64,000 nucleotides of DNA, taken from positions 62,001 through 126,000 of the IMG/VR virus record IMGVR_UViG_3300029258_003221. One strand, 5' to 3'. The notes beneath the pieces are model-generated. The model did not search any database, was not told the DNA's origin, and worked only from the letters and a program-made list of their open reading frames with translations. Made by a program: the position numbers and the translations under genes. This document shows positions 1 to 64,000 of this stretch, piece by piece (positions within the stretch are counted from its first letter, which is position 1; the number at the start of each line of letters is the position of its first letter).

Positions 1-99
1 CACAGACACTCCTACAACTTCTACGGACTTTCCGTTGTGAAGATCATATCTTTGATCACGTGTCAGACGAATGTTGTGATGAATTGTTAGTGAAAGCAT
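1..99 (-). CDS. partial hypothetical protein running off the window start (MLSLTIHHNIRLTRDQRYDLHNGKSVEVVGVSV...)
   Basis: Open minus-strand frame from ATG at 99 to the window edge; not in the ORF track. Confidence 0.4.
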   Translation of the reverse strand, partial: MLSLTIHHNIRLTRDQRYDLHNGKSVEVVGVSV

Positions 100-111
100 T
101 TGTTTTGTGTT

Positions 112-119
112 CATACATA
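112..119 (+). promoter_or_regulatory. putative late-promoter octamer CATACATA
   Basis: Same or related octamer recurs upstream of eight genes; resembles the T4 late promoter TATAAATA. Confidence 0.5.
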
Positions 120-146
120 CCTTTAGGTCTTAACTGGAGTGTAACC

Positions 147-1106
147 ATGCAAGGAATTCGTGTAAAGTACATTTTGTATCCGATGTCAATCATAATGAGC
201 ATAGTCATGTTAATTGGCATCAGTATAAGAGTGCAAAGAGCAAACGTTCTGGAAATATCTGTTGATAACTCTAATCCAGAATTGACGATGCCTATCGTTG
301 AAAATGACCCTTATGCACACTTGGCTGCAAATGTAGCTCCTGTTCCCAAAAGAGGAATTGAGTATCGAAAATGGTTGCAGGCTTCTGTTAGAATTCGAGT
401 ATCTTATGCATCAGGTTCAGGCACTATTGTCTATTACGATGATAAAACAGGTTGGGCATACATTCAGACATGTGGCCATCTTTGGGGTGGCATGAAAAGC
501 AACATGTCAGCCGAAGAAGGTAAACGAAGAAAAGAAAAATGTCGTATCAATGTTTTTTATCACAACGAAAAGAAACTTGATCAACCAAAAACATACAGTG
601 CAGATGTGTTGTATTACAATAACAGAGGTGGTCCCGGTGGTGGACACGATTGTGCGTTAATTCGATTTAAGCCCGATTGGAAACCAAATTATTTTCCTAT
701 TGCACCTTCAGATTATCGATATAAACCGGGCTCAATGTTACATTCAACTGGATGCGATGGCGCAACAGAAGCTGCACATTATGATGTGCGTGTCATTGGG
801 TTTTCTAATTCTTCTCAGTTTCCAAGTTTGGTCACTACAGAAAACAGTCCAAGACCCGGACGTTCGGGTGGAGGATTGATGAATGACAGTTATTTTGTGG
901 CTATTTGCTGGGGCACTTCAGATCGTTCTGGTAATGGTAACGGGTTCTTTACACCATTGAGTACAGTACGATATTACAACGAAAAAAATGGATTTGGTTG
1001 GCTTAATGATGTTGGAAGTAGTTTGGCAAGACAAATCCCAATTAAAGACAGAAACAACCCTCAAAGAAGGTATGAACCAGATTACATTCCATTGCCGGGA
1101 CGTTAA
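147..1106 (+). CDS. membrane-anchored trypsin-like serine protease
   Basis: GSGT..TCGH, HDCALI and GRSGGG give the His/Asp/Ser triad; N-terminal hydrophobic helix; GGAG before ATG147. Confidence 0.85.
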   Translation: MQGIRVKYILYPMSIIMSIVMLIGISIRVQRANVLEISVDNSNPELTMPIVENDPYAHLAANVAPVPKRGIEYRKWLQASVRIRVSYASGSGTIVYYDDKTGWAYIQTCGHLWGGMKSNMSAEEGKRRKEKCRINVFYHNEKKLDQPKTYSADVLYYNNRGGPGGGHDCALIRFKPDWKPNYFPIAPSDYRYKPGSMLHSTGCDGATEAAHYDVRVIGFSNSSQFPSLVTTENSPRPGRSGGGLMNDSYFVAICWGTSDRSGNGNGFFTPLSTVRYYNEKNGFGWLNDVGSSLARQIPIKDRNNPQRRYEPDYIPLPGR

Positions 1107-1468
1107 ACGTTGTCTCTCCAAGCTTTACCGAGTTCGCCGATGTGATCAGAATGTACAACAGTATCAAAATCCTGTTGTGCTAGTTGGAGCAATTGTCTCG
1201 CATATCCTTGTCGCCTAACATCTGGCATTGTGTAAACATTGGCAATTTGGGCATTAGTTCCATCTCTTGATACAACCTGAAGGGCACTAACAGCCTGCCC
1301 ATCAACCATGTAAATGTATCGATAAGAACCATGCGGTGAGACATACTTCACCGCACCATTCTTAGTGTCACCGCCCAAATTTTCTTCTGGGCCAATCTGA
1401 CTGGTTTGACCTGCTGGACTCAGAAGGTATTGCAGCATTTCATTTTCTAACCAAAGTTTAAACTTCAT
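1103..1468 (-). CDS. GNAT acetyltransferase with capsid-targeting-like N-terminus
   Basis: IANVYTMPDVRRQGYARQLL = acetyl-CoA-binding motif A; starts MKFKLWLENE. Confidence 0.85.
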   Translation of the reverse strand: MKFKLWLENEMLQYLLSPAGQTSQIGPEENLGGDTKNGAVKYVSPHGSYRYIYMVDGQAVSALQVVSRDGTNAQIANVYTMPDVRRQGYARQLLQLAQQDFDTVVHSDHIGELGKAWRDNV

Positions 1469-1480
1469 GCCTTATGTATG

Positions 1481-2287
1481 TCACAAGTTACTCATATCTC
1501 CATCCCATCCAGATTGCTGCGTGGAAAGAGGTTTGTAAAAAGGGCATTTGACACGAAAATCACATCTTTTACAGTGATGACCAACATTTCCCCAAACTTT
1601 ATCCGGGTCAGATTGTTCAATTCTTTTGAATGTCTTCAAAAGCTCTTGTTCAACTTTTATTAATGTTGATTCTGTGAAAGTCGCCGCTACTAAACTTCCA
1701 CCATCCACGTAATACAAACCTGCTTTAATGTTTTCAGGTTCAATTTCAAACTCTCGTTGTACCGCTCTTGCATAAACACACAATTGAAGATCCTGTGTGA
1801 TGGTTTTTCTTGTTTTTCTCCATCGACCTTTCTTGGTTGTTTTGTAATCTATGATCCAAGCTTTGTTGCCTTTAATGATCAAGCGGTCGATAAATCCTTT
1901 GACAAAACGTCCGTGAGGAGGATCAAGATCGTAGTAAATCTCATGTTCAACAATCCCATCTGTCCCCATGCTATCCATCAGTTTTTGAATGGATCTCAAA
2001 TCTTTGTTGAGTCGTCTTTGATATTCTGCTGGAAGCTTTTCAGGGGCTGTAACGCCTTTTTCCAGTTCAATTTTTCCTTTCAAAACATCAGTGGTTACAT
2101 CACCCAAAGGGATTTCTGCTTTGTGCTCAACAAAATGTTCAGCTATTTTGTGTATGATTTTTCCATACGTGAAGTAGAAAGGCTCTTCATCGTCTCTTTC
2201 TACTTTGAGATGATATTGATATTTGTACTTCTGTTGGCATTGATCGTAAGTATTTTTTCGGCTGACCGATATGTGATTGATATCCAT
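1481..2287 (-). CDS. PD-(D/E)XK exonuclease, Cas4/RecB-like (Fe-S)
   Basis: GFIDRL, IIDYKT and QLCVY motifs; N-terminal Cys plus C-terminal CxxCxxxxxC. Confidence 0.88.
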   Translation of the reverse strand: MDINHISVSRKNTYDQCQQKYKYQYHLKVERDDEEPFYFTYGKIIHKIAEHFVEHKAEIPLGDVTTDVLKGKIELEKGVTAPEKLPAEYQRRLNKDLRSIQKLMDSMGTDGIVEHEIYYDLDPPHGRFVKGFIDRLIIKGNKAWIIDYKTTKKGRWRKTRKTITQDLQLCVYARAVQREFEIEPENIKAGLYYVDGGSLVAATFTESTLIKVEQELLKTFKRIEQSDPDKVWGNVGHHCKRCDFRVKCPFYKPLSTQQSGWDGDMSNL

Positions 2288-2317
2288 AGAGTTTCCTAAT
2301 CTTTTTACGAGATGCTA

Positions 2318-2346
2318 TTGCAACATCTCTACGTCATCGATATTAT
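2318..2346 (+). promoter_or_regulatory. sigma70-type promoter for primase
   Basis: TTGCAA-17 nt-TATTAT. Confidence 0.5.
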
Positions 2347-2381
2347 CGTCAATCTTAGAAAAATACACAAGAGGAATTGTA

Positions 2382-3437
2382 ATGGCGGTCGATTATGACT
2401 CGTTTTTAAATTGGGCGACTGATCGCTTTGGGGAATCAAACATCAAATTCCGCAAAGGGGGACGAGAAATTTGCACCCACAGTTTCTTTGTAGACGGTCA
2501 TCCTGATTTTCCTGATGGTGATCACAAATTTAAACTCTGGATGAATCCAGACGGTGGGAAAAACGAGCTTGAAGGAGGAGCTTACCGTTGTTGGTATACA
2601 GATCATATGGGATCATTGATTTCCCTTGTCAGCATTGTTGATAAAGTTCCATATGATGTTGCGGCAGATATTATCTGTGACGAAATTCCCCTTCGAGCTT
2701 TGGAAAAAAAAGTTCATGATTTTTACAGCGTCAAACAAGATGATCCTCAAGAAACCATAGAAGAAATTAAACAAGAGCTGGAATTCCCACCAGACACATA
2801 TAAAATCGAAGAAGTTCGAGGTCATTGGATGGGAGCACGTGCGTTAGAATATCTTGCCAGTCGAAAAATTCCATCTCAGGGATTTTATGTTTGTATTGAC
2901 GGTGATTACAGAAATCGCCTTGTCATTCCATATTACAACAAAGCAGGTGAATTGTTTTATTACAATTGCCGAACATTAGATAAGAACCCAAAAACCTTGA
3001 GGTATATGAAGCCACCTCCTGAAGATGCAGATCAGGAAAATGTTCTTTATTTCCCTGAATGGCCTGCGGCAGGAAGCAAAATTTATATCACAGAAGGTGA
3101 ATTTGATGCTTTCACTTTATGGTTGTCTGGCTTTTATGGCGTTGCCTGTGGCGGAAAATTTCTTTCATCATCACAAATTGAAATGATTCGTGATTACAAA
3201 GTAGTTTTAGCATTTGATAGCGATGATGCAGGTGAACAGGCTTTGTTGAATATTGGTGAAACTTTGTTGGCTGATGGCTTTCAGGACATGCAGTATGTTA
3301 GACCACCTAAAGTTTTCAAAGACTGGAATAAGCTTTTAGAGCAAAGAAATATCGATACCCTAAAAGCTTATATCCAGCGTTTTGAAAAACCGTACAATAG
3401 TTGGACGGTCAATTCGTTGACTGCCAAAAGGCTTTAG
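2382..3437 (+). CDS. DNA primase (TOPRIM; DnaG/T4 gp61-like)
   Basis: YRNRLVIP, YITEGEFDA, FDSDDAG and KDWN motifs; GAGGA RBS before ATG2382. Confidence 0.9.
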   Translation: MAVDYDSFLNWATDRFGESNIKFRKGGREICTHSFFVDGHPDFPDGDHKFKLWMNPDGGKNELEGGAYRCWYTDHMGSLISLVSIVDKVPYDVAADIICDEIPLRALEKKVHDFYSVKQDDPQETIEEIKQELEFPPDTYKIEEVRGHWMGARALEYLASRKIPSQGFYVCIDGDYRNRLVIPYYNKAGELFYYNCRTLDKNPKTLRYMKPPPEDADQENVLYFPEWPAAGSKIYITEGEFDAFTLWLSGFYGVACGGKFLSSSQIEMIRDYKVVLAFDSDDAGEQALLNIGETLLADGFQDMQYVRPPKVFKDWNKLLEQRNIDTLKAYIQRFEKPYNSWTVNSLTAKRL

Positions 3438-3547
3438 CAAGTGCAGTTGTCGCACGAGCATCCATCACAGTGACAATCGACACAGCTACAAACTGTACAG
3501 TCGCCCGAAGTACAGCCTTCGCATTTACAAGTACATTCGTTATTCAT
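3434..3547 (-). CDS. metallothionein-like 37-aa peptide MNNECTCKCEGCTSGDCTVCSCVDCHCDGCSCDNCTC
   Basis: 13 Cys in 37 aa in CxC/CxxC pattern, no Phe/Tyr/Trp; AAGGAG RBS (3554-3559) and ACTAAATA (3566-3573) upstream; below the ORF-track cutoff. Confidence 0.85.
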   Translation of the reverse strand: MNNECTCKCEGCTSGDCTVCSCVDCHCDGCSCDNCTC

Positions 3548-3590
3548 GGGAATCTCCTTTAATCATATTTAGTCTTTACTCTGGTATATT

Positions 3591-4085
3591 ATGCATTCAA
3601 AAACAATAGAACAACTTCAATATTTTGTGGGAAAAGTTTGTACTGTTCTCACCTCACCTGTAAACCGTGAATTTGATGAGCTAAGAGCACGGGAGCATTT
3701 TGTGCTTCGTGTTGGGGCAATTAACCTTGATGGAATCTGGGGAACTCATCCCGGAAGTGGGATGACCAGCTTTTTTCAATGGTCGCCCAGTTTAATTGGG
3801 ATATGTGAAGAAATTGAGCTTGATCCAAATAATCCAGAACATGCTCAAATGATTGAACAATATGAGAAACAAACTGGACAGAAGATCAAAAGCGACATTT
3901 CTTCCCCGGTACCAACTAAGAAAAAAGAAAAAGATTTGGTGCAGCTAAAAGAGCCACCAAAAAAACAAACGGCACCTGATGAACAAGTGCCGTTTGTTGA
4001 CATTTCAAATTTAGAAAAGCTCGCTGCTCAAACTAAAATGCAATATGATCAATATGATTCAGTCAGAGATAAGCTTTCCCCTTAA
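3591..4085 (+). CDS. hypothetical protein
   Basis: 164-aa ORF filling the gap between neighbouring genes. Confidence 0.65.
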   Translation: MHSKTIEQLQYFVGKVCTVLTSPVNREFDELRAREHFVLRVGAINLDGIWGTHPGSGMTSFFQWSPSLIGICEEIELDPNNPEHAQMIEQYEKQTGQKIKSDISSPVPTKKKEKDLVQLKEPPKKQTAPDEQVPFVDISNLEKLAAQTKMQYDQYDSVRDKLSP

Positions 4086-6131
4086 ATCTTTCACTCTTTC
4101 TCCTATTGATTGCGTCCTTCTTCTGACTCGGTCACCTAAAGGGCTACTTGAAGATTGGGGCATTTGAGGAATTGATGATTGCGTTCCACCAACTTCTGAA
4201 GAAGTTTCTGGATCAGTTTCTGATCCGGTTTTTAGTTCTTCAATTTTCTTATCCACTTTGTCATTGATGGCCATTCTTGCTTCGGCATTTTCAAATTCAT
4301 CATATGATTCTTCTTCTAGGTCTTGTATTGCCATTAGAATTTCAAGTTCGAATTCAGGGTCCATTTCGACTCCAGCTTGTTCGAATTCTTCCATTGCACC
4401 TTTGAAGAGATCATGATTTTTGTATTTGCCCCATGGGGTATCATCTTCTTCAGGAGTTTCTTCAGGAACATCTTCTACAGGTTCATTTTCAGAACTTTCT
4501 GAATCTTGAGGCGTAGGCACGCTTTCAGTATCTCCTAAATCTTCAGAAGCTTTCTTTTGTTTTTGTGCTTCTTTTTCCTGATTCATCCTGTCAATTTGTT
4601 TTTCTAAATCGCTTTTTTCAGGCTCTTGTTCATTTGAATCTTCTGGAGCATTTACATTTGTAGTGTTTGCTACTTCTTCGCCTTTATCTTCACCTTTATC
4701 GATAGCTTGTTTTACTGCGACTTCTTCTGGCGTCTTTGCTTTTACATAAGGAATTTTAAACCCATACATTCCAGACACATGACCAAGTAAGCTTAATGCC
4801 CTTGCCTTGGCAGTTCCATTTGGCTCCCATCTCAGTTTATTTCTAGCCGCTTCATGATTTTCAAGTCCATAATGAGCAACTATTGCATCAAGAACAGCAT
4901 TGGTTACTTTGACCCAAGAGGTATTTGTTCCTGCAATAAAACCAGCGGCCCCTTGTTGGAATCTAGGATCATTTGGTGCTATTTTAGCACCAAATTGTTG
5001 AAGTATTTTGTCTACTGCTTGTTTGCTGGTTTTGCCTACAACATGCGGAGACCAATCATCATCGATATCACTTCCAGCCAAAGGTTCTTGAGGCAAATCA
5101 CCTTGTCCATCGCCTTCAATAGGTTCTTCCTCAGCAGCAACATTTATTTTGCTGGGCATAACAGTAGCTCCGGCACTGTCAATAGGTGGATCAACAGGTG
5201 AATCAGGGGAACCTTCAGGCGAAACAGGTGCTGGTGAATCAGGTGTTCCTTCTGGTGAAACAGGTGCTGGTGCATTTGGTGCAGAAGGTGTTGGTGTTGG
5301 TGAGCCAATACCGGCAACAAGCTTTGGCAGTTTTTTATTGACATAGGCAATGAGTGCTTTTTTGACCTTTTCAATTTCACCAACAATGCTGTTGTTTCTT
5401 TCTAACAGAACTTCATTGACGCTTTCCATTGTAGGATCGTCATGAATCAACCTTCTTGCACCACGAGCAATACCTTTGCCAATATTTTTAGCAGAAGCTA
5501 TTGGGTGAGTGAAAAGTTGCTTCCAAAAACTCTTTGCTGGAGTTGACCCTTTGCCAGTAGGACCACCCATTGGTGCAGGGCCTGTAGGCGCAGGGCTACC
5601 AGAGGGAGCTGATCCTCCAGAGGAGGTTGGTCCACCGCCCGTTGGTGCAGGACCAGATGGAGCTGACCCGCCACCCATTGGACTACCTCCAGAAGGTGCT
5701 GGGCCACTGCCCATTGGTCCACCAGATGGTGGAGCACCATAATTTCCCATAGCACTGGAAACTTTTTTGGCAAGATCGTCCATGTATTTTGCAATACGTC
5801 TGTTAAGCTTTTCTCCCCATTTATCGACTTTTGGATTACCTGTTCCGGCAGGAGCAGCATCTTCAAGAAGTGCAATAATGCCTGATCTATGTTCGTCTAT
5901 GATTGAGTAAACCAGATTCTTACATTCACTTTGCTCTTCTGCTAGAAACTTTTCCAAATAAAAATCAGGCAATTTATGTTCTGAAAGAATTGTATTTGGC
6001 AATCTTGTGTTTTCATAGATTTTCAACTTGAGCAAATCCAGATGCATATTAATAGCATCTTCTATACTTACGTTGTTTTGAACTATACTTTCAGAAAGTG
6101 TTTTTTGTCGATATTCAGATAAGCTTAACAT
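4059..6131 (-). CDS. Pro/Gly-rich, acidic low-complexity protein, possibly head core/internal protein
   Basis: GGxAPSG and PAPVSPEG repeats; many LxE-type sites; CATAAATA at 6157-6164. Confidence 0.6.
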   Translation of the reverse strand: MLSLSEYRQKTLSESIVQNNVSIEDAINMHLDLLKLKIYENTRLPNTILSEHKLPDFYLEKFLAEEQSECKNLVYSIIDEHRSGIIALLEDAAPAGTGNPKVDKWGEKLNRRIAKYMDDLAKKVSSAMGNYGAPPSGGPMGSGPAPSGGSPMGGGSAPSGPAPTGGGPTSSGGSAPSGSPAPTGPAPMGGPTGKGSTPAKSFWKQLFTHPIASAKNIGKGIARGARRLIHDDPTMESVNEVLLERNNSIVGEIEKVKKALIAYVNKKLPKLVAGIGSPTPTPSAPNAPAPVSPEGTPDSPAPVSPEGSPDSPVDPPIDSAGATVMPSKINVAAEEEPIEGDGQGDLPQEPLAGSDIDDDWSPHVVGKTSKQAVDKILQQFGAKIAPNDPRFQQGAAGFIAGTNTSWVKVTNAVLDAIVAHYGLENHEAARNKLRWEPNGTAKARALSLLGHVSGMYGFKIPYVKAKTPEEVAVKQAIDKGEDKGEEVANTTNVNAPEDSNEQEPEKSDLEKQIDRMNQEKEAQKQKKASEDLGDTESVPTPQDSESSENEPVEDVPEETPEEDDTPWGKYKNHDLFKGAMEEFEQAGVEMDPEFELEILMAIQDLEEESYDEFENAEARMAINDKVDKKIEELKTGSETDPETSSEVGGTQSSIPQMPQSSSSPLGDRVRRRTQSIGERVKDLRGKLISD

Positions 6132-6171
6132 GTGTTTCCATTCCCCTTTGGGTTTCTATTTATGTCTTTCA

Positions 6172-6654
6172 TTAAGACTTGGGAGGCATATACTCTCCGA
6201 TTTTCTTCAATGCCATTAAATTTGAATCATAAGATTGAAACTGACTAGGCAAGTATTGATATGAAAGCCTGTCAAAAACCTCAGATTTATCCTCTGGCAC
6301 ATCAAAATAAACATGCCTTCCTCTTTTGCCAATTACTTTCAACCCTATGGCGTTTGGTCGATATTCGTGCATGAGAAGATAAGCAGCCACACCAAGATCA
6401 GAAACAACTTTGTTGTTCTCATTTTCTGGTGGTTCACATTCATTGATTTTCTTCAAAAACATCAAGCAGGAATCAAAGGTATAGAATTCATTAGGTGGCT
6501 GGTACTCCAGCACCAAATTGTCAAATTCTACCATTTCTTCTTCACTTGAGCATTCAAAGTAAATCGATCTGCCTTTTTTCCCTATAACGACATATCCATG
6601 CATAAGGATGTACGCTGCCACCCCTAAATCATTCACGAATTTATGTCTTGCCAT
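6172..6654 (-). CDS. protein with two tandem DUF5659-like (putative winged-helix) domains
   Basis: Internal duplication VxDLGVAAYxLMH...VIGKxGRxxYF...FxxxDSxLMxLKKI. Confidence 0.6.
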   Translation of the reverse strand: MARHKFVNDLGVAAYILMHGYVVIGKKGRSIYFECSSEEEMVEFDNLVLEYQPPNEFYTFDSCLMFLKKINECEPPENENNKVVSDLGVAAYLLMHEYRPNAIGLKVIGKRGRHVYFDVPEDKSEVFDRLSYQYLPSQFQSYDSNLMALKKIGEYMPPKS

Positions 6655-6675
6655 TCTTTCCCCTCTTTCTTCTAT

Positions 6676-8802
6676 TCATTCTATTGGCTGACAGTTTTCA
6701 GCAGCAATCAAACAACCTTTTGCCACTGAATAAACTGGATCTTTAGGTCTGATGACACTGCCGATTTCAATTGGAAGATCAGCGTTTTTGAGAACATCTC
6801 TAAACATATCATCAAAACCCGGAGGACTTGATGTGCCACCAGCAACAACAATGTCAACTGGATGATCAAGTCTGGCTTTTTTCTCATGTTCAATTAAACC
6901 CTGTTTGATTCCAGCAACAGTCTTTTGAATCATGAGTTCGTATTGTGTTTTAATTGCTCTTTCGACAAGAGAAACAGGCTCTTTCGATAAATCAATTTTT
7001 GTTTTTTCTTTGTTAATGAAGGCAATTGTTTCACCAGTTGCCTTAGCAGATTGTTTATCAATCCAGTCGCCACTGTTGACAATGGCAAAGGTAAAGACTT
7101 CTGCACCATAAAGTCCGAACGCAACATTAACCATTCCTGCTCCGCAGTTGTGAATAGTCAGTTGTGGACCAGAGAAAGAATGATCTCCCGGAACTTGTAA
7201 ATCGTAAACTTTACCCTCGTATTCTTCGTGTTCAATTGCTTGAACTCTACCGCAGCAAAATCCGTCTTCAAGGAAAATTGATTCTTTGAAACAACCGTTG
7301 TCGCAATTTGTTTCATTCATATTTTGGACAAGTGAAGAACAAATTTTCTTACCAGCAACACTGACCGTCCACTCCATCTTTTTTCCAAAAATGATCCTAT
7401 TTTCTTGTTTAAGAATATGTTCTCTAGGTTCTCTCCAACCGACACTAGATGCAAAACCAATTCTGGAAAATAATTGTTTAGCCAGAAGTATGAGCTTTGT
7501 GTTTGTGTTTCCGAATACGATTTGATCTTCGGAGATCGTTCCATCCGCTCGAACCATTCCACACAGAAGGTTGAAGCATTCTGAGTTTGTCAATCTGTCG
7601 ATTGTCCATGGGTAATGCTTTTCTCCGCTGTCATCGTAACAGTGGTTTTTCATCCAGTTAACCAAGCCTTGACTGTAACACTTCAATCTTGTGACAGACT
7701 CTCCCTTGCTTGTTTCTGTGGAGTTTTTACCAAATCGTTTCGATAAGATTTCTTTGGCATCCTGCACGTAATCTGTTTCGTGTGCTCCAAAGTCAATTTG
7801 AATACAACCTTCTTTTTCACTGATACTTCCATCTCCCATAAAGTATCCCATGAATCTTTGTAGATTTGGCGTAGATTCAATTCTTTTCTTGTTCCATTTC
7901 TTAGAACAAGTTGTTCTTTCGCAGAGATTGATTGAAGGTCTTGTGGCGTTTCTATTTTGCCCAATAATTGGTTCACCAACTATATCTCCAATTTCTATTT
8001 CTTCACAACCAACCCAATTCCATTTCCCGTTTCTTTTGACATACAATTCATGATTATCCACAAATTTGTACTCTTCTGTGTTGTTTGAATAACCTGCGAT
8101 TTGAATTTTTGTCATAATTCCATCAAAAGGCTTGACTATGACTTTGTTAATTTCACTCCATCGACCTTTGTGTGTAATAACCTTATCGCCTTCCTTGACT
8201 TTTTCAATTTCAACAATGCCTTTATCAGTGTATATTTTAGTGCCCGGACATAAACATGAAATGCCGATGCCCGTAAACATCTTTTCTGATAATTCAGAAT
8301 AAACCAGAGCCATTCCTTCATTCAAAGGACGTGCATCTAGTGTCAGCCCTTCTGGTGATTTGTAGGCTTTGAATACAGCTTCAAGAACCTTTGAGTGATA
8401 ATCTGCATCTGTTTCAGCATTGATGGCATTTGCCGGAACGCTGTAGTAGACAAGTTCTTTATCGTTTGTGACATTATCTAACAAACTGTGCATCATGATG
8501 CTCATGATTTGAAAAGCATCGCTTTCGGCTGGGTTAACACAACCGTCTTTCATTGGGCGACTTAGTTCAAGCTGAGTCATTGTGTAAGCCATGTTTATGG
8601 CAGCTTCACCCAATGCATAAGCAGTATTTGCATCTTCTCGTTGAATCAGCGGCACGCCAGCCTTTTTCATCATATTAAAGACAAATGGATTGTCTAATGA
8701 AAACTTCAAAAAGGCATTGACTTCTTTTTTGAAGACAAGATCTTTTTCGTCATTCCTTTTGCAGCTAATCAAATTGTATGTTCCACAATCAAACCCTATC
8801 AA
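6676..8802 (-). CDS. actin-fold ATPase (volactin-like) interrupted by an intein
   Basis: Phosphate-1 GFDCGTYN, connect NEGMALVYSEL, phosphate-2 GIS|CGAG, adenosine VAGGTS, connect-2 YSVAKG; spliced length 338 aa. Confidence 0.88.
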   Translation of the reverse strand: MIGFDCGTYNLISCKRNDEKDLVFKKEVNAFLKFSLDNPFVFNMMKKAGVPLIQREDANTAYALGEAAINMAYTMTQLELSRPMKDGCVNPAESDAFQIMSIMMHSLLDNVTNDKELVYYSVPANAINAETDADYHSKVLEAVFKAYKSPEGLTLDARPLNEGMALVYSELSEKMFTGIGISCLCPGTKIYTDKGIVEIEKVKEGDKVITHKGRWSEINKVIVKPFDGIMTKIQIAGYSNNTEEYKFVDNHELYVKRNGKWNWVGCEEIEIGDIVGEPIIGQNRNATRPSINLCERTTCSKKWNKKRIESTPNLQRFMGYFMGDGSISEKEGCIQIDFGAHETDYVQDAKEILSKRFGKNSTETSKGESVTRLKCYSQGLVNWMKNHCYDDSGEKHYPWTIDRLTNSECFNLLCGMVRADGTISEDQIVFGNTNTKLILLAKQLFSRIGFASSVGWREPREHILKQENRIIFGKKMEWTVSVAGKKICSSLVQNMNETNCDNGCFKESIFLEDGFCCGRVQAIEHEEYEGKVYDLQVPGDHSFSGPQLTIHNCGAGMVNVAFGLYGAEVFTFAIVNSGDWIDKQSAKATGETIAFINKEKTKIDLSKEPVSLVERAIKTQYELMIQKTVAGIKQGLIEHEKKARLDHPVDIVVAGGTSSPPGFDDMFRDVLKNADLPIEIGSVIRPKDPVYSVAKGCLIAAENCQPIE
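7147..8256 (-). mobile_element. 370-aa intein with LAGLIDADG homing endonuclease
   Basis: N-terminus CLCPGT, block B VDNHEL, YFMGDGS and GMVRADGT motifs, VYDLQV...IHN followed by +1 Cys. Confidence 0.95.
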
Positions 8803-9044
8803 TTTTCCTCCTTAACCTCTTTGCCAAAGTTCAAAGTTCCACCTGATATGAAATTAGGAATAATTGGTTTTACCTCTTCATCATCAAGAAATGAGGTCTT
8901 TTTCGTTTCTTTTTGAGTTGTTTCAGCAGAAGCGACAACAAGACCGTCAGCATTGACATTAATTGTAATATCAAGTGAAATTTCTATTTCTCCCTCTTTT
9001 GGGACCACTTTGATCTTTGTGGCTGGTGTATATCTTTGAACCAT
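8799..9044 (-). CDS. small hypothetical protein translationally coupled to the actin gene
   Basis: Stop overlaps the actin start; ACTAAATA (9053-9060) lies 8 nt upstream of ATG9044. Confidence 0.65.
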   Translation of the reverse strand: MVQRYTPATKIKVVPKEGEIEISLDITINVNADGLVVASAETTQKETKKTSFLDDEEVKPIIPNFISGGTLNFGKEVKEEN

Positions 9045-9051
9045 AGTGTAG

Positions 9052-10047
9052 TTATTTAGTTGTATCAGGCCATCTTTCAAACATTTTGTCTACTTGAGTT
9101 AATATCATTTCGCTTGTAATTTCTGTCAGACAGGGTTTTGGGTTCTTTTTCGTCTTAGGGCAATTTCCCCAACTGTAACATGGCCCACACGTCCACGTAG
9201 GATCATCATCTCTGTGTCTTTGAACAAGGAAGAAATCATACCACTCCCCATATTTTTTTCCGTCAGCGAAAGTAAAAATTCCTGTAAGCGGCTTGCCCAT
9301 TCCCCCAGAACAGTGAAATGCCGCCGTGTCCACACTGACCACATAATCAGCTTCATGCAACACAGCCATCCATAAACGCAACTGATGTTGAGTTCCCACG
9401 GTAGGAACATTATTTTGCTCAAGAATCTCTATTGGGAAATAATGAAGACCCAAAGCATAGCAGTTTCTCTCATGCAGTCCGTCAATTAGTCCCATCAACT
9501 GATGATCCAGCAGGTTTTTATTAAACATTGCAGAAACCGGGCAAACAACAACGCAAGGCCCTTCTCGATCACGATATTCTTCGATTAATTCTCTCCCTTT
9601 TGCCTTTTCGTCTTCTGTGAGCTTAATGTGCATGTTGTGCCTTGTCAGCTTCATGCCACAGTGTTCAGACCAGATATCACTTCGGTTAGGTGCGGGAAAA
9701 GGAGCAAGTTTCATTTCCATTCTGCCACAAGCAGTGGTTGTATTGTAATGTGCTATATAATTTCTTCGATCAACCTGTGCACAGTCCAGCACTTTATCAA
9801 TAAAAGGGTGATCTTTAACCGCTGGGTGGTACATGGCGGGACAAGCGAAGTGTATTTCACAATCCGGCATTAACAACTTAATGTCCTCAAACATCATTCG
9901 ATGCATAAAAATATCACCAAGGCCACCTACATTTCTTGTGATCAGAATTCTATTTCGCTTTTCATAAAAATCAAATAAGTTTAGTGTTCGTTTGATTTTG
10001 TCTGGCCGACGACGTTCAACACGTTGACTGATTATTTTTCTTGGCAT
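9052..10047 (-). CDS. GT9 (heptosyltransferase-like) glycosyltransferase
   Basis: GGLGDIF, VVSVDTAAFHCSGGMGKP, C-terminal CxPC...C...C. Confidence 0.85.
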   Translation of the reverse strand: MPRKIISQRVERRRPDKIKRTLNLFDFYEKRNRILITRNVGGLGDIFMHRMMFEDIKLLMPDCEIHFACPAMYHPAVKDHPFIDKVLDCAQVDRRNYIAHYNTTTACGRMEMKLAPFPAPNRSDIWSEHCGMKLTRHNMHIKLTEDEKAKGRELIEEYRDREGPCVVVCPVSAMFNKNLLDHQLMGLIDGLHERNCYALGLHYFPIEILEQNNVPTVGTQHQLRLWMAVLHEADYVVSVDTAAFHCSGGMGKPLTGIFTFADGKKYGEWYDFFLVQRHRDDDPTWTCGPCYSWGNCPKTKKNPKPCLTEITSEMILTQVDKMFERWPDTTK

Positions 10048-10067
10048 GCCCTAATAAGAGTGTGTCA

Positions 10068-10109
10068 ATAAAAAAAGCCGCACAAGTTTAACCTTGTACG
10101 GCTTTGTTT
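10068..10109 (-). terminator. intrinsic terminator
   Basis: AAAGCCGCACAAG/CTTGTACGGCTTT stem with a T-tract on the minus strand. Confidence 0.7.
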
Positions 10110-10123
10110 CATTTGAGTTTCTG

Positions 10124-10732
10124 TTAGCTATTGCAGACAGATCGCACGGATGCGATGACAGTTGCGGTTGCTCCAGAACCCTTGAGTCGAATTTGAGTGA
10201 TGCTGAGGTCACCAGAGTTGAACACCTGAGTTTCGCCGTCAGCAAGTGTGAAGACAACATCAGTGTCGCCGTTCAATTCACCTGTTACTGTAGCACCAGA
10301 AGCCTGAATTTGCAGGAACTTAGCTGGGCCACCATGAGTTGTGACGAAGTCAATTGTGTTAGCAGTTGTGTAACCGGCTGCCAAGGTGTAAGAACCACCA
10401 ACAGCAAACGTGTTTTCTTCAGGAATGTCACTGTAGACAGATCCGTCATCAGTTACAGTTTCGATGAATGCGAATTCACGAGCAACCTGTGGGTAAGCGA
10501 ATCGCTTCCAGTAGTTGCAGTCAGTGAATGTAGCACCATCCACCAGAAGGCGGTTGATCTTACCCGGTCCCATAACATAAACCTGACGCTGCTTTGAATA
10601 GTCGCCAGAGTTAGGGTTGTGAGTACCAAACGCTTCACCAAGAGCACCGTATGTGCTGCTTGAATTGGTTGATGGGTCAAGGTCCAACTGTCCCTGATCA
10701 ATGTTGTTGAGATTTACTCTAAATACAGACAT
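10124..10732 (-). CDS. hypothetical beta-rich protein, probably virion-associated
   Basis: GGAG RBS, CATACATA at 10774-10781, own terminator, T/G/A-rich. Confidence 0.6.
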   Translation of the reverse strand: MSVFRVNLNNIDQGQLDLDPSTNSSSTYGALGEAFGTHNPNSGDYSKQRQVYVMGPGKINRLLVDGATFTDCNYWKRFAYPQVAREFAFIETVTDDGSVYSDIPEENTFAVGGSYTLAAGYTTANTIDFVTTHGGPAKFLQIQASGATVTGELNGDTDVVFTLADGETQVFNSGDLSITQIRLKGSGATATVIASVRSVCNS

Positions 10733-10783
10733 AAATTTCTCCAAAATTTTTAGTCGTTAAGGTCCGTCTTTTTTATGTATGCA

Positions 10784-11395
10784 CTAAAGTTTAATTACAT
10801 CAGAGTTTGGGAACATATTGCGGTATAATCGTTCACCAAGTCCTGTAGGTACTAAAGTTGTTTGTATTCCAAGGCTTGCCGCTTCATAAAGTTTAGTGCT
10901 TTCAACTCCCATCACTAAACCTGCATTGTCTATGCTAATATCCACTTCAGGAACATATCCTTTTTCCCTTGCTATTCTTTTGAGGGTTTCAATTTGCTTT
11001 TGCAAAAGTGGTCTAACTGGGTAAACGCTTTCACTGAGAATCACGCATTGTTCTGTGTGATCTTCTTTGTATGGCACAGGGACTGCGTAACTACTGATTT
11101 GACATTCTTTCATTAGTTTTTCTAAGGGATGTTCTTTGCCATCAAATCTAAGTTCTCTAATGTGTGCAAATTCTGTTTTTCTTTTTCTCATTTCAGAAAT
11201 GGGAATAACATTGTCGCAATCTCGTAAATACTCCATGGATTCATCTTTGCAGCCTAAGTAAATGTTTAATCCGGGAAATTTACGTTCCATAAAGGGCCTG
11301 AGTAGTTTCAACTGTATAAGGTGCTCATTTGCGTTGCCAAAATAGCCTATACAGTAATTATTTTTAATGGATGCGTAATGTTCTAAACCAATCAT
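10784..11395 (-). CDS. degenerate GT9-fold-like protein
   Basis: VMGVESTKLYEAASLGIQT resembles the GT9 xSVDTxxxHxA motif. Confidence 0.5.
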   Translation of the reverse strand: MIGLEHYASIKNNYCIGYFGNANEHLIQLKLLRPFMERKFPGLNIYLGCKDESMEYLRDCDNVIPISEMRKRKTEFAHIRELRFDGKEHPLEKLMKECQISSYAVPVPYKEDHTEQCVILSESVYPVRPLLQKQIETLKRIAREKGYVPEVDISIDNAGLVMGVESTKLYEAASLGIQTTLVPTGLGERLYRNMFPNSDVIKL

Positions 11396-11424
11396 AGGCT
11401 AATAGAGAAAGAATAGACTATATT

Positions 11425-11619
11425 ATGACAAGTGAACGGGAAAAAGCAGAGCTTGGAGCAGCGACACTTCAAACTTTTTTAGAGCAATTTGGCAATGATG
11501 CACATGCTCAAATTGTGCTTGAAATTCTGTTCGAGGAGCTAATGAATGAGAAGACTGTATCTATACTTAGCCAGCAGGAGCAAGAAGGGGATCAAGCTGA
11601 TAACGATACTCCAGAGTAA
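11425..11619 (+). CDS. small hypothetical protein
   Basis: ORF directly after ACTATATT; overlaps the next gene. Confidence 0.35.
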   Translation: MTSEREKAELGAATLQTFLEQFGNDAHAQIVLEILFEELMNEKTVSILSQQEQEGDQADNDTPE

Positions 11620-11911
11620 TGAATCTGTTGCCAGATCTTCAATTACAGATTTGAGAACTTTTGATTTACCTCCAGTTTGGCAAAGAGAAATTCAGCAAAT
11701 CATCCATGATAATCGCATGTTATATGAGCCGATTATGGAATCGGCCAATAATTACAATGAACTTCGTGAAAGACTAAAAGTTCGTGGGTATACGAACTTG
11801 CCAATGGGCGCATCCCAAATGATCAATGTGTTGAAATACGGGCGTCCACCCAGTGCCAATGTCAGTAGTGTAAAATCAAGAAAAATAATGCTGCAAAAAA
11901 GAAAGAATTGA
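11546..11911 (+). CDS. basic hypothetical protein
   Basis: GAGGAG RBS; abuts the GT2-GT9 gene. Confidence 0.7.
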   Translation: MRRLYLYLASRSKKGIKLITILQSNESVARSSITDLRTFDLPPVWQREIQQIIHDNRMLYEPIMESANNYNELRERLKVRGYTNLPMGASQMINVLKYGRPPSANVSSVKSRKIMLQKRKN

Positions 11912-13633
11912 ATGGAACAGGTTCTTTATCCAATACCCGGAAAATACAACTTAAATGACCCCGTTGATGTCTCTGTCATCATTCCTTTGTACAACAGCAG
12001 AAATGTCGTTAAAGATCAAATTCTGAGATGGGTCTCAGATTATGATTTGAAAGTTGAGATCATTTATGTTGATGACAAATGCCCCAAGCAATCAAAAAAT
12101 GCTGTCTATGAATCTTGGAACAAGCGACGTGACAAACATCAATATTTAGTCAAACTTGTTTGCTCTCATGTAAACCGAGGCTATGGCGGTGCCAATAATT
12201 TAGGTGCTCATTTTGCTAAAGGCAAGTATTTGATCTTTTTAAATTCAGATACTGTTGTTACGCCAAACTGGATCAAACCTATGATCGATGTTTTGGAAGA
12301 TGAGTCAGTAGGTATTGTAGGTAACTTGCAGCTCAAAGAAGGTGGACAATGGCACGGCACAATTGACAGTGCTGGTTCTGAGTGGTCTTGGGACCATATG
12401 AATTTCATGCACATTGGTCGTCATATTTACTATGGCAAATTGCTCAAGAGACCAATTGACATCAACAAATGTCCTCCAAAAATTCTTCAACTCGAAGAAC
12501 GAGAAATGGTAACTGGTTGTTGCTTTGGAATTAGAAAAGAACTTTATGATTATATTGGAGGATTCAATCTCAATTACCGAGTAGGTTACTGGGAGGACAG
12601 TGAAATCTGTCTAACAGTTCGATCTCTTGGTTACAAGGTTATGTTCCAGCCAAATTCAGTCATCTATCACAAGCTCCACCATTCAGAATCTGGCGGTCAT
12701 GACTTCCATGATTTCAACAAACAATACTTCTTCAACAAATGGGTGGATACCGGCGAGATCGACAAATACGTGGAGGCCAAACGTCAACTCAAACAAACCA
12801 AGGTCTCCAAGATACTTGTTCAAAGAAAAGGAGCTAATGGAGATGTGTTAGTGGCAACATCAATTCTGCCGGGCTTGAGAGAGAAATACCCTGATGCCAA
12901 AATCGATTTTCACACTGTTTGCCCCAAGGTTTTGATAGACAACCCATACATCGATGAAGTCGTATCAAAAACAAAAGCTGATGCGACCTCCTATCACCTG
13001 AGATATAACCTTGATTATGCCTACGAGAGAATGCCTTTGGTTAACATCAGAGAATCTTATGGCATTGAATCAAACATCGAACCACAAGACCCATTCATTG
13101 GTTATTCTGCTGTTGAAGGTTTGCCTGATGATCCTTATGTGGTTATACACGCAGGAAAAACTGCTTGGGTTGGACGTAACTGGAGTGAAGGGGTTGGGTT
13201 CATCCCTTTATCATCTATGATTGAAAAACAACTAGGATACAAAATTGTTTGGGTTGGAGTCGAAGGAGACAATGGCCTTCATGGTCTATATGATTTTCGA
13301 GGGAAGACGACATTTCAACAATTGGCAACAATCATGAAAAATGCTGCTTTGTTTGTTGGAATTGATTCATTCCCATTTCATGTTGCACAAGCTGTGAATA
13401 CACCGGGAGTGACGTTCTTTGGTTCAATCCTTCCCGAAACAAGAATTTACAGAGAGAACATGAATGCAGTTACTGCTGAGAGCTTGAAATGTTTAGGTTG
13501 TCACCACAGAAAAGTAGCACCAGCCACTGTAACAGATGAATGTGAAACAGGAACTTTAGAATGTGAAACTATGGTTACTCTTTCAAAGTTCTACGGAAAG
13601 ATAAAGGAGAAATTATGCAGCCTGAATGTTTAG
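11912..13633 (+). CDS. GT2-GT9 fusion glycosyltransferase
   Basis: VSVIIPLYN, YVDD, FLNSD, YWEDSE (GT2); GANGDVL, FVGIDSFPFHVA (GT9). Confidence 0.9.
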   Translation: MEQVLYPIPGKYNLNDPVDVSVIIPLYNSRNVVKDQILRWVSDYDLKVEIIYVDDKCPKQSKNAVYESWNKRRDKHQYLVKLVCSHVNRGYGGANNLGAHFAKGKYLIFLNSDTVVTPNWIKPMIDVLEDESVGIVGNLQLKEGGQWHGTIDSAGSEWSWDHMNFMHIGRHIYYGKLLKRPIDINKCPPKILQLEEREMVTGCCFGIRKELYDYIGGFNLNYRVGYWEDSEICLTVRSLGYKVMFQPNSVIYHKLHHSESGGHDFHDFNKQYFFNKWVDTGEIDKYVEAKRQLKQTKVSKILVQRKGANGDVLVATSILPGLREKYPDAKIDFHTVCPKVLIDNPYIDEVVSKTKADATSYHLRYNLDYAYERMPLVNIRESYGIESNIEPQDPFIGYSAVEGLPDDPYVVIHAGKTAWVGRNWSEGVGFIPLSSMIEKQLGYKIVWVGVEGDNGLHGLYDFRGKTTFQQLATIMKNAALFVGIDSFPFHVAQAVNTPGVTFFGSILPETRIYRENMNAVTAESLKCLGCHHRKVAPATVTDECETGTLECETMVTLSKFYGKIKEKLCSLNV

Positions 13634-14466
13634 ACAGATTAAGCCATCCAAAGATGGAATATTATAGAGACACCTATCAAGACAGTGAAAGGTGGAATGG
13701 TGATGATTCACTTGATGGTAAAACTGTTATCGTTTATTGCGAACAGGGCTTTGGTGACAATATTCAGTTTGCCCGTTATATCCCAAGGCTAAAAGAAGAA
13801 AATTGCAAAGTAATTTTGCATTGCTCTTCTTTTCTACATCGATTGTTTGAACAGCTTGAAGTAGATCAAATGATTGATCGTGATAACCCACATATTCCCG
13901 ATCACGATTATCACATTCCTTCAATGAGCCTGCCTTTTCATTTTGATAATCCAGAAGTTAATTTCCCTTACATCTCAGTTCCTGATGTCACGGATTTATC
14001 TGATCTGAATTTGCCAGAAGATTGTTTCAAAGTTGGAATCGGATGGGAAGGCAACCCGGAACATTCTAATAATGATGAGCGATGTTGTTGTCTTAGATTT
14101 TTCAAAGAAAAATTCGCTGACTGGCCTCAGATCAAGCCTTTTGTCCTGCAAAAGACAATTCATGACAAAGAATTGATCTATGGTTGTGAAGATATGGAGC
14201 TTTACGGTAGTGAAATTCAAGATTTTTATGATACTGCCAAAATCATAAATGCTATGGATTTGATCATATCTGTAGACACGTCAATTCTTCATTTGGCGGG
14301 AGCTATGAGCAAGAAATCTATTGGTCTTTTGTCGTTTCGATGCGATCCGAGATGGGAAGTCACAGGAATTGATTGGTATCCAAGTGTTATTTTCTACAGA
14401 CAAAAATATGATGGAGATTGGCAATCGGTGTTTGATGCTATTGACCTCAAAATTGCTTTAAATTAG
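13615..14466 (+). CDS. GT9-like glycosyltransferase (domain usually found C-terminal to TPR repeats)
   Basis: EQGFGDNIQFARY, GIGWEGNP, ISVDTSILHLAGA, WYPS..YRQ...GDW. Confidence 0.85.
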   Translation: MQPECLDRLSHPKMEYYRDTYQDSERWNGDDSLDGKTVIVYCEQGFGDNIQFARYIPRLKEENCKVILHCSSFLHRLFEQLEVDQMIDRDNPHIPDHDYHIPSMSLPFHFDNPEVNFPYISVPDVTDLSDLNLPEDCFKVGIGWEGNPEHSNNDERCCCLRFFKEKFADWPQIKPFVLQKTIHDKELIYGCEDMELYGSEIQDFYDTAKIINAMDLIISVDTSILHLAGAMSKKSIGLLSFRCDPRWEVTGIDWYPSVIFYRQKYDGDWQSVFDAIDLKIALN

Positions 14467-14469
14467 AAT
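14441..14469 (+). promoter_or_regulatory. sigma70-type promoter for ALDH
   Basis: TTGACC-17 nt-TAGAAT. Confidence 0.6.
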
Positions 14470-14490
14470 TAAATAAACCTAAGAAAGGAA

Positions 14491-15975
14491 ATGTCCATGT
14501 ATCAAGGTAAACACTTCATTTCAGGACTTTTTAGCCAAGAATCAGCGAATGCATTTGTTCGTGCACAAAATCCAGCGAATAAAGAAGAGTATGGCCTTTT
14601 TCCCAAGGCAGAAAAACATACAGTTGAAAAAGCTGTTAAAGCTGCAAGAGACGCCTTTCCAGAGTGGAGAAAGTTAAGCCGAGTGAAACGTGCCGAACTC
14701 TTTGATACTTTGGCACAATTGGTTAAGAGAGACCACGACATTCTCAAGAGAATGATCTCCGATGAAACTGGTAAGAATCTCAATGAATCTCACGCTGAAG
14801 TTATTGAGGCTTTGCATATGTGCCAAGTAGCTGCGGCGTCGGGTCGCCAGCCATATGGTGAGTGTATCGCATCTGAAATCAGCGAAAAAGACGCTCGTGT
14901 CATTAGAAAGCCTAAAGGGGTTGTTGCTGTCATTTCCCCTTGGAACTTCCCTTTAGCAATTGGGTCATTTTGGTCTTCTGCACCAGCTTTAGTTGAAGGA
15001 AACACTGTTGTTCATAAGCCTTCTGAACTTACCCCAATGATTGCTCAAAAAATGGCAGAACTTTATGATGAAGCAGGTTTTCCTCCGGGTGTGTTCAATC
15101 TTGTGCATGGAGATGGAGAGACTGGCGATCACTTAGTTAGAGCTGATGTAGAAGTCATTCTATTCACGGGAAGTGCAGAAGTAGGTCAATTGATTCGACA
15201 ACATTGTGCAACCACTTGGAATAAAACATGCAGTACAGAATGTGGATCAAAATCTGCTGTTATTGTGTTTGATGATGCAGATCAAGAATTGGCTTTGAAT
15301 GCTTGTCTTGCGAGTGCTTTTAAACTTTCTGGGCAAAGATGTGTATCTGGCAGTAGAATTCTTGTTCAAAGAGGAATTTTGGATACCTTTGCTAAAAAGT
15401 TTGTAGACAAAGTTAGAATAGAAGCAACAACCGGAGCACCAACTGAAAATAATCCTCCGATGTACGGACCATTGATTAGTGCTGAACAAAAAGACAAAGT
15501 TTTGTTTTATAATAAAATGGTTCGAGATGACGAGGATGCTCAGGTTTTGTATGATGGAAATGAAGCTGGCTCACCTGTAGAAGGTCATTTTTTGAGACCA
15601 TTTGTTTTTCAATGTGAATGGGGCGACAAAAGATTTTTCAAAGAAGAAGTATTTGGACCACATGCTGCAATTATCCCATTTGATTCAGTAGATGATGCTA
15701 TTCGTATTTACAATGATACGGATTTTGGTTTGGCATTAGGTATAATCACAAACGATTACAGAATTCACAGGAAATGTGAACAGGAATGTACGACAGGCAT
15801 GCTGTATATTAATGGCTCTTCAATTGGGGCAGAATCTCATTTGCCGTTTTCTTCATGGAAGAAAAGTGGAAATTCAGCAAGTGCTTCAGCAACATGGAAG
15901 GCAGTTACGCACACAACAGCTATTACAACAAATTATGAAAAAGGAATTACCTTTGCTCAAGGAATGACCATGTAG
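14491..15975 (+). CDS. NAD(P)-dependent aldehyde dehydrogenase
   Basis: PWNFP, KPSE, FTGS, catalytic E (TECGSKS), catalytic C (SGQRC), EEVFGP. Confidence 0.95.
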   Translation: MSMYQGKHFISGLFSQESANAFVRAQNPANKEEYGLFPKAEKHTVEKAVKAARDAFPEWRKLSRVKRAELFDTLAQLVKRDHDILKRMISDETGKNLNESHAEVIEALHMCQVAAASGRQPYGECIASEISEKDARVIRKPKGVVAVISPWNFPLAIGSFWSSAPALVEGNTVVHKPSELTPMIAQKMAELYDEAGFPPGVFNLVHGDGETGDHLVRADVEVILFTGSAEVGQLIRQHCATTWNKTCSTECGSKSAVIVFDDADQELALNACLASAFKLSGQRCVSGSRILVQRGILDTFAKKFVDKVRIEATTGAPTENNPPMYGPLISAEQKDKVLFYNKMVRDDEDAQVLYDGNEAGSPVEGHFLRPFVFQCEWGDKRFFKEEVFGPHAAIIPFDSVDDAIRIYNDTDFGLALGIITNDYRIHRKCEQECTTGMLYINGSSIGAESHLPFSSWKKSGNSASASATWKAVTHTTAITTNYEKGITFAQGMTM

Positions 15976-15990
15976 TAACGATAATAAACC

Positions 15991-16378
15991 ATGCCTTACA
16001 AAGACATTGAAAAACGACGTGAATCAGGTCGAAAATCTGCCAAAAAACGTATTACAAAAAATACATCTCTGATCCTAAAAACAGGCAAAAGAAAGCCGAA
16101 TACATTGGCAGAGTATGAATCTGATCCCGCTAAAATAGCAGCAAAATCTATTAGAAGTAAATTAAGTTACCAAAGAAACAAAGAAAAAGTTAGAATTAGA
16201 CAAAAGAATCGTCGTAAAGAACTACTTGATTTCATGCAACGAGTTGCTTTGCATTATGGTTGTCAAAACTGTTGTAGTGTGTAAAAATTGTCACGCAGAT
16301 ATTCATCATGGTGATGTAAAAGTCGATGAATCCATGCTGTGCAATGTATCTGAAAATTTAGAAATTATCAGGGGATGA
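15991..16378 (+). pseudogene. decayed HNH endonuclease (internal deletion plus frameshift)
   Basis: Basic N-terminus ending GCQNC; the +1 frame from 16271 reads VVVCKNCHADIHHG to TGA16378; the central HNH segment is missing. Confidence 0.7.
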
Positions 16379-16379
16379 A

Positions 16380-16616
16380 ATGAGAAATTATTGGCTAGAA
16401 CAAAGACTGAAGACGCATACTTTTTGGGCTGTAATGCCCAAAGATACCATTTCAAAGAATGATATTTGGATAGACACTTCCACTTCTACTTCTGTTTTTT
16501 CGACTACCAGTTGTTATAGCGACAGTTCAACTTATAGCGACAGTTCAACTTATAGCGACAGTTCATACTTCCCGTTTAATTTTGACGCAGAATCTGGGGA
16601 GCTGAAGAAGTCCTAA
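16380..16616 (+). CDS. small hypothetical protein with YSDSST repeats
   Basis: AGGGGA RBS; in-frame 18-bp repeat. Confidence 0.5.
   Translation: MRNYWLEQRLKTHTFWAVMPKDTISKNDIWIDTSTSTSVFSTTSCYSDSSTYSDSSTYSDSSYFPFNFDAESGELKKS
16514..16566 (+). repeat. 18-bp tandem repeat TTATAGCGACAGTTCAAC, about 3 copies
   Basis: Directly visible in the sequence. Confidence 0.9.
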
Positions 16617-16898
16617 ATCAGTTTCAATTGTAAGCATTTTGCCATTAACTGCTGTAATCACGCCACCGCAATCTGCAAACTCTTCAACCAAATCTTCTAT
16701 GAGAGCATCTTCTGAGATTGCTCTTTTTAGAAGTTTGCCACGACTGACTTTTGCACGAGCTTCTTTGCCGCAATATTCATGTGTTCTTTTATCATGTTTG
16801 GCAGTAATGTCAAAAAAGTCAGATAAATCCTGCTCTGACATCCAACCCTTAAACTCGTGAATTGAAAATGATTCTTCCTGATTATCATTTTGTGACAT
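16563..16898 (-). CDS. hypothetical protein
   Basis: AGGAG RBS; operonic with upstream genes. Confidence 0.7.
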   Translation of the reverse strand: MSQNDNQEESFSIHEFKGWMSEQDLSDFFDITAKHDKRTHEYCGKEARAKVSRGKLLKRAISEDALIEDLVEEFADCGGVITAVNGKMLTIETDLGLLQLPRFCVKIKREV

Positions 16899-16901
16899 TG
16901 T

Positions 16902-17756
16902 TTACTCCTGTGTATCCTCAAAGAAACTAATGATCTCAGTTTCTTTTTCTATATATTGAGCATTTGAATATTCTGCGCAACTAGAATGGTCAGCAATCTC
17001 AACATCTTCTCTTTGTTTATACCAAAATAGATTTGCATCTATGATTTTTTGGCTCTTCAATTGTTGTGGATAAGTCCACAATCCATTAGGAAGTTTTTCT
17101 GCTGCTGACCTTTCGTTTTCAAAAGAATCATCACAACAAAATAACATTAGTTTCTTGGTTTTAAATTGTGCAGCAATTCCTATCGCTGCACAAATGGGAT
17201 TTCTGTAGTCATCAATGTGATATTTTGCTGAATAAGGTGAGCCGAAATCTTTTTGTTGAGATGGTTCGTAAAAATAAGCCTGACCATGGTAATTGTCTAA
17301 AAACTCAGGGCAAGTTCTAATAGATGACACGCATACAGGGTAGTATCTTGTTAAGGAAGGGAGATATTTGGTGCATTCACTATAAGGATTGTTGACAATG
17401 TACAAATTAATTGGTTTAGGATCTTCTCCTAAATGCAAATTCCATTTCGCTAAAGCTCCATTTGTAGCAATTACCGCTACGTCTTGAGGGATCTTTCGAA
17501 GCATTTTGCTTTTGTTTTCAAAGTCATATCCATCAGAAACAATAATGATTTTGTTGAACCAAATCTCTTCTTCATCTATGTTTTGAAGATTTCTTGATCT
17601 ATTAGAAATTTCATTTTTAAGAAGCTTTTGGTATTCTTTTTCGCTGAACATTTTGTTGATGTCAATATGTGGAACACCCTTGTTGTTGAAGTTACGCACC
17701 CAAATTCCATCAGCGTTGATATACTCGTTTCTGTCTTTGCTTTTCTTAATTCTCAT
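16902..17756 (-). CDS. DUF115/Maf/MptE-like Rossmann-fold protein (putative sugar transferase)
   Basis: IIIVSDGYDF, IATNGAL, AAIGIAAQFKTKKLMLFCCD pattern. Confidence 0.55.
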   Translation of the reverse strand: MRIKKSKDRNEYINADGIWVRNFNNKGVPHIDINKMFSEKEYQKLLKNEISNRSRNLQNIDEEEIWFNKIIIVSDGYDFENKSKMLRKIPQDVAVIATNGALAKWNLHLGEDPKPINLYIVNNPYSECTKYLPSLTRYYPVCVSSIRTCPEFLDNYHGQAYFYEPSQQKDFGSPYSAKYHIDDYRNPICAAIGIAAQFKTKKLMLFCCDDSFENERSAAEKLPNGLWTYPQQLKSQKIIDANLFWYKQREDVEIADHSSCAEYSNAQYIEKETEIISFFEDTQE

Positions 17757-18718
17757 TCTTGTCTTTTCTTAAGTTGAAGTCTAATAGTGGATTTTGGAAT
17801 TCCCGTAACTTTAAATATTTCTGTAATGCTTTTTCCGCTATCAAATAGATCATAAATTTTTTGTCGATCAGCGTCTGTTATTTTTCTTCTCTTTTCACCT
17901 TTTCTTTTTCTAACAAATTTTTGAGTAATTCCATTTTGATGAAGTGCAAAACGACTTACTCCTACTTCTTTTTCGATATCTTCCCAATACATCCCTTTTT
18001 CCCGAAGTAGCTTAACCTTTTCAACTATTTCAGGAGTTACTGTTCGGTATGTTTCACGATTAACATTCCCGCCATATTTGTCATCGGCAATTTTAATTCC
18101 TGCTCTGGTTAATTGAGTTTCACTTACGCCAACTGCCTCAGAAATTTCGTTCCATGTCATTCCTTGCTCTCTAAGATTAACCGCTTTTTGTTTTGCCTTT
18201 TTAGTGAGTTTGACAATCTTTCCTTTGCCTTCGTTTTTGTGAAGACCGTTGTGTTCGAGATGTTTGTACACAGCATTTCTACTAACCCCCAACTTTTTTG
18301 CTATTGTGTTTTTGCCAACACCATTTTTTGCCAACTCAATAATTTCTTTGTCTTGTCCTGCCATGCAAATACTAGAACGTTTCCTTCTTGTTTCTTCACT
18401 GTAAACTGGCCTGCCCTCCACATAACGTACAAGATTGTAACCATGTTTTCGATTCCAAGATTTATAATGTTCTATCCAGTGTTCTTCTTTTTCTACAAGA
18501 TTAGACTCATTACATTCTTCTAGGATTTGAAAATCAAAGTTTTTTTCTCCATATTTGTTCCAAGCGTGTTGAAGGTGAGTGTTGTAATGTTCCCCTTTTT
18601 TTAATTGAGGAATATGGTTACTTCTCCACCTGTATTTTATTTGCTTAGAAGACCCTATGTAACGCTTTCCATTTGTCTTATTGATGATGGCATAGATGCC
18701 GCTAATTTTCTTTTTCAT
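17753..18718 (-). CDS. GIY-YIG homing endonuclease with tandem HTH domains
   Basis: GIYAIINKTNGKRYIGSS, HLQHAWNKYGE, GYNL; about four HTH repeats. Confidence 0.92.
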   Translation of the reverse strand: MKKKISGIYAIINKTNGKRYIGSSKQIKYRWRSNHIPQLKKGEHYNTHLQHAWNKYGEKNFDFQILEECNESNLVEKEEHWIEHYKSWNRKHGYNLVRYVEGRPVYSEETRRKRSSICMAGQDKEIIELAKNGVGKNTIAKKLGVSRNAVYKHLEHNGLHKNEGKGKIVKLTKKAKQKAVNLREQGMTWNEISEAVGVSETQLTRAGIKIADDKYGGNVNRETYRTVTPEIVEKVKLLREKGMYWEDIEKEVGVSRFALHQNGITQKFVRKRKGEKRRKITDADRQKIYDLFDSGKSITEIFKVTGIPKSTIRLQLKKRQE

Positions 18719-18754
18719 ACCTTACAGTAGTAAGGCAACGACATTTTTGCACTT

Positions 18755-20569
18755 TTATTTATTGCACGGAACGATCATCACACATTGGTTTCCATTGTCA
18801 TCTTTTGAAACCATTTCATCCATGCTTATCTTTAAGTCAATTGGACTGCCTCGATAGACCATTTCAACTGTTGGCATTTCTTCAGGGAAGATTAATGGAA
18901 TGCCAATGTCTTCTGGAATAACCAAATCAATTCCTTCAGGGAATCCCTGAACCTCAACTGTTGTAAACACATCAACTTTAATTGGATCTGGTTGTTCAAT
19001 TGGTATCTTTCCTTCAAATTCCAATTTGATTGACTGAGGGGTTTGTATTTCAACTTCAACAGGAATTGATTGCCCTTTATATACGAGTTCGATTTCATCA
19101 GGAATATCCTGTCCCACTAAATCAATTTGAGTCGGTATAGGAGATTCTGGCCCATGAATTTTGATGTCAGTTGGAATATTGGCTTCTGATGTATCAAGTT
19201 TGATGTCTTTGATCATATTCTCCAGACCTTTTGAGTCTATTTCGACTTTTGGCATTTTGTCTGGAGCTACGATTTGAATTTCTTCTGGCAAACCTACCGT
19301 TTCATATTCAATTTTGGATGTTTGTTGAGCTTCAAAAATGTCTGCAAACTCTTCACCAAATTCGCTTGCCTCAAAGTCATTGCTGGAAAACATACGAGGA
19401 GTTTCTACTGGTCGTACCATTGTCATTTGAACTTCCATCTGAGGAATTGACGCTGGATCAATTTGCAGCATAGGAAATTCAATATCATCGACATTCAAAG
19501 AAATTTGCGATTCCGGTGGAATAATCACAATCGTTGGTGGGATCGGTGGATCAATCACAATTGTTGGTGGAATTGGTGGATCAACTACAATAATAGAAGG
19601 AATTCCAGTAACAATAATCTGACTTGGGATATCTCCGGGAATGTCAGTGGTGATTTGATCTGGAATATTGATGTCTCCGATAGAGATGTTTACCCCTTCT
19701 GTTACATCAGCACAAGGCAATACAATTGGTGGAATTTGAATTTCTGGCTCAGGCACATCACATGGAACAAAAGTGAAATCTGGAACAAGGACAGGGTCTG
19801 GAAATGGAACTTCAAATTCATCATCAATAGGAGGTGGCGGTTCTGCTGGATTGTCTCTTTCAATTGGTGTTTGAATGATCTGACACTTGTCATTTGAGAC
19901 TGTTACCACTGGATCAATAGTGGCATTGATGGCATAAGTGTGCGTTCCAGATAATTCTGTTGTTGTAAATTCTCCATCGCCAAAATCGAGTCTAAAAGAC
20001 GTTGAAAGAGTTGTTGCACTGATTTCAACAATGTATGTCGCTAAAACACCTGCTTCATTGTCAATTTCAGTTGTGTTGAATGTGAAGTTGACATCTGGAC
20101 AGGAAAAGTCATCAAATATGATTGCCAGTTCTTCAAGGTTTCTAATCCGCCAATCAAGTGTTCTTTGTCGTTCATCAAAATTGATTCCTGTAAAATCCTC
20201 CATTTTCAGGATGGAGTCTACCAACTGATTGTGATGTTCAGCTACAACATAACTTCTAACCCAAGTTCCTTTCCTGTTCCATTTAGATGGACTGCCGCCT
20301 AATTCTCTGGCACAATCTTTGAGCTTATAGACCTTTCCATCAGAGTTCTTTTCAACTGAATCGTAATAAAACAATTCTCCATTGATGTTGCCAAAGCCAT
20401 TATCGGCCCAAATTTCAGGCTTGTCTGATTTGACAGGTATAATTTCAATTTCCTGAGACCATGCCGGATTTTCTACGCATATCTTTGTCTCTGTAGTGTT
20501 GTAGACAAGATACAAAGTTGAATCATCGTCAATTGCTTTTGGATATAATGGTACAGGAGGAAAAGCCAT
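18755..20569 (-). CDS. virion tail/baseplate-associated protein (HHN domain, PKD-like, PxIP repeats)
   Basis: VVAEHHNQL, LDFGDG, DPPIPPTIV repeats; paralogous to the two adjacent genes. Confidence 0.65.
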   Translation of the reverse strand: MAFPPVPLYPKAIDDDSTLYLVYNTTETKICVENPAWSQEIEIIPVKSDKPEIWADNGFGNINGELFYYDSVEKNSDGKVYKLKDCARELGGSPSKWNRKGTWVRSYVVAEHHNQLVDSILKMEDFTGINFDERQRTLDWRIRNLEELAIIFDDFSCPDVNFTFNTTEIDNEAGVLATYIVEISATTLSTSFRLDFGDGEFTTTELSGTHTYAINATIDPVVTVSNDKCQIIQTPIERDNPAEPPPPIDDEFEVPFPDPVLVPDFTFVPCDVPEPEIQIPPIVLPCADVTEGVNISIGDINIPDQITTDIPGDIPSQIIVTGIPSIIVVDPPIPPTIVIDPPIPPTIVIIPPESQISLNVDDIEFPMLQIDPASIPQMEVQMTMVRPVETPRMFSSNDFEASEFGEEFADIFEAQQTSKIEYETVGLPEEIQIVAPDKMPKVEIDSKGLENMIKDIKLDTSEANIPTDIKIHGPESPIPTQIDLVGQDIPDEIELVYKGQSIPVEVEIQTPQSIKLEFEGKIPIEQPDPIKVDVFTTVEVQGFPEGIDLVIPEDIGIPLIFPEEMPTVEMVYRGSPIDLKISMDEMVSKDDNGNQCVMIVPCNK

Positions 20570-20570
20570 A

Positions 20571-22859
20571 TCAATAAACACTCATAATAAATTGAGTTCC
20601 TTCAGGACGACTGCCCAGTGAAGAGAACGTTAAATCAATCTCACTAAACTTCAGAAAAGCTTCAGCACTGTAATCAAATGAAATGTATGCTCTACGATCA
20701 CCATCTGAGTCCAGCAATAAAGTGTTTGCTGGATCATCAAAGCCAGCTACTGTCGTGTCCTGAAGACTTCGATAAAGAACAGAATTCACGCCCGGACCAC
20801 CAGTACTCCAAGTCTCTGCACTATTGTTCCAAGCTGAAATTGAACCAGAGTTATTTATGAAGTAGATACCGGAAATCAAATCTGTGAATTCGCCCTCTTC
20901 TTTGGTCGGTCCTTGAATGTCCTGAAGCTTTCTAAATGTTTGAACTGTAGAGCCCAAAGTCCCTTCTGTTCTGTAAAAACTCTTCAGCCTAAAGAATGGT
21001 CCCACTCCGTCATTTCTACAGAAATAACCAGTGTTGTCCTGAGACGCAGAGCGATATGTGCTGAAGTGTCCGTAAGTTGAAACTCCATCATCGTCATAAG
21101 CCGATGGATTTTGTTTCAGCTCCGTTGCCCCACTTAGAAGATCGCTATCAGTTAAAGTGTCTGTTGTTACACTCAAAGAGGTTAAATTGACAGATTGACT
21201 AACTAAATTTGTTGGCGAAACACTTGGTGCAATAGCATCCGTTGTTCCTCCAAAAGCGAAATAAAGCTGTTGGTTAGAGTTAAAACTAACCCAGTTCCAT
21301 GGTCTTGAAATAGGGGACCGAGAAATATAAGTGCCACCAAATCCTTCGAATTCAGTAACTGTAATTTCTTCATCTGAAGCTGAGTCTGATCCAGATCTAC
21401 CAGAAGCCCAATACAAAAGAACACTTCCTTGTTTCCCGGAAGCAGTTGAGCCTCTCTGGGCATAGCCAGCATTCTTTCTGAACTCCTGCTTTTGCTTAGT
21501 TTCTTCTGCTACTCCATCCAAGAAAGAATCATCACGAGTTAATGTCAAAGTCGGAACAGTGGTTGTTTTGAAAGTTTCACTAATCAATCCATATTCATAG
21601 TGTCTTGTTGTTACAGAATCTGTATAGATCCACATCCACAGGTTCGTGTTTTCGATGATGTCTATCGAATCTTCATACGTTGTAATTCTGTAAGCTCCAA
21701 ATTCAGTATCTACTCTGAGCTTCAAATCGTAAATTCCACCAATGCTAAACAAAGCTTTTGTGAGTCTGCTGTTTTCGTGTTGTAGGTCATCGCTGATTCC
21801 CCAAATGTAACTCGTGATAGGATCAATGGCATTTCCGCTTTCATTTAAAGCTTCTCCTCCAAAGCTGATATTTGGAGTTGCTGCATTCTCACCTTCTGGC
21901 ACTTCGATATTGATGATTTCATTGATTGGAGATCTGATTTTGGGTGGAGTAGTAAAAGGCCCATCAGAAGGCACACCAGCTTCTTGAGATTGACTTGCTG
22001 TAATTGGAGTGTATCTGATAACGGCTTCATCTGGAGCTGTGACACGAGCTTTGATTAAATCTTCAAAGACCACAGTGTCTTCTCCAAAGTCGTTAGAAGC
22101 AGTTAATTTAACGGTGTACAAGCCCGGTGAATTGTAAGTTTTTTCAATTGAACCACCATCTTCATCCAAGACAAGAAAATTTTCATATCCATCTGGGACT
22201 TCATCTGTAGCACTGATGATAGAAACAAGAGATACAACAGAAGTGTCATTGTCTCCGAAGTCCCAAATCAAAGTAATATTTCCTGCTGTGCCATCTGTAC
22301 CCAGCCTGAAACTCATATCTGTAAATTCAACTGTCAAGGGAACTAATCCCACTCTTTTGTTCATTCTAAACCAAGCTCTTGGACGCAGTACTAATTGTCT
22401 TAGGAAATTGATTCTTCCTTCAAGAGTTGGTCCAAAAGGCTGAGTGTCTACTGTTCCCTCAATTCCCAAAAATTCCTGAATGGCAATCAAAGCATCTTTC
22501 AGATGGTTGTGGTGACGAGCCATTACGTTTTGAGTAACATTTGTTATTCTTTTAGGCTTAATCACATCAGTGAAATTAGGAAGTATTTCTAAACCTTCAA
22601 ATTTGAAGTCTTCTTGATTTACACTTGAGTAATAGAACGATATGGCACGATCTTCTACGTCGCTACATTGTTCTGTGAGCGTTATAATTCCAGTTTCGGG
22701 AAAACGACTTAAAACTAAAGCATCTCCAGTAACTGTGATTGATGTATCTCCGGGATTATAATCTTCTGCCAAAGTCATTCTAAGACCATCATGAACAACA
22801 AAAAGATTGTCATCGGTATCGAATGCTTCTGGGTAGTTTGAGCTTGTGGGGACCGCCAT
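20571..22859 (-). CDS. PKD-domain tail/baseplate protein
   Basis: VMARHHNHLKDAL, WDFGD, YTVKLTASN; structural-gene context. Confidence 0.75.
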   Translation of the reverse strand: MAVPTSSNYPEAFDTDDNLFVVHDGLRMTLAEDYNPGDTSITVTGDALVLSRFPETGIITLTEQCSDVEDRAISFYYSSVNQEDFKFEGLEILPNFTDVIKPKRITNVTQNVMARHHNHLKDALIAIQEFLGIEGTVDTQPFGPTLEGRINFLRQLVLRPRAWFRMNKRVGLVPLTVEFTDMSFRLGTDGTAGNITLIWDFGDNDTSVVSLVSIISATDEVPDGYENFLVLDEDGGSIEKTYNSPGLYTVKLTASNDFGEDTVVFEDLIKARVTAPDEAVIRYTPITASQSQEAGVPSDGPFTTPPKIRSPINEIINIEVPEGENAATPNISFGGEALNESGNAIDPITSYIWGISDDLQHENSRLTKALFSIGGIYDLKLRVDTEFGAYRITTYEDSIDIIENTNLWMWIYTDSVTTRHYEYGLISETFKTTTVPTLTLTRDDSFLDGVAEETKQKQEFRKNAGYAQRGSTASGKQGSVLLYWASGRSGSDSASDEEITVTEFEGFGGTYISRSPISRPWNWVSFNSNQQLYFAFGGTTDAIAPSVSPTNLVSQSVNLTSLSVTTDTLTDSDLLSGATELKQNPSAYDDDGVSTYGHFSTYRSASQDNTGYFCRNDGVGPFFRLKSFYRTEGTLGSTVQTFRKLQDIQGPTKEEGEFTDLISGIYFINNSGSISAWNNSAETWSTGGPGVNSVLYRSLQDTTVAGFDDPANTLLLDSDGDRRAYISFDYSAEAFLKFSEIDLTFSSLGSRPEGTQFIMSVY

Positions 22860-22869
22860 TTATAATCTC

Positions 22870-23910
22870 CTACAACACCGTCAAAAGATCGGTAAGTTCT
22901 ACTTTCTTTAATCGACCATCACTGAAAATAACCAACAGGGTTACAGTGTATTCACCCGGATTGGTAAAGATGTGAGACGTTTCATGTATGTCTGCATCTT
23001 CCTGAGTCTCACTTTCTCCGTCTCCAAAAACCCAGTTTCTTTGAACGATTTCACCATCAGTCTGATCTACAAAAACAAACTCTTTTGGAGAAGTAGGTGT
23101 TCCAGCAGCGGTTAATTCTGAGGCTGTTTTGACAGAGTAGGGGCTGCTGGTGCTTTCAACATAAAAGAATGGAATTGATTCATCATTATTTACTTCTATG
23201 TATTCAGTTTTTGTAGCTACACCCTGAGCACCAGTTGAGGTAATAACATTGAGTTTAACGGTGTATTTACCTTCTGTGTTATATTGATGAGTAGGACTGC
23301 GTTCTAGTGAAGTGCTTCCATCGCCAAAGTCCCAAAGATAACGAACAGCATGTCCTGTTGAAAAGTTTTGAAAACGAACTTTCATGGGAGCTGGTCCTTT
23401 GATTGGAAAAGCTCTGAATTGAGGTTTTGGTGCCAAGAATCTAACTTCCTGAGCTTTCAAAATTCCATTAAGAGACTCAGCTTCTGGGTTTTCTTCTAGG
23501 CCCGCATTGGTCTGCATGTTGATAATTGCATCTTTGATAGCATTATGATGTTCAGCAACAACTGAATTTGTGACAAAGTTCTCCTGACCAGCCCACATAT
23601 TTTGTCGTGAGCCCGCAAATCCTCTTTTGAGATTTTGGAAAGTGTGTGCTGTTTTCTTCTCATAAACTATGAGTTCAAAAGCTCCATCACCTTCTGGTGC
23701 ACCGCCAATTCTAATTTGACCTTTTTCAGGAAACCCTTCAGTTGATTCCACAACTACAATTTTGCCATTATATGGCAATGTTTGTTTTAATATGGTTTTA
23801 GAGTTATTTGTTGCTTCCCAGAGTGTCTCTTTGTCATCCAAAGCTTCTGGGAACAAAGATAGATCACCTGTGACGTAATCGTCATCTAAAGATGAAATTT
23901 TATCAATCAT
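22870..23910 (-). CDS. protein with two PKD domains, tail/baseplate-associated
   Basis: YLWDFGDG..SPTHQY..GKYTVKL; WVFGDG..HIFTNPGEYTVTL. Confidence 0.8.
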   Translation of the reverse strand: MIDKISSLDDDYVTGDLSLFPEALDDKETLWEATNNSKTILKQTLPYNGKIVVVESTEGFPEKGQIRIGGAPEGDGAFELIVYEKKTAHTFQNLKRGFAGSRQNMWAGQENFVTNSVVAEHHNAIKDAIINMQTNAGLEENPEAESLNGILKAQEVRFLAPKPQFRAFPIKGPAPMKVRFQNFSTGHAVRYLWDFGDGSTSLERSPTHQYNTEGKYTVKLNVITSTGAQGVATKTEYIEVNNDESIPFFYVESTSSPYSVKTASELTAAGTPTSPKEFVFVDQTDGEIVQRNWVFGDGESETQEDADIHETSHIFTNPGEYTVTLLVIFSDGRLKKVELTDLLTVL

Positions 23911-24647
23911 TTTTTATTCACCCTGCCTTGTGCTCTTCCTTCCAATTTGACCTTCGGCTTTAATTTCTCAAGCGCCTTTTCATTGTTTTCTATCATGCTG
24001 TGTTGTACTTTTTGTAACATAACAGAAAGGTGCTTTTTGACAGGTGAATTGTCATTTAACGCCATGATTGTTTTAACAAGTTCAGGATCAAGAGGTTTGC
24101 GAAGTAAAATTCTAAGATTGAATTCTTCAAGCAATTTTTCATTCCAATACTCAGCTTGTGCTTCAGAATCGTCCATTGGCTTTAATTTTTCAATCTTTTC
24201 TAATTCCTCAAACGCAGATAGAAAATATGCAGATTCCTCCTGAGTGAATTTGATTTTTTGCTTCACCTTTTCTGTGGATTCCTCTAAGTGTTTCTTTTCA
24301 CGTTCGAGCTTTCTCTTATTTATCTCAGCTTCCTTAATATTTAAAGGATCAAGGGATGTCTGATGCTCAAATACAGAATTTGATAGCTTTCCATTGATAA
24401 TACGATCCTGTCTTTCGATTTGAATATCCATGAGGTCCATGTTGTCAGCAGCATCTTCGAGCTGTTTTGTCAAGGATTCCACAGTTTCTTTTCTTGCTTT
24501 TAATTCTCTGACAATTTGCCAAAGTTGTCCTTGAACTGTGCATTCCTTGCCTATGATGAACTTTTTGATCTGAAAATAACTGTGTCTGTCCGGGAGTTCA
24601 GATCGTTCTAAGATTTCATCTGTTTTCGTAATAAGTTCTCTGGACAT
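23907..24647 (-). CDS. coiled-coil hypothetical protein
   Basis: AAGGAG RBS; heptad-rich sequence. Confidence 0.7.
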   Translation of the reverse strand: MSRELITKTDEILERSELPDRHSYFQIKKFIIGKECTVQGQLWQIVRELKARKETVESLTKQLEDAADNMDLMDIQIERQDRIINGKLSNSVFEHQTSLDPLNIKEAEINKRKLEREKKHLEESTEKVKQKIKFTQEESAYFLSAFEELEKIEKLKPMDDSEAQAEYWNEKLLEEFNLRILLRKPLDPELVKTIMALNDNSPVKKHLSVMLQKVQHSMIENNEKALEKLKPKVKLEGRAQGRVNKK

Positions 24648-24705
24648 CAATTTCTCCTTGTGATATTCTTGCTTTTTCTATTAGAGTAAAAAATGGAGCA
24701 GAATT

Positions 24706-25275
24706 ATGGGTAAGTTAGATGAAGCAACAGCGTATTTGAGTGGTCCAATGGAGTTTGTGGCTGACCATGGCGTTGCTTGGAGAAGAAAATTCATCAAGCT
24801 TTCAAATGCGGCTGGATTGAACATCCACTACATTGATCCCACTAATAAACCGGGTGGGCTTGAAATGCAAATTGGGGAAGACAAAGAAACACAAGTGAGG
24901 CTACAAAACGAAGGCCGCTTCGAAAAGCTCAGGTCTTATGTCGGGGATTATAGACGCTATGACCTTCGTTTCGTAGACCTCTCAGACTTCCTTGTTGCAG
25001 TCGTCGATCCATCTGTCCCCCAATGGGGAACTGCCAACGAGGTTTATGTTGCAGAAATGCAGCACAAACCCCGCTTCTGCATAATCGAAGGAGGAATGCA
25101 TAAACTCCCTCGATGGCTATTCGATGTCTTTTCTGATGAAGAAATCTTCGAATCAGTCGAAGATGTAATCTCTCACCTTGTTAAATTAGATTCGGGCGAG
25201 ATAGATCTTGACAAACGTTGGGTGTTGGTAAGGAAGTACATTCGCCTACAGCAGGAGAATTACAAGACTTCTTGA
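24706..25275 (+). CDS. nucleoside 2-deoxyribosyltransferase / dNMP N-glycosidase-like protein
   Basis: YLSGPM..WR..IDP..DLRFVDLSD..GTANE. Confidence 0.75.
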   Translation: MGKLDEATAYLSGPMEFVADHGVAWRRKFIKLSNAAGLNIHYIDPTNKPGGLEMQIGEDKETQVRLQNEGRFEKLRSYVGDYRRYDLRFVDLSDFLVAVVDPSVPQWGTANEVYVAEMQHKPRFCIIEGGMHKLPRWLFDVFSDEEIFESVEDVISHLVKLDSGEIDLDKRWVLVRKYIRLQQENYKTS

Positions 25276-26143
25276 CAACAATTTCAAGTGAACTCCAATC
25301 AATGTCTGCTCTTTCTTCATTTGTCAATTCACTCCAATGAGGAATTTTAGTAAGGGGACATATAATCTGTCCCCAAACCTCAAACATTCCATTCGATTCA
25401 CGCAATTCAAGCTTTTCAAACTTTCGAGGCTTAGGAGTCCAAGTTACTGGACTCTGGTAATTCACATCTTTCTTTTTCTTAGGATAAAGAGTCTCTTTGT
25501 CCTCTTTTGATTCTGGGTACAAATTAAAATCAAAGTTAAAGTTGTAGTTGAGTATTTCCCCAGTCTCTGTTTTTTCAGACACACGTTCATCAATTTTTTT
25601 GATAGCCATTTGAAATTCTGGGGATTCTATGAACTCTCGTTCTTCTTTTGTTCGCTCGCAATGACTTTTGTCGCTTTTCATAATTTCTTGCCTCTTATTT
25701 CTGATTTTGTCAATTAGGTCTGAGTCTCTTTTGTCAAATGATTTATCAAAATCTGCATAGCTTATTTTGATTTCAACTTTGGAAAACTTGTTTCCAGAGC
25801 TATCAAGTTTTCCAAAGTTAACTTCTTTTACACATGCCTCATTAAGAGTCCATCTTTCTATGAGATTGTGGCAACCATCATGTGAATTTAAAACTACACG
25901 GTTGATATCATAGAGCCTCTCAGGGAGGAGAATCTCATTTAATTTTGTGCATTCTAAATTAAAATAAGTGACAGTAAGTTCCTTATCTAAAAGATTTGGT
26001 CTATTGCTTAATTGCACAAAAGCTTTGGAGCAAACACGGTTACCTTCTTGATCAAACGCTTCGAATATCCATTGAAAACTGTTTACAAATTTAATTTTAT
26101 AGTTTTCAATTTTCCATATTCCCGTAATGGGTTTTTTGTTCAT
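25181..26143 (-). CDS. hypothetical protein with a tail-tube (gp19)-like N-terminal domain
   Basis: RWTLNEACVKEVNFGKLDSSG...VEIKISY resembles the tube-protein C-terminal motif. Confidence 0.5.
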   Translation of the reverse strand: MNKKPITGIWKIENYKIKFVNSFQWIFEAFDQEGNRVCSKAFVQLSNRPNLLDKELTVTYFNLECTKLNEILLPERLYDINRVVLNSHDGCHNLIERWTLNEACVKEVNFGKLDSSGNKFSKVEIKISYADFDKSFDKRDSDLIDKIRNKRQEIMKSDKSHCERTKEEREFIESPEFQMAIKKIDERVSEKTETGEILNYNFNFDFNLYPESKEDKETLYPKKKKDVNYQSPVTWTPKPRKFEKLELRESNGMFEVWGQIICPLTKIPHWSELTNEERADIDWSSLEIVVKKSCNSPAVGECTSLPTPNVCQDLSRPNLI

Positions 26144-26158
26144 TAATTCTCCTTGTGA

Positions 26159-26566
26159 TTAGAATCCATAAACCTTCCACGGAATGTTTTCAGGCTCTGG
26201 TTTTTGAAATATATGATGAGGGCTTTGATGTTCAGATTCGTCATAGGCCCAAGTGGCTTCGGTGATTATTGTGCCGGTGCTTGAGAGTGTATGTTGAAAA
26301 GATATAAGATTGGCTTCTCGATATGTATTACTTGCAGGTCCGACCTGAAGTATTATGTCAACTGGAGTTCTGTCATTTAAACATTGTTCTATGTCTTGCC
26401 GACCATGTTCACGACAGAATAAAATCTCTATTCTTAGAGAAATTGTTTCTCTTTGAACTCCATCTCCAAAATGAATGGGTGTCCGTTCAGAACGGGTGTG
26501 CCAATTTAACATTGGTATCCAATCGTAACCCGGTCTTTCTGGATTGATTAGTTTGAAATAATTCAC
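26159..26566 (-). CDS. hypothetical protein
   Basis: Operonic ORF, GTG start. Confidence 0.6.
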   Translation of the reverse strand: MNYFKLINPERPGYDWIPMLNWHTRSERTPIHFGDGVQRETISLRIEILFCREHGRQDIEQCLNDRTPVDIILQVGPASNTYREANLISFQHTLSSTGTIITEATWAYDESEHQSPHHIFQKPEPENIPWKVYGF

Positions 26567-27094
26567 TTAGCAAATTCTCATTCCAGCAATGGCTTTGAAG
26601 ACAGCTCCTTGTTCTAATGCTTTACAACTCCATAGAAACTTAGAGACTTCAAATTCATTGTACTCAGAGCGTTTAATGCAGGGGAATTCCCCTACTGAAT
26701 CAAAAAACTCTTTGTTCAATAATATACCATCACTGGAGCCTTCATCAAAGGTCGTTTTTCCATTGACAATAGGAAAAGCTATATCTTTTTCACTGTTGAT
26801 GAAGGAAGGAAGTTTTCGGTGAATATTTGTTTTGACTCTGCTGCCAGCGAATACTATGAAGCCCCATTTGTGCTTCAGTTTCTTCATGCCAGCATTAATT
26901 AGTGAAGTGATTGTGTCCTGCCCTTTGTAAACAGGACATATTTCTTTCATTGGCTTAGTCTCTTTGGGAGACGTGTCCTTGGCTACGATACAGATCGTAT
27001 CGTAATTTGCACAACAAAGTGTGTTTGTAGTAATCCTTAGCCCATCGAAATCTCTATCTGGGTTAAGAACTATAAATCCAATGTCTAAATCCAT
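26567..27094 (-). CDS. degenerate GT-A (GT2-like) fold protein
   Basis: IGFIVLN...SLINAGMKKLKHKWGFIVF...GILLNKEFFDSVGEF; no DxD motif. Confidence 0.5.
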   Translation of the reverse strand: MDLDIGFIVLNPDRDFDGLRITTNTLCCANYDTICIVAKDTSPKETKPMKEICPVYKGQDTITSLINAGMKKLKHKWGFIVFAGSRVKTNIHRKLPSFINSEKDIAFPIVNGKTTFDEGSSDGILLNKEFFDSVGEFPCIKRSEYNEFEVSKFLWSCKALEQGAVFKAIAGMRIC

Positions 27095-27096
27095 TG

Positions 27097-27876
27097 TTAA
27101 ACTAAAGATGTATCGAAATCAATTCTAATGACATCATCTTCTGAAATTGCTGCCGACAATGCGAATGTCCCACTGGCGGGGGTCGGCGTGAATTTAAGTA
27201 AACTCCAAGGATCATCTACTAAAGGTCCGGGCACATAAATAGACACATCTGAAAATATCCTGATTCCATTTACATAAACACGAAGAGACCCGCTAACAAA
27301 AGCAGTGGATGTTGAATTTACCTTGTAGTTAATATAGTCAGGTTCAACCAAATCTGAATGAACTGGTTCGAGACCATAGTAATGTCGATGAGCGGCTGCT
27401 GTATCAAATCCTAAATTGAACTTAACGATATTAGGAGATTCAAGCTCAACATCTACTGAAGATGTTGATTGAAATACCACTTCGCCACTGGTAAGATTCA
27501 CAGGATCGTCTTCGGTGTTGTCAATTTGAAGTGTGATATCACTAGCTTCATCAGCAATTAATGCTAATTTATCTGATTCAGCTTTGGTCATGCGAACATA
27601 ATCGTCTGAATCAGTGTGTTGTTCAATGCTATGAGCGGCATCATCGATAGCGGTCGATTTCAAACTGCCATCAGCCGATATTGATTGGTTTAATCTATTT
27701 GCCACAGACCCCTGTGTGCCAATAGCATCTCTCATCTCTTCAATTACATCATCCAATGCTAAATTAATTAGCTCTTGACGTGTCATCAAAGCCTGTAATG
27801 GAATATTATCATATTCGTAATGATAGGGGTCATTAGGACCAAAAAGCGGTACGTCAATTAATTCTACACGTGGAAT
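27097..27876 (-). CDS. putative tail/virion structural protein with apparent ATT start
   Basis: GGAGG 6 nt upstream of in-frame ATT27876; SLRVYVNGIR and DVIRIDF beta-sandwich motifs. Confidence 0.65.
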   Translation of the reverse strand: MPRVELIDVPLFGPNDPYHYEYDNIPLQALMTRQELINLALDDVIEEMRDAIGTQGSVANRLNQSISADGSLKSTAIDDAAHSIEQHTDSDDYVRMTKAESDKLALIADEASDITLQIDNTEDDPVNLTSGEVVFQSTSSVDVELESPNIVKFNLGFDTAAAHRHYYGLEPVHSDLVEPDYINYKVNSTSTAFVSGSLRVYVNGIRIFSDVSIYVPGPLVDDPWSLLKFTPTPASGTFALSAAISEDDVIRIDFDTSLV

Positions 27877-27901
27877 GATACACCTCCGGCCAATATTTTA
27901 A

Positions 27902-28375
27902 TTACACGAAATTTAAGCGCCAGTTGAAGGTGAGCTGCATGTCTGCTGTTTTACTTAAATCCGGGAATGTTGTCATGCTGTACAAATCACCACTTGCCAT
28001 TTTAAGTCCCATCTCGTTGATGGCAACTCCTACAAGTTCATCAAAGGCAACCACTGAAGTTAGAATAACCTGTTCTGGCACAGAACTATCTATGTTTGCC
28101 ACCACAGGCTTTGAAAGTCTTGTAACGCCAAAAAGACCAGTTCGTCCCGCATCTACAAATTTTTTGACCCCACCTTGTGTACCACCATCACCAAATTCTA
28201 TTCTGGTAATGTAGAAGTCAAATCCATCTCCAAGGTCATTGGCTAATGTTTTTGCTAAGGCTTGGCGACCCTTTCTTAATACGGTATTAGGGAAATCGAT
28301 AAACTCAATTTCACCATTTTTGTGCTCAACAATGATTTCCACGTCACCTTTAGTTTCAATGCTTGTTTGTATCAT
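27902..28375 (-). CDS. baseplate / tail-collar fibre attachment protein
   Basis: GRQALAK..ITRIEFGDGG..INEMGL..FPDLSKT..LTFNW pattern. Confidence 0.65.
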   Translation of the reverse strand: MIQTSIETKGDVEIIVEHKNGEIEFIDFPNTVLRKGRQALAKTLANDLGDGFDFYITRIEFGDGGTQGGVKKFVDAGRTGLFGVTRLSKPVVANIDSSVPEQVILTSVVAFDELVGVAINEMGLKMASGDLYSMTTFPDLSKTADMQLTFNWRLNFV

Positions 28376-31300
28376 AAATCGCCCTCTTCTGTTTCTCCAT
28401 TGCTCCATTCAACTGAGTAGGAGATGTTTTCTTCTTGTGTAACATGTTCTAATACTTGGCTTCCACTCCCGCCAGACTGCAATATATTAATAGCTACAGT
28501 CCCAGCGGCAGAATCCAAAATTTGACGTTCAACAATGTCATGTCCATCTCTATCGATTTGATCGAATGCATCGAATTTGATTTCGTAAGAATTCTTTTCA
28601 AAATGAAGAACATCATATGTAACGGCTGTTCCACCATTATCTGTGGTTGTCCAATCTTGGTGTTGACCTTCCAGAATTACTTCATCTCCGCTGATGAAAG
28701 CAATCTTGTAATAATCATCATCAATCTTAAACAAGTAATTCTGATAAAAGTTACTGTCATCTGTGATCAAATCTTCATCAGAAGGAGCATTATTTCCATT
28801 CAAAATGCCTAAACCAGATTCATGATCTGCTGCTGTTGTAAGCGTCAAGCCTCGATATCCAAAATATCCAACTTTGTTTCTAACAAGTCTTTTCCTGATA
28901 GATATGTCTGCCCCTGCTGCATCCCCATCAGAATAGCCAATAATGTAAATATTATTGCCATCAAATTCCGAAATTTCATACTCTTCATCGTCGTATTCAA
29001 TGTAATCGCCAATGTTAGCAACTTCAGCAATATCCAGCAAAAAAGCATCATTTAGGTTAATCAATGCACGATCTGTGACATCGAGTTCACCTGTTGTACT
29101 TGTTGCCACCGTTTCAGCATCATCATTTAAAAGCGTGTATGTAATTCCAGAAGCGTCACTTGATGGCAAAGTTCCATCATCTACTAAGAAAACTATGCCA
29201 TTTGGGTCAATTGATTCGATGTCATAAGTTGATCCATAAGCAGGGATATTTACAGTCCAAGCAGATCCTGTATAATCAGGAGTGTTGTCAACATCCCAAA
29301 TAGACTTGGCATTAAGGCCAGCAAAATCAACATTAGCATCTGTTAATTGAAACAGATTGCTTTGTGTGATTGTGGAGCTTGTGCTGGTGTATGTTACATT
29401 AGATAAATGAAATGTAAATTGCGATTGATTAATTGGTTCACTGATTGCTGAAATAATTCGTGCTGTGTTTTTATCAAACAAGTCAATTAAGTATGTTCCC
29501 GCATGAACATGTGGAGACAAAACTTCAAATATGTGATAGCTTGGTATTATTCCTAAATTATCAAAATTAACATCTGGAGCTACTACAGAAATATGTTGAT
29601 TGTATCCTGTACCACTCAAGCCACTTAAAACAGTTGTTTGTTCTGCCAAATCATCTCTGGCAACTTTAAACGCATCTAAAAGCCCATCTGGGATCACTCT
29701 ATGGAAGATTGGATTGAAGTTACCAGACAAAACTTTTTCTGTCATTGAAATCAAAACAAGAGTTTCTATTGTTTCTACAGGTGGTTGAATATATTCTGAT
29801 ACTTCTCCTGAGAAATTAATGGAATGAACAACGGAATGAAAAGGAGTGTATTCATCCAAAATCTCCTGCGTCTCTACCATTCGCTCATTTGATAACTCTT
29901 TGACAGAAACATCTACGGTAATTTTACTGCTGATGCAACTGCCACAAGGATCTCTGAATGATTTGTCGATGTAACACGGATCTGTAGAATCACGTGTAGA
30001 TCCATTGTATTCTTCCATGTTGTAAATATTTTCACTGTATGGAAACTCGGTTCTAATTTGACCGAAAATCAATGGTTCTTGAAATGGATGTCTTACTGGT
30101 ATGACGACATCGAACATTACATCATCTTCTTCAATCAATCTCACATTCCAGTTTTTTGGAGGATAGGTTTGGTCAGCTTCATCCCTTTGATCTGCAAGAG
30201 GCAGAGTCAAAATGTAATCTTCGATATTTTGCTCAAGACTACTTGGGACTTCTTTGTATTTGTACCTTACTCTAACAATGTCCCCTACAGCAAGGGCCAC
30301 AGGGTTTGCTGAAAGGTCTTCTCCGATCCAAGTCATAAACCAAGTACAATCATCTTCTGAAAAAGACACGTAGTCTTTTGAAAATTCAACATACTCATCT
30401 GTTCCATCATACCGAACATAAAGAGAAAAGTTCTCTTCATCAATTGGAGTGATTACATCTTTTTCTAATTCAAAGACAACGCTATCAGTAACCTCAAATG
30501 ATTCTTCCCAAGTATACTGAGAAACTACCTGCCAGTATTGAGTCAGCTTATCCAGTGTCATGCCTGCTTGAGAGAAAGCTTCACGCAATCCAGTGATTGT
30601 GCCTTTTCTTTTAAAGACAGGGACAGCACGTTTAATTTGCCTTCTCCACAAAGTGGAATCTGTTGATTTCAATTTAAGTGCAAACAGGTTTGACAGATAT
30701 ACAAGCAAAGATTGATGCAGTACATTTGCATCGTACAAATCGATGATTTGATTTGCCAAATCTTCTATAAGCGTAAATCCTTCTGCGACAGAAGCATTGA
30801 ATTTCTCAAGTGTATCCGGGGTCAAATCTCCATCGCAGAGAATTTGCTTGTACATTTCAGGAAGATATCGTTCCAGCAAAGTTGTATATTTATCATCCAC
30901 TGTCTGGTGTTTAGGTAAAGTTGATACTGATTTAGGATCAGTCCCAACGCTGAAAGAAATGTGGGATGATAATGTTCCGCCAGCGATATTTGGCGTCCAT
31001 GTCCAGCAAAGAAAATAATCACCTTCTTTTGCATCTCCATCAGGCGTCCAATCATAATTGAAAACACCCGTCATTTCATTGCCATCTTCATCCTCTGCTT
31101 TTGAAATTAAGGCATTTTCTGTATCAGTCGAAAGCCATGCAGGGAAAAGCTCAGTACCAATTACCTTCTGAGGGTATCTATCTTTGAAATAGAACGTATT
31201 TGTCTTTTTAGATGATTCCAGTTGTTCTCTTAATCTGGTGGCATTAAGGATGTTCTCATCAGTGGGACTTTGACAAACTAAAGCATCTGCTGCAATGCTG

Positions 31301-31503
31301 GAAGCCAATAATTCATCATCATAAGTTGTTTTATCGTAACTTCCATAATTAAGCTTCTGATAATCTCTTTCAACGAAGTAGATTACCAAGCTGTCAACTT
31401 TGTATGGATCGGCAACAAAACAACCGCTTGCATTCGGTGTTTCAATTTCAAATCGAATAGTGTCCGTAATTTTCGGACTTTCATTTATTGTTTTTAATGC
31501 CAT
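28372..31503 (-). CDS. baseplate wedge protein (T4 gp7 / P2 gpI-like)
   Basis: LLVYLSNLF...RRQIKRAVPVFKRKGTITGL; follows the gp6-like gene. Confidence 0.8.
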   Translation of the reverse strand: MALKTINESPKITDTIRFEIETPNASGCFVADPYKVDSLVIYFVERDYQKLNYGSYDKTTYDDELLASSIAADALVCQSPTDENILNATRLREQLESSKKTNTFYFKDRYPQKVIGTELFPAWLSTDTENALISKAEDEDGNEMTGVFNYDWTPDGDAKEGDYFLCWTWTPNIAGGTLSSHISFSVGTDPKSVSTLPKHQTVDDKYTTLLERYLPEMYKQILCDGDLTPDTLEKFNASVAEGFTLIEDLANQIIDLYDANVLHQSLLVYLSNLFALKLKSTDSTLWRRQIKRAVPVFKRKGTITGLREAFSQAGMTLDKLTQYWQVVSQYTWEESFEVTDSVVFELEKDVITPIDEENFSLYVRYDGTDEYVEFSKDYVSFSEDDCTWFMTWIGEDLSANPVALAVGDIVRVRYKYKEVPSSLEQNIEDYILTLPLADQRDEADQTYPPKNWNVRLIEEDDVMFDVVIPVRHPFQEPLIFGQIRTEFPYSENIYNMEEYNGSTRDSTDPCYIDKSFRDPCGSCISSKITVDVSVKELSNERMVETQEILDEYTPFHSVVHSINFSGEVSEYIQPPVETIETLVLISMTEKVLSGNFNPIFHRVIPDGLLDAFKVARDDLAEQTTVLSGLSGTGYNQHISVVAPDVNFDNLGIIPSYHIFEVLSPHVHAGTYLIDLFDKNTARIISAISEPINQSQFTFHLSNVTYTSTSSTITQSNLFQLTDANVDFAGLNAKSIWDVDNTPDYTGSAWTVNIPAYGSTYDIESIDPNGIVFLVDDGTLPSSDASGITYTLLNDDAETVATSTTGELDVTDRALINLNDAFLLDIAEVANIGDYIEYDDEEYEISEFDGNNIYIIGYSDGDAAGADISIRKRLVRNKVGYFGYRGLTLTTAADHESGLGILNGNNAPSDEDLITDDSNFYQNYLFKIDDDYYKIAFISGDEVILEGQHQDWTTTDNGGTAVTYDVLHFEKNSYEIKFDAFDQIDRDGHDIVERQILDSAAGTVAINILQSGGSGSQVLEHVTQEENISYSVEWSNGETEEGDL

Positions 31504-33059
31504 TATTCAAATATGAAGTTGATTGTAGTATTAGAAGGTCTAATGATTTCATAAAACTTAGCGACAACAAGTTCGCCAGAGTTATCTGCATCATCTGTTT
31601 CAAAGTCCACAGTCACACTTTTTATTTCCCTGATATCTGCCAGTGATGTAATTAAATCAACACTTTTTAAGTCTTTATTGTATTCCCAGTTATTGAGATT
31701 GTAGAATGAGTTCACTCTTCTTTGAATTCTTTCATCAAATTCATCCTTGAACTTTTTGTAAAACTTATCCATAATCACATCGATAGACGTGTCTACTTCA
31801 ATGACCACTCCATCTTTAATGCAAAGATAATCTGTGATCATTTTCTTAGTATCAAACATTTCCTGAAGAGCTACTTTCAATTGATCATTGGCTTCTATGA
31901 GATTGGTTTCGCCATCTCTGGCCAAAACATACAAATCGACAATGTTTGCTGCACATCCATAGTTTCTGAGAATCGCTGTCGATTTTCCAATTTGACCATT
32001 GAATTCAGTTGCAAACTGATCAGCAAGGGTTTTGTAATCTTCTCCAGCTACAGCTCTATCTTGTGTTCTTAAATACTGAGGTAATTTTCTTCTGATGTCA
32101 TCTATTGTATCGCCAGCATATCCAAATTCGCCTTTAGTGTAGTTGATAAAAGACACTGGGATTCGAAAATCAAATCCGGGCACCAAAAAGGTTCTTTGAA
32201 TTTCAACTGATCCTGTAACGATATTGCCTGCTGTTCCGCCGCCAGTTCGATAAGTAATTCTAATTTCTGCTCCATCGTATGGAATTAGCCCTGCCTTTGA
32301 TCCACCAAATAATACAAAACCATTGTAATCAGGATCAAAATCCACTCTAAATTCTCTGCGTTTTTCAGAGTCAGTGAAGTAATCTACTTTTTCCCATTCA
32401 ATTCCGTCAATGAAAACACGAACAGAGTTCCAAATTACCGGCCCATATGTCAATGGAACAATTTGACTTACTGCTCCACTTCCTTGTGTTGTTTGATCTC
32501 TGCTTCTTCCTTCAAGTCCGACAACGCTTGTGTTTACGAAGTTGCCAGCAGAAATTTCTATGTTGTCATCAAAAATAGGATTGTTGTCTGAATCGGCAGG
32601 ATACAACTCTATTGTTCTTGGCCCATCGTCTGTGGATATGTCAATTGTGACAGGCGTGGGAATAACCATGTCTGTTTCAAGCACATTGTTAATTGTAACC
32701 GACCATAAAGAACGTGCGGCAATTGGAGGTTGTGGAGTAAATCCTACCAACAAGCACAAGCGAAATGCATTATCTACTTCAGAAACTGTATCAATGAATA
32801 TTTCGTTAGCAATTTGGTCAATTTTGAATGACAATGTGTCAGCTATGAATGCCCAGTTTTCAATGAGCATAACAGCTAAATCAGATTCGACAAAGTCATT
32901 AAAGCTATCTGCAAAGTTTGTCTTAATGTAACCAACCAGTCTGCTTTTCATAGACCAAAAATCTTGGTTGGTATAATTAGTGTTAATCAAATTTGGCGTT
33001 CTAACTAAATTTGATTCATCAAAGGGGGTTACATCAAATGGACAATTTTCCAACGGCAT
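31503..33059 (-). CDS. baseplate wedge protein (T4 gp6 / baseplate J-like)
   Basis: YTNQDF, FNDFVESD, YRTGGGTAGN, QDRAVAGEDY. Confidence 0.9.
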   Translation of the reverse strand: MPLENCPFDVTPFDESNLVRTPNLINTNYTNQDFWSMKSRLVGYIKTNFADSFNDFVESDLAVMLIENWAFIADTLSFKIDQIANEIFIDTVSEVDNAFRLCLLVGFTPQPPIAARSLWSVTINNVLETDMVIPTPVTIDISTDDGPRTIELYPADSDNNPIFDDNIEISAGNFVNTSVVGLEGRSRDQTTQGSGAVSQIVPLTYGPVIWNSVRVFIDGIEWEKVDYFTDSEKRREFRVDFDPDYNGFVLFGGSKAGLIPYDGAEIRITYRTGGGTAGNIVTGSVEIQRTFLVPGFDFRIPVSFINYTKGEFGYAGDTIDDIRRKLPQYLRTQDRAVAGEDYKTLADQFATEFNGQIGKSTAILRNYGCAANIVDLYVLARDGETNLIEANDQLKVALQEMFDTKKMITDYLCIKDGVVIEVDTSIDVIMDKFYKKFKDEFDERIQRRVNSFYNLNNWEYNKDLKSVDLITSLADIREIKSVTVDFETDDADNSGELVVAKFYEIIRPSNTTINFIFE

Positions 33060-33487
33060 TATACTGCTCCCAACGGCACTTCTAGTACTAGAGAATCTAT
33101 TTTGGTAATATCTTCTGGATCGACGATATCAATTTTGATGCCAAGAATAGCATCTAACTCATCTTGTGTATCATCTTTATTTAGATCATTTTTATTAAAG
33201 TTAGAAGTTACTTGAATTGCATCAACTACAACCCTTGGTTCCCATCTTTCGATAGATTCCACAATCATACCTCGTGCTTGCTGCTCAAGTGTAAAATCAT
33301 TAGGCTCAAAGATTAATCTCCTTAAAGGAGTGCCAAATTCCGGCAACATAACTCTTTCTCCGGGATTTGTTAGAAGTAATTGCAATAAATCAGCTTTGAT
33401 TTGATCAACACCGCTCTTTTGAGCCATGATTCCTCTTGGTGTTTTGACCAAGGGGTATTGCAAGCCTATGAATTTTTTATCTGCCAT
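33059..33487 (-). CDS. baseplate protein gp25 / GPW family
   Basis: LLLTNPGERVMLPEFG..LIFEP..IERWEPRV. Confidence 0.93.
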   Translation of the reverse strand: MADKKFIGLQYPLVKTPRGIMAQKSGVDQIKADLLQLLLTNPGERVMLPEFGTPLRRLIFEPNDFTLEQQARGMIVESIERWEPRVVVDAIQVTSNFNKNDLNKDDTQDELDAILGIKIDIVDPEDITKIDSLVLEVPLGAV

Positions 33488-33498
33488 TTAAATTACCT

Positions 33499-35697
33499 CT
33501 ATGACCCTGTTGCTGTTACAACACCGGCACCGGTGTCAATTTCTGTTTCTCCAAATTCATTGTCACATGGTGGACCTTCAGCACCCGCCATTGCTGACTC
33601 GTATTCACTGCAATCTCCCCCACTACAATCTGGTGGATCTTGACAAGGGTGATGACCTGAAGCAAAAACTCTTTCGCTAATAGCTTTTTCTGTCCAGTGT
33701 GTAATTCCTGTCAAAGGACAAATAACTGGACATCGAGCAATAATGACCGGATAAAGACAAGGGCCTTTGCAACGTTTGCCCTCTTGAGGTGGGCAGTCTC
33801 GACCAGCCATAAGCAAAATTTGTTTCTCTGCGAAGAATATATGTAGTTCTCCAGAATAACGAAAATGCACATCTTCTGTAGCTGTAATGAACATTTTTGA
33901 CACATACGTGAATTTGTCTGATGGGTTTTTCTCTTTGTCTCCAACTAAAACAATATCCATGTCATATGTGCTTCTGATAGAATGCCCACCAGCTCTTAAG
34001 AAAATTACACCCGGCTCTCCTTGTGGACGACCCTGAAATCTCATGAAGTGAGGCCCACGTTCAATATTTGCTTTTGGATCAGCTCCGCTTCTTGCTTGTT
34101 GTGGATGTAATATCTGAATGTACTGACGTTCTGTTTGTTCCTGAGAGTTATCATCATTCCAACGAGTCTCAAGACCATAACCGGAAATCAATTGAACATA
34201 AGCTTGAGTCGCTTTAGCGACTGGTGTTCCACCTTCTTTTCTTGGTGGGCTACACTGTTCATTTAATTCATCAACCATATGAATTTCGTGTTTGCTTGTG
34301 CTCTCAAGATGAATTCCTCTTCTTGGTCCGGCATAGCAACTGTCAGAAGATTCCCCAGCAGGCAAAACTGTTTCATCATTCATTTCAATTTTGTTGCCGG
34401 TTGCAGTCAAAAGTTCAATTTTGTTTTGAACGCCTCGAAGCTCTGTTTCTTCTTCAATGTCATTCATCTCGAACTTATGACCAGTAGCGGTCTTCATTTC
34501 AATTTTGCCCAAGAACTTATCATTACATCCGAAATCAAAAGACTCTAATGAACGTTCCCAAATTGGAGTTTTTCTGGGCTCTTCAACTGAATCATCCATC
34601 AGGAAGCTTTGACCGCTAATTGAAATAAACTGAATGCCTGTTTGTGGTAAATCCAATTTGTTGTTTTGTGGCGTACCCGGACCTTTCACAGGTCTACATT
34701 CGTTTTGGTGTTTAAAGAATGGGTTTGCTCCTGATTGTGACCCTTCGTATTTTGTTCCTTTAGGTGTTCTTGGGTGACCACCCAAAATTCTTTCACAACT
34801 TTCTCCAGACTGCTGTGCACAATTGGGCTTACAAAGCTGTTCTCCTTCAATTGGATTTCCATGAACATCGGTCAGATAAGGGAATTGCCCACTGTGTTCT
34901 GAACATTGATTTACATCTCCACCAACACCACAATTTGGATGAGCCCATTGACCACCGTAATGCATGTGGTCATCTTTGAAAATCATGTAGTTTCCACGAC
35001 TTGATTGAATTTCCAATCGTTTCCAGCGACGATTACATTTCGCATTGCCATCAACCATTTTCAACATATGTTTTTCTGGCGTTTTGAAACCATAGATGTT
35101 TGGATACGTTGTTCTTTTTTGTTCATTTGGGTCCAGAATAAATTCTGTAGTTGTATCGATGTCTCTACCATTATAACTCTCAGTATTCCATGGAGGATAA
35201 ACTTGAGATTCGTCATTTGGGCCTACGGCATAACCTTTTCTGTGCCCTTGATAAACAGCTTCATATTCTCTGTTAGGAAACTGATTTAAGAGATCCCTAC
35301 CACCCGGACCTCTGTCTCTGTGCCAAGTGGTGCCCAGATAATAAGGGGCATCTCTGTTGCCGTTGTCAAATATAATGCACAAAGTGCTTCCGGCAGGTGG
35401 CACCCAGTTTAAACCACTGTCATCAAAACCACCCATGGGATTGATTGGTGTAGCAAAAGGCAAAGAGAGAAAATTAGTTTCTGGATCATGTAATTTGGGA
35501 TGATAGAACCTAACTCTGTTTTCTTTCCAAGGATCAATTGTTTCAATACAAAGAGCACGAGTCATTCCATCCAGACTTACAGTTTGAGTCTTTGATGGAA
35601 AAGCCCTTCGTTTTGTTTCTTGCAAAGTGGTCCCAAGATGAGTAACCATCATCTCAAGTTCTTCTATTCTTTTTTGTAACTGTTCAAGTACATTCAT
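33499..35697 (-). CDS. baseplate central spike (gp5/VgrG-like, OB-fold)
   Basis: DPWKENRVRF..WVPPAGS..FDNGNRDAPYYLG; TATGHKFEMND-type beta repeats; Cys-rich. Confidence 0.85.
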   Translation of the reverse strand: MNVLEQLQKRIEELEMMVTHLGTTLQETKRRAFPSKTQTVSLDGMTRALCIETIDPWKENRVRFYHPKLHDPETNFLSLPFATPINPMGGFDDSGLNWVPPAGSTLCIIFDNGNRDAPYYLGTTWHRDRGPGGRDLLNQFPNREYEAVYQGHRKGYAVGPNDESQVYPPWNTESYNGRDIDTTTEFILDPNEQKRTTYPNIYGFKTPEKHMLKMVDGNAKCNRRWKRLEIQSSRGNYMIFKDDHMHYGGQWAHPNCGVGGDVNQCSEHSGQFPYLTDVHGNPIEGEQLCKPNCAQQSGESCERILGGHPRTPKGTKYEGSQSGANPFFKHQNECRPVKGPGTPQNNKLDLPQTGIQFISISGQSFLMDDSVEEPRKTPIWERSLESFDFGCNDKFLGKIEMKTATGHKFEMNDIEEETELRGVQNKIELLTATGNKIEMNDETVLPAGESSDSCYAGPRRGIHLESTSKHEIHMVDELNEQCSPPRKEGGTPVAKATQAYVQLISGYGLETRWNDDNSQEQTERQYIQILHPQQARSGADPKANIERGPHFMRFQGRPQGEPGVIFLRAGGHSIRSTYDMDIVLVGDKEKNPSDKFTYVSKMFITATEDVHFRYSGELHIFFAEKQILLMAGRDCPPQEGKRCKGPCLYPVIIARCPVICPLTGITHWTEKAISERVFASGHHPCQDPPDCSGGDCSEYESAMAGAEGPPCDNEFGETEIDTGAGVVTATGS

Positions 35698-35707
35698 GTT
35701 CTATTCC

Positions 35708-37216
35708 TCACGGACAAGGTGGGGGCTGCCATGCACAAGGGTCTCCACCAAGTGTATTATCGATATCCAAATCTGTTCCCGGCATTGGTAGAAACAGGGA
35801 AAATGTTGTTGTGTAATTCCCATCTTCAATCTTGTGGGTAACCGCTTCTATCTCCCATGATCTATTAGTTAAAATTTCATTTCTTACATCTGGTTTCACT
35901 GTCCAATCACCACATTCGCCTCCATCTGATGGCAATAAGTGGAATGGATTTATGAAAACTATGCTTATGGTTTTATTATAGACTGAATTTTTTGGTCTTA
36001 CATCCGGCTTTCCTATCACCACTAAATCTGCCTTGATAGGTTCAAAATTTAATTTCATAGCACGTAATTGTTCTGCTTGTGCCTCTGATGCTCTCTTTTC
36101 AGCTTCATCAGGATGTCTATCATTCAAATTTCTATCAGCAGCAGCAGACATTTCAGAACCTGCTTGTTTGTAAGGCTTATTTTCTCTTTTAAATGTTTTT
36201 GACCTTTTAACTCCGGGGTTTTTACCCTGAGTATCCTTAAGACCACCATCTATAGTTCTTCCCCCTTGTTGACCACCAGCAATTCCCAAAGAGAGAAAGT
36301 TTGATTTGATAGATGGGTTAAATTGTATTACAGCACTTTCTTTGCCGCCATTAACAATATACGTTCCTATACATCTTGTGTTTACGTTTTCCTGTTTATC
36401 TGAAGGGTGAGGTTTTGGGTCTTCCCAAAAGATGATTTCACCGCCTTCTATTCCACATGAATTATGTTGAGGAATCCATCCGTGTCCATTTTCTGTTGGG
36501 AATTTAACGAGCCAATCTTTAGCTGTGTTAAGTTTATCACGCAGATTCCCTTCCCAAACACCTCTAGGGCCTTTGAATTTATCTCCGTCATGATCCTCGA
36601 AACCAACAGGGCTAATTGTTTCTCCGTTGCTTTTTAAAAAGCTAACTGTTGACACATTAGGTGGGTATCTTGGATCAGTTAACAGTGTTCTAATTGCATC
36701 TGTGAGAAACATGCTGTTATTTCCATCTTCACCTTTAATTTCTTCAACTTGACCAGAGTTGGATATCATTGTGTGTCCAGTGTCCAAAGCTGTTATGGTA
36801 TACATGAATTTACCGCCATCAAAGTTAGTTTCAACTTCAATGGGCGTCATGTAATATGTGCAACTTTCCAAAGGAATGCCGCCTGATTGACAAACTGAAT
36901 TAACCCAGCCGAATTCAACAGACATAGAAGCTTGAGCCGCAGCACAAGCCAAGTCTTTCAACAAATTCTCCATGAAGATGGTGAAGTTACTCCCTTTTTG
37001 ATCGTGAATGGCAATTCTACATTCATGACCATCAGAAAAACCAAATTCAAAAGACTTGATGACGGCTGTATTATCGGGTGGAGAAGATTGATTTCCAACT
37101 GTAATTGTTTTACCACCAGACAACAGTTCAATTCTAACCCATGGAGAAAGAACTTCTCCATCAGGTGGTTTGATAACAGCACATTTTCCTACATCTTCAC
37201 AACCTACAAGTGGCAT
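35708..37216 (-). CDS. baseplate hub (gp27 / late control D-like)
   Basis: Lies between the gp53-like and gp5-like genes; ADLVVIGKP..WEIEAVTHKIEDGNYTT. Confidence 0.7.
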   Translation of the reverse strand: MPLVGCEDVGKCAVIKPPDGEVLSPWVRIELLSGGKTITVGNQSSPPDNTAVIKSFEFGFSDGHECRIAIHDQKGSNFTIFMENLLKDLACAAAQASMSVEFGWVNSVCQSGGIPLESCTYYMTPIEVETNFDGGKFMYTITALDTGHTMISNSGQVEEIKGEDGNNSMFLTDAIRTLLTDPRYPPNVSTVSFLKSNGETISPVGFEDHDGDKFKGPRGVWEGNLRDKLNTAKDWLVKFPTENGHGWIPQHNSCGIEGGEIIFWEDPKPHPSDKQENVNTRCIGTYIVNGGKESAVIQFNPSIKSNFLSLGIAGGQQGGRTIDGGLKDTQGKNPGVKRSKTFKRENKPYKQAGSEMSAAADRNLNDRHPDEAEKRASEAQAEQLRAMKLNFEPIKADLVVIGKPDVRPKNSVYNKTISIVFINPFHLLPSDGGECGDWTVKPDVRNEILTNRSWEIEAVTHKIEDGNYTTTFSLFLPMPGTDLDIDNTLGGDPCAWQPPPCP

Positions 37217-37539
37217 TAGATGAACTCCTCTGGCAGAATGATTGTACGACCTGTTTCAAAGTCCATAATATCAAACATGCCATTGACTTCTAATATTTTC
37301 CACCAAAGATCAGGAGAGCCATAAACATCGTATGAAACTAAATCAGGACGATATTCTACACCTTTGGTGATTACCATGGATTTTTCATCACCTGATACAA
37401 CATAAGGTGCTCTAAGATAAGTGTCGAACGTCAGTATTCTTTGCTCGCCATAATATATTGGAGTTTGCTTTCTGTATCGACTTAAGCCAGAAATGATTCT
37501 ATCTCTGGCAACAGAAGCTTCTTCTATAGGAACAGCCAA
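37216..37539 (-). CDS. baseplate wedge gp53-like (LysM-like) protein
   Basis: YRPDLVSYDVYGSPDLWWKILEVNG. Confidence 0.88.
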   Translation of the reverse strand: MAVPIEEASVARDRIISGLSRYRKQTPIYYGEQRILTFDTYLRAPYVVSGDEKSMVITKGVEYRPDLVSYDVYGSPDLWWKILEVNGMFDIMDFETGRTIILPEEFI

Positions 37540-37540
37540 G

Positions 37541-38080
37541 TTACCTCCCTGATTTTATTATTTGATCTTGATTAGGCAGCCTGTCACTTGTGTAAACAAC
37601 AAGCCAATTTGTATCTACATCAAATCTGTAGGGACAATATGTTTCTTCGTCCCAAGCAACATCGGTGGGAAACTTAACTGAGTATTGTTGTAACACCATA
37701 CACAAAGGGCCATCTGCCAAAAGCTGCCTGCATTCAAATTTACAAATAACAGGTGGTTTGAAAGGAGCACCACCTTCTTCACCTTCTCTTGGATAAACGG
37801 CACTTTGTATTTTTCTAAGATCGTTTAAGTTTTCTGTTGCATCTTCTTTCTTTGTTACAAAGAAGTGAAATTGAATATTGATACTTCTATCATTAGAGTA
37901 ATGATAAGTGTATAAAGGAAAAGAACGACCCATAATTGCTTCATTGTTATAAACAGCCGATTTAGAGTCGCTTATTTCAGGTAAGTTGTTTAAAGTAATG
38001 GTTCCTGCATTGGGAATGATCAATTCACAATTTTCAATAGGATTTAAATCACCAGTTCTGGGATTAGTTGAAAGTGTCAT
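37541..38080 (-). CDS. tail tube initiator (gp48/gp54-like)
   Basis: ISDSKSAVY..IMGRSFP..RSINIQF..YPR..PPVI; follows the tape measure gene. Confidence 0.75.
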   Translation of the reverse strand: MTLSTNPRTGDLNPIENCELIIPNAGTITLNNLPEISDSKSAVYNNEAIMGRSFPLYTYHYSNDRSINIQFHFFVTKKEDATENLNDLRKIQSAVYPREGEEGGAPFKPPVICKFECRQLLADGPLCMVLQQYSVKFPTDVAWDEETYCPYRFDVDTNWLVVYTSDRLPNQDQIIKSGR

Positions 38081-41000
38081 TATTTCCTCCTGCCGTCACC
38101 AGTCACATTTCCTTGTGAGTAAGCACCCGGTTGAAGCTCCCAGTTGCCCACTAGGTTACCACGAGCAATTCGTTTCAACATAGTTCTTTGTCGCAAAGGT
38201 GAACCAGCTTCTGGTGGATTGACTGAATTATTTGATCCACCAATTCCATCTGATCGAATTCCAACAAGTTCTTCTATGATTCTGTCAAGCTTTTCACTTT
38301 GTGTTCCTATCAGATAATCTGAAATAGAAGCCATGCTTGGCACAACAGACGTTTGGCCACTTTCAGAACCGTATTTTTCTCTTTCCATATATGTTTCGGC
38401 ATCATCTTGAGAATACATTGCTGGAGAAACAAAAGCAGATGCTTTCTCTTCGTAGTCCATTTGATTTGGAATGATTGCTGTTTGTTCTTTTTTCTTTTCT
38501 CCTCTTGCATCCAACATAGCTCTGGCTTGTGTGTCTAATGCTTTTGCAGCCTGTAATCCATCAAACAAACCTTCATTAGATAAACTCATCCTAGCTGCAA
38601 CTTCTGCACTGGCTGGAGCAACAGAATCTTCCTGTTGTTCTTTCAACATTCTTTCATAGTTGGCTTTGTCTTTGGGGGTAGCTGTTCCTGCATCTATCTT
38701 TCTCTTTAAGCCATGTAAGCCGATGTCGTATCCGAGATCTTTATGTTTGTCTTTGACCTTCTTGAGTTCTTCATCAACTTTACCCATGTTGCCCAACACA
38801 TAATCTTTAACATAAGTGTAAGCATTACCAATGCCTTCTCCAACTTTTTCACCAGCCCAACTAAATATGCCACTAAGATAAGTAAAGCCTTTTGTCAATT
38901 TACCATCTGGCCCAAGACCAATTGCTTCAGTTAGACTAAAGTTGTAAAGCCAATCCGGCACTTGCATGCCAGTCAATGTTTCAAAACCCCAAACTCCTAA
39001 ATCTTTCACAGCATCAACTAAATCTGTTGACAATCCAGCTACAGCTCCTGCAAAAAAGTTTGCACCTCTTGCTCCACCTTTTTGTGCTTCTGTCATTTCG
39101 TTCCAAGATTTACCATATACAGAAGCCATTCTATCAAGCTGCTCTGCATCTTGTGTAAAGCCTCTTGTTATACCTCCGAGAGCAGCAGCCAATGGACGAA
39201 TGGCTTTGCCTGCCATTTGACCCGCTGCCGCTAATTTTGAAAAACCTAAAGCTTTGCCTCCAATACCCGCCACATCCGTCATTACAGCACCAGTTAAAGC
39301 TGCACCTAAGCCAGCTTCCGCAGCACCAACAGCATTTTCTGCTGTTGTTGGTGCCGCAGCAGGTGGTCCATCTGTATAATTTCCTGCTGCCGTTGCTGCC
39401 GTACCACCTCCACCAGTAGCAAGAGCGGCAACGTCTCCTCCAAGACAACGACACAAATCTTCCCAGTTAACAACGAAAACTGGCGTTGCATCTCCTTCCA
39501 TTGGTAAATCATCGCCGCCACCACTAAACTTTGAGCTAAGCCAAGCTCCTGCTCCAGCAGCTAATCCTAATCCAGCAGCCAATGCACCAAATCGACCTCT
39601 TGCTCGTGGGGCTCTTCTGGGTGCCCTTGGTGCTCTTCTTGGTCCAGATCTACCTGTGGCTTGTCTCCATCTTCTTCTTCCCATTGTACCGGCTCTTCTT
39701 CGCCAGCCTCCACGAGCACGGCCAGCAGCACCAGCGGCACCTGCCCCTGCACCAGCACCTCCCAAGAAGCCACCGCCACCGCCACCGCCACCGCCACCAA
39801 ACATTCCACGAACAGCACCGATTGCTCTAAGTGCCGCAATTGCCGTTAGAATGGAAGCAAGTAAAGTTGCAGCCAATTCAACGCCTATCAAAATTTGCAA
39901 ACCTTTCTCAGTTAACCAAGCTCTAATTTGCGTGAGTATTTCATGGATTTTTCCATTCCATTTCTGTATTTCAAAAATAGCATCCGTTACAGGGTCTTCA
40001 GCTTTCTTTTCTGCTGTGGCCAATTGTTGCTGAATTTCCTGAAGTGCTATATTGGCAGCTTCATCTCCTTTTGACAAAGCATCTTTAAATTGATCAACGC
40101 TATCAAAACCTTTACCTTTCAACATGTCGGCAAAGCTTTCACCGGATTCTGTGGCTTTCTGAGAGAACAACTGAAGCATTGTGTCCAATTGACCTTCTAT
40201 GCCAGCTCCTCTAAATTGCTTTGCAAAATCTTCACCGTATTTTGCAGTCAGTTCTTTATCCCAAAGCTCCATAGATTTTTTAGTCATGCCTCCACCGTCT
40301 TTTACGATTTGAGACAAAGAACTAAATGAATCCATCAAAGCTGTTTCTTGATATTCTCTTAGACGTTTGTTGGCTTCTTTTGCAGCGTCCGTACCTCTTC
40401 CTTGAGCATCAAGTCCACCTGCTGCTTTTATTTCATCTTGAATTGCTTTTACATTTTCTTCGTAAGTTCTGGATGATGCTTGGAATCCTTGAATTACCCT
40501 TGCCATTTCACCCGGTTTCATTCCATAAAACTGACCAAACAAAGTATCAAGTCGAGCAGCTTTATCTCTATCTGCTGCATCACCTGCTCTCAACCTTTGA
40601 ATTAATGTATCAATGTTGGCAATATCAAATCCTCCTTTGATTCCATACTGCGATTCAATTACTTGATCTGTAAGACCCATGCTTGCAAACATCTTCTTCA
40701 TTTGATTTGCAGCATTGTCGGCAAACATTCTTGTGTCTTGTCTTGTGTCAAGCAATGTACCCTGATAAAGTTTTCTTTGTATGTCAGGATTAGTTGAACT
40801 ACCTGCAAGTAATGTCAATAACTTAATTGTTTTAGGGTCAGCAGAAAAGAATTCAGATCGACCTGACATGGCTTGAATTAATGGTGAAGCAGCATCTCCT
40901 ACTCCAAGTTTTTCCATAGATGCAGAAATAGCAATAAGGTTGTTGGCTGCTTCGGCTGTCAAGGCACCCGAGTCACGCATGAGTTTCAAATACTTTTCTG

Positions 41001-42210
41001 CATTTTTAACAGCATGCTCAAGAGCCTTACCTGTTACCCCAGTAGCTCTGGCGGTTTGTTGCATTCCACGACTTATTTTGCCAAGTTCAATGGCTGAAAG
41101 ACCTAATTCCAAATGCCAATCCATAAACATGTCACCCATAACCTCAGCATTCATGCTAAGTTGATGAGCGGTATGTAAAGCAGTAACAGCAATTGCTTTT
41201 TGTCTTTTGTGTCTTAACTTATATCTTCTATCTTCAAGCTCCTGCCTTTTCTGCATTGTTTTGGCATTTTTTAAATTTTCTTTATGCAAAAGTCTTTGAG
41301 CTTTAGTTTCTGCTTCAAAGCCTCTTTGCACATTTTTCATGTGCTGTTTTTCATATTCAGTAGCCCACAAACCAGTCATTTCTACTACGTCTGATAAATC
41401 TAACCATTCTTTTTCCATGGCTTTATTCAACTTGCCATGACCTTGAACTTCAAAAAGAGTGGCTCGTATATTTCGAACAAAAGTATCTGGACCTGTAATG
41501 GCATCTCGGAATATATCTGTGAAATTAATTCCTACTGCTGAACGTATTCCTCCTAGAAAATCACCTATCCAACTTAAAGCACTTGCGGCAAAAGCAGTTC
41601 CATAAGCACCCAGTGGGTTTCCTCCAGAAGGTGCACCACCCCCACCAGAACCTCCCATGCCTCTACCACCACCGCCACCTACTGGTGGCAATTTACTTCG
41701 TCCAGCAATTGGTGCAATTGGTGGTGCACTTACTTTTGTGTCTCTTGCACAACACTGTCTTACAATTGTTTCGTTTAACATTGTTGCCATTTGATGCATG
41801 GCTTTGTTGTCAAACTTAGACAGACCGACCCAAATGGTGTTTTTGCTTTTTGCTTCAGCAAGAAGTGTTGATGTTGAATCGGCAATTACTTTGAGAAGCT
41901 TACCTTCAACGCTTCCTGATTTGCCGCCACCTTTGACTTTTTGATTTTTGGATTTTCTTTTTCCTTCTATGTCTTTTTTAACATCAACGACTTTTTTGGT
42001 CCATTCTTTTGTGGATTTCAACATAGAATCCAAAGACATGTTTTCTATTTTATCGGACAATGCATCAACGCTGTCACGTATTTGAGCCATGGCATCAGTT
42101 TGCTGTGAATCTGAAACCTGCATGACAACATTGTTTGAGTTTGACAGCATTCCCTGAGAGAGAGCCTCAGCAGAAATGCCTTGTGATGATCTTCCGAATA
42201 GGTCTGCCAT
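38080..42210 (-). CDS. tail tape measure protein
   Basis: 1376-aa A/G-rich helical protein with hydrophobic segments in the canonical position. Confidence 0.85.
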   Translation of the reverse strand: MADLFGRSSQGISAEALSQGMLSNSNNVVMQVSDSQQTDAMAQIRDSVDALSDKIENMSLDSMLKSTKEWTKKVVDVKKDIEGKRKSKNQKVKGGGKSGSVEGKLLKVIADSTSTLLAEAKSKNTIWVGLSKFDNKAMHQMATMLNETIVRQCCARDTKVSAPPIAPIAGRSKLPPVGGGGGRGMGGSGGGGAPSGGNPLGAYGTAFAASALSWIGDFLGGIRSAVGINFTDIFRDAITGPDTFVRNIRATLFEVQGHGKLNKAMEKEWLDLSDVVEMTGLWATEYEKQHMKNVQRGFEAETKAQRLLHKENLKNAKTMQKRQELEDRRYKLRHKRQKAIAVTALHTAHQLSMNAEVMGDMFMDWHLELGLSAIELGKISRGMQQTARATGVTGKALEHAVKNAEKYLKLMRDSGALTAEAANNLIAISASMEKLGVGDAASPLIQAMSGRSEFFSADPKTIKLLTLLAGSSTNPDIQRKLYQGTLLDTRQDTRMFADNAANQMKKMFASMGLTDQVIESQYGIKGGFDIANIDTLIQRLRAGDAADRDKAARLDTLFGQFYGMKPGEMARVIQGFQASSRTYEENVKAIQDEIKAAGGLDAQGRGTDAAKEANKRLREYQETALMDSFSSLSQIVKDGGGMTKKSMELWDKELTAKYGEDFAKQFRGAGIEGQLDTMLQLFSQKATESGESFADMLKGKGFDSVDQFKDALSKGDEAANIALQEIQQQLATAEKKAEDPVTDAIFEIQKWNGKIHEILTQIRAWLTEKGLQILIGVELAATLLASILTAIAALRAIGAVRGMFGGGGGGGGGGFLGGAGAGAGAAGAAGRARGGWRRRAGTMGRRRWRQATGRSGPRRAPRAPRRAPRARGRFGALAAGLGLAAGAGAWLSSKFSGGGDDLPMEGDATPVFVVNWEDLCRCLGGDVAALATGGGGTAATAAGNYTDGPPAAAPTTAENAVGAAEAGLGAALTGAVMTDVAGIGGKALGFSKLAAAGQMAGKAIRPLAAALGGITRGFTQDAEQLDRMASVYGKSWNEMTEAQKGGARGANFFAGAVAGLSTDLVDAVKDLGVWGFETLTGMQVPDWLYNFSLTEAIGLGPDGKLTKGFTYLSGIFSWAGEKVGEGIGNAYTYVKDYVLGNMGKVDEELKKVKDKHKDLGYDIGLHGLKRKIDAGTATPKDKANYERMLKEQQEDSVAPASAEVAARMSLSNEGLFDGLQAAKALDTQARAMLDARGEKKKEQTAIIPNQMDYEEKASAFVSPAMYSQDDAETYMEREKYGSESGQTSVVPSMASISDYLIGTQSEKLDRIIEELVGIRSDGIGGSNNSVNPPEAGSPLRQRTMLKRIARGNLVGNWELQPGAYSQGNVTGDGRRK

Positions 42211-42839
42211 TATTCTATGCTATTTGAATTTGGTTGTATTAAATTTCGATCCACTCCTCCCTGAATGATATCTTGGGCACCTTGGACCTTTCTGTCCAAA
42301 CTTATCTGTTGCCCTTTAAGCAAAGCATTTCTGAAATCTTCATAAGAAGTAAGTTCTTCAGCTTTAGCTTGTAATCTTGATTGTATTTGTGCTCGTATTT
42401 GATCTTGTAATTTTTGTAGTTCACTTTCAGAAAAGGATCGGACAGCTCCCATGACCTGAAGCAACCAATCACAATCCATTCTTTTTACTCGTCGCATACC
42501 CATTCGATTATACATTCGAAAAGATCCGGCAACGTACTTGTCAGACTTGATACTAGAGTAGGAAAAACCTGTATTATCACAATGTGCTTGTAATAATCTT
42601 TTGATGAATGGAAATGTCAAATAGTGTAAATTGACGCCACGAACAAAAGTTGGCCAAATATCAGTGACAATTACCATAGGGTAAGGATCATGTATGATGT
42701 TTGGTGTTCGCTTGGCATAAGAAATAGGATAATTAAAAGCAATTAAAGAACCACGTGCAATTTTCTTAACACTTGGCCCATATTGATTGGCAGCAAGTTG
42801 GTTTACAGGATCAAAATCTTTGAACAAACCTTCTGCCAT
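42210..42839 (-). CDS. DNA end protector (T4 gp2-like)
   Basis: DPYPMVIV..RGVNLHYL motif. Confidence 0.7.
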   Translation of the reverse strand: MAEGLFKDFDPVNQLAANQYGPSVKKIARGSLIAFNYPISYAKRTPNIIHDPYPMVIVTDIWPTFVRGVNLHYLTFPFIKRLLQAHCDNTGFSYSSIKSDKYVAGSFRMYNRMGMRRVKRMDCDWLLQVMGAVRSFSESELQKLQDQIRAQIQSRLQAKAEELTSYEDFRNALLKGQQISLDRKVQGAQDIIQGGVDRNLIQPNSNSIE

Positions 42840-42854
42840 GCCTTTCCTTATTTT

Positions 42855-43361
42855 TTATGATTTGCTATGAACAAGTGAGCTGTAATCAGTCCCTGTTGTT
42901 CTCACCAGAACATTACCAGCGTGCTCAGGATCACCTTCAACAGTTGCTTTTCTTTCGTCTCGTTCAGCATCAATACTTTTCTCAAAGAATTTTTTGACTT
43001 CCTTGCCAACCATTTCTATGACTCTTTCACCAGCTTTTTTCTGATCTACATTTTCATCGCTGAGAAGGTCATGAAACATTTCTTCGACATTTAAAGGATA
43101 TGCTGTGCCATAAGGGTGGGTTTGGCTTTCTTTCTGAATACGAAAGGCGAGACGATCTCCAACTCTATATATGCGGATGCCGTCAAAACTCGCTCCTCCC
43201 ATTGGGTTAAGACAAAAAATGTAAGGATCATCTTTTTCATCTGTTTCAAGATGACTCTCTACTTTCATTCCATTGCGTTCAAAAAGTTTCTTCAACAAAC
43301 CTAGTTGTTTCAAAGTATCTCTTTGTTTCTTGTCTATGAAATCTCCAAATGTTTTACGCAT
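42855..43361 (-). CDS. hypothetical protein
   Basis: GAGG RBS; starts MRKTFGDFID. Confidence 0.7.
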   Translation of the reverse strand: MRKTFGDFIDKKQRDTLKQLGLLKKLFERNGMKVESHLETDEKDDPYIFCLNPMGGASFDGIRIYRVGDRLAFRIQKESQTHPYGTAYPLNVEEMFHDLLSDENVDQKKAGERVIEMVGKEVKKFFEKSIDAERDERKATVEGDPEHAGNVLVRTTGTDYSSLVHSKS

Positions 43362-43368
43362 TATTACC

Positions 43369-44664
43369 TCAGCAGTTTCTCATAATCATTTCAGGAGTTG
43401 ATGGGACACACCGTTTGATTCTCAAAAGATCAGTTGGGTTTCCATTGTATGGAGCTTCTTGAACAATCATTCCCTGTAAAGACATAGATGCCTCTTTGAT
43501 CAAAGACAATTGTGCTGAAAGATACAATACGCCATCTCTATGATCGATAAATTCCAGTTCTTCTGTGTTTGGTCTCCCTTCAATGTCAATTTCCCCATCT
43601 TCCTTGACATAATAAATACTCATATTAGGAATTGGAATGATTGAACCCTGTTCATCAATAAATGCCTCTTTGGCATCTGAGTTTTTAGATCGAACAACCA
43701 ATTTTCCATCTAAGTAAGCACTTTTGAGAGATGTCCCTAAATCCCAACCCAGATGTTGAACTGTACCATCACTTCCAACAACATTAATGATGAAGGCTCT
43801 TTCTCTGAAGTGTTCAGCAATTGATTCAATCACAACACGCCTGCGAAGAACATCTTTTTCTTCAGGGCTTCCATTTTCCAAACGTTCGAGTTCAGCTTCT
43901 TTGAGATACCGTTCAGGATCATCTTCTTTCAAAAACCAACGTCCCAAATTAACATCGCCCCACTTAGACAAAAATCTAGTAGACATTCGGATGGAATAAT
44001 CAGACTCTTCAAATACAAGGTCTTCATTAACGCCACCACTACCGACTTGAACAGAACCTGTTAAAGCTCCAATGAACTTTCTGTGTTGATCCATTTTGCC
44101 GCCACCCAAGCCGGAAATTTTGATGAAAACATCATTCATCATTGGGTTTTGTTCTAAGACCTGAACAATGTGAGCCAATACAGATGTTGCTGGATTGGTT
44201 CTGTCCAAATCTTTTTTGATCAATTTTCGAATTTCATTTGATGATTGAAACACATTTGAGTTTTGTCTCACAAAGTTAATTTGAAGATTGTCTTCAACAA
44301 ACTTGCGAGGATTTGGCTCTAAATCACGATCTCGAATTTCTCCAATCATAGAGATCAACTTTTCCGGGTCTCCTTTGATTGATTCCTGAATGTATTTGAC
44401 TTTCCAGATTTCGAAATCATCTTCCTCGTTTTCTTCGGGCATGTCCGGGTATTGAGGATCATCTGTAATATCATCAAGTCCCTGTTGGTCAACAGACATT
44501 TGATTTGGATCTGGTGGCATAGCCGATTGATCTCCCGTGCCCATTGGGTCACCGGGACCACCCGGTTGACTCATAGGCGGTCCACCAGCACCCATGTCTG
44601 GTTGACCACCAGCAGGTGGGATGTCAAATTCAACTAGCCAATCTTCAAGGTTTCTATTTCCCAT
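43369..44664 (-). CDS. hypothetical morphogenesis-region protein with P/G/M/Q-rich N-terminus
   Basis: 431-aa operonic ORF. Confidence 0.7.
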   Translation of the reverse strand: MGNRNLEDWLVEFDIPPAGGQPDMGAGGPPMSQPGGPGDPMGTGDQSAMPPDPNQMSVDQQGLDDITDDPQYPDMPEENEEDDFEIWKVKYIQESIKGDPEKLISMIGEIRDRDLEPNPRKFVEDNLQINFVRQNSNVFQSSNEIRKLIKKDLDRTNPATSVLAHIVQVLEQNPMMNDVFIKISGLGGGKMDQHRKFIGALTGSVQVGSGGVNEDLVFEESDYSIRMSTRFLSKWGDVNLGRWFLKEDDPERYLKEAELERLENGSPEEKDVLRRRVVIESIAEHFRERAFIINVVGSDGTVQHLGWDLGTSLKSAYLDGKLVVRSKNSDAKEAFIDEQGSIIPIPNMSIYYVKEDGEIDIEGRPNTEELEFIDHRDGVLYLSAQLSLIKEASMSLQGMIVQEAPYNGNPTDLLRIKRCVPSTPEMIMRNC

Positions 44665-45181
44665 TGTTTTTCGCCTTTTCCTCCAACTGCTTCAAAAAAT
44701 CCCTTTTGCCGCTGCCATCAAATACAATTTTGTTGTTCTGCTGGGATGCTAGGTATCTAGGGAATGTATCTCGTTCCTTCAACTTGATGCGTGTCATTAA
44801 ATCAGCGATCTTGGTCATTTTGTCAGAGATGTCTGATTTAACCTTCATAAGATTCACAATTGCTTCTTTGCTCGCAGATGAACTTTCTCCGTCATTTAAC
44901 ACCATGTTGACAAAATTCGCCAAAAGATCATCTGATTGTTCTCTGTCATTACGAGCGTTTTCTAATATCTCTTCATAGAGACCTACGAGTACTTCATCTC
45001 CTACAATACACTCCTGAGTATCGTCAGGAGCACATTTCACTTCCATTTTTGGAACAAGATCTTCAATCTCAATGTCTATTTCCTCAGCAGTTTCTGCTGT
45101 GTCTTCAATTTCAGGATTGACTTCTTCTTGTTCCTCATTTGGAACATTTACATCTTCTGGATTGTTCTTTTCTTCTGTCAT
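44654..45181 (-). CDS. acidic helical protein (possibly terminase small subunit-like)
   Basis: CATATATA 5 nt upstream; helical core; function is a guess. Confidence 0.55.
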   Translation of the reverse strand: MTEEKNNPEDVNVPNEEQEEVNPEIEDTAETAEEIDIEIEDLVPKMEVKCAPDDTQECIVGDEVLVGLYEEILENARNDREQSDDLLANFVNMVLNDGESSSASKEAIVNLMKVKSDISDKMTKIADLMTRIKLKERDTFPRYLASQQNNKIVFDGSGKRDFLKQLEEKAKNNGK

Positions 45182-45225
45182 GATGGTATATATGAGTGAA
45201 AGCCCGGAATAATAAGGAATAGAGC

Positions 45226-45615
45226 ATGGGAGAAGATCTTTCAGTACAAATACTATCTCAGACTTCTGACAACATCCAAAAGTTATTCGATCTTAGTACT
45301 CGAATTGACGAACGGGTGAAATCCATGCAGAACAAACAGCGGGATTTAAACACTAGAATAGACAATATTGTGAATGCTCATAATGAATTGATGCAATCAG
45401 TTGCTGTTCTTAAATCCAGTGCAAATACTGTCAGTATAGAAGAGTGCAAAAGGCAAATTGTGGATTTGGATAAAAGGCTGTCCAGTGTTGAGCAAAAGTC
45501 TGAAGGTATGGAAAATAGATGGACAAGTATCTTTAAGTTCATCGTTCAGATTATTTGGCTCGTTGTTGGAGCTTGGATATTGTTCAAATTAGGGCTCACA
45601 CCTCCTCCATTGTAA
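45226..45615 (+). CDS. coiled-coil protein with C-terminal transmembrane helix (holin/XhlA-like)
   Basis: Heptads followed by FIVQIIWLVVGAWILF. Confidence 0.6.
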   Translation: MGEDLSVQILSQTSDNIQKLFDLSTRIDERVKSMQNKQRDLNTRIDNIVNAHNELMQSVAVLKSSANTVSIEECKRQIVDLDKRLSSVEQKSEGMENRWTSIFKFIVQIIWLVVGAWILFKLGLTPPPL

Positions 45616-45682
45616 GCTTTTTGTTTCTTAATTATTCAAGACTATTGCTATAGATATAGGCAAGCTAATAGTGGAGATGCAA

Positions 45683-47137
45683 ATGAAAAAGTTTCATGAA
45701 TACATTGAACTCAAAGAAGCAACTGAGGAAAAGAAGTCATCTGGACCTGATCCTTTGAATGCAAAAATAACACTTGGTGATGGCAATGACTATGAGCCAT
45801 TTACAGTAAGTGATGATCCAAATAGTGAAAACTACGGAAAAAACAGAGGTCTTGCCCCAATTATTCGTGCTTTCAAAAAGGGCGGAAACTGGGGTTGGAG
45901 CAAGGATGACAAAACTGGAGAAGACAAACCAGTTAAAATCAGCGGTAAGAAGCTTTACCTGACAGGCGGTGCTGTTCGTGACCACCTTGCAGGCAAGACT
46001 CCCAGAAACATAGAACTCGCCACTAACGCATCTCCTGACGAGGTCTATCATATTCTGAAACAAAACAACTTCACGTTCTCAGATGGTGAAACTAAAGGCA
46101 AGAAAACAAACCAGTTCTCTGTAAAGTCAAAAGATCCAAATGGAAGACCATTTGCATTTGAAATTAATGTTGGTGATGACACATATGAACTGGAAATCTT
46201 CACCAAAACTCCAAAAGGAAGCGAAGAGCCAGAACCCGGCACACAATCGGATGATGCCGCAGGTCGTGATTTCACCATGAATGCTATGTCGATTCTTCTG
46301 TCAACTGACAATGGTGACAACAAAGAACTTCATGATTTCTATGGTGGTATGCACCATTTAGCCAATGGTAAAGTTCAAACGATTGGTGATATGGAAACCA
46401 GTTTTTCTGATGATCCAAAGCGAATGCTGAGATTCGGTAGAATGGTTTCTGGATATGGCGATCCAGCGAAAATTACTGATGATGAAAAAGCAACTGTTCA
46501 AAAACTTGCTTCTTTGATTTCAAAACTTGATCCAAATGATGTTATGGATGATTTTGATAAAGGCATGAAAAAAGATGATTGTGATCCTCGTAAACACCTT
46601 CAGATTTTTGGTGACCTTGGACTTTTAGGTGCAATTTTCCCGGATATGTCCGTAGATGAATCTTTCCCCAAAGAACTCACAGAACTTGGTGACAGAAACA
46701 TGGCTCTTGCTTGGATGTTGCGACACAACCACCCAGCAAGACTTAATGAAATTGGACTCGGTCCAGATGATGAAAAGATTGCTTTCTTGGTTCGCTCTTT
46801 GAATCTTGGGTTGGGACTTGATGAACATATGCTCGATCAGGCAACCACAAGCTTCACTCGATCAGGTGTGTCAGCCAGAAAATTAAAGAAATGGCTGACT
46901 GTTATGGGCAAAGTTGATGAAGGAACAGTCGATGCATTTTTGAAGCATGCTACTTCACCACGAGTCAAAGTTTATGTAATGAAGGATGATGGCTCAGAGG
47001 GTGTTCGAGAAGAGTTTGAAGATCTGTTTGATCCATTCACGGGACAACCGACTAACCATCAAATGCTTGAAAACCGCAAACGTGAAATGGAGTACAAGAA
47101 CTATCTGAAACACGTTGAGTTCTGTAAACCTGCTTAG
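45683..47137 (+). CDS. class II tRNA nucleotidyltransferase (CCA/polyA) homolog with altered catalytic residues
   Basis: YLTGGAVRD, RDFTMNA, DFYGG, DDPKRMLR; the DxD motif reads NIE. Confidence 0.85.
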   Translation: MKKFHEYIELKEATEEKKSSGPDPLNAKITLGDGNDYEPFTVSDDPNSENYGKNRGLAPIIRAFKKGGNWGWSKDDKTGEDKPVKISGKKLYLTGGAVRDHLAGKTPRNIELATNASPDEVYHILKQNNFTFSDGETKGKKTNQFSVKSKDPNGRPFAFEINVGDDTYELEIFTKTPKGSEEPEPGTQSDDAAGRDFTMNAMSILLSTDNGDNKELHDFYGGMHHLANGKVQTIGDMETSFSDDPKRMLRFGRMVSGYGDPAKITDDEKATVQKLASLISKLDPNDVMDDFDKGMKKDDCDPRKHLQIFGDLGLLGAIFPDMSVDESFPKELTELGDRNMALAWMLRHNHPARLNEIGLGPDDEKIAFLVRSLNLGLGLDEHMLDQATTSFTRSGVSARKLKKWLTVMGKVDEGTVDAFLKHATSPRVKVYVMKDDGSEGVREEFEDLFDPFTGQPTNHQMLENRKREMEYKNYLKHVEFCKPA

Positions 47138-47145
47138 GAGAATTG

Positions 47146-47445
47146 ATGAAAACATTTGAACAATGGTTTGAATCAAAACAACGACAATATGAAAGCAAGC
47201 CTTTTCAAAACTTGCGACATTTTTATGGCTTCATGGAAAAATTCTTTCCTGATCTTGATGCAAAAAGCATTGATTTTCATAGGAATCTGCCTGATTTAGA
47301 ACACATGCACGGAGTGTTGAATGGTCCCTTTGGTAGAAAGTGGATCAATTCTGCTCGAAATAAACTGTTTGGAATGGGAGCACGACAGAAAGTAACAGGT
47401 GCCAATGTAGGAAACATAGAATTAGGGCCGAAAGTAATACGATAA
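47146..47445 (+). CDS. small protein with capsid-targeting-like N-terminus
   Basis: Starts MKTFEQWFES; AGGAG RBS. Confidence 0.7.
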   Translation: MKTFEQWFESKQRQYESKPFQNLRHFYGFMEKFFPDLDAKSIDFHRNLPDLEHMHGVLNGPFGRKWINSARNKLFGMGARQKVTGANVGNIELGPKVIR

Positions 47446-47457
47446 AAATCTCAGTCT

Positions 47458-47940
47458 ATGAATTTTAAGAAATGGATAGAATCTGTTTGGTATCACGGCA
47501 CGCAGAGTGGAAATGAAATTCGCCAGTCTGGTCAAATTGATATTTCAACTTCTGGTGGCGGGCAACGTGGTTTAAAAGGCGTTTGGCTCACAAGAGATCC
47601 ATCTTACGCTAATCTTTACGCCAAAGCATCAAGAGAAAATCCCAGACAACCTGAAATTTTACAAGTTGAAGTTCCCGACAACCTCAACATTGCCGATTTT
47701 TATGCTATTCAAAATTCTCTTGGCATAAATGATGCAGAAAGAGCTATGTGGAAATTTGTCGGGTTTGATGTTGATGATTTTGCATCCATGCAACCTGTGC
47801 GTGATATGCAGCCATTTGCTATGACTAAATTACTTCAACAACAAGGGTATGATGGGGCTTTAATTCCAAATACCATACAAAAAGGCGGGGAACCTGAATT
47901 GGTTATTTTTAACCCCGGAAATGTTCGATTGATTGCATAA
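47458..47940 (+). CDS. ADP-ribosyltransferase-like protein (ART-PolyVal type)
   Basis: WYHGT, GVWLT..YA..YA, GYDG, ELVIFNP; starts MNFKKWIES. Confidence 0.7.
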   Translation: MNFKKWIESVWYHGTQSGNEIRQSGQIDISTSGGGQRGLKGVWLTRDPSYANLYAKASRENPRQPEILQVEVPDNLNIADFYAIQNSLGINDAERAMWKFVGFDVDDFASMQPVRDMQPFAMTKLLQQQGYDGALIPNTIQKGGEPELVIFNPGNVRLIA

Positions 47941-47972
47941 AAAAAACCTCGATAAGAAAACTTATCGAGGTT
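47939..47972 (-). terminator. intrinsic terminator between convergent genes
   Basis: Perfect 12-bp stem AACCTCGATAAG/CTTATCGAGGTT with adjacent A/T tract. Confidence 0.8.
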
Positions 47973-47992
47973 ACGATTCTTGCCACAAAAGC

Positions 47993-48418
47993 TTAGCGGA
48001 CAGGTGCTGGAGCTTCGTTGATGTTTGCTTCGGCTGGTTCACTTGCCGGTGCTGGTGCCACTTTCACTGCATTAACAGATTCACTGACTGGTCCAGCAAC
48101 AGATTCTCTGACTGGAGCAGGGGCAGATTCTCTAACTACAGTGTTAGATTTCACAGTTTCTGTTGATCCCGCTGGTGGAAAACAAATTCCATTCTTGCAG
48201 TTCGGTCGAACAACAGGTTTTGACTGGATGACACGTGAGCTTATCACACGTGGCTGGTGATAAATGATTCTGGATGGCTGACACCTGTAATAGGTGCGAC
48301 AGCTATTGTATGTGTAGCAACTGTTAGATCGATAACAGGAGCTAGGACAATTTCCAGCTTCAGCGAACGAAGGCAGCGCAAACAACATCGCTGCCGCCAT
48401 GGTAATTCCAAATTTCAT
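47993..48418 (-). CDS. secreted Cys/Pro/Ala-rich small protein
   Basis: GGAGG RBS, signal peptide ending AEA, CKNGIC motif. Confidence 0.7.
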   Translation of the reverse strand: MKFGITMAAAMLFALPSFAEAGNCPSSCYRSNSCYTYNSCRTYYRCQPSRIIYHQPRVISSRVIQSKPVVRPNCKNGICFPPAGSTETVKSNTVVRESAPAPVRESVAGPVSESVNAVKVAPAPASEPAEANINEAPAPVR

Positions 48419-48616
48419 GTTTTCCTCCGTGGGAGTTTTTGACAAAGAGCCTTTTGCTCTCAACTGTAGTTAGTGGTTCTTAAACAAGAAACCACACGTC
48501 AGTTCAATTTAGTTTGTCCTTTGAGGCACGACAACCCTTCAGCATTGAAATTTTTGATTTATCTGGTAACTTACTCTAAAGAAGATGTGTCTTTAAAAGA
48601 CAATCAGGAGAACACA

Positions 48617-49258
48617 ATGCAAAAATTGCAAATTTTCGATTTTGACGGCACCCTTGTCTTCACGCCTACCGATAACGCAAAAACTCGGAAATTGTTTGAA
48701 GATGAAACTGGCATTCCATGGGTAATTGACAAAAAACTTGCCAGAAAGCTTACAAATCGACTGGGAAGACCCATCACAATGCGTAAGGGATGGTTTGGGC
48801 GCAAAGAAACCCTTGAACCACCACTTGTTCCCAATCCAACACCAGATGAAATGATCAATCGAAGTGTTTGTGATCTTTTTCTACAGTCAAAACAAGACGA
48901 AAATGCTCTAACTGTCATGATGACTGGTCGTCATGAAGGTTTGCGATCTCACGTTCTTCGTATTTTGAATGATGTTGGATTGGTTGACGTAAAATATGAA
49001 GATGGCAAAGCAATTCAAACTGATTCCGATGTCGTTTGCTATTTAAATGGCAATAATGGTCCAGCTCCAGAGATCGTTGGACAAAAGCCGCATGAAACAC
49101 ATCCATGGAAAATCTGGATTCTCGAACAGCTCATTCATGTTGGAAATTATGATTTGATTGAGATTTGGGAAGATCGTAAGAAGTATATCAAACCATTTGA
49201 AGAATTTGGTGAAAGTATTGAAGAGGACTTTGTCGTTCACTTTGTGGAGGGAAATTGA
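48617..49258 (+). CDS. HAD phosphatase, Swiss-Army-Knife RNA-repair type (HAD_SAK_1-like)
   Basis: FDFDGTL, MTGR, K, IWEDR; AGGAG RBS. Confidence 0.8.
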   Translation: MQKLQIFDFDGTLVFTPTDNAKTRKLFEDETGIPWVIDKKLARKLTNRLGRPITMRKGWFGRKETLEPPLVPNPTPDEMINRSVCDLFLQSKQDENALTVMMTGRHEGLRSHVLRILNDVGLVDVKYEDGKAIQTDSDVVCYLNGNNGPAPEIVGQKPHETHPWKIWILEQLIHVGNYDLIEIWEDRKKYIKPFEEFGESIEEDFVVHFVEGN

Positions 49259-49566
49259 GAAACGATTGGTTAAAACGAAGTTGGAAATTACATTGTTGGA
49301 CAGATAGACTTGTTTTACACATTTGCAAAGGTCCATATAGATATTCAGTGCCTGTTGATTCATTGCGGCATCTTAGAAATCAATTTGGCCTTAGTCCTAT
49401 AATTGAACTTGCATATACTGCAAAAACACAACTTATTGGAGGTTCATTTGGGCTTCCTTCAAGGGCAAGTGTTTCAAAAGAAGAATTTCAAAAGATCATT
49501 AAAGTCATTCATTCATTTAATGAAACGGTTGATGGGAAAATTATTCCCTGTCCACAATGGCCTTAA
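49255..49566 (+). CDS. hypothetical protein
   Basis: Coupled start (TTGA overlap) after GGAGG. Confidence 0.55.
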   Translation: MRNDWLKRSWKLHCWTDRLVLHICKGPYRYSVPVDSLRHLRNQFGLSPIIELAYTAKTQLIGGSFGLPSRASVSKEEFQKIIKVIHSFNETVDGKIIPCPQWP

Positions 49567-50084
49567 TCATCCCATGGCATTTTCGAACGCCGGATTTGAT
49601 CTGGCGTTATATCACTTTGCCAACGCTGAAACATATTTTGAATTGCATCTTTTGGTACGCCATGTTTATTGCGTTGTGCTAAAACTTCAGCAGCCGAATC
49701 TAAGGCCGATTGATCCTTTCTGCTCATTGCATCTTTGATGTTGTTCCAAATATCACTTTGTGGTTCTTGGATTCTAATATCATAGTCAAATTTGTCAGCA
49801 AGTAAAACATAGGGTTTTGCTTCCCAAGCTTCGATATTTGTATTGTCTACAATAATTGGAGAAACGCTTTTCTTCATAGCTTCTGCGACACGATTCACAT
49901 TCCATTGATGAGCTTCAGGTAATTTTTCTGGATCAAAGTTATATTCTTTTCCAAAAAAATCATCAGTGGAAAAAGATTGCCCACCTAAAGTTTGAGAGAT
50001 CGTTGACTTTCCTGTGCCACTCGGGCCACGAATGATGTAAACGATCTTCTCAACATCTTCTAACCATGTACGGAATGAGTTCAT
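49563..50084 (-). CDS. N4BP2/CNPase-like P-loop polynucleotide kinase (AAA_33)
   Basis: IRGPSGTGKST, STDDFF, IVDNTN..WE..PY, RNKHGVP; starts MNSFRTWLED. Confidence 0.88.
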   Translation of the reverse strand: MNSFRTWLEDVEKIVYIIRGPSGTGKSTISQTLGGQSFSTDDFFGKEYNFDPEKLPEAHQWNVNRVAEAMKKSVSPIIVDNTNIEAWEAKPYVLLADKFDYDIRIQEPQSDIWNNIKDAMSRKDQSALDSAAEVLAQRNKHGVPKDAIQNMFQRWQSDITPDQIRRSKMPWDD

Positions 50085-50347
50085 TTGCCCACAGGTGCTA
50101 CAGGTTTACAGTTTTTCTTCGATGCTGTGACTTTGAATGGCCAGACAGTTCCCATATGACCGCAAGGATCTTTGTAGTCATCGCTCATATCCTTACGGAC
50201 ATCACGAGCACCCGCAAATTTCTCTTTGTGATTGATCTTTTTCTTTTTGTCACCACAGTCACTTTCATTTACCTTCCAAGCCACTGTGCCATCTTCTGAA
50301 ATGTCAATCAAATCCTTCTCTTCACACCAGTTTACGAAATCTCGCAT
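50081..50347 (-). CDS. small protein with capsid-targeting-like N-terminus
   Basis: Starts MRDFVNWCEE; AGGAGG RBS; TCTATATA upstream. Confidence 0.65.
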   Translation of the reverse strand: MRDFVNWCEEKDLIDISEDGTVAWKVNESDCGDKKKKINHKEKFAGARDVRKDMSDDYKDPCGHMGTVWPFKVTASKKNCKPVAPVGK

Positions 50348-50393
50348 TGTTAATTTCCTCCTGCTTTATATAGAGTGAAATCACTGTTTTTGC

Positions 50394-50422
50394 TTTACAG
50401 TCCACGTTTTTCAACGTAGAAT
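50394..50422 (+). promoter_or_regulatory. sigma70-type promoter
   Basis: TTTACA-17 nt-TAGAAT. Confidence 0.6.
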
Positions 50423-50463
50423 CATGATGAATCAATTGAAAGGCAATTTGCCAAGGAATCATC

Positions 50464-53460
50464 ATGGAACCCGGATACTACCGATACATCAAACCTCTCA
50501 ATGAGCTAGAAGAAGATGGCTGTGAAATTGGGCAACTTTGGTATTTGCTCAATGTTTATGGGGATGTTGTGGAAGCAGTCCGTGGCTCTTCAACATGGGA
50601 ATTCAATTTTGAAGACTTTGAGGATTGCTTTGAATTCGCCCCAGAAGGACTCATGGAACGACAAAATGAGTTCGTGCAGGCCACAAACGAAATGCATCAG
50701 ATCGGCAGCAAAGCCGATACACTACGCATTGCCACAAGCCATGTTCCGGCTATCGAAATGCATTCTGAAAAACCTGAAGATGTTGAGTTTTCAACTGAAA
50801 CTCAGGAACCTATTGATCCCGGCACGGAAATCTCAGTGCCTAATACAAAAGATCTTGCAACCGTAAAGACAAACATCAAACGGTCAAAGTCTCTTGCCGC
50901 CAGAGTAAAAAAGCAAGTTGCCAAAAAACAAACCGCCCTCAAAGAGTTCATGGAAGAACAGGCGATTATTCTTAGAGCTAAGACTCATGCTCTGTCTAAG
51001 GTCGTAAAACAAGCTGAACAAGCCATCTACGTCCTCAATGCCTATCTGGGACAGGATGAAGAGATTATTCAGATTGCTGATGGCGAGCCTGCACCTGCTG
51101 ATACAAAAATTGTAATGCGGCAGCTTGTTCTGTTTATGGATGAAGAATGTGCTGCTGCCAACAATCTTGCCAAAAGAGGTGGTATTGATTTTCAAAACAT
51201 CAATGAGTTTGGTGAATGGGTTTGTAACCCCGATCACCTCAAACAAGTCTTGCCTGAAGAAAAAGGTGTCGTTGCTATTAAGCCAAGACGCAATGAAAAG
51301 TTTTATTCAGACAACCCTTTAGAAAATCAGGCACTTAACAGAGAAAATAAATGCCTTTATATTCTGATTCGCAACGGTGAAAAATTGTTTCGAATTTACA
51401 CAACCCTTTGGCTTCAGGATGTGTTCTTCCCACGGAAAGATGAGTTTGAACATCACTTCTATGATCGTTGGGATCGTGACAAAAAGTATCGCCCCGGTTC
51501 TAAAGCTTACATGCAGGCCATGGAAGCTGTTGAGGATGACCAACGTCGTTACTATACCGTTCTAATCCTTCTTCAGGGTCTTTTGGATCGAACTAAAGTC
51601 TTTGAGCCAATTCCTGAAACGGCTGCACGAATCAATCTGCTCAACCTTCATGAGTCAGAAAAACATGTGACGTTTCTGTATGATGCAGAGATGATCCTTG
51701 GTGATGGTCGCCCTTCATACTCAGATTGGCACGAAGAAGCCAATTCAACTATTGATATTGGTTGTCGGGTCATCCTTGAAGATGCACCTTATCCAAGTGA
51801 ACACGACCGCAAAAGAATATATCCGAAATACGCACGCCGACCAGACCTTCTGGCCCTTCATAGAATTGAAAAAAGAGATGATGAAGAAGGGTGGTTCAAA
51901 TTCTATTACTCCCGAGAAGGAGAAACTGTGTATCATGGTTGGGGTGATTTCGAAGGGCAACCTGCTAAAAACAGAGCTAGTTATCTTATAGATGTCAATG
52001 ACCCATTTGTGCTCAATTTTGATGCTGTGACTATTGAGGAAATGGAATACTACCTCAATAGTCGCCTGCACCGACATGAGTATGAAAACATGGTGCCCTT
52101 GATGAAAAGGGCCATTGAACTCAAGAAAGAAGAAGCCAAAGCTGAAGCTCCGTTTTGTCAGTTGCTTATTGGCGAAATTATCAAGAAACATAAAGTTTCT
52201 ATTGATGAAGCAGAGACCAGAATCGATGAACTCATCAAATGGTGGAAGTTCAAGAATCGTAACCACCGAGCACTCAGTGAAGATGATGCCAAGGCAATCC
52301 GTATGATTGTCTCCGAATTCGGAAAAAGACAAAAGTTAGACGAAGCCAGTGACCGTTTACAGAAACTGCACGACGATATTGTTGAACAACTTCGGGACAG
52401 TGAACCAAACTCTCTTTCGATCTGGCACAAAAAAGACAATCAGTATGCTGTCTATCTTTGGCACAATGACCGCAATGTCTTTGTGACTGAGGAGATTTGG
52501 GAACTCAAAAAACATCAACTTTCATGTGTCTCACAGAAAGAGTGGAAAGTCGTTGATGCTCGACATGAAGGGTGGAATTGCCTTTGGAAGCATGATCGAT
52601 GGGATGAATGGGAAATTGGTGCCCTTGCCAATGACCATCTCACCGATCCTGAATTGGTTGAAGCATTCGACTTTGGACTGAAGGCTGTTGCAGACCTCCA
52701 GTTTTATGAAAACAACAGAGACAAGAAAGGTCGTCTCTGGCGTGTACCGCTTTGTGCCATGTTGAACACATCAGGCAATGTCAAAATCTATTTCCTGAAA
52801 CGACATGCTTATATCCCCAAAAAGAACATTCTTTCAGACAGCGCCAATACTGCAAGCATTGGTATGCTTCAAGTCAATTGGGAAAAGAAACGAACTGGCG
52901 TTACTCATCGAATCAAAAACCAGAGTAACCATGTAATTGAATGGGGAAATTTGCCTTGGTCAGAAGATTTCGATGATCGGTATCGTCGTGGTGAACCTCT
53001 GTATGTTCACAAAGTCTATGAAAAGAACATCGAAAAAGCCAGAGCCGAAAATGAAAAGGTGATGGAGTTTCGCCGTGAAGTTAGGAAACTCACAGAACCA
53101 CTGAGAAACCTTAATTCTCAGGTGCGTGAAGCTATGATTGAAGTGTTTTACAGAGAAGAGAAGGAAAAGTTTGACGAACAATACTTTGATGAAGATGGTG
53201 ATCTCTGGGAAGATCATAAAGAAGAACTCAAGAAACCTGAATACCCCAGATGGGTAAATGATGCGGCTGCTCTTCTTGTGGAGCGTAACATTGATGTCAA
53301 TGGTATGTCTCTTGAAGAAATGGTTTCAAAAGCCAAAAAGTTTGAATTTGAGTTTAGATCTGATTTCGAGGAAGACTGGTTTAATAAAGTCAAAGATTTT
53401 GTTTTGGAGGTTAATCCTGTTGACATCGACGACGATGATGACTTCGATGAAGATTGGTAA
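50464..53460 (+). CDS. 998-aa hypothetical protein (coiled coils, acidic C-terminus)
   Basis: Long ORF with AAGGA RBS; no recognised catalytic motif. Confidence 0.8.
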   Translation: MEPGYYRYIKPLNELEEDGCEIGQLWYLLNVYGDVVEAVRGSSTWEFNFEDFEDCFEFAPEGLMERQNEFVQATNEMHQIGSKADTLRIATSHVPAIEMHSEKPEDVEFSTETQEPIDPGTEISVPNTKDLATVKTNIKRSKSLAARVKKQVAKKQTALKEFMEEQAIILRAKTHALSKVVKQAEQAIYVLNAYLGQDEEIIQIADGEPAPADTKIVMRQLVLFMDEECAAANNLAKRGGIDFQNINEFGEWVCNPDHLKQVLPEEKGVVAIKPRRNEKFYSDNPLENQALNRENKCLYILIRNGEKLFRIYTTLWLQDVFFPRKDEFEHHFYDRWDRDKKYRPGSKAYMQAMEAVEDDQRRYYTVLILLQGLLDRTKVFEPIPETAARINLLNLHESEKHVTFLYDAEMILGDGRPSYSDWHEEANSTIDIGCRVILEDAPYPSEHDRKRIYPKYARRPDLLALHRIEKRDDEEGWFKFYYSREGETVYHGWGDFEGQPAKNRASYLIDVNDPFVLNFDAVTIEEMEYYLNSRLHRHEYENMVPLMKRAIELKKEEAKAEAPFCQLLIGEIIKKHKVSIDEAETRIDELIKWWKFKNRNHRALSEDDAKAIRMIVSEFGKRQKLDEASDRLQKLHDDIVEQLRDSEPNSLSIWHKKDNQYAVYLWHNDRNVFVTEEIWELKKHQLSCVSQKEWKVVDARHEGWNCLWKHDRWDEWEIGALANDHLTDPELVEAFDFGLKAVADLQFYENNRDKKGRLWRVPLCAMLNTSGNVKIYFLKRHAYIPKKNILSDSANTASIGMLQVNWEKKRTGVTHRIKNQSNHVIEWGNLPWSEDFDDRYRRGEPLYVHKVYEKNIEKARAENEKVMEFRREVRKLTEPLRNLNSQVREAMIEVFYREEKEKFDEQYFDEDGDLWEDHKEELKKPEYPRWVNDAAALLVERNIDVNGMSLEEMVSKAKKFEFEFRSDFEEDWFNKVKDFVLEVNPVDIDDDDDFDEDW

Positions 53461-53509
53461 ACTTTACGCTATTACCATGTAGATAAAATAGCTTGTAAGG
53501 AGAAAAGCT

Positions 53510-54229
53510 ATGCGAAAAGCTGCATTGTATGTTCACGGACGTGTTGTTGTCGCTGATAGTCATCTGGCAGCATTTCAAGCACTAACCATCGAAGAACGTC
53601 GTGAATACATAGTATCAGGATTTATTGATGATGAAACGGGTGAGTTCGACAGCGATCTTGCCCGTGATCATTTTTACAATAAGGAAATTTATCTTGTTAG
53701 ACATGGCGAGGTAGAAAACAAAGATGCTCCTGATCCTCCTATTACAGAAATAGGAATCGAACAAGCAGAATGTGTAGCTGAAGAATTAACAGATGTAGAT
53801 CTTTCTGGGTTTACCTGTCGCACAAGTCCTTATCTTCGTTGTCTTCAAACAGCACAGGTTTTCTCAAGAATTTGCAATCTTGAATTTACGGTTGATCTTT
53901 CTTTGATGGAAACTCCTATGTTCCTTTCAAATAATCAATCTTTCAGATTGAAGAATCGCCACAAAGAATTCCCTCAGTTCAATTGGCCCACTAACCATGA
54001 TTGGCTGATTCCTTTTGAGGGAAAAAACAAATTCGCTGTTCGTGTCAAAAACGTATTGCAGGATTTGCCTATCCATAGCATTCTAATATCACATTTTGGC
54101 GTAATCACAAATATGGCCAGCATGGCTTTGTGTGACGAAAAGGCAATGGAATATGGCGTTCCAACTGCATCTCTCACACACATAGACAATCAAGAAGTTA
54201 AATGTCTGGGTTGGACTTGCAAAAATTGA
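53510..54229 (+). CDS. histidine phosphatase family protein
   Basis: YLVRHGE, TSPYLRCLQTA, ISHFGVI. Confidence 0.88.
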   Translation: MRKAALYVHGRVVVADSHLAAFQALTIEERREYIVSGFIDDETGEFDSDLARDHFYNKEIYLVRHGEVENKDAPDPPITEIGIEQAECVAEELTDVDLSGFTCRTSPYLRCLQTAQVFSRICNLEFTVDLSLMETPMFLSNNQSFRLKNRHKEFPQFNWPTNHDWLIPFEGKNKFAVRVKNVLQDLPIHSILISHFGVITNMASMALCDEKAMEYGVPTASLTHIDNQEVKCLGWTCKN

Positions 54230-54236
54230 GATGCAG

Positions 54237-54265
54237 TTGACTTTTACCTCAAAATTTTTTACTCT
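54237..54265 (+). promoter_or_regulatory. sigma70-type promoter
   Basis: TTGACT-17 nt-TACTCT. Confidence 0.6.
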
Positions 54266-54271
54266 GTTGTC

Positions 54272-54399
54272 AATGAGTGGCCGGTGGTGAAAAACCCTGA
54301 TCCAGCTCGCAGTGGGGAAGGTCCACAACGAATACCGGGACGGGCGAGTACGAGCATCAATAACATACGTTGTTGGGGTGCTGGGTCAATTTACTCATT
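54272..54399 (+). ncRNA. candidate structured RNA or 5' leader, family not recognised
   Basis: GC-rich island with nested helices and a possible pseudoknot, starting at the predicted TSS. Confidence 0.5.
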
Positions 54400-54423
54400 T
54401 TCAATTACTTTATGGATGGTGAC

Positions 54424-54714
54424 ATGAACGACACAAACAGCCTGATAGGAATGATTCCTTTTTTGATCATCATTGGATTGATGCTCATTTTAGTCTTCAA
54501 AAAAACTTCAGATTATCTTCGTGAAAGAAAATCACGAAATACATTTTTGAAACACTACAAAGAATCAGGCGGCTTGCCTTACATCAGCAAAATAAGATGG
54601 AGCAACAAAGAAGACACTGAATCTTCTTGGGAAGACCGACAACAAAAAAACGAGAATTGTCGCAACACAGCAAGATATAAAACAAAGTCTGAAATTGGCT
54701 ATTGTTATGAGTAA
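54424..54714 (+). CDS. small membrane protein
   Basis: N-terminal transmembrane helix. Confidence 0.6.
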   Translation: MNDTNSLIGMIPFLIIIGLMLILVFKKTSDYLRERKSRNTFLKHYKESGGLPYISKIRWSNKEDTESSWEDRQQKNENCRNTARYKTKSEIGYCYE

Positions 54715-55018
54715 AAAACAATTCTACGACCCTCATCCGGGACTTCTTGGTTGCATTGAACCTCTCCCTGAAGCCGTTAGACTCAAAGCAGCAGATATGG
54801 ATGGCAATTTCTTCACTGTCGATGAAGCAATTGCCATGATCAAAGAAGTCGCACCTGAAGATTATGAAGTCAAAGCACATGACAGCTTCATATCTCTGAG
54901 TGGTGGTGAATTCATTGATGTGCCAACAAAGCCGCCAATGCAAACAAGATCATTCAATTGGCGTGTTTTGCGATTTCGTGAAGTTGAATCCAAAAATTGT
55001 TCTGGAGATGAAAAATGA
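54707..55018 (+). CDS. hypothetical protein
   Basis: Operonic ORF. Confidence 0.65.
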   Translation: MSKKQFYDPHPGLLGCIEPLPEAVRLKAADMDGNFFTVDEAIAMIKEVAPEDYEVKAHDSFISLSGGEFIDVPTKPPMQTRSFNWRVLRFREVESKNCSGDEK

Positions 55019-55389
55019 AACGTCGAGAGGCATTGAAGATCATAGGTGCCACTGTCGTTGTCAGCAATTTTTTGCCTGAAGTTCAAGGTTCACAAGAAAA
55101 ACCTTTGAGCCCTTTAAGGCCCATAATGATGCATATTGATCGTGACAGGTCATGGAGAATTCATGGTGAATATCATATGGCATCAATTGGACCTAGCCCT
55201 CGATCTGATTGTTTAGAATCTCTCAAAATCATTACCAATGATGGAAGAACCTTTGAGTTTCATACCAAAGATACAGATGGGTTTAGTTTCCGAGAATCAG
55301 TTGATGATGGATTACTGAAGCTCAATTATATTGATACCGGTCATTTCTCTGTCATGATCATTCCAAGATACAGATGGAAGCAACTATGA
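55015..55389 (+). CDS. protein with twin-arginine (Tat)-like leader
   Basis: MKRREALKIIGATVV. Confidence 0.6.
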   Translation: MKRREALKIIGATVVVSNFLPEVQGSQEKPLSPLRPIMMHIDRDRSWRIHGEYHMASIGPSPRSDCLESLKIITNDGRTFEFHTKDTDGFSFRESVDDGLLKLNYIDTGHFSVMIIPRYRWKQL

Positions 55390-55772
55390 ATAACAAACAG
55401 AAACAAAATTGGTCTAATCTAACGAATGATTGGAAGAATCAAAACGTCCGAAGCTCTTGGCAACACAGGAAAAACCGACCAATTGAGCCCATACCAATGA
55501 GCTTCTTCTATTGGTTCTTTGGACTGATTTTCTTTTTCATTATCTTGTCTGCATTAAGCTCTGCTTTCCCTTTGATTGCGGGCATTGTGTTTGCAACAGG
55601 CATTGGATTAACTTTTATTATCCTGCCAACCATGATGTTTTTTGGTTACATGCAGGAAAGAAGAGAAAATAAATTGTGGGTGCCGTGCAGCATCATAACC
55701 ATCATGGATTTATCTTCCTTTGTCTGGAAGAAAAAATGGCATGATGACAACGAGATAGGCCCTACCAAATAA
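55386..55772 (+). CDS. membrane protein (2 TM)
   Basis: Two hydrophobic segments. Confidence 0.65.
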   Translation: MNNKQKQNWSNLTNDWKNQNVRSSWQHRKNRPIEPIPMSFFYWFFGLIFFFIILSALSSAFPLIAGIVFATGIGLTFIILPTMMFFGYMQERRENKLWVPCSIITIMDLSSFVWKKKWHDDNEIGPTK

Positions 55773-55935
55773 CACTTGCTGTATTTGGACCATCAGCCTC
55801 TTCAATTGGAGGCTCTGTAAACTCAGTGTCGTAATCATCCTGTTGATCAAAAGCTTTTTTGCTTTGATATCCCGCAACATTAACGATTGCCATTAACACT
55901 AAAAGCAATAAAATCCAAAGATGCTTTATTTTCAC
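55762..55935 (-). CDS. small exported/membrane peptide
   Basis: AGGAGG before GTG55935; hydrophobic leader. Confidence 0.5.
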   Translation of the reverse strand: MKIKHLWILLLLVLMAIVNVAGYQSKKAFDQQDDYDTEFTEPPIEEADGPNTASVIW

Positions 55936-56015
55936 TCTCGCCTCCTTTCTTATTGGGCTAATAACCATTGATTATTTACTACTGTAGTTAGTAAATTTTT
56001 AGCCCGAGGTGAGAT

Positions 56016-56204
56016 ATGTTTGAAAAGTACACATTCCCTATCAGCACAGTCTATAATTGTCGTGTTAAAGAAGGCGGCGTTTCATGTGGAGGAAACGCCG
56101 AAAATGAAGTTATTGCCAAGAGAACTTCTGAAATTATCAACAAGGGTGTTCACGAATGGCATGCAAATGTCAAATCAAAACAACTTGTGGAAATTTCTGA
56201 CTAA
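56016..56204 (+). CDS. small hypothetical protein
   Basis: GAGGT RBS. Confidence 0.45.
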   Translation: MFEKYTFPISTVYNCRVKEGGVSCGGNAENEVIAKRTSEIINKGVHEWHANVKSKQLVEISD

Positions 56205-56287
56205 AACACTACACATTCAGCTTTACAACCAAACTTCAAAACATAAAATCAAAACTCAGTCTTTTAATTCCCAAATGGAGAGTGGCT

Positions 56288-56980
56288 ATGAGCTGGGCGC
56301 TTTTGATTGCAGCAGTTGAAGCAATTAATTGGTGGTATGTTTTGACAGTGTTGTTTGGCATAGGAGGTGCCAGTGGTATTTTACACGCATTTCACAATCA
56401 TACAAAAAGCTTACCGCCAGAAACTGACCTTGAAAAAAGTCAAGGTTGGAAGCGTGGAAAATTAGATGTAGTTGTTAGTGGAAATCAAACTCAATCAGAA
56501 ATTGATTGGGATGATTGGATGGATGCTCATTGGCATACATTCAAAGGAATGAAATACAAATACCTTAAAGGTGGCAAGCCCACAGACACAAGACAAATAC
56601 ACGTCAACCCACACGCTATTCGCACAAATGCAATTCACGGAACTGACTATCCAACAATTATCGTTGTAGAAAATGGAGTTGAATCTCAATACCACGCAGT
56701 CAAATGTCACGGTTCATCACAAATGACATATCACAGTGATCCTGATGTTAAAGCAAATGTTTACATGGAAACACTTGAGGATATCTCTGTGTACAGAAAT
56801 CCTAATTCTCCACAATTTCACCCTCGTCATCCAATGAATTCCGGCTCATTGACAAAGTCCACCAAAATATTTCTCGAAGCTGTATTTGTGAGCCCTGTAA
56901 AAAGAGTTTTGGCTGGATTTGGATTTGTTGCCAGAAAAACGCCACTGCTTTCTTGCGTAATTTATGGCGAACAACATTGA
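56288..56980 (+). CDS. membrane-anchored hypothetical protein
   Basis: GGAG RBS, N-terminal transmembrane helix. Confidence 0.65.
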   Translation: MSWALLIAAVEAINWWYVLTVLFGIGGASGILHAFHNHTKSLPPETDLEKSQGWKRGKLDVVVSGNQTQSEIDWDDWMDAHWHTFKGMKYKYLKGGKPTDTRQIHVNPHAIRTNAIHGTDYPTIIVVENGVESQYHAVKCHGSSQMTYHSDPDVKANVYMETLEDISVYRNPNSPQFHPRHPMNSGSLTKSTKIFLEAVFVSPVKRVLAGFGFVARKTPLLSCVIYGEQH

Positions 56981-57043
56981 TCCGCAAAACAACATTGCTC
57001 GTTCTAAAGAGTATTCTGAATTGCTTTTGAACGGAGAAATAAA

Positions 57044-57370
57044 ATGCCAAGAGACGTTGAATTTGAAGTAAATTCCAAATTCTCAGAAGAATTCATCATG
57101 CACCGACTCGCACAAATTGTGCGTGGTCGAGCAAATCGTCACTTCGACGAAAATTTCAATGAGAAGAAGGAAGAAGACCAGAGCAACAGCGATGTGCCTT
57201 GGAAAAAAGAAAACGATTCTTGGCAGCTTGATCATGGCAATGATTGGTTTGGCCTCCGGTTGGAAGTTGGCGGCGGCATTCTGAAAAAGAAAGCAAGATA
57301 CCGCTTGTCACATCGATATAATGCACCTGTTGAAGGTCTCAAAGAGTTTCTCGAATACATGTTCGATTGA
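57044..57370 (+). CDS. hypothetical protein
   Basis: GGAG RBS; followed by a terminator. Confidence 0.7.
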   Translation: MPRDVEFEVNSKFSEEFIMHRLAQIVRGRANRHFDENFNEKKEEDQSNSDVPWKKENDSWQLDHGNDWFGLRLEVGGGILKKKARYRLSHRYNAPVEGLKEFLEYMFD

Positions 57371-57371
57371 C

Positions 57372-57407
57372 AAAAAACCAGTCTCAAAAACTGAGACTGG
57401 TTTTTTT
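57372..57407 (+). terminator. intrinsic terminator
   Basis: AAAAAACCAGTCTCA/TGAGACTGGTTTTTTT. Confidence 0.85.
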
Positions 57408-57438
57408 GTTTACACACTACATCATATTGGAGAATATC

Positions 57439-58002
57439 ATGAGACTAGATCATATCGCTTTTCGTGTCAGCGACAGGCAAAAAGCTGCACAATTCTGGAT
57501 TGATGCTTTCGGATATAAAGTTCAAACCACATTTAAACCTAAATTTCCCGATGGAACTTCGCAAGGTGTAAAATGCATTGCCTTAGAACCACCAGAAAAA
57601 ATTGAAAATGCTCCATGGGATCATGTTATGCTTCCTGACAGAGACCTCATTGGAGTTCAGGAAGTTACTGAATATCACATGGCCCCTGAAATTTTCATCT
57701 CTGATGGTCCACCTGAATCCATTGTTGGCAAATGGGTTGCTGAACGTAATGGAACAGGTGGTATTCATCACATGGCTTACCAAGTTGATGATGTTCAGAA
57801 AACAATGGATTTGTGGATGGAAAAAGGGTGGGCAGAATTCCTAAGTAATAAACCACTCACCTGTCCCGGATTGACACAGGTGTTCACGAAACCAAATCAT
57901 CTTGGTGTCATCTTTGAATTTATCGAACGTGAAAAACACGGCTTCTGTGAAGACAACGTCGGGGCACTTATGGAATCAACAAAGGATATCAATGGAAGTT
58001 AA
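57439..58002 (+). CDS. VOC/glyoxalase-fold protein resembling the HPPD C-terminal domain
   Basis: LDHIA, GGIHHMAY, TQVFT, FEFIER..GF..N..AL.ES. Confidence 0.8.
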   Translation: MRLDHIAFRVSDRQKAAQFWIDAFGYKVQTTFKPKFPDGTSQGVKCIALEPPEKIENAPWDHVMLPDRDLIGVQEVTEYHMAPEIFISDGPPESIVGKWVAERNGTGGIHHMAYQVDDVQKTMDLWMEKGWAEFLSNKPLTCPGLTQVFTKPNHLGVIFEFIEREKHGFCEDNVGALMESTKDINGS

Positions 58003-58243
58003 ACAAGCAGCGACACTCGCTTTCAAAAACAGAGAAGCACTTGAAGAAGTTAATTTTTGTAGCTGTTACCAGTGTGCTAAAAAATTCACAATTGAAGACA
58101 TCAAAGAATGGACAGACGGAAATGTCACAGCCATCTGTCCGCATTGTGGAGTTGATTCTGTGTTGCCGGGAAACATAACAGATGAAACTCTTAAACAAAT
58201 GAAAGAGTATTGGTTTGGTAACGCAGATAAACAGAACGTTTAA
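57992..58243 (+). CDS. small zinc-ribbon protein
   Basis: CSCYQC...TAICPHCGVDSVL. Confidence 0.75.
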   Translation: MEVKQAATLAFKNREALEEVNFCSCYQCAKKFTIEDIKEWTDGNVTAICPHCGVDSVLPGNITDETLKQMKEYWFGNADKQNV

Positions 58244-58337
58244 GCTCAAAAGCTGAAGGGTTTCGCTTGTGATTGATTGCTATTTATGGTAAAAGAAGCG
58301 ATCAATCAATCTCAGGAGGTAAATGTTAAAAATCTGT

Positions 58338-58360
58338 GCCCGATTTGTCGGGCGTTTTTT
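58338..58360 (+). terminator. intrinsic terminator
   Basis: GCCCGA-TTTG-TCGGGC followed by TTTTTT. Confidence 0.6.
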
Positions 58361-58414
58361 ATTTGCTCTTGGAGATTTTTTTTACAAACATCAAACTGGA
58401 AAGGGATCATTCCA

Positions 58415-58795
58415 ATGAGTGACCACACAGAGCTGAAGCGACTTCAGGTTCAACTTTCAAGAGAAAGAGATAGCCTCGATTCAGTTAAAAAAGATATTAA
58501 TGAAGCCAAGCAAAAAATCTCACAACACGAAAACAGAATCAATTCACTCAAAAAGAACATATCAAGAATCACAGAGGGAGAGAAAAAAGTTATTGTCAGC
58601 GAACATGCCATTTTGAGATACTTCGAAAGAGTTCTGGGTTTTGACATTAATGACATCAAAAAATTTGTTCTCCCGGAAGATGTTCAAAAGGCAGTTATTG
58701 AACTTGGAGGAAAAGGGAGATTCCCTGTTAAAAACCAAAATGGAAAACAACACACCTTGATTATTGAAAATCATGTTGTTAAAAGTGTGACATAA
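58415..58795 (+). CDS. coiled coil plus a putative RelE/BECR-fold domain
   Basis: VSEHAILRYFER...VVKSV. Confidence 0.55.
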   Translation: MSDHTELKRLQVQLSRERDSLDSVKKDINEAKQKISQHENRINSLKKNISRITEGEKKVIVSEHAILRYFERVLGFDINDIKKFVLPEDVQKAVIELGGKGRFPVKNQNGKQHTLIIENHVVKSVT

Positions 58796-59068
58796 GTGTT
58801 CTGCAAACTATTTACAGCAATCAAAAACATGATTACAATCCCATGTGATTACCGTCACCCACAAGGGACATACTGTAAAGATGGCCAAGTCCTGATTTAC
58901 GGTGAAATGGGCGGGCGACTTCCTGAAACAATTGTCTGCCCAAAGTGTCAAGGTGAAAACTATATTCAAACTGAAAGATCAATGATCGAAGAAATGATCA
59001 AAGATCTTGAAGAAGAAAGAGATGAAATTTCAGAAGAGATTGCCCGACTGAAATCTTATCTGACCTAG
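58796..59068 (+). CDS. small zinc-finger plus coiled-coil protein
   Basis: C...C..G...CPKCQG. Confidence 0.6.
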   Translation: MFCKLFTAIKNMITIPCDYRHPQGTYCKDGQVLIYGEMGGRLPETIVCPKCQGENYIQTERSMIEEMIKDLEEERDEISEEIARLKSYLT

Positions 59069-59079
59069 AATGGATTCAA

Positions 59080-59328
59080 ATGTGTCTTGGGAATTGTTTG
59101 TGTTGGTCAGTGATTATGTGGTTTATCCACGGTGGAAAGATCATGACCACTGAGCATGAACTGGGAGAACAAGGTAGGAACATACGACATTTTGTCCTCA
59201 AAGATCGAACAGGAAAGTTGAGACACTTCAAGAGAGTGTTTGACTTCCTACCTCCACCTTTGTGTTACCTTGTCTTCATCGGGAAATTTGAAACGTCTGG
59301 GAACAAAGGCCGAAAGAGACATGTTTAA
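59080..59328 (+). CDS. hypothetical protein
   Basis: Operonic ORF. Confidence 0.55.
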   Translation: MCLGNCLCWSVIMWFIHGGKIMTTEHELGEQGRNIRHFVLKDRTGKLRHFKRVFDFLPPPLCYLVFIGKFETSGNKGRKRHV

Positions 59329-59560
59329 TCTGAAACCAACTGATCTTGTAGAAGATCGTCGAATAAAGAAGGTCTTCCCAAAAGTTGGTGACACAGAGAG
59401 ATACTCTGGTATTTTCGGTGAGGTCATTAAAGTCACCAAAACAGGATTCAGAGTTCAGTGGTTTGATGATTATGAAATGGGATACAGTTGGGGGGTTTTT
59501 GGCAATGATGCCATAGCAAAGGTTGAAGCACGAAGAAGGGCGAGTAGCTCAGTTGGTTAG
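59321..59560 (+). CDS. small SH3-like hypothetical protein whose 3' end overlaps the tRNA
   Basis: KVGD..GEVIKV..RVQW; TAG stop lies in the tRNA D-arm. Confidence 0.55.
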   Translation: MFNLKPTDLVEDRRIKKVFPKVGDTERYSGIFGEVIKVTKTGFRVQWFDDYEMGYSWGVFGNDAIAKVEARRRASSSVG

Positions 59561-59851
59561 AGCAGAGAACTTAAAGGAAAAAAGATCTAAACATCTTTTT
59601 GTATGATCTTTTTTCGTTGGGTTGCCTTTGGTTTTCAATTGGAGACCTTTGGTAGAATTCGTCAAATTCGGGGAAGGCTAAACTCAAATGAGCATGCTAA
59701 TCCCGAGCCAAGCCCGAAAGGGAAGGTGTAGAGGCCAGACGGCGAACCCGAAAGGGAAGGGATGGTCCAGACTACAAACCCGAAAGGGGCAGCGAAAGCT
59801 GTAGTAGTAAGCATAATTCTTTGGTCGGGGGTTCGAGTCCCTCCTCGCCCA
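59538..59851 (+). tRNA. tRNA with CAT anticodon (Ile2 or elongator Met), intron-split; exons 59538-59571 and 59812-59851
   Basis: Acceptor GGGCGAG/CTCGCCC, D-arm GCTC/GAGC, anticodon arm GAGAA-CT|CATAA-TTCTT, T-loop TTCGAGT, discriminator A, no encoded CCA. Confidence 0.92.
59572..59811 (+). ncRNA. 240-nt group I self-splicing intron (IC3-like, no ORF)
   Basis: Follows U33 and ends in G; P (AAATTCGGGGA), Q (AATCCCGAG), R (TAGAGGCCA), S (AAGGGATGGTCC); GAAA tetraloop hairpins; guide GGTT pairs with exon AACT. Confidence 0.9.
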
Positions 59852-59915
59852 TTTTGGACTTGATATTGCAAAATCAACAAAGTAAACTTTGGCTTTACAA
59901 TTGAAAGGAGTCAAC

Positions 59916-60014
59916 ATGTGGAGTTTGGAAATCCTCATTGCTTTGAATGAAAAGCAAGCAAGAAAAGAACAAGAAAAGAAACGCAAAGAAGAGAAGAAAC
60001 AAGCAGTTGCCTGA
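59916..60014 (+). CDS. 32-aa charged peptide MWSLEILIALNEKQARKEQEKKRKEEKKQAVA
   Basis: GAAAGGAG RBS; TTGATA-17 nt-TAAACT upstream; not in the ORF track. Confidence 0.6.
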   Translation: MWSLEILIALNEKQARKEQEKKRKEEKKQAVA

Positions 60015-60025
60015 AAGGAATTAAA

Positions 60026-60583
60026 ATGAACACCGCTCTTGCAATAATCGTGAGTGGGTGGATAGGGCAATTTCCTGTCTACGAATACTGCCCTCCTGTC
60101 ATTGTGTGTCCTCCCGTTGTTGAAACCATACCGCCAGCTCCAGAAATTCGGTGGCGTTTTCATATGAAGAAAAGTGATGTCTTTGAAGCAACAAAAATTG
60201 ACATCATCACCCCTCATGGAGAAGTCTATCAAGATGTTTGGGTGCTCAATGGATACCTCCCCCAAATCACCACCGAAAAAGACAAATGGGGAAGACCAAA
60301 AGTAAGACACTTTTGGTATGGAGCAAAAAGAAAACACAACGGAAAGAAAGTGGTTAGGTATTATCACGCCAAAGAACAAAGCATTGTCCGTGATTATCCA
60401 AAGCCTGACAGTTTCGCACCCGCACCATCACGTGACACAAGTTCCAGAAAAGCTCCACCTGTGGAAAGGGATTTGCCCCCATTGCCACCAGAACACAGGC
60501 CAGCACCAGCATTGATTCTTCCTTCTGAAGAACAAGTTCCGTCCGAAGATGATTCTCACCTGTTTCGTGACTTAGACGAATAA
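60026..60583 (+). CDS. Pro-rich hypothetical protein, probably exported
   Basis: AAGGA RBS; short hydrophobic leader. Confidence 0.65.
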   Translation: MNTALAIIVSGWIGQFPVYEYCPPVIVCPPVVETIPPAPEIRWRFHMKKSDVFEATKIDIITPHGEVYQDVWVLNGYLPQITTEKDKWGRPKVRHFWYGAKRKHNGKKVVRYYHAKEQSIVRDYPKPDSFAPAPSRDTSSRKAPPVERDLPPLPPEHRPAPALILPSEEQVPSEDDSHLFRDLDE

Positions 60584-60614
60584 TCCTCTTTCGAACCATT
60601 AATGGAGTAATCAA

Positions 60615-61070
60615 ATGTCCATAGAAAGAAAAATGGACTTTTACTTTGGTGGCCTTCTTGTGTTTATAGCGATCAACATGTTTGTGGTTGGTTGTGGTAC
60701 GCCACCTGAAGAAAATGGCAAAGTCCCATTGAATCGTGTGAGTTTCAAGCTTGAAATTTCACCTGAGAACCATTCAGGATGGGTTGCTTTTAGAAATTTC
60801 AAAGTAAATCCAGAAGGTGTCCTCTTTGTTAAAAATGACGCTATTCTGAATATCGATTTACAAGAGAAATCTCTTCTTGTTGAAAAGACAGAGGAAGGTT
60901 TGAATGTTTATGTCCCCAATGAATATGACATGAGATGGGGGCAAGTAGAAGAAAATCAAGAACTCACTGAATACACAAAAGTTACAGGATACCATGAAGT
61001 TAAAGCTAGTCAGAATGGAATTGATCAAGCACGACGTGAAGGTATCATCGATCAACTCGTCAACTTTTAA
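60615..61070 (+). CDS. putative lipoprotein, paralog 1
   Basis: Lipobox-like VVGC; C-terminal GIDQARREG. Confidence 0.7.
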   Translation: MSIERKMDFYFGGLLVFIAINMFVVGCGTPPEENGKVPLNRVSFKLEISPENHSGWVAFRNFKVNPEGVLFVKNDAILNIDLQEKSLLVEKTEEGLNVYVPNEYDMRWGQVEENQELTEYTKVTGYHEVKASQNGIDQARREGIIDQLVNF

Positions 61071-61091
61071 GCTTCACAAAGGAGTGAACCT

Positions 61092-61601
61092 ATGAAAAAA
61101 CTTTTAGAAAACATCCTTGAAATGTCAACGGATGCAATCGTTGTTTTGATGCCTCTGTCAGTGGTGATAGCAACAACTGTATGTTCTGGTTGTGCCGTTG
61201 AAGGAATTCAAGCACCTCTCGATCAGGTTATTTACACAGCAAAAAATGCACCCGATGGATATGAAGGGTGGATGGAAGGCACGTGTTTCAAAGCAAGCAA
61301 CCAAGGGGTTTTTTGTGTTGAGAAATCAGCGACCATTCATCCTTTCTCAGAAGACTTTAAAGCACCTGTCTTTGTAAGAAAAATAGGTGATGAATTTGGT
61401 ACACTTCAAGTCTTTAGTCCACAGGAAGCACACAATGTTACTTGGGTTGCTAGTGGGCATTTAACTGAAGATTCGCATGTTGGCGTTTCGGAATATACCA
61501 AAGTTGACATGGAAGCCAAAGGACTGGATCAAGCTATGAGAGAAGGCATCACAGAAACAGAATTGGCCTCTCTTGAACTTATTCAGGAGAAGAATCAGTG
61601 A
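61092..61601 (+). CDS. putative lipoprotein, paralog 2
   Basis: CSGC; C-terminal GLDQAMREG. Confidence 0.7.
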   Translation: MKKLLENILEMSTDAIVVLMPLSVVIATTVCSGCAVEGIQAPLDQVIYTAKNAPDGYEGWMEGTCFKASNQGVFCVEKSATIHPFSEDFKAPVFVRKIGDEFGTLQVFSPQEAHNVTWVASGHLTEDSHVGVSEYTKVDMEAKGLDQAMREGITETELASLELIQEKNQ

Positions 61602-62179
61602 TTGAAAAAACAATTTCATTGATCCCCAAAGTAATTATAGCATTCGTCTGCATTGCATTATTTGTATTTTGTTCTCTTTGTTTTGCTGCATTTTTTAATG
61701 CTCTTTTTAATGCTCTTTTTACACCTCGTGGTGGAGTCAATGTAGAAAATAAAATCTACAAAGAGCCATGGATTAAAAAGATCATGCACTCTGAAGAAGA
61801 AGACCAAGGTTGGACTCATTTAAGTGCGTTTTGTGCCAGCAAATTCAATGAACTGATCGTTGATGAAACTAAGTTCTTCTTTGAAAAACGTGGAGAAGAC
61901 AATGTTTTGATTTACAAAGAAGATGGCAAATATAAAATCATCATGCCATCAAATCTTGAAAATCATCAATGGACCAGTTATGAAAAAGTTAACAACTTCT
62001 CAAATGCAAAATTTGATCCCGTTGTAGCTTTGCATTGCTCTATTTTGAATGAGGCTGAATTGGATCGAGCCTTTAAGGAAGGATTGAAAGCATCGGAGAT
62101 CATTTCATCTGAAGTGAACCTTGCCCAGAGATATGTGTCTGATCAAACACTGGCTTTAATTCAACATACAGGAGATTAG
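61598..62179 (+). CDS. membrane-anchored protein, paralog 3
   Basis: N-terminal transmembrane helix; ELDRAFKEG. Confidence 0.65.
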   Translation: MIEKTISLIPKVIIAFVCIALFVFCSLCFAAFFNALFNALFTPRGGVNVENKIYKEPWIKKIMHSEEEDQGWTHLSAFCASKFNELIVDETKFFFEKRGEDNVLIYKEDGKYKIIMPSNLENHQWTSYEKVNNFSNAKFDPVVALHCSILNEAELDRAFKEGLKASEIISSEVNLAQRYVSDQTLALIQHTGD

Positions 62180-62184
62180 AAAAA

Positions 62185-62823
62185 ATGAAACGACGTGATG
62201 CACTCAAAACATTGGGATTTTTTCCTCTGGCTGGAAGCCCTCTAGCGGCCCTCGGCCAAACCTCGTCTATTAACGAAGACCCCAAGCCAAAGTCGATTTG
62301 GGATTATCAGGTCAAACACTTCCTGATCGATGCCCACCATGAATTCCTCTTCATCAAACACAATGACAGCAAAGCCGTTGCCTTCCTTGAAGAAGATACC
62401 GGTGACCTGATTGTGGCTCGAAATCGAGACAAACTCTCTGAATGCAGACCTGAACGATTCTCTCCAAAAGAAGCCAGAATCGTCAAAGAAAATGAGACAA
62501 TGCTCCTGCACCTTGAACAAGGGTCTTATTCTGTCTCAATTGGCCGATCTGAACTCGCCCTCCCAAGAGTTGAATACCGCAAGATCAATGACCAATACTT
62601 CTGGCGGTTGACAATAAACAGAGCAGGAGTGGAATTCGAACCTTGTGAAATCCCAGAGTTTGCACATATCTCCTACAAAGGGCCTTCCTACGGAACCCGT
62701 GAATACAATGAGTGGGGGTTTAATTTCACAAACCACAAAACAACCAGAAATCTTCCCTTCGAACTTCAGGTTTGTCAGGGGCATTTACCACGTGATAAAT
62801 TTTTTCATAATCTACCCATTTAA
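62185..62823 (+). CDS. protein with twin-arginine (Tat)-like leader
   Basis: MKRRDALKTLG...PLAALG. Confidence 0.65.
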   Translation: MKRRDALKTLGFFPLAGSPLAALGQTSSINEDPKPKSIWDYQVKHFLIDAHHEFLFIKHNDSKAVAFLEEDTGDLIVARNRDKLSECRPERFSPKEARIVKENETMLLHLEQGSYSVSIGRSELALPRVEYRKINDQYFWRLTINRAGVEFEPCEIPEFAHISYKGPSYGTREYNEWGFNFTNHKTTRNLPFELQVCQGHLPRDKFFHNLPI

Positions 62824-62835
62824 AGGATTGGAATA

Positions 62836-64000
62836 ATGAATTTAATTGAACTACTTTCGGTTGGAGGTGTACTTTACTTTACCAATCAGGCAATGAATTC
62901 TTACTTTGCTTCTCGTGGCAAAAATATATCTAAACGTCCTGAATTTTCTGAAAGCCAAAAGAACGAATACCTACAAGCCATTGGCAGAAATCGACGACCG
63001 CTGACCGAAAAGGAAAAGAAGTCCCTCGACAATCTGAAAAGCATGTGGGAAAAAGAGATGAAGGATCATCTTGCTGCTCCCCAATACCCAACAACACAAT
63101 CATTCCAATTCCAACTCAGCTCAGAACATTTAACAGAGAAAATTAACGCCTTCAGAAATCGTTACAAGACCACTGAAAACTATACCCATGGCGTTCTTCC
63201 CGGCACTGTCGAAGAGAAGTGTTCTCCTTTTTCTCTAACCAGAGAAGAGAGAGACTCCGGGATCGTTGAAATCTGGAGGAACAAGGAAGGACAATACCAC
63301 CGAGAAGATGGTCCTGCGGTCATCTATGCCAGTGGAGCAGAAGAATGGTATTGGGAAGACAAATTCACACCCGGTCCTACAGAAAGACATGACAACAAAC
63401 TCGTCTGGAGAGACGACAAAGGCGATTGTCATCGAGAATATGGTCCCGCCATTCTCTACAAGAATGGGAAGAGAACTTGGTGCCAGAACGGTGAATTTCA
63501 TCGGGTAGATGGTCCTGCTATCATTCACAGAGATAGATCGGAAGAATGGTGGTGGGAAGGCACACGAACTCCTGCTCCAGAAACTAAAGATTCCGCTCTA
63601 GTTTGGAAAGACGCCAATGGTGATTATCACCGAAACCATGGACCTGCTATCATTTCCAAAGATGGAAATCTTAGATGGTATAAACACGGAAAACGCCATC
63701 GTGTGAATGGACCTGCTGTTGTTTACTCCAGTGGAATTGAATTTTGGTATTGGGAAGGCAATAAAACGCCTGCTCCCATTCGTGAAAATAATCGCTACAT
63801 TTGGGAAAATGAAAACGGTCAATTCCATCGTGAACATGGGCCTGCTATTGTTTACAACAATGGCAAATTAGTTTGGTATAAAAACAACAAACGTCATCGG
63901 GTAGATGGACCTGCTGTTATTTATGCCGATGGCGAAGAAAAATGGTATTGGGAAGGTAATCAAACCCCTACTCCTGTTCGTGAAGGTAATCGTTACGTCT
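62836..64000 (+). CDS. partial HRxDGPA-repeat (MORN/YwqK-like) protein, truncated by the window end
   Basis: Open frame from ATG62836 to the end with seven HRxxGPA repeats; missing from the ORF track because it has no stop. Confidence 0.85.
   Translation, partial: MNLIELLSVGGVLYFTNQAMNSYFASRGKNISKRPEFSESQKNEYLQAIGRNRRPLTEKEKKSLDNLKSMWEKEMKDHLAAPQYPTTQSFQFQLSSEHLTEKINAFRNRYKTTENYTHGVLPGTVEEKCSPFSLTREERDSGIVEIWRNKEGQYHREDGPAVIYASGAEEWYWEDKFTPGPTERHDNKLVWRDDKGDCHREYGPAILYKNGKRTWCQNGEFHRVDGPAIIHRDRSEEWWWEGTRTPAPETKDSALVWKDANGDYHRNHGPAIISKDGNLRWYKHGKRHRVNGPAVVYSSGIEFWYWEGNKTPAPIRENNRYIWENENGQFHREHGPAIVYNNGKLVWYKNNKRHRVDGPAVIYADGEEKWYWEGNQTPTPVREGNRYV

What the first reader, a model, noticed from the sequence alone, without database searches (positions are those of the whole stretch)
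59538..59851. Phage tRNA(CAU) split by a compact group I intron just before the anticodon
Seen: a 240-nt ORF-less intron between U33 and C34. P7 is the variant GGCCA/TGGTC, there are three CCCGAAAGGG hairpins, and P1 has a long AU-rich extension (GAAAAAAGATC...GATCTTTTTTC). Known: this site is used by cyanobacterial tRNA-fMet introns, whereas the Azoarcus tRNA-Ile(CAU) intron lies after the anticodon. This tRNA has paired G1-C72 and no GGG/CCC anticodon stem, so it is not an initiator (Ile2 favoured, elongator Met possible). Intron-bearing tRNAs in phages are rarely reported and are missed by standard scans. Inference: splicing may time tRNA supply or hide the anticodon loop from nucleases.
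Basis: partly seen in the sequence, partly recalled or inferred. Interest (0 to 1): 0.8.

Follow-up and report, generated by a model that had tools for sequence, protein, structure and literature searches.

The report
Self-splicing intron inside phage tRNA gene
The intron belongs to a family already known from bacterial tRNA genes, so the mechanism is ordinary, but such split tRNAs prove common in phage DNA and invisible to routine annotation.

Summary
Window 59538-59851 (+) is a tRNA gene cut between U33 (59571) and C34 (59812) by a 240-nt group I (IC3) intron with no homing-endonuclease ORF. Default ARAGORN and Rfam gathering scans miss it. Joining the exons gives a canonical 74-nt cloverleaf with anticodon CAU.

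The intron fold (P1-P9, P3/P7 pseudoknot, U33·G wobble, terminal G) is backed by strong covariation in two alignments. A profile built only from bacterial relatives matches the window end to end (E 1.6e-48).

The same intron family at the same site occurs in at least 120 bacterial species. It sits in initiator tRNA-fMet genes (some with an I-Ssp6803I-type endonuclease) and in tRNA-Ile2-type genes. It also occurs in 26 further viral contigs. The window's intron groups with Planctomycetia tRNA-Ile2-type introns; one of these lies directly upstream of tilS.

The tRNA is not an initiator. Ile2 is favoured (about 0.65-0.7) and elongator Met stays possible. No RNA data show splicing, and the proposed timing or anti-nuclease role is untested.

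Verdict: a real feature and a new member of a known kind. Its wider value is that intron-split tRNAs are widespread in phage contigs, and I found no report of them in the literature I could search.

The parts
59538..59851 (+). Complete split tRNA(CAU) gene: exon 1, intron, exon 2. No CCA is encoded.
   Evidence: ARAGORN -i gives 59538-59851 with a 240-nt intron. The spliced form is a canonical cloverleaf with anticodon CAT.
59538..59571 (+). Exon 1: acceptor 5' strand GGGCGAG, D arm, anticodon-stem 5' strand GAGAA, C32, U33.
   Evidence: Direct reading. A DNA contig in run X2 joins 59571 directly to 59812; it is an intron-less homologue.
59572..59811 (+). Group I (IC3) intron, 240 nt, with no homing-endonuclease ORF. 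It ends in the terminal G (omega G) at 59811.
   Evidence: Rfam RF00028 40.6 bits, E 5e-9. nhmmer with a bacterial-only profile gives E 1.6e-48 end to end. Covariation.
59812..59851 (+). Exon 2: C34 A35 U36 A37 A38, anticodon-stem 3' strand UUCUU, variable loop UGGUC, T arm, acceptor 3' strand, A73.
   Evidence: RNAalifold pairs the exon flanks as the anticodon stem, with covariation.
59568..59623 (+). P1. Exon A30 A31 C32 U33 plus intron U A A (59568-59574) pair with the guide sequence UUGGGUU (59617-59623). U33 (59571) forms a wobble with G59620, which marks the 5' splice site.
   Evidence: MFE fold. This pair is U·G in 28 of 29 aligned family members, and C32-G in 29 of 29.
59577..59615 (+). 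P1 extension hairpin (P1a): 11 bp (59577-87 with 59605-15) and a 17-nt loop. The stem top plus loop reads UCUAAA...UAUGA, which resembles the 11-nt GAAA-tetraloop receptor.
   Evidence: The homologous hairpin has different, compensating sequences in bacterial Ile2-type introns. The receptor role is inferred only.
59624..59653 (+). P2: GCC/GGU base, UUU/UUU internal loop, GGUUUUC/GGAGACC stem, AAUU loop (not a GNRA loop).
   Evidence: MFE fold. Covariation in helices 2-3.
59658..59746 (+). P3 (59658-63 with 59741-46). It encloses the P4-P6 domain and the P7 5' strand.
   Evidence: All 6 pairs show compensatory changes across 32 viral introns, with 97.9% of cells paired.
59667..59726 (+). P4 (59667-72/59702-07), P5 (76-78/96-98), P5a (83-85/90-92), P6 (08-09/25-26) and P6a CCCGAAAGGG (59713-22).
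   Evidence: A ~90%-identical environmental variant has compensatory changes at 59684/59691 and 59715/59720.
59733..59767 (+). P7 (guanosine-binding helix): GGCCA 59733-37 with UGGUC 59763-67. It crosses P3 to form the pseudoknot. P8, CCCGAAAGGG at 59747-56, lies between the two strands.
   Evidence: P7 is paired in 98.8-100% of cells, and pairs 4 and 5 covary. The invariant G-C and C-G pairs are kept in the window.
59771..59808 (+). P9 three-way junction: P9 (59771-75/59804-08), P9a CCCGAAAGGG (59779-88) and P9b CAGC-GAAA-GCUG (59790-59801).
   Evidence: Compensatory changes at 59780/59787 and 59793/59798 in the X9 variant.
45671..47137 (+). Phage-encoded tRNA nucleotidyltransferase (CCA-adding enzyme family). 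Either it or the host enzyme must add the CCA that the gene lacks.
   Evidence: phrog_2244 E 6.5e-27. TIGR02692 E 8e-27, below its cut-off. The functional link to this tRNA is inferred.
59321..59560 (+). Upstream small CDS (79 aa). Its last 23 nt overlap the 5' end of the tRNA, so the tRNA lies inside a + strand transcription unit.
   Evidence: ORF list and reading. No dedicated promoter or terminator stands out.

Best explanation

Proposed pathway:
1. The tRNA is co-transcribed with its + strand neighbours (inferred).
2. The acceptor, D and T arms and the anticodon stem fold.
3. Exon bases A30-U33 pair with the guide sequence GGUU (59620-23), giving the U33·G59620 wobble.
4. A free guanosine bound in P7 attacks after 59571.
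5. The terminal G59811 then occupies the same pocket, and U33 attacks before 59812. This ligates the loop CUCAUAA.
6. End trimming and CCA addition follow, by a phage or host enzyme, because the gene lacks CCA.
7. Most likely, host TilS then lysidinylates C34, giving a tRNA-Ile2 that reads AUA (10.7 per 1000 phage codons).

The intron has no endonuclease gene. It is best seen as a near-neutral passenger that entered the phage lineage together with, or from, a bacterial tRNA-Ile2-type gene, and persists because it splices itself out.

What is shown: the anatomy, the junction logic, family membership, conservation of the fold, and the nearest relatives. What is inferred: actual splicing, Ile2 identity, and neutrality.
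For: Anatomy and junction:
- The only pair of cuts that puts a U at the exon end and a G at the intron end, and leaves a 7-nt loop, is 59571|59572 and 59811|59812.
- The product is a canonical cloverleaf.
- An intron-less homologous tRNA gene in DNA run X2 joins exactly these positions.
- RNAalifold pairs the exon flanks as the anticodon stem.

Ribozyme:
- Rfam RF00028 gives E 5e-9.
- The window keeps all 28 invariant core columns of 32 viral IC3 introns.
- 92.9% of cells pair and 34 of 43 pairs have compensatory changes, against 25-44% paired in slid controls.
- With P1, P1a and P2 included: 89.7% paired, 42 of 71 pairs compensatory, U33·G in 28 of 29 sequences.
- Four compensatory pairs occur in a ~90%-identical environmental variant.

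Family:
- The junction motif occurs in 28 viral contigs and in at least 120 bacterial species.
- Of 104 resolved bacterial genes, 67 are fMet-type and 37 others, mostly Ile2-type.
- Long fMet-type members carry a PDDEXK_5 endonuclease.
- A bacterial-only profile hits the window end to end, E 1.6e-48.

Ile2 identity:
- Not an initiator: G1-C72, C11-G24, and GAA/UUC at 29-31/39-41 (criteria from PMC1635315).
- tRNA positions 8-48 differ from the Burkholderiales intron-bearing tRNA only by the compensating 31:39 pair.
- That Burkholderiales tRNA matches E. coli tRNA-Ile(CAU) at 85.7% over its full length.
- The window tRNA has G27·U43 and U44 like E. coli Ile2 and unlike E. coli Met.
- It has G3:C70 and C4:G69, the B. 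cenocepacia TilS identity pairs (PMC11947777).
- The intron forms a clade with Planctomycetia introns, SH-aLRT 98. One of these lies directly upstream of tilS.

Phage context:
- Tail and baseplate genes are present, and the locus is interior to a 234,631-bp viral contig.
- The same sequence appears in several assemblies.
Against: - No RNA evidence of splicing exists. The only RNA run found holds relatives, not this phage.
- The Rfam score is below the curated gathering score (40.6 against 50).
- The usual IC3 L2-tetraloop/P8-receptor contact is absent: L2 is AAUU and P8 is a bare CCCGAAAGGG hairpin. Folding may therefore depend on other contacts or on a protein.
- P10 is weak.
- Ile2 against Met is not settled. 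Overall identity to E. coli Ile2 (71%) and Met (69%) does not discriminate, and the best E. coli BLAST hit is tRNA-Met.
- E. coli TilS needs C5:G68, but this tRNA has G5:C68.
- TilS rules differ between species and the host is unknown.
- No tilS was found among the window ORFs scanned.
- The tRNA body is only 74% identical to that of the Planctomycetia relatives.
Confidence: 0.85

Rival explanations
1. The anatomy is the same, but the mature product is an elongator tRNA-Met that reads AUG, not tRNA-Ile2.
For: - ARAGORN names the spliced product tRNA-Met by its anticodon.
- The best E. coli hit is tRNA-Met, 81% over 58 nt.
- The D arm is identical to that of E. coli tRNA-Met.
- G5:C68 differs from the E. 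coli TilS determinant C5:G68.
- Separating Met from Ile2 generally needs profile methods (PMC1635315), which I could not run.
Against: - The 27:43 pair and position 44 match Ile2, not Met.
- G3:C70 and C4:G69 fit the B. cenocepacia TilS determinants.
- The nearest intron relatives sit in Ile2-type tRNAs, one next to tilS.
- Among 104 bacterial hosts of this intron family, I recognised fMet-type and Ile2-type tRNAs but no clear elongator Met.
Confidence: 0.27
2. The phage keeps the intron because it is useful. It might delay or gate the supply of the tRNA. It might keep a precursor pool out of reach of host anticodon nucleases. Or it might break the DNA target of tRNA-gene homing endonucleases of the I-Ssp6803I type.
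For: - Endonucleases that target this very site exist in the family. An occupied site is immune to them (established for homing systems).
- The window holds a cluster resembling an RNA/tRNA repair kit: a CCA-adding enzyme, a HAD_SAK_1 'RNA repair' domain, an AAA_33 kinase-like protein and a histidine phosphatase. This hints that tRNA damage matters to this phage.
- Intron-split tRNAs recur in many large viral contigs.
Against: - No experiment or expression data bear on this.
- The mature tRNA has a normal anticodon loop and would be as cleavable as any other.
- The same intron family sits in ordinary bacterial chromosomes.
- The intron can be explained by descent plus self-splicing alone.
Confidence: 0.1
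3. The intron no longer splices, so the locus is a dead tRNA gene.
For: - The Rfam score is below gathering.
- P8 and L2 are atypical.
- No RNA evidence exists.
Against: - Every invariant core position is kept.
- The helices are intact.
- A diverged environmental variant changed four pairs in a compensatory way. This indicates selection on the fold.
- Short P8 and P1a are shared by the whole bacterial Ile2-type subfamily.
Confidence: 0.05
4. It is a tRNA-Leu(UAA) with an intron at the canonical 37/38 position, as ARAGORN -i labels it.
For: ARAGORN -i output.
Against: - ARAGORN assumes a fixed intron position. Its cut leaves an A at the exon end and a T at the intron end, which is incompatible with group I chemistry.
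- The tRNA has a 5-nt variable loop, not the long arm of tRNA-Leu.
- Family alignments fix the U33·G wobble and ...GTAAG|CATAA.
Confidence: 0.01

Closest known systems
Group I intron of cyanobacterial initiator tRNA-fMet genes (Synechocystis PCC 6803 type, some encoding the PD-(D/E)XK homing endonuclease I-Ssp6803I)
   Same: - Same subgroup (IC3).
- Same insertion site, U33|C34 of a CAU anticodon loop.
- Same 3' end motif, ...GAAARCURUAGURGUAAG|CAUAA.
- Same core sequence. Cyanobacterial and many other bacterial fMet genes were retrieved with the window's own junction motif.
- Long members carry PDDEXK_5 endonucleases.
   Different: - The host gene here is not an initiator tRNA (G1-C72, no RGG/YCY stem, C11-G24).
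- No endonuclease ORF.
- A P1 extension hairpin is present.
- P8 is reduced to a GAAA hairpin and L2 is not a GNRA loop.
- It resides in a phage.
Group I introns in bacterial tRNA-Ile2(CAU) genes at 33/34 (Burkholderiaceae such as Limnohabitans and Polynucleobacter; Planctomycetia; Saccharibacteria). tRNA-Ile2 introns in Acidovorax and Burkholderia are mentioned in the tRNAscan-SE 2.0 paper (PMC8450103).
   Same: - Closest relatives by sequence: 75% over about 170-180 nt, and 87% over the last 92 nt.
- Same architecture, including the P1 extension, guide sequence UUGGGUUGC, short P8 and the P9 three-way junction.
- tRNA positions 8-48 are nearly identical.
- The profile match is end to end.
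   Different: - Acceptor and T stems differ.
- No CCA is encoded.
- P1a is AU-rich.
- L8 is GAAA rather than GUAAA.
- P7 is GGCCA rather than GACUG or GACCA.
- It is carried by a phage, not a chromosome.
[quoted passage not shown]
   Same: IC3 intron in a CAU tRNA-Ile anticodon loop. It is compact, self-splicing and has no ORF. The J3/4-P4, P6 and J6/7 sequences are very similar.
   Different: - Azoarcus-type introns sit after the anticodon (36/37), and P1 is formed by CAU itself (L097, L074 and L114 types; exon lengths in PMC13168695).
- They use L2-P8 and L9-P5 tetraloop-receptor contacts.
- They have a different P9 and no P1 extension hairpin.
[quoted passage not shown]
   Same: IC3, in the anticodon loop, with very similar core and P9 sequences. 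This is the commonest type among the viral contigs I retrieved. It is also present, unannotated, in the cultured jumbo phage Atu_ph07.
   Different: Inserted one base later (U34|A35) in a class II tRNA. It has an L2 GAAA loop and a P8 receptor.
Phage group I introns in protein-coding genes (T4 td/nrdB/sunY, Twort, Bastille, and others)
   Same: Self-splicing group I introns carried by phages.
   Different: These lie in protein-coding genes, are mostly of other subgroups (IA), and often carry endonuclease genes. A 2014 review stated that all phage introns then known were in protein-coding genes (PMC3984707).

Membership tests
Group I intron (subgroup IC3) | Conserved core helices P3-P9 with the P3/P7 pseudoknot | tested here: met
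   Every helix can be drawn in the window. 92.9% of cells pair and 34 of 43 pairs are compensatory across 32 introns. Slid controls give 25-44%. RNAalifold independently recovers P4, P5, P6, P7 and P9.
Group I intron (subgroup IC3) | U at the end of the 5' exon, wobble-paired to G of the internal guide sequence in P1 | tested here: met
   U33 (59571) pairs with G59620. The pair is U·G in 28 of 29 family members. Neighbouring pairs covary with the exon sequence.
Group I intron (subgroup IC3) | Terminal guanosine (omega G) at the 3' end of the intron, and a P7 guanosine pocket | tested here: met
   G59811 precedes C34. The invariant G-C and C-G pairs of P7 are kept; the variant pairs are G·U and a compensated C-G.
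Group I intron (subgroup IC3) | Score at or above the curated Rfam RF00028 gathering score | tested here: not met
   40.6 bits against 50; E 5.1e-9 on 501 nt; nothing reported at the gathering threshold. This fails a curated annotation cut-off only. All structural features above are met.
Group I intron (subgroup IC3) | GTP-dependent self-splicing | not testable with these tools
   No RNA run holds this phage. An in vitro assay is needed.
CAU-tRNA 33/34 intron family (tRNA-fMet / tRNA-Ile2 introns) | Insertion between U33 and C34 of a CAU anticodon loop | tested here: met
CAU-tRNA 33/34 intron family (tRNA-fMet / tRNA-Ile2 introns) | Full-length sequence homology to family members | tested here: met
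   An nhmmer profile of 23 bacterial members without the window matches HMM positions 2-265 of 267, at 160 bits, E 1.6e-48. The window forms a clade with L153/L188/L247, SH-aLRT 98.
CAU-tRNA 33/34 intron family (tRNA-fMet / tRNA-Ile2 introns) | PD-(D/E)XK (I-Ssp6803I-type) homing endonuclease ORF. This is optional and present only in long members. | tested here: not met
   The window intron is 240 nt with no ORF over 42 aa. Long members encode PDDEXK_5. Most family members (84 of 128) are also 300 nt or shorter.
Bacterial initiator tRNA-fMet | C1xA72 mismatch; R29G30G31/Y39C40Y41 in the anticodon stem; A11-U24 (criteria from PMC1635315) | tested here: not met
   The window has G1-C72, G29A30A31/U39U40C41 and C11-G24. 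It is not an initiator.
tRNA-Ile2 (CAU, lysidine-dependent AUA reader) | CAU anticodon with non-initiator features | tested here: met
tRNA-Ile2 (CAU, lysidine-dependent AUA reader) | TilS identity elements in the acceptor stem (species-specific) | tested here: inconclusive
   G3:C70 and C4:G69, the B. cenocepacia determinants, are present. Of the E. coli determinants, C4:G69 is present but C5:G68 is not (G5:C68) (PMC11947777). The host and its TilS type are unknown.
tRNA-Ile2 (CAU, lysidine-dependent AUA reader) | Closer to known Ile2 than to elongator Met | tested here: inconclusive
   Against E. coli: 71% to Ile2 and 69% to Met overall, but 27:43 (G·U) and U44 match Ile2. Identity to bacterial intron-bearing tRNAs is 78-82%, and those match E. 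coli tRNA-Ile(CAU) at 82-86%. The closest intron relative is adjacent to tilS. tRNAscan-SE isotype models were not available.
tRNA-Ile2 (CAU, lysidine-dependent AUA reader) | Lysidine at C34 and charging with isoleucine | not testable with these tools
   Needs tRNA mass spectrometry or TilS and IleRS assays.

The most novel reading that the evidence does not exclude
Intron-split tRNA genes may be a widespread, so far unreported feature of large phages that selection maintains. The intron would not be a neutral passenger. It could protect the tRNA gene from anticodon-site homing endonucleases, or keep a reserve of uncleavable precursor during attack by host tRNA nucleases. In this lineage the ribozyme may also dock its substrate helix in a new way: the L8 or L9a GAAA loop would bind a receptor-like motif in the P1 extension, replacing the usual L2-P8 contact.
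Probability: 0.12. Interest if true: 0.7.

Novelty: new member of a known kind. Interest (0 to 1): 0.45.

Why it matters
Three points matter.

1. **It corrects a gap in the literature.** A 2014 review stated that all phage group I introns then known lay in protein-coding genes, despite the many phage tRNA genes (PMC3984707). My searches of the held library found no later report of an intron-split phage tRNA. Yet two narrow sequence patterns retrieved about 85 intron-split tRNA genes from viral contigs. They cover at least nine anticodons. A cultured jumbo phage, Agrobacterium phage Atu_ph07, also has one.

2. **These genes escape routine annotation.** Default ARAGORN and Rfam gathering scans miss them, and tRNAscan-SE is not designed to detect them (PMC8450103). 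Phage tRNA repertoires, and codon-usage arguments built on them, are therefore undercounted.

3. **It traces gene flow.** The same intron family links initiator and Ile2 tRNA genes of many bacterial phyla with phage tRNA genes. This gives a traceable marker for tRNA-gene exchange between phages and hosts; here it hints at Planctomycetia-like relatives.

The mechanism itself is textbook group I splicing, so this single locus is not a surprise to a specialist.

Tried and rejected
- **Default scans.** Default ARAGORN and Rfam at gathering find nothing. This is why the locus is unannotated.
- **ARAGORN -i label.** Its tRNA-Leu(UAA) label with an intron at 37/38 was rejected on group I chemistry and tRNA class.
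- **My first P1 model.** I first paired GGUUUUC (59630-36) with exon GAGAACU. I dropped this in favour of UUGGGUU (59617-23) after seeing the conserved GGGUY guide sequence directly before P2 in all family members. GGUUUUC is the 5' strand of P2.
- **My first spliced construct.** The one omitted G1 through an off-by-one error. It was redone correctly.
- **Close relatives and intron-less alleles of the phage.** BLAST against 50,697 GenBank phages gave no close match. The flanking protein found only the same phage in IMG/VR. The metagenome scan returned only identical copies.
- **RNA evidence.** One metatranscriptome held only relatives.
- **tRNA identity by BLAST.** The body resembles a cyanophage tRNA-Arg(UCU) at 85% and E. 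coli tRNA-Met. This is uninformative for isotype.
- **Mis-set query.** The query hit neighbouring tRNA-Ser genes and was discarded.
- **The 998-aa neighbour (50464-53460).** It has no match in PDB sequences, Pfam, PHROGs or the Atlas.
- **Older papers.** The 1994 and 1997 papers on cyanobacterial tRNA introns are not held. I tested their claim directly on genomes instead.
- **Promoter and terminator scan.** No promoter or terminator specific to the tRNA was found.
Full report
**1. What is in the sequence**

Reading window 59300-60100 shows two tRNA halves.
- The 5' half is 59538-59571: acceptor strand GGGCGAG, a D arm, the anticodon-stem strand GAGAA, then C32 U33.
- The 3' half is 59812-59851: CAUAA, the stem strand UUCUU, variable loop UGGUC, a T arm, the acceptor strand CUCGCCC, and A73. 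No CCA is encoded.
- Between them lie 240 nt, 59572-59811.

Default ARAGORN finds no tRNA in the 64-kb window. Rfam at gathering thresholds reports nothing. ARAGORN with its intron option finds one gene at exactly 59538-59851 with a 240-nt intron. It labels the gene Leu(UAA) because it assumes an intron at 37/38.

Group I chemistry needs a U at the end of the 5' exon and a G at the end of the intron. Only the cuts 59571|59572 and 59811|59812 satisfy this and leave a 7-nt loop. Joined, the exons fold as a canonical 74-nt cloverleaf with anticodon CAU. My first spliced construct omitted G1 by mistake.

- three CCCGAAAGGG hairpins at 59713, 59747 and 59779;
- P7 as GGCCA/UGGUC;
- the GAAAAAAGAUC/GAUCUUUUUUC arms.

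**2. It is a group I intron**

With permissive thresholds, Rfam Intron_gpI matches 59614-59754 at 40.6 bits, E 5e-9 for the 501 nt searched. This is below the curated score of 50.

I drew the fold by comparison with relatives:
- P1: 59568-74 with 59617-23, with U33·G59620 at the splice site;
- an 11-bp P1 extension: 59577-87 with 59605-15;
- P2: 59624-53;
- P3: 59658-63 with 59741-46;
- P4-P6: 59667-59726;
- P7: 59733-37 with 59763-67;
- P8: 59747-56;
- a P9 three-way junction: 59771-59808;
- the terminal G at 59811.

Covariation supports this fold.
- On 32 IC3 introns from viral contigs, 92.9% of cells form pairs and 34 of 43 pairs show compensatory changes. Slid controls give 25-44%.
- On 29 sequences that include P1, its extension and P2, the figures are 89.7% and 42 of 71 pairs. 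The splice-site pair is U·G in 28 of 29.
- RNAalifold, run without my structure, recovers P4, P5, P6, P7, P9, P9a and P9b. It also recovers the anticodon-stem pairing of the exon flanks.
- The window keeps all 28 invariant columns of the 32-sequence alignment.

**3. Evidence from reads**

Only DNA runs (seawater and sediment metagenomes) hold the locus. The single RNA run holds relatives only. There is therefore no direct evidence of splicing. Two useful facts came out.
- A DNA contig in run X2 joins 59571 directly to 59812, with six mismatches in the exons. It is a natural intron-less homologue of the predicted product.
- A contig in run X9 is about 90% identical over 59639-59853. It carries paired changes at 59684/59691, 59715/59720, 59780/59787 and 59793/59798. 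Each turns a C-G or U-A pair into another standard pair, in P5a, P6a, P9a and P9b. This indicates selection on the fold in this lineage.

**4. The genome is a phage**

The window is 100% identical to IMGVR_UViG_3300029258_003221 (234,631 bp) and to a 55.7-kb contig from another sample. The tRNA lies near position 121.5 kb of the large contig. The window encodes:
- baseplate and tail proteins (Tail_P2_I, Phage_base_V, PKD);
- a primase-like Toprim protein and a PD-(D/E)XK nuclease;
- a CCA-adding enzyme.

There is no close relative among GenBank phages.

**5. Relatives and family**

About 60 of them are intron-split tRNAs. Most are Leu(UAA) at 34/35. Others are Arg(CCU) at 36/37, Arg(UCU), Lys(UUU), Lys(CUU), Asn(GUU), Gln(UUG), Ile(UAU) and CAU tRNAs at 36/37. 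Many sit in tRNA arrays.
- The window's own 3' junction motif occurs in 28 viral contigs. These give 14 distinct introns, all in CAU tRNAs cut at 33/34.
- The same motif occurs in at least 120 bacterial species. Of 104 resolved genes, 67 are initiator-type (CGCGGG..., RGG/YCY stem). They come from cyanobacteria, Planctomycetia, Omnitrophota, Saprospiraceae, Nitrospirae and others.
- The other 37 are mostly of a GGGCC... type with G27·U43.
- The long initiator-type introns (600-700 nt) encode PDDEXK_5 endonucleases, E 1e-47 to 1e-51.
- The GGGCC... type matches E. coli tRNA-Ile with anticodon CAU at 85.7% over its full length. It is therefore tRNA-Ile2. The tRNAscan-SE 2.0 paper mentions such introns in Acidovorax and Burkholderia and notes that the program does not detect them (PMC8450103).

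**6. Where the window's intron belongs**

- Its best matches are the bacterial Ile2-type introns: L153 at 87% over the last 92 nt, and the Burkholderiales ones at 75% over 169 nt.
- They share the P1 extension hairpin with compensating sequences, the guide sequence UUGGGUUGC, a short P8 and the P9 junction.
- A profile built from the 23 bacterial sequences alone matches the window once, from exon flank to exon flank, at 160 bits, E 1.6e-48.
- In a tree of 120 introns, the window groups with three Planctomycetia MAG introns (SH-aLRT 98). The other viral-contig introns form a separate group.
- In L153 the intron-bearing tRNA lies directly upstream of tilS (TIGR02432, 174 bits against a cut-off of 93.6), among ordinary chromosomal genes.

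**7. Which tRNA it is**

It is not an initiator. It has G1-C72, C11-G24, and GAA/UUC instead of RGG/YCY (criteria from PMC1635315).

For Ile2:
- positions 8-48 differ from the Burkholderiales Ile2-type tRNA only by the compensating 31:39 pair;
- G27·U43 and U44 match E. coli Ile2 and not Met;
- G3:C70 and C4:G69 match the B. cenocepacia TilS determinants (PMC11947777);
- the intron's relatives and the tilS context point the same way.

Against:
- overall identity to E. coli Ile2 and Met is equal (71% against 69%);
- the E. coli determinant C5:G68 is absent;
- TilS rules are species-specific and the host is unknown.

AUA makes up 10.7 per 1000 codons and 16% of Ile codons in 24 long ORFs, so an AUA reader would be useful. 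I put Ile2 at about 0.65-0.7.

**8. How it most likely works**

The sequence of events is standard group I splicing within a pre-tRNA, followed by end processing, CCA addition and, probably, lysidine formation. The best-explanation section gives the steps.

Several tertiary features are inferred only. The usual L2 GAAA / P8 receptor contact is missing in this subfamily. The P1 extension carries UCUAAA...UAUGA, which resembles the 11-nt GAAA receptor, and four GAAA loops are available. The substrate helix may therefore be docked through its extension.

The intron has no endonuclease gene. I see no need for an adaptive explanation; descent with a self-splicing passenger suffices. The window does hold a cluster resembling an RNA repair kit at 45.6-54.2 kb.

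**9. Novelty**

The mechanism, the subgroup, the insertion site and the association with CAU tRNAs are all known from bacteria. What is new is the carrier.

A 2014 review stated that all phage group I introns then known were in protein-coding genes (PMC3984707). Ten literature searches found no later report of one in a phage tRNA. This covers only the held library.

The data here show that such genes are common in viral contigs. They are also present, unannotated, in GenBank phages:
- huge phages LR756508 (L001, tRNA-Lys(UUU)) and LR756501/503;
- the cultured Agrobacterium phage Atu_ph07, tRNA-Leu(UAA) with a 278-nt intron.

I rate this locus a new member of a known kind, of moderate interest.

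Noticed in passing
window 6676-8802 (-): An actin-like protein (Pfam Volactin, E 1e-59) is interrupted by an intein with a LAGLIDADG endonuclease domain (Hint_2, Intein_splicing, LAGLIDADG_3). It is a second self-splicing selfish element in the same phage.
   Followed up: no
window 17753-18718 (-): A free-standing GIY-YIG nuclease with several HTH domains, resembling a Seg-type homing endonuclease.
   Followed up: no
window 45671-54229 (mostly +): A cluster resembling an RNA/tRNA repair kit. It holds a CCA-adding tRNA nucleotidyltransferase (45671-47137) and a weak ART-PolyVal hit (47458-47940). It also holds a HAD_SAK_1 'Swiss Army Knife RNA repair' domain (48473-49258) and an AAA_33 kinase-like protein (49563-50084, - strand). 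A 998-aa protein with no detectable relatives (50464-53460) and a histidine phosphatase (53510-54229) complete it.
   Followed up: partly
window 59321-59560 (+): A plausible 79-aa CDS runs 23 nt into the 5' end of the tRNA gene. RNase P cleavage of a shared transcript would therefore remove its last codons and stop codon. Cyanophage S-T4 shows a similar 10-nt overlap.
   Followed up: no
window 59586-59610: The top of the P1 extension reads UCUAAA...UAUGA. Bacterial relatives have CCUAAA...CAUGG there. This is close to the 11-nt GAAA tetraloop receptor (CCUAAG...UAUGG). In the same subfamily P8 has lost its receptor and L2 its GNRA loop. A swapped tertiary contact is possible.
   Followed up: partly
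L001:425-690 (LR756508, 484-kb uncultured huge phage): A tRNA-Lys(UUU) split at U34|U35 by a related IC3 intron lies next to an intact tRNA. A partial HEARO RNA match sits at L001:1220-1282.
   Followed up: partly
L276:360-721 (Agrobacterium phage Atu_ph07, MF403008.1 around 112.9-113.2 kb): A cultured jumbo phage has a tRNA-Leu(UAA) with a 278-nt IC3 intron at 34/35. The GenBank record annotates only hypothetical proteins there. It is a tractable model.
   Followed up: yes
L004-L122 (IMG/VR contigs): About 60 intron-split tRNA genes of many isotypes, often inside tRNA arrays. They include Leu(UAA), Arg(CCU), Arg(UCU), Lys(UUU), Lys(CUU), Asn(GUU), Gln(UUG), Ile(UAU) and CAU tRNAs. Insertion sites range from 33/34 to 36/37. 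ARAGORN mislabels most anticodons.
   Followed up: partly
L153:2814-4305 (-) (Planctomycetia MAG JANNNN010000554.1): An intron-bearing tRNA(CAU) lies immediately upstream of tilS on the same strand, so the substrate gene and its modification enzyme are adjacent.
   Followed up: yes
H58, Pelagibacter phage HTVC120P MH598807.1 19653-19807: An IC3-like intron core lies under an annotated capsid protein gene. The capsid gene may be intron-split.
   Followed up: no
window 9052-15975 (both strands): Glycosyltransferases (GT2, GT9-like) on both strands and, on the + strand, a full-length aldehyde dehydrogenase (Aldedh, E 1e-126). These are auxiliary metabolic genes in a phage.
   Followed up: no
L148:301-377 (Synechococcus phage S-T4) and L149: The window tRNA's acceptor and T arms are 82-85% identical to cyanophage tRNA-Arg(UCU) genes. 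Phage tRNA bodies are shared across isotypes, so BLAST similarity is a poor guide to identity.
   Followed up: yes
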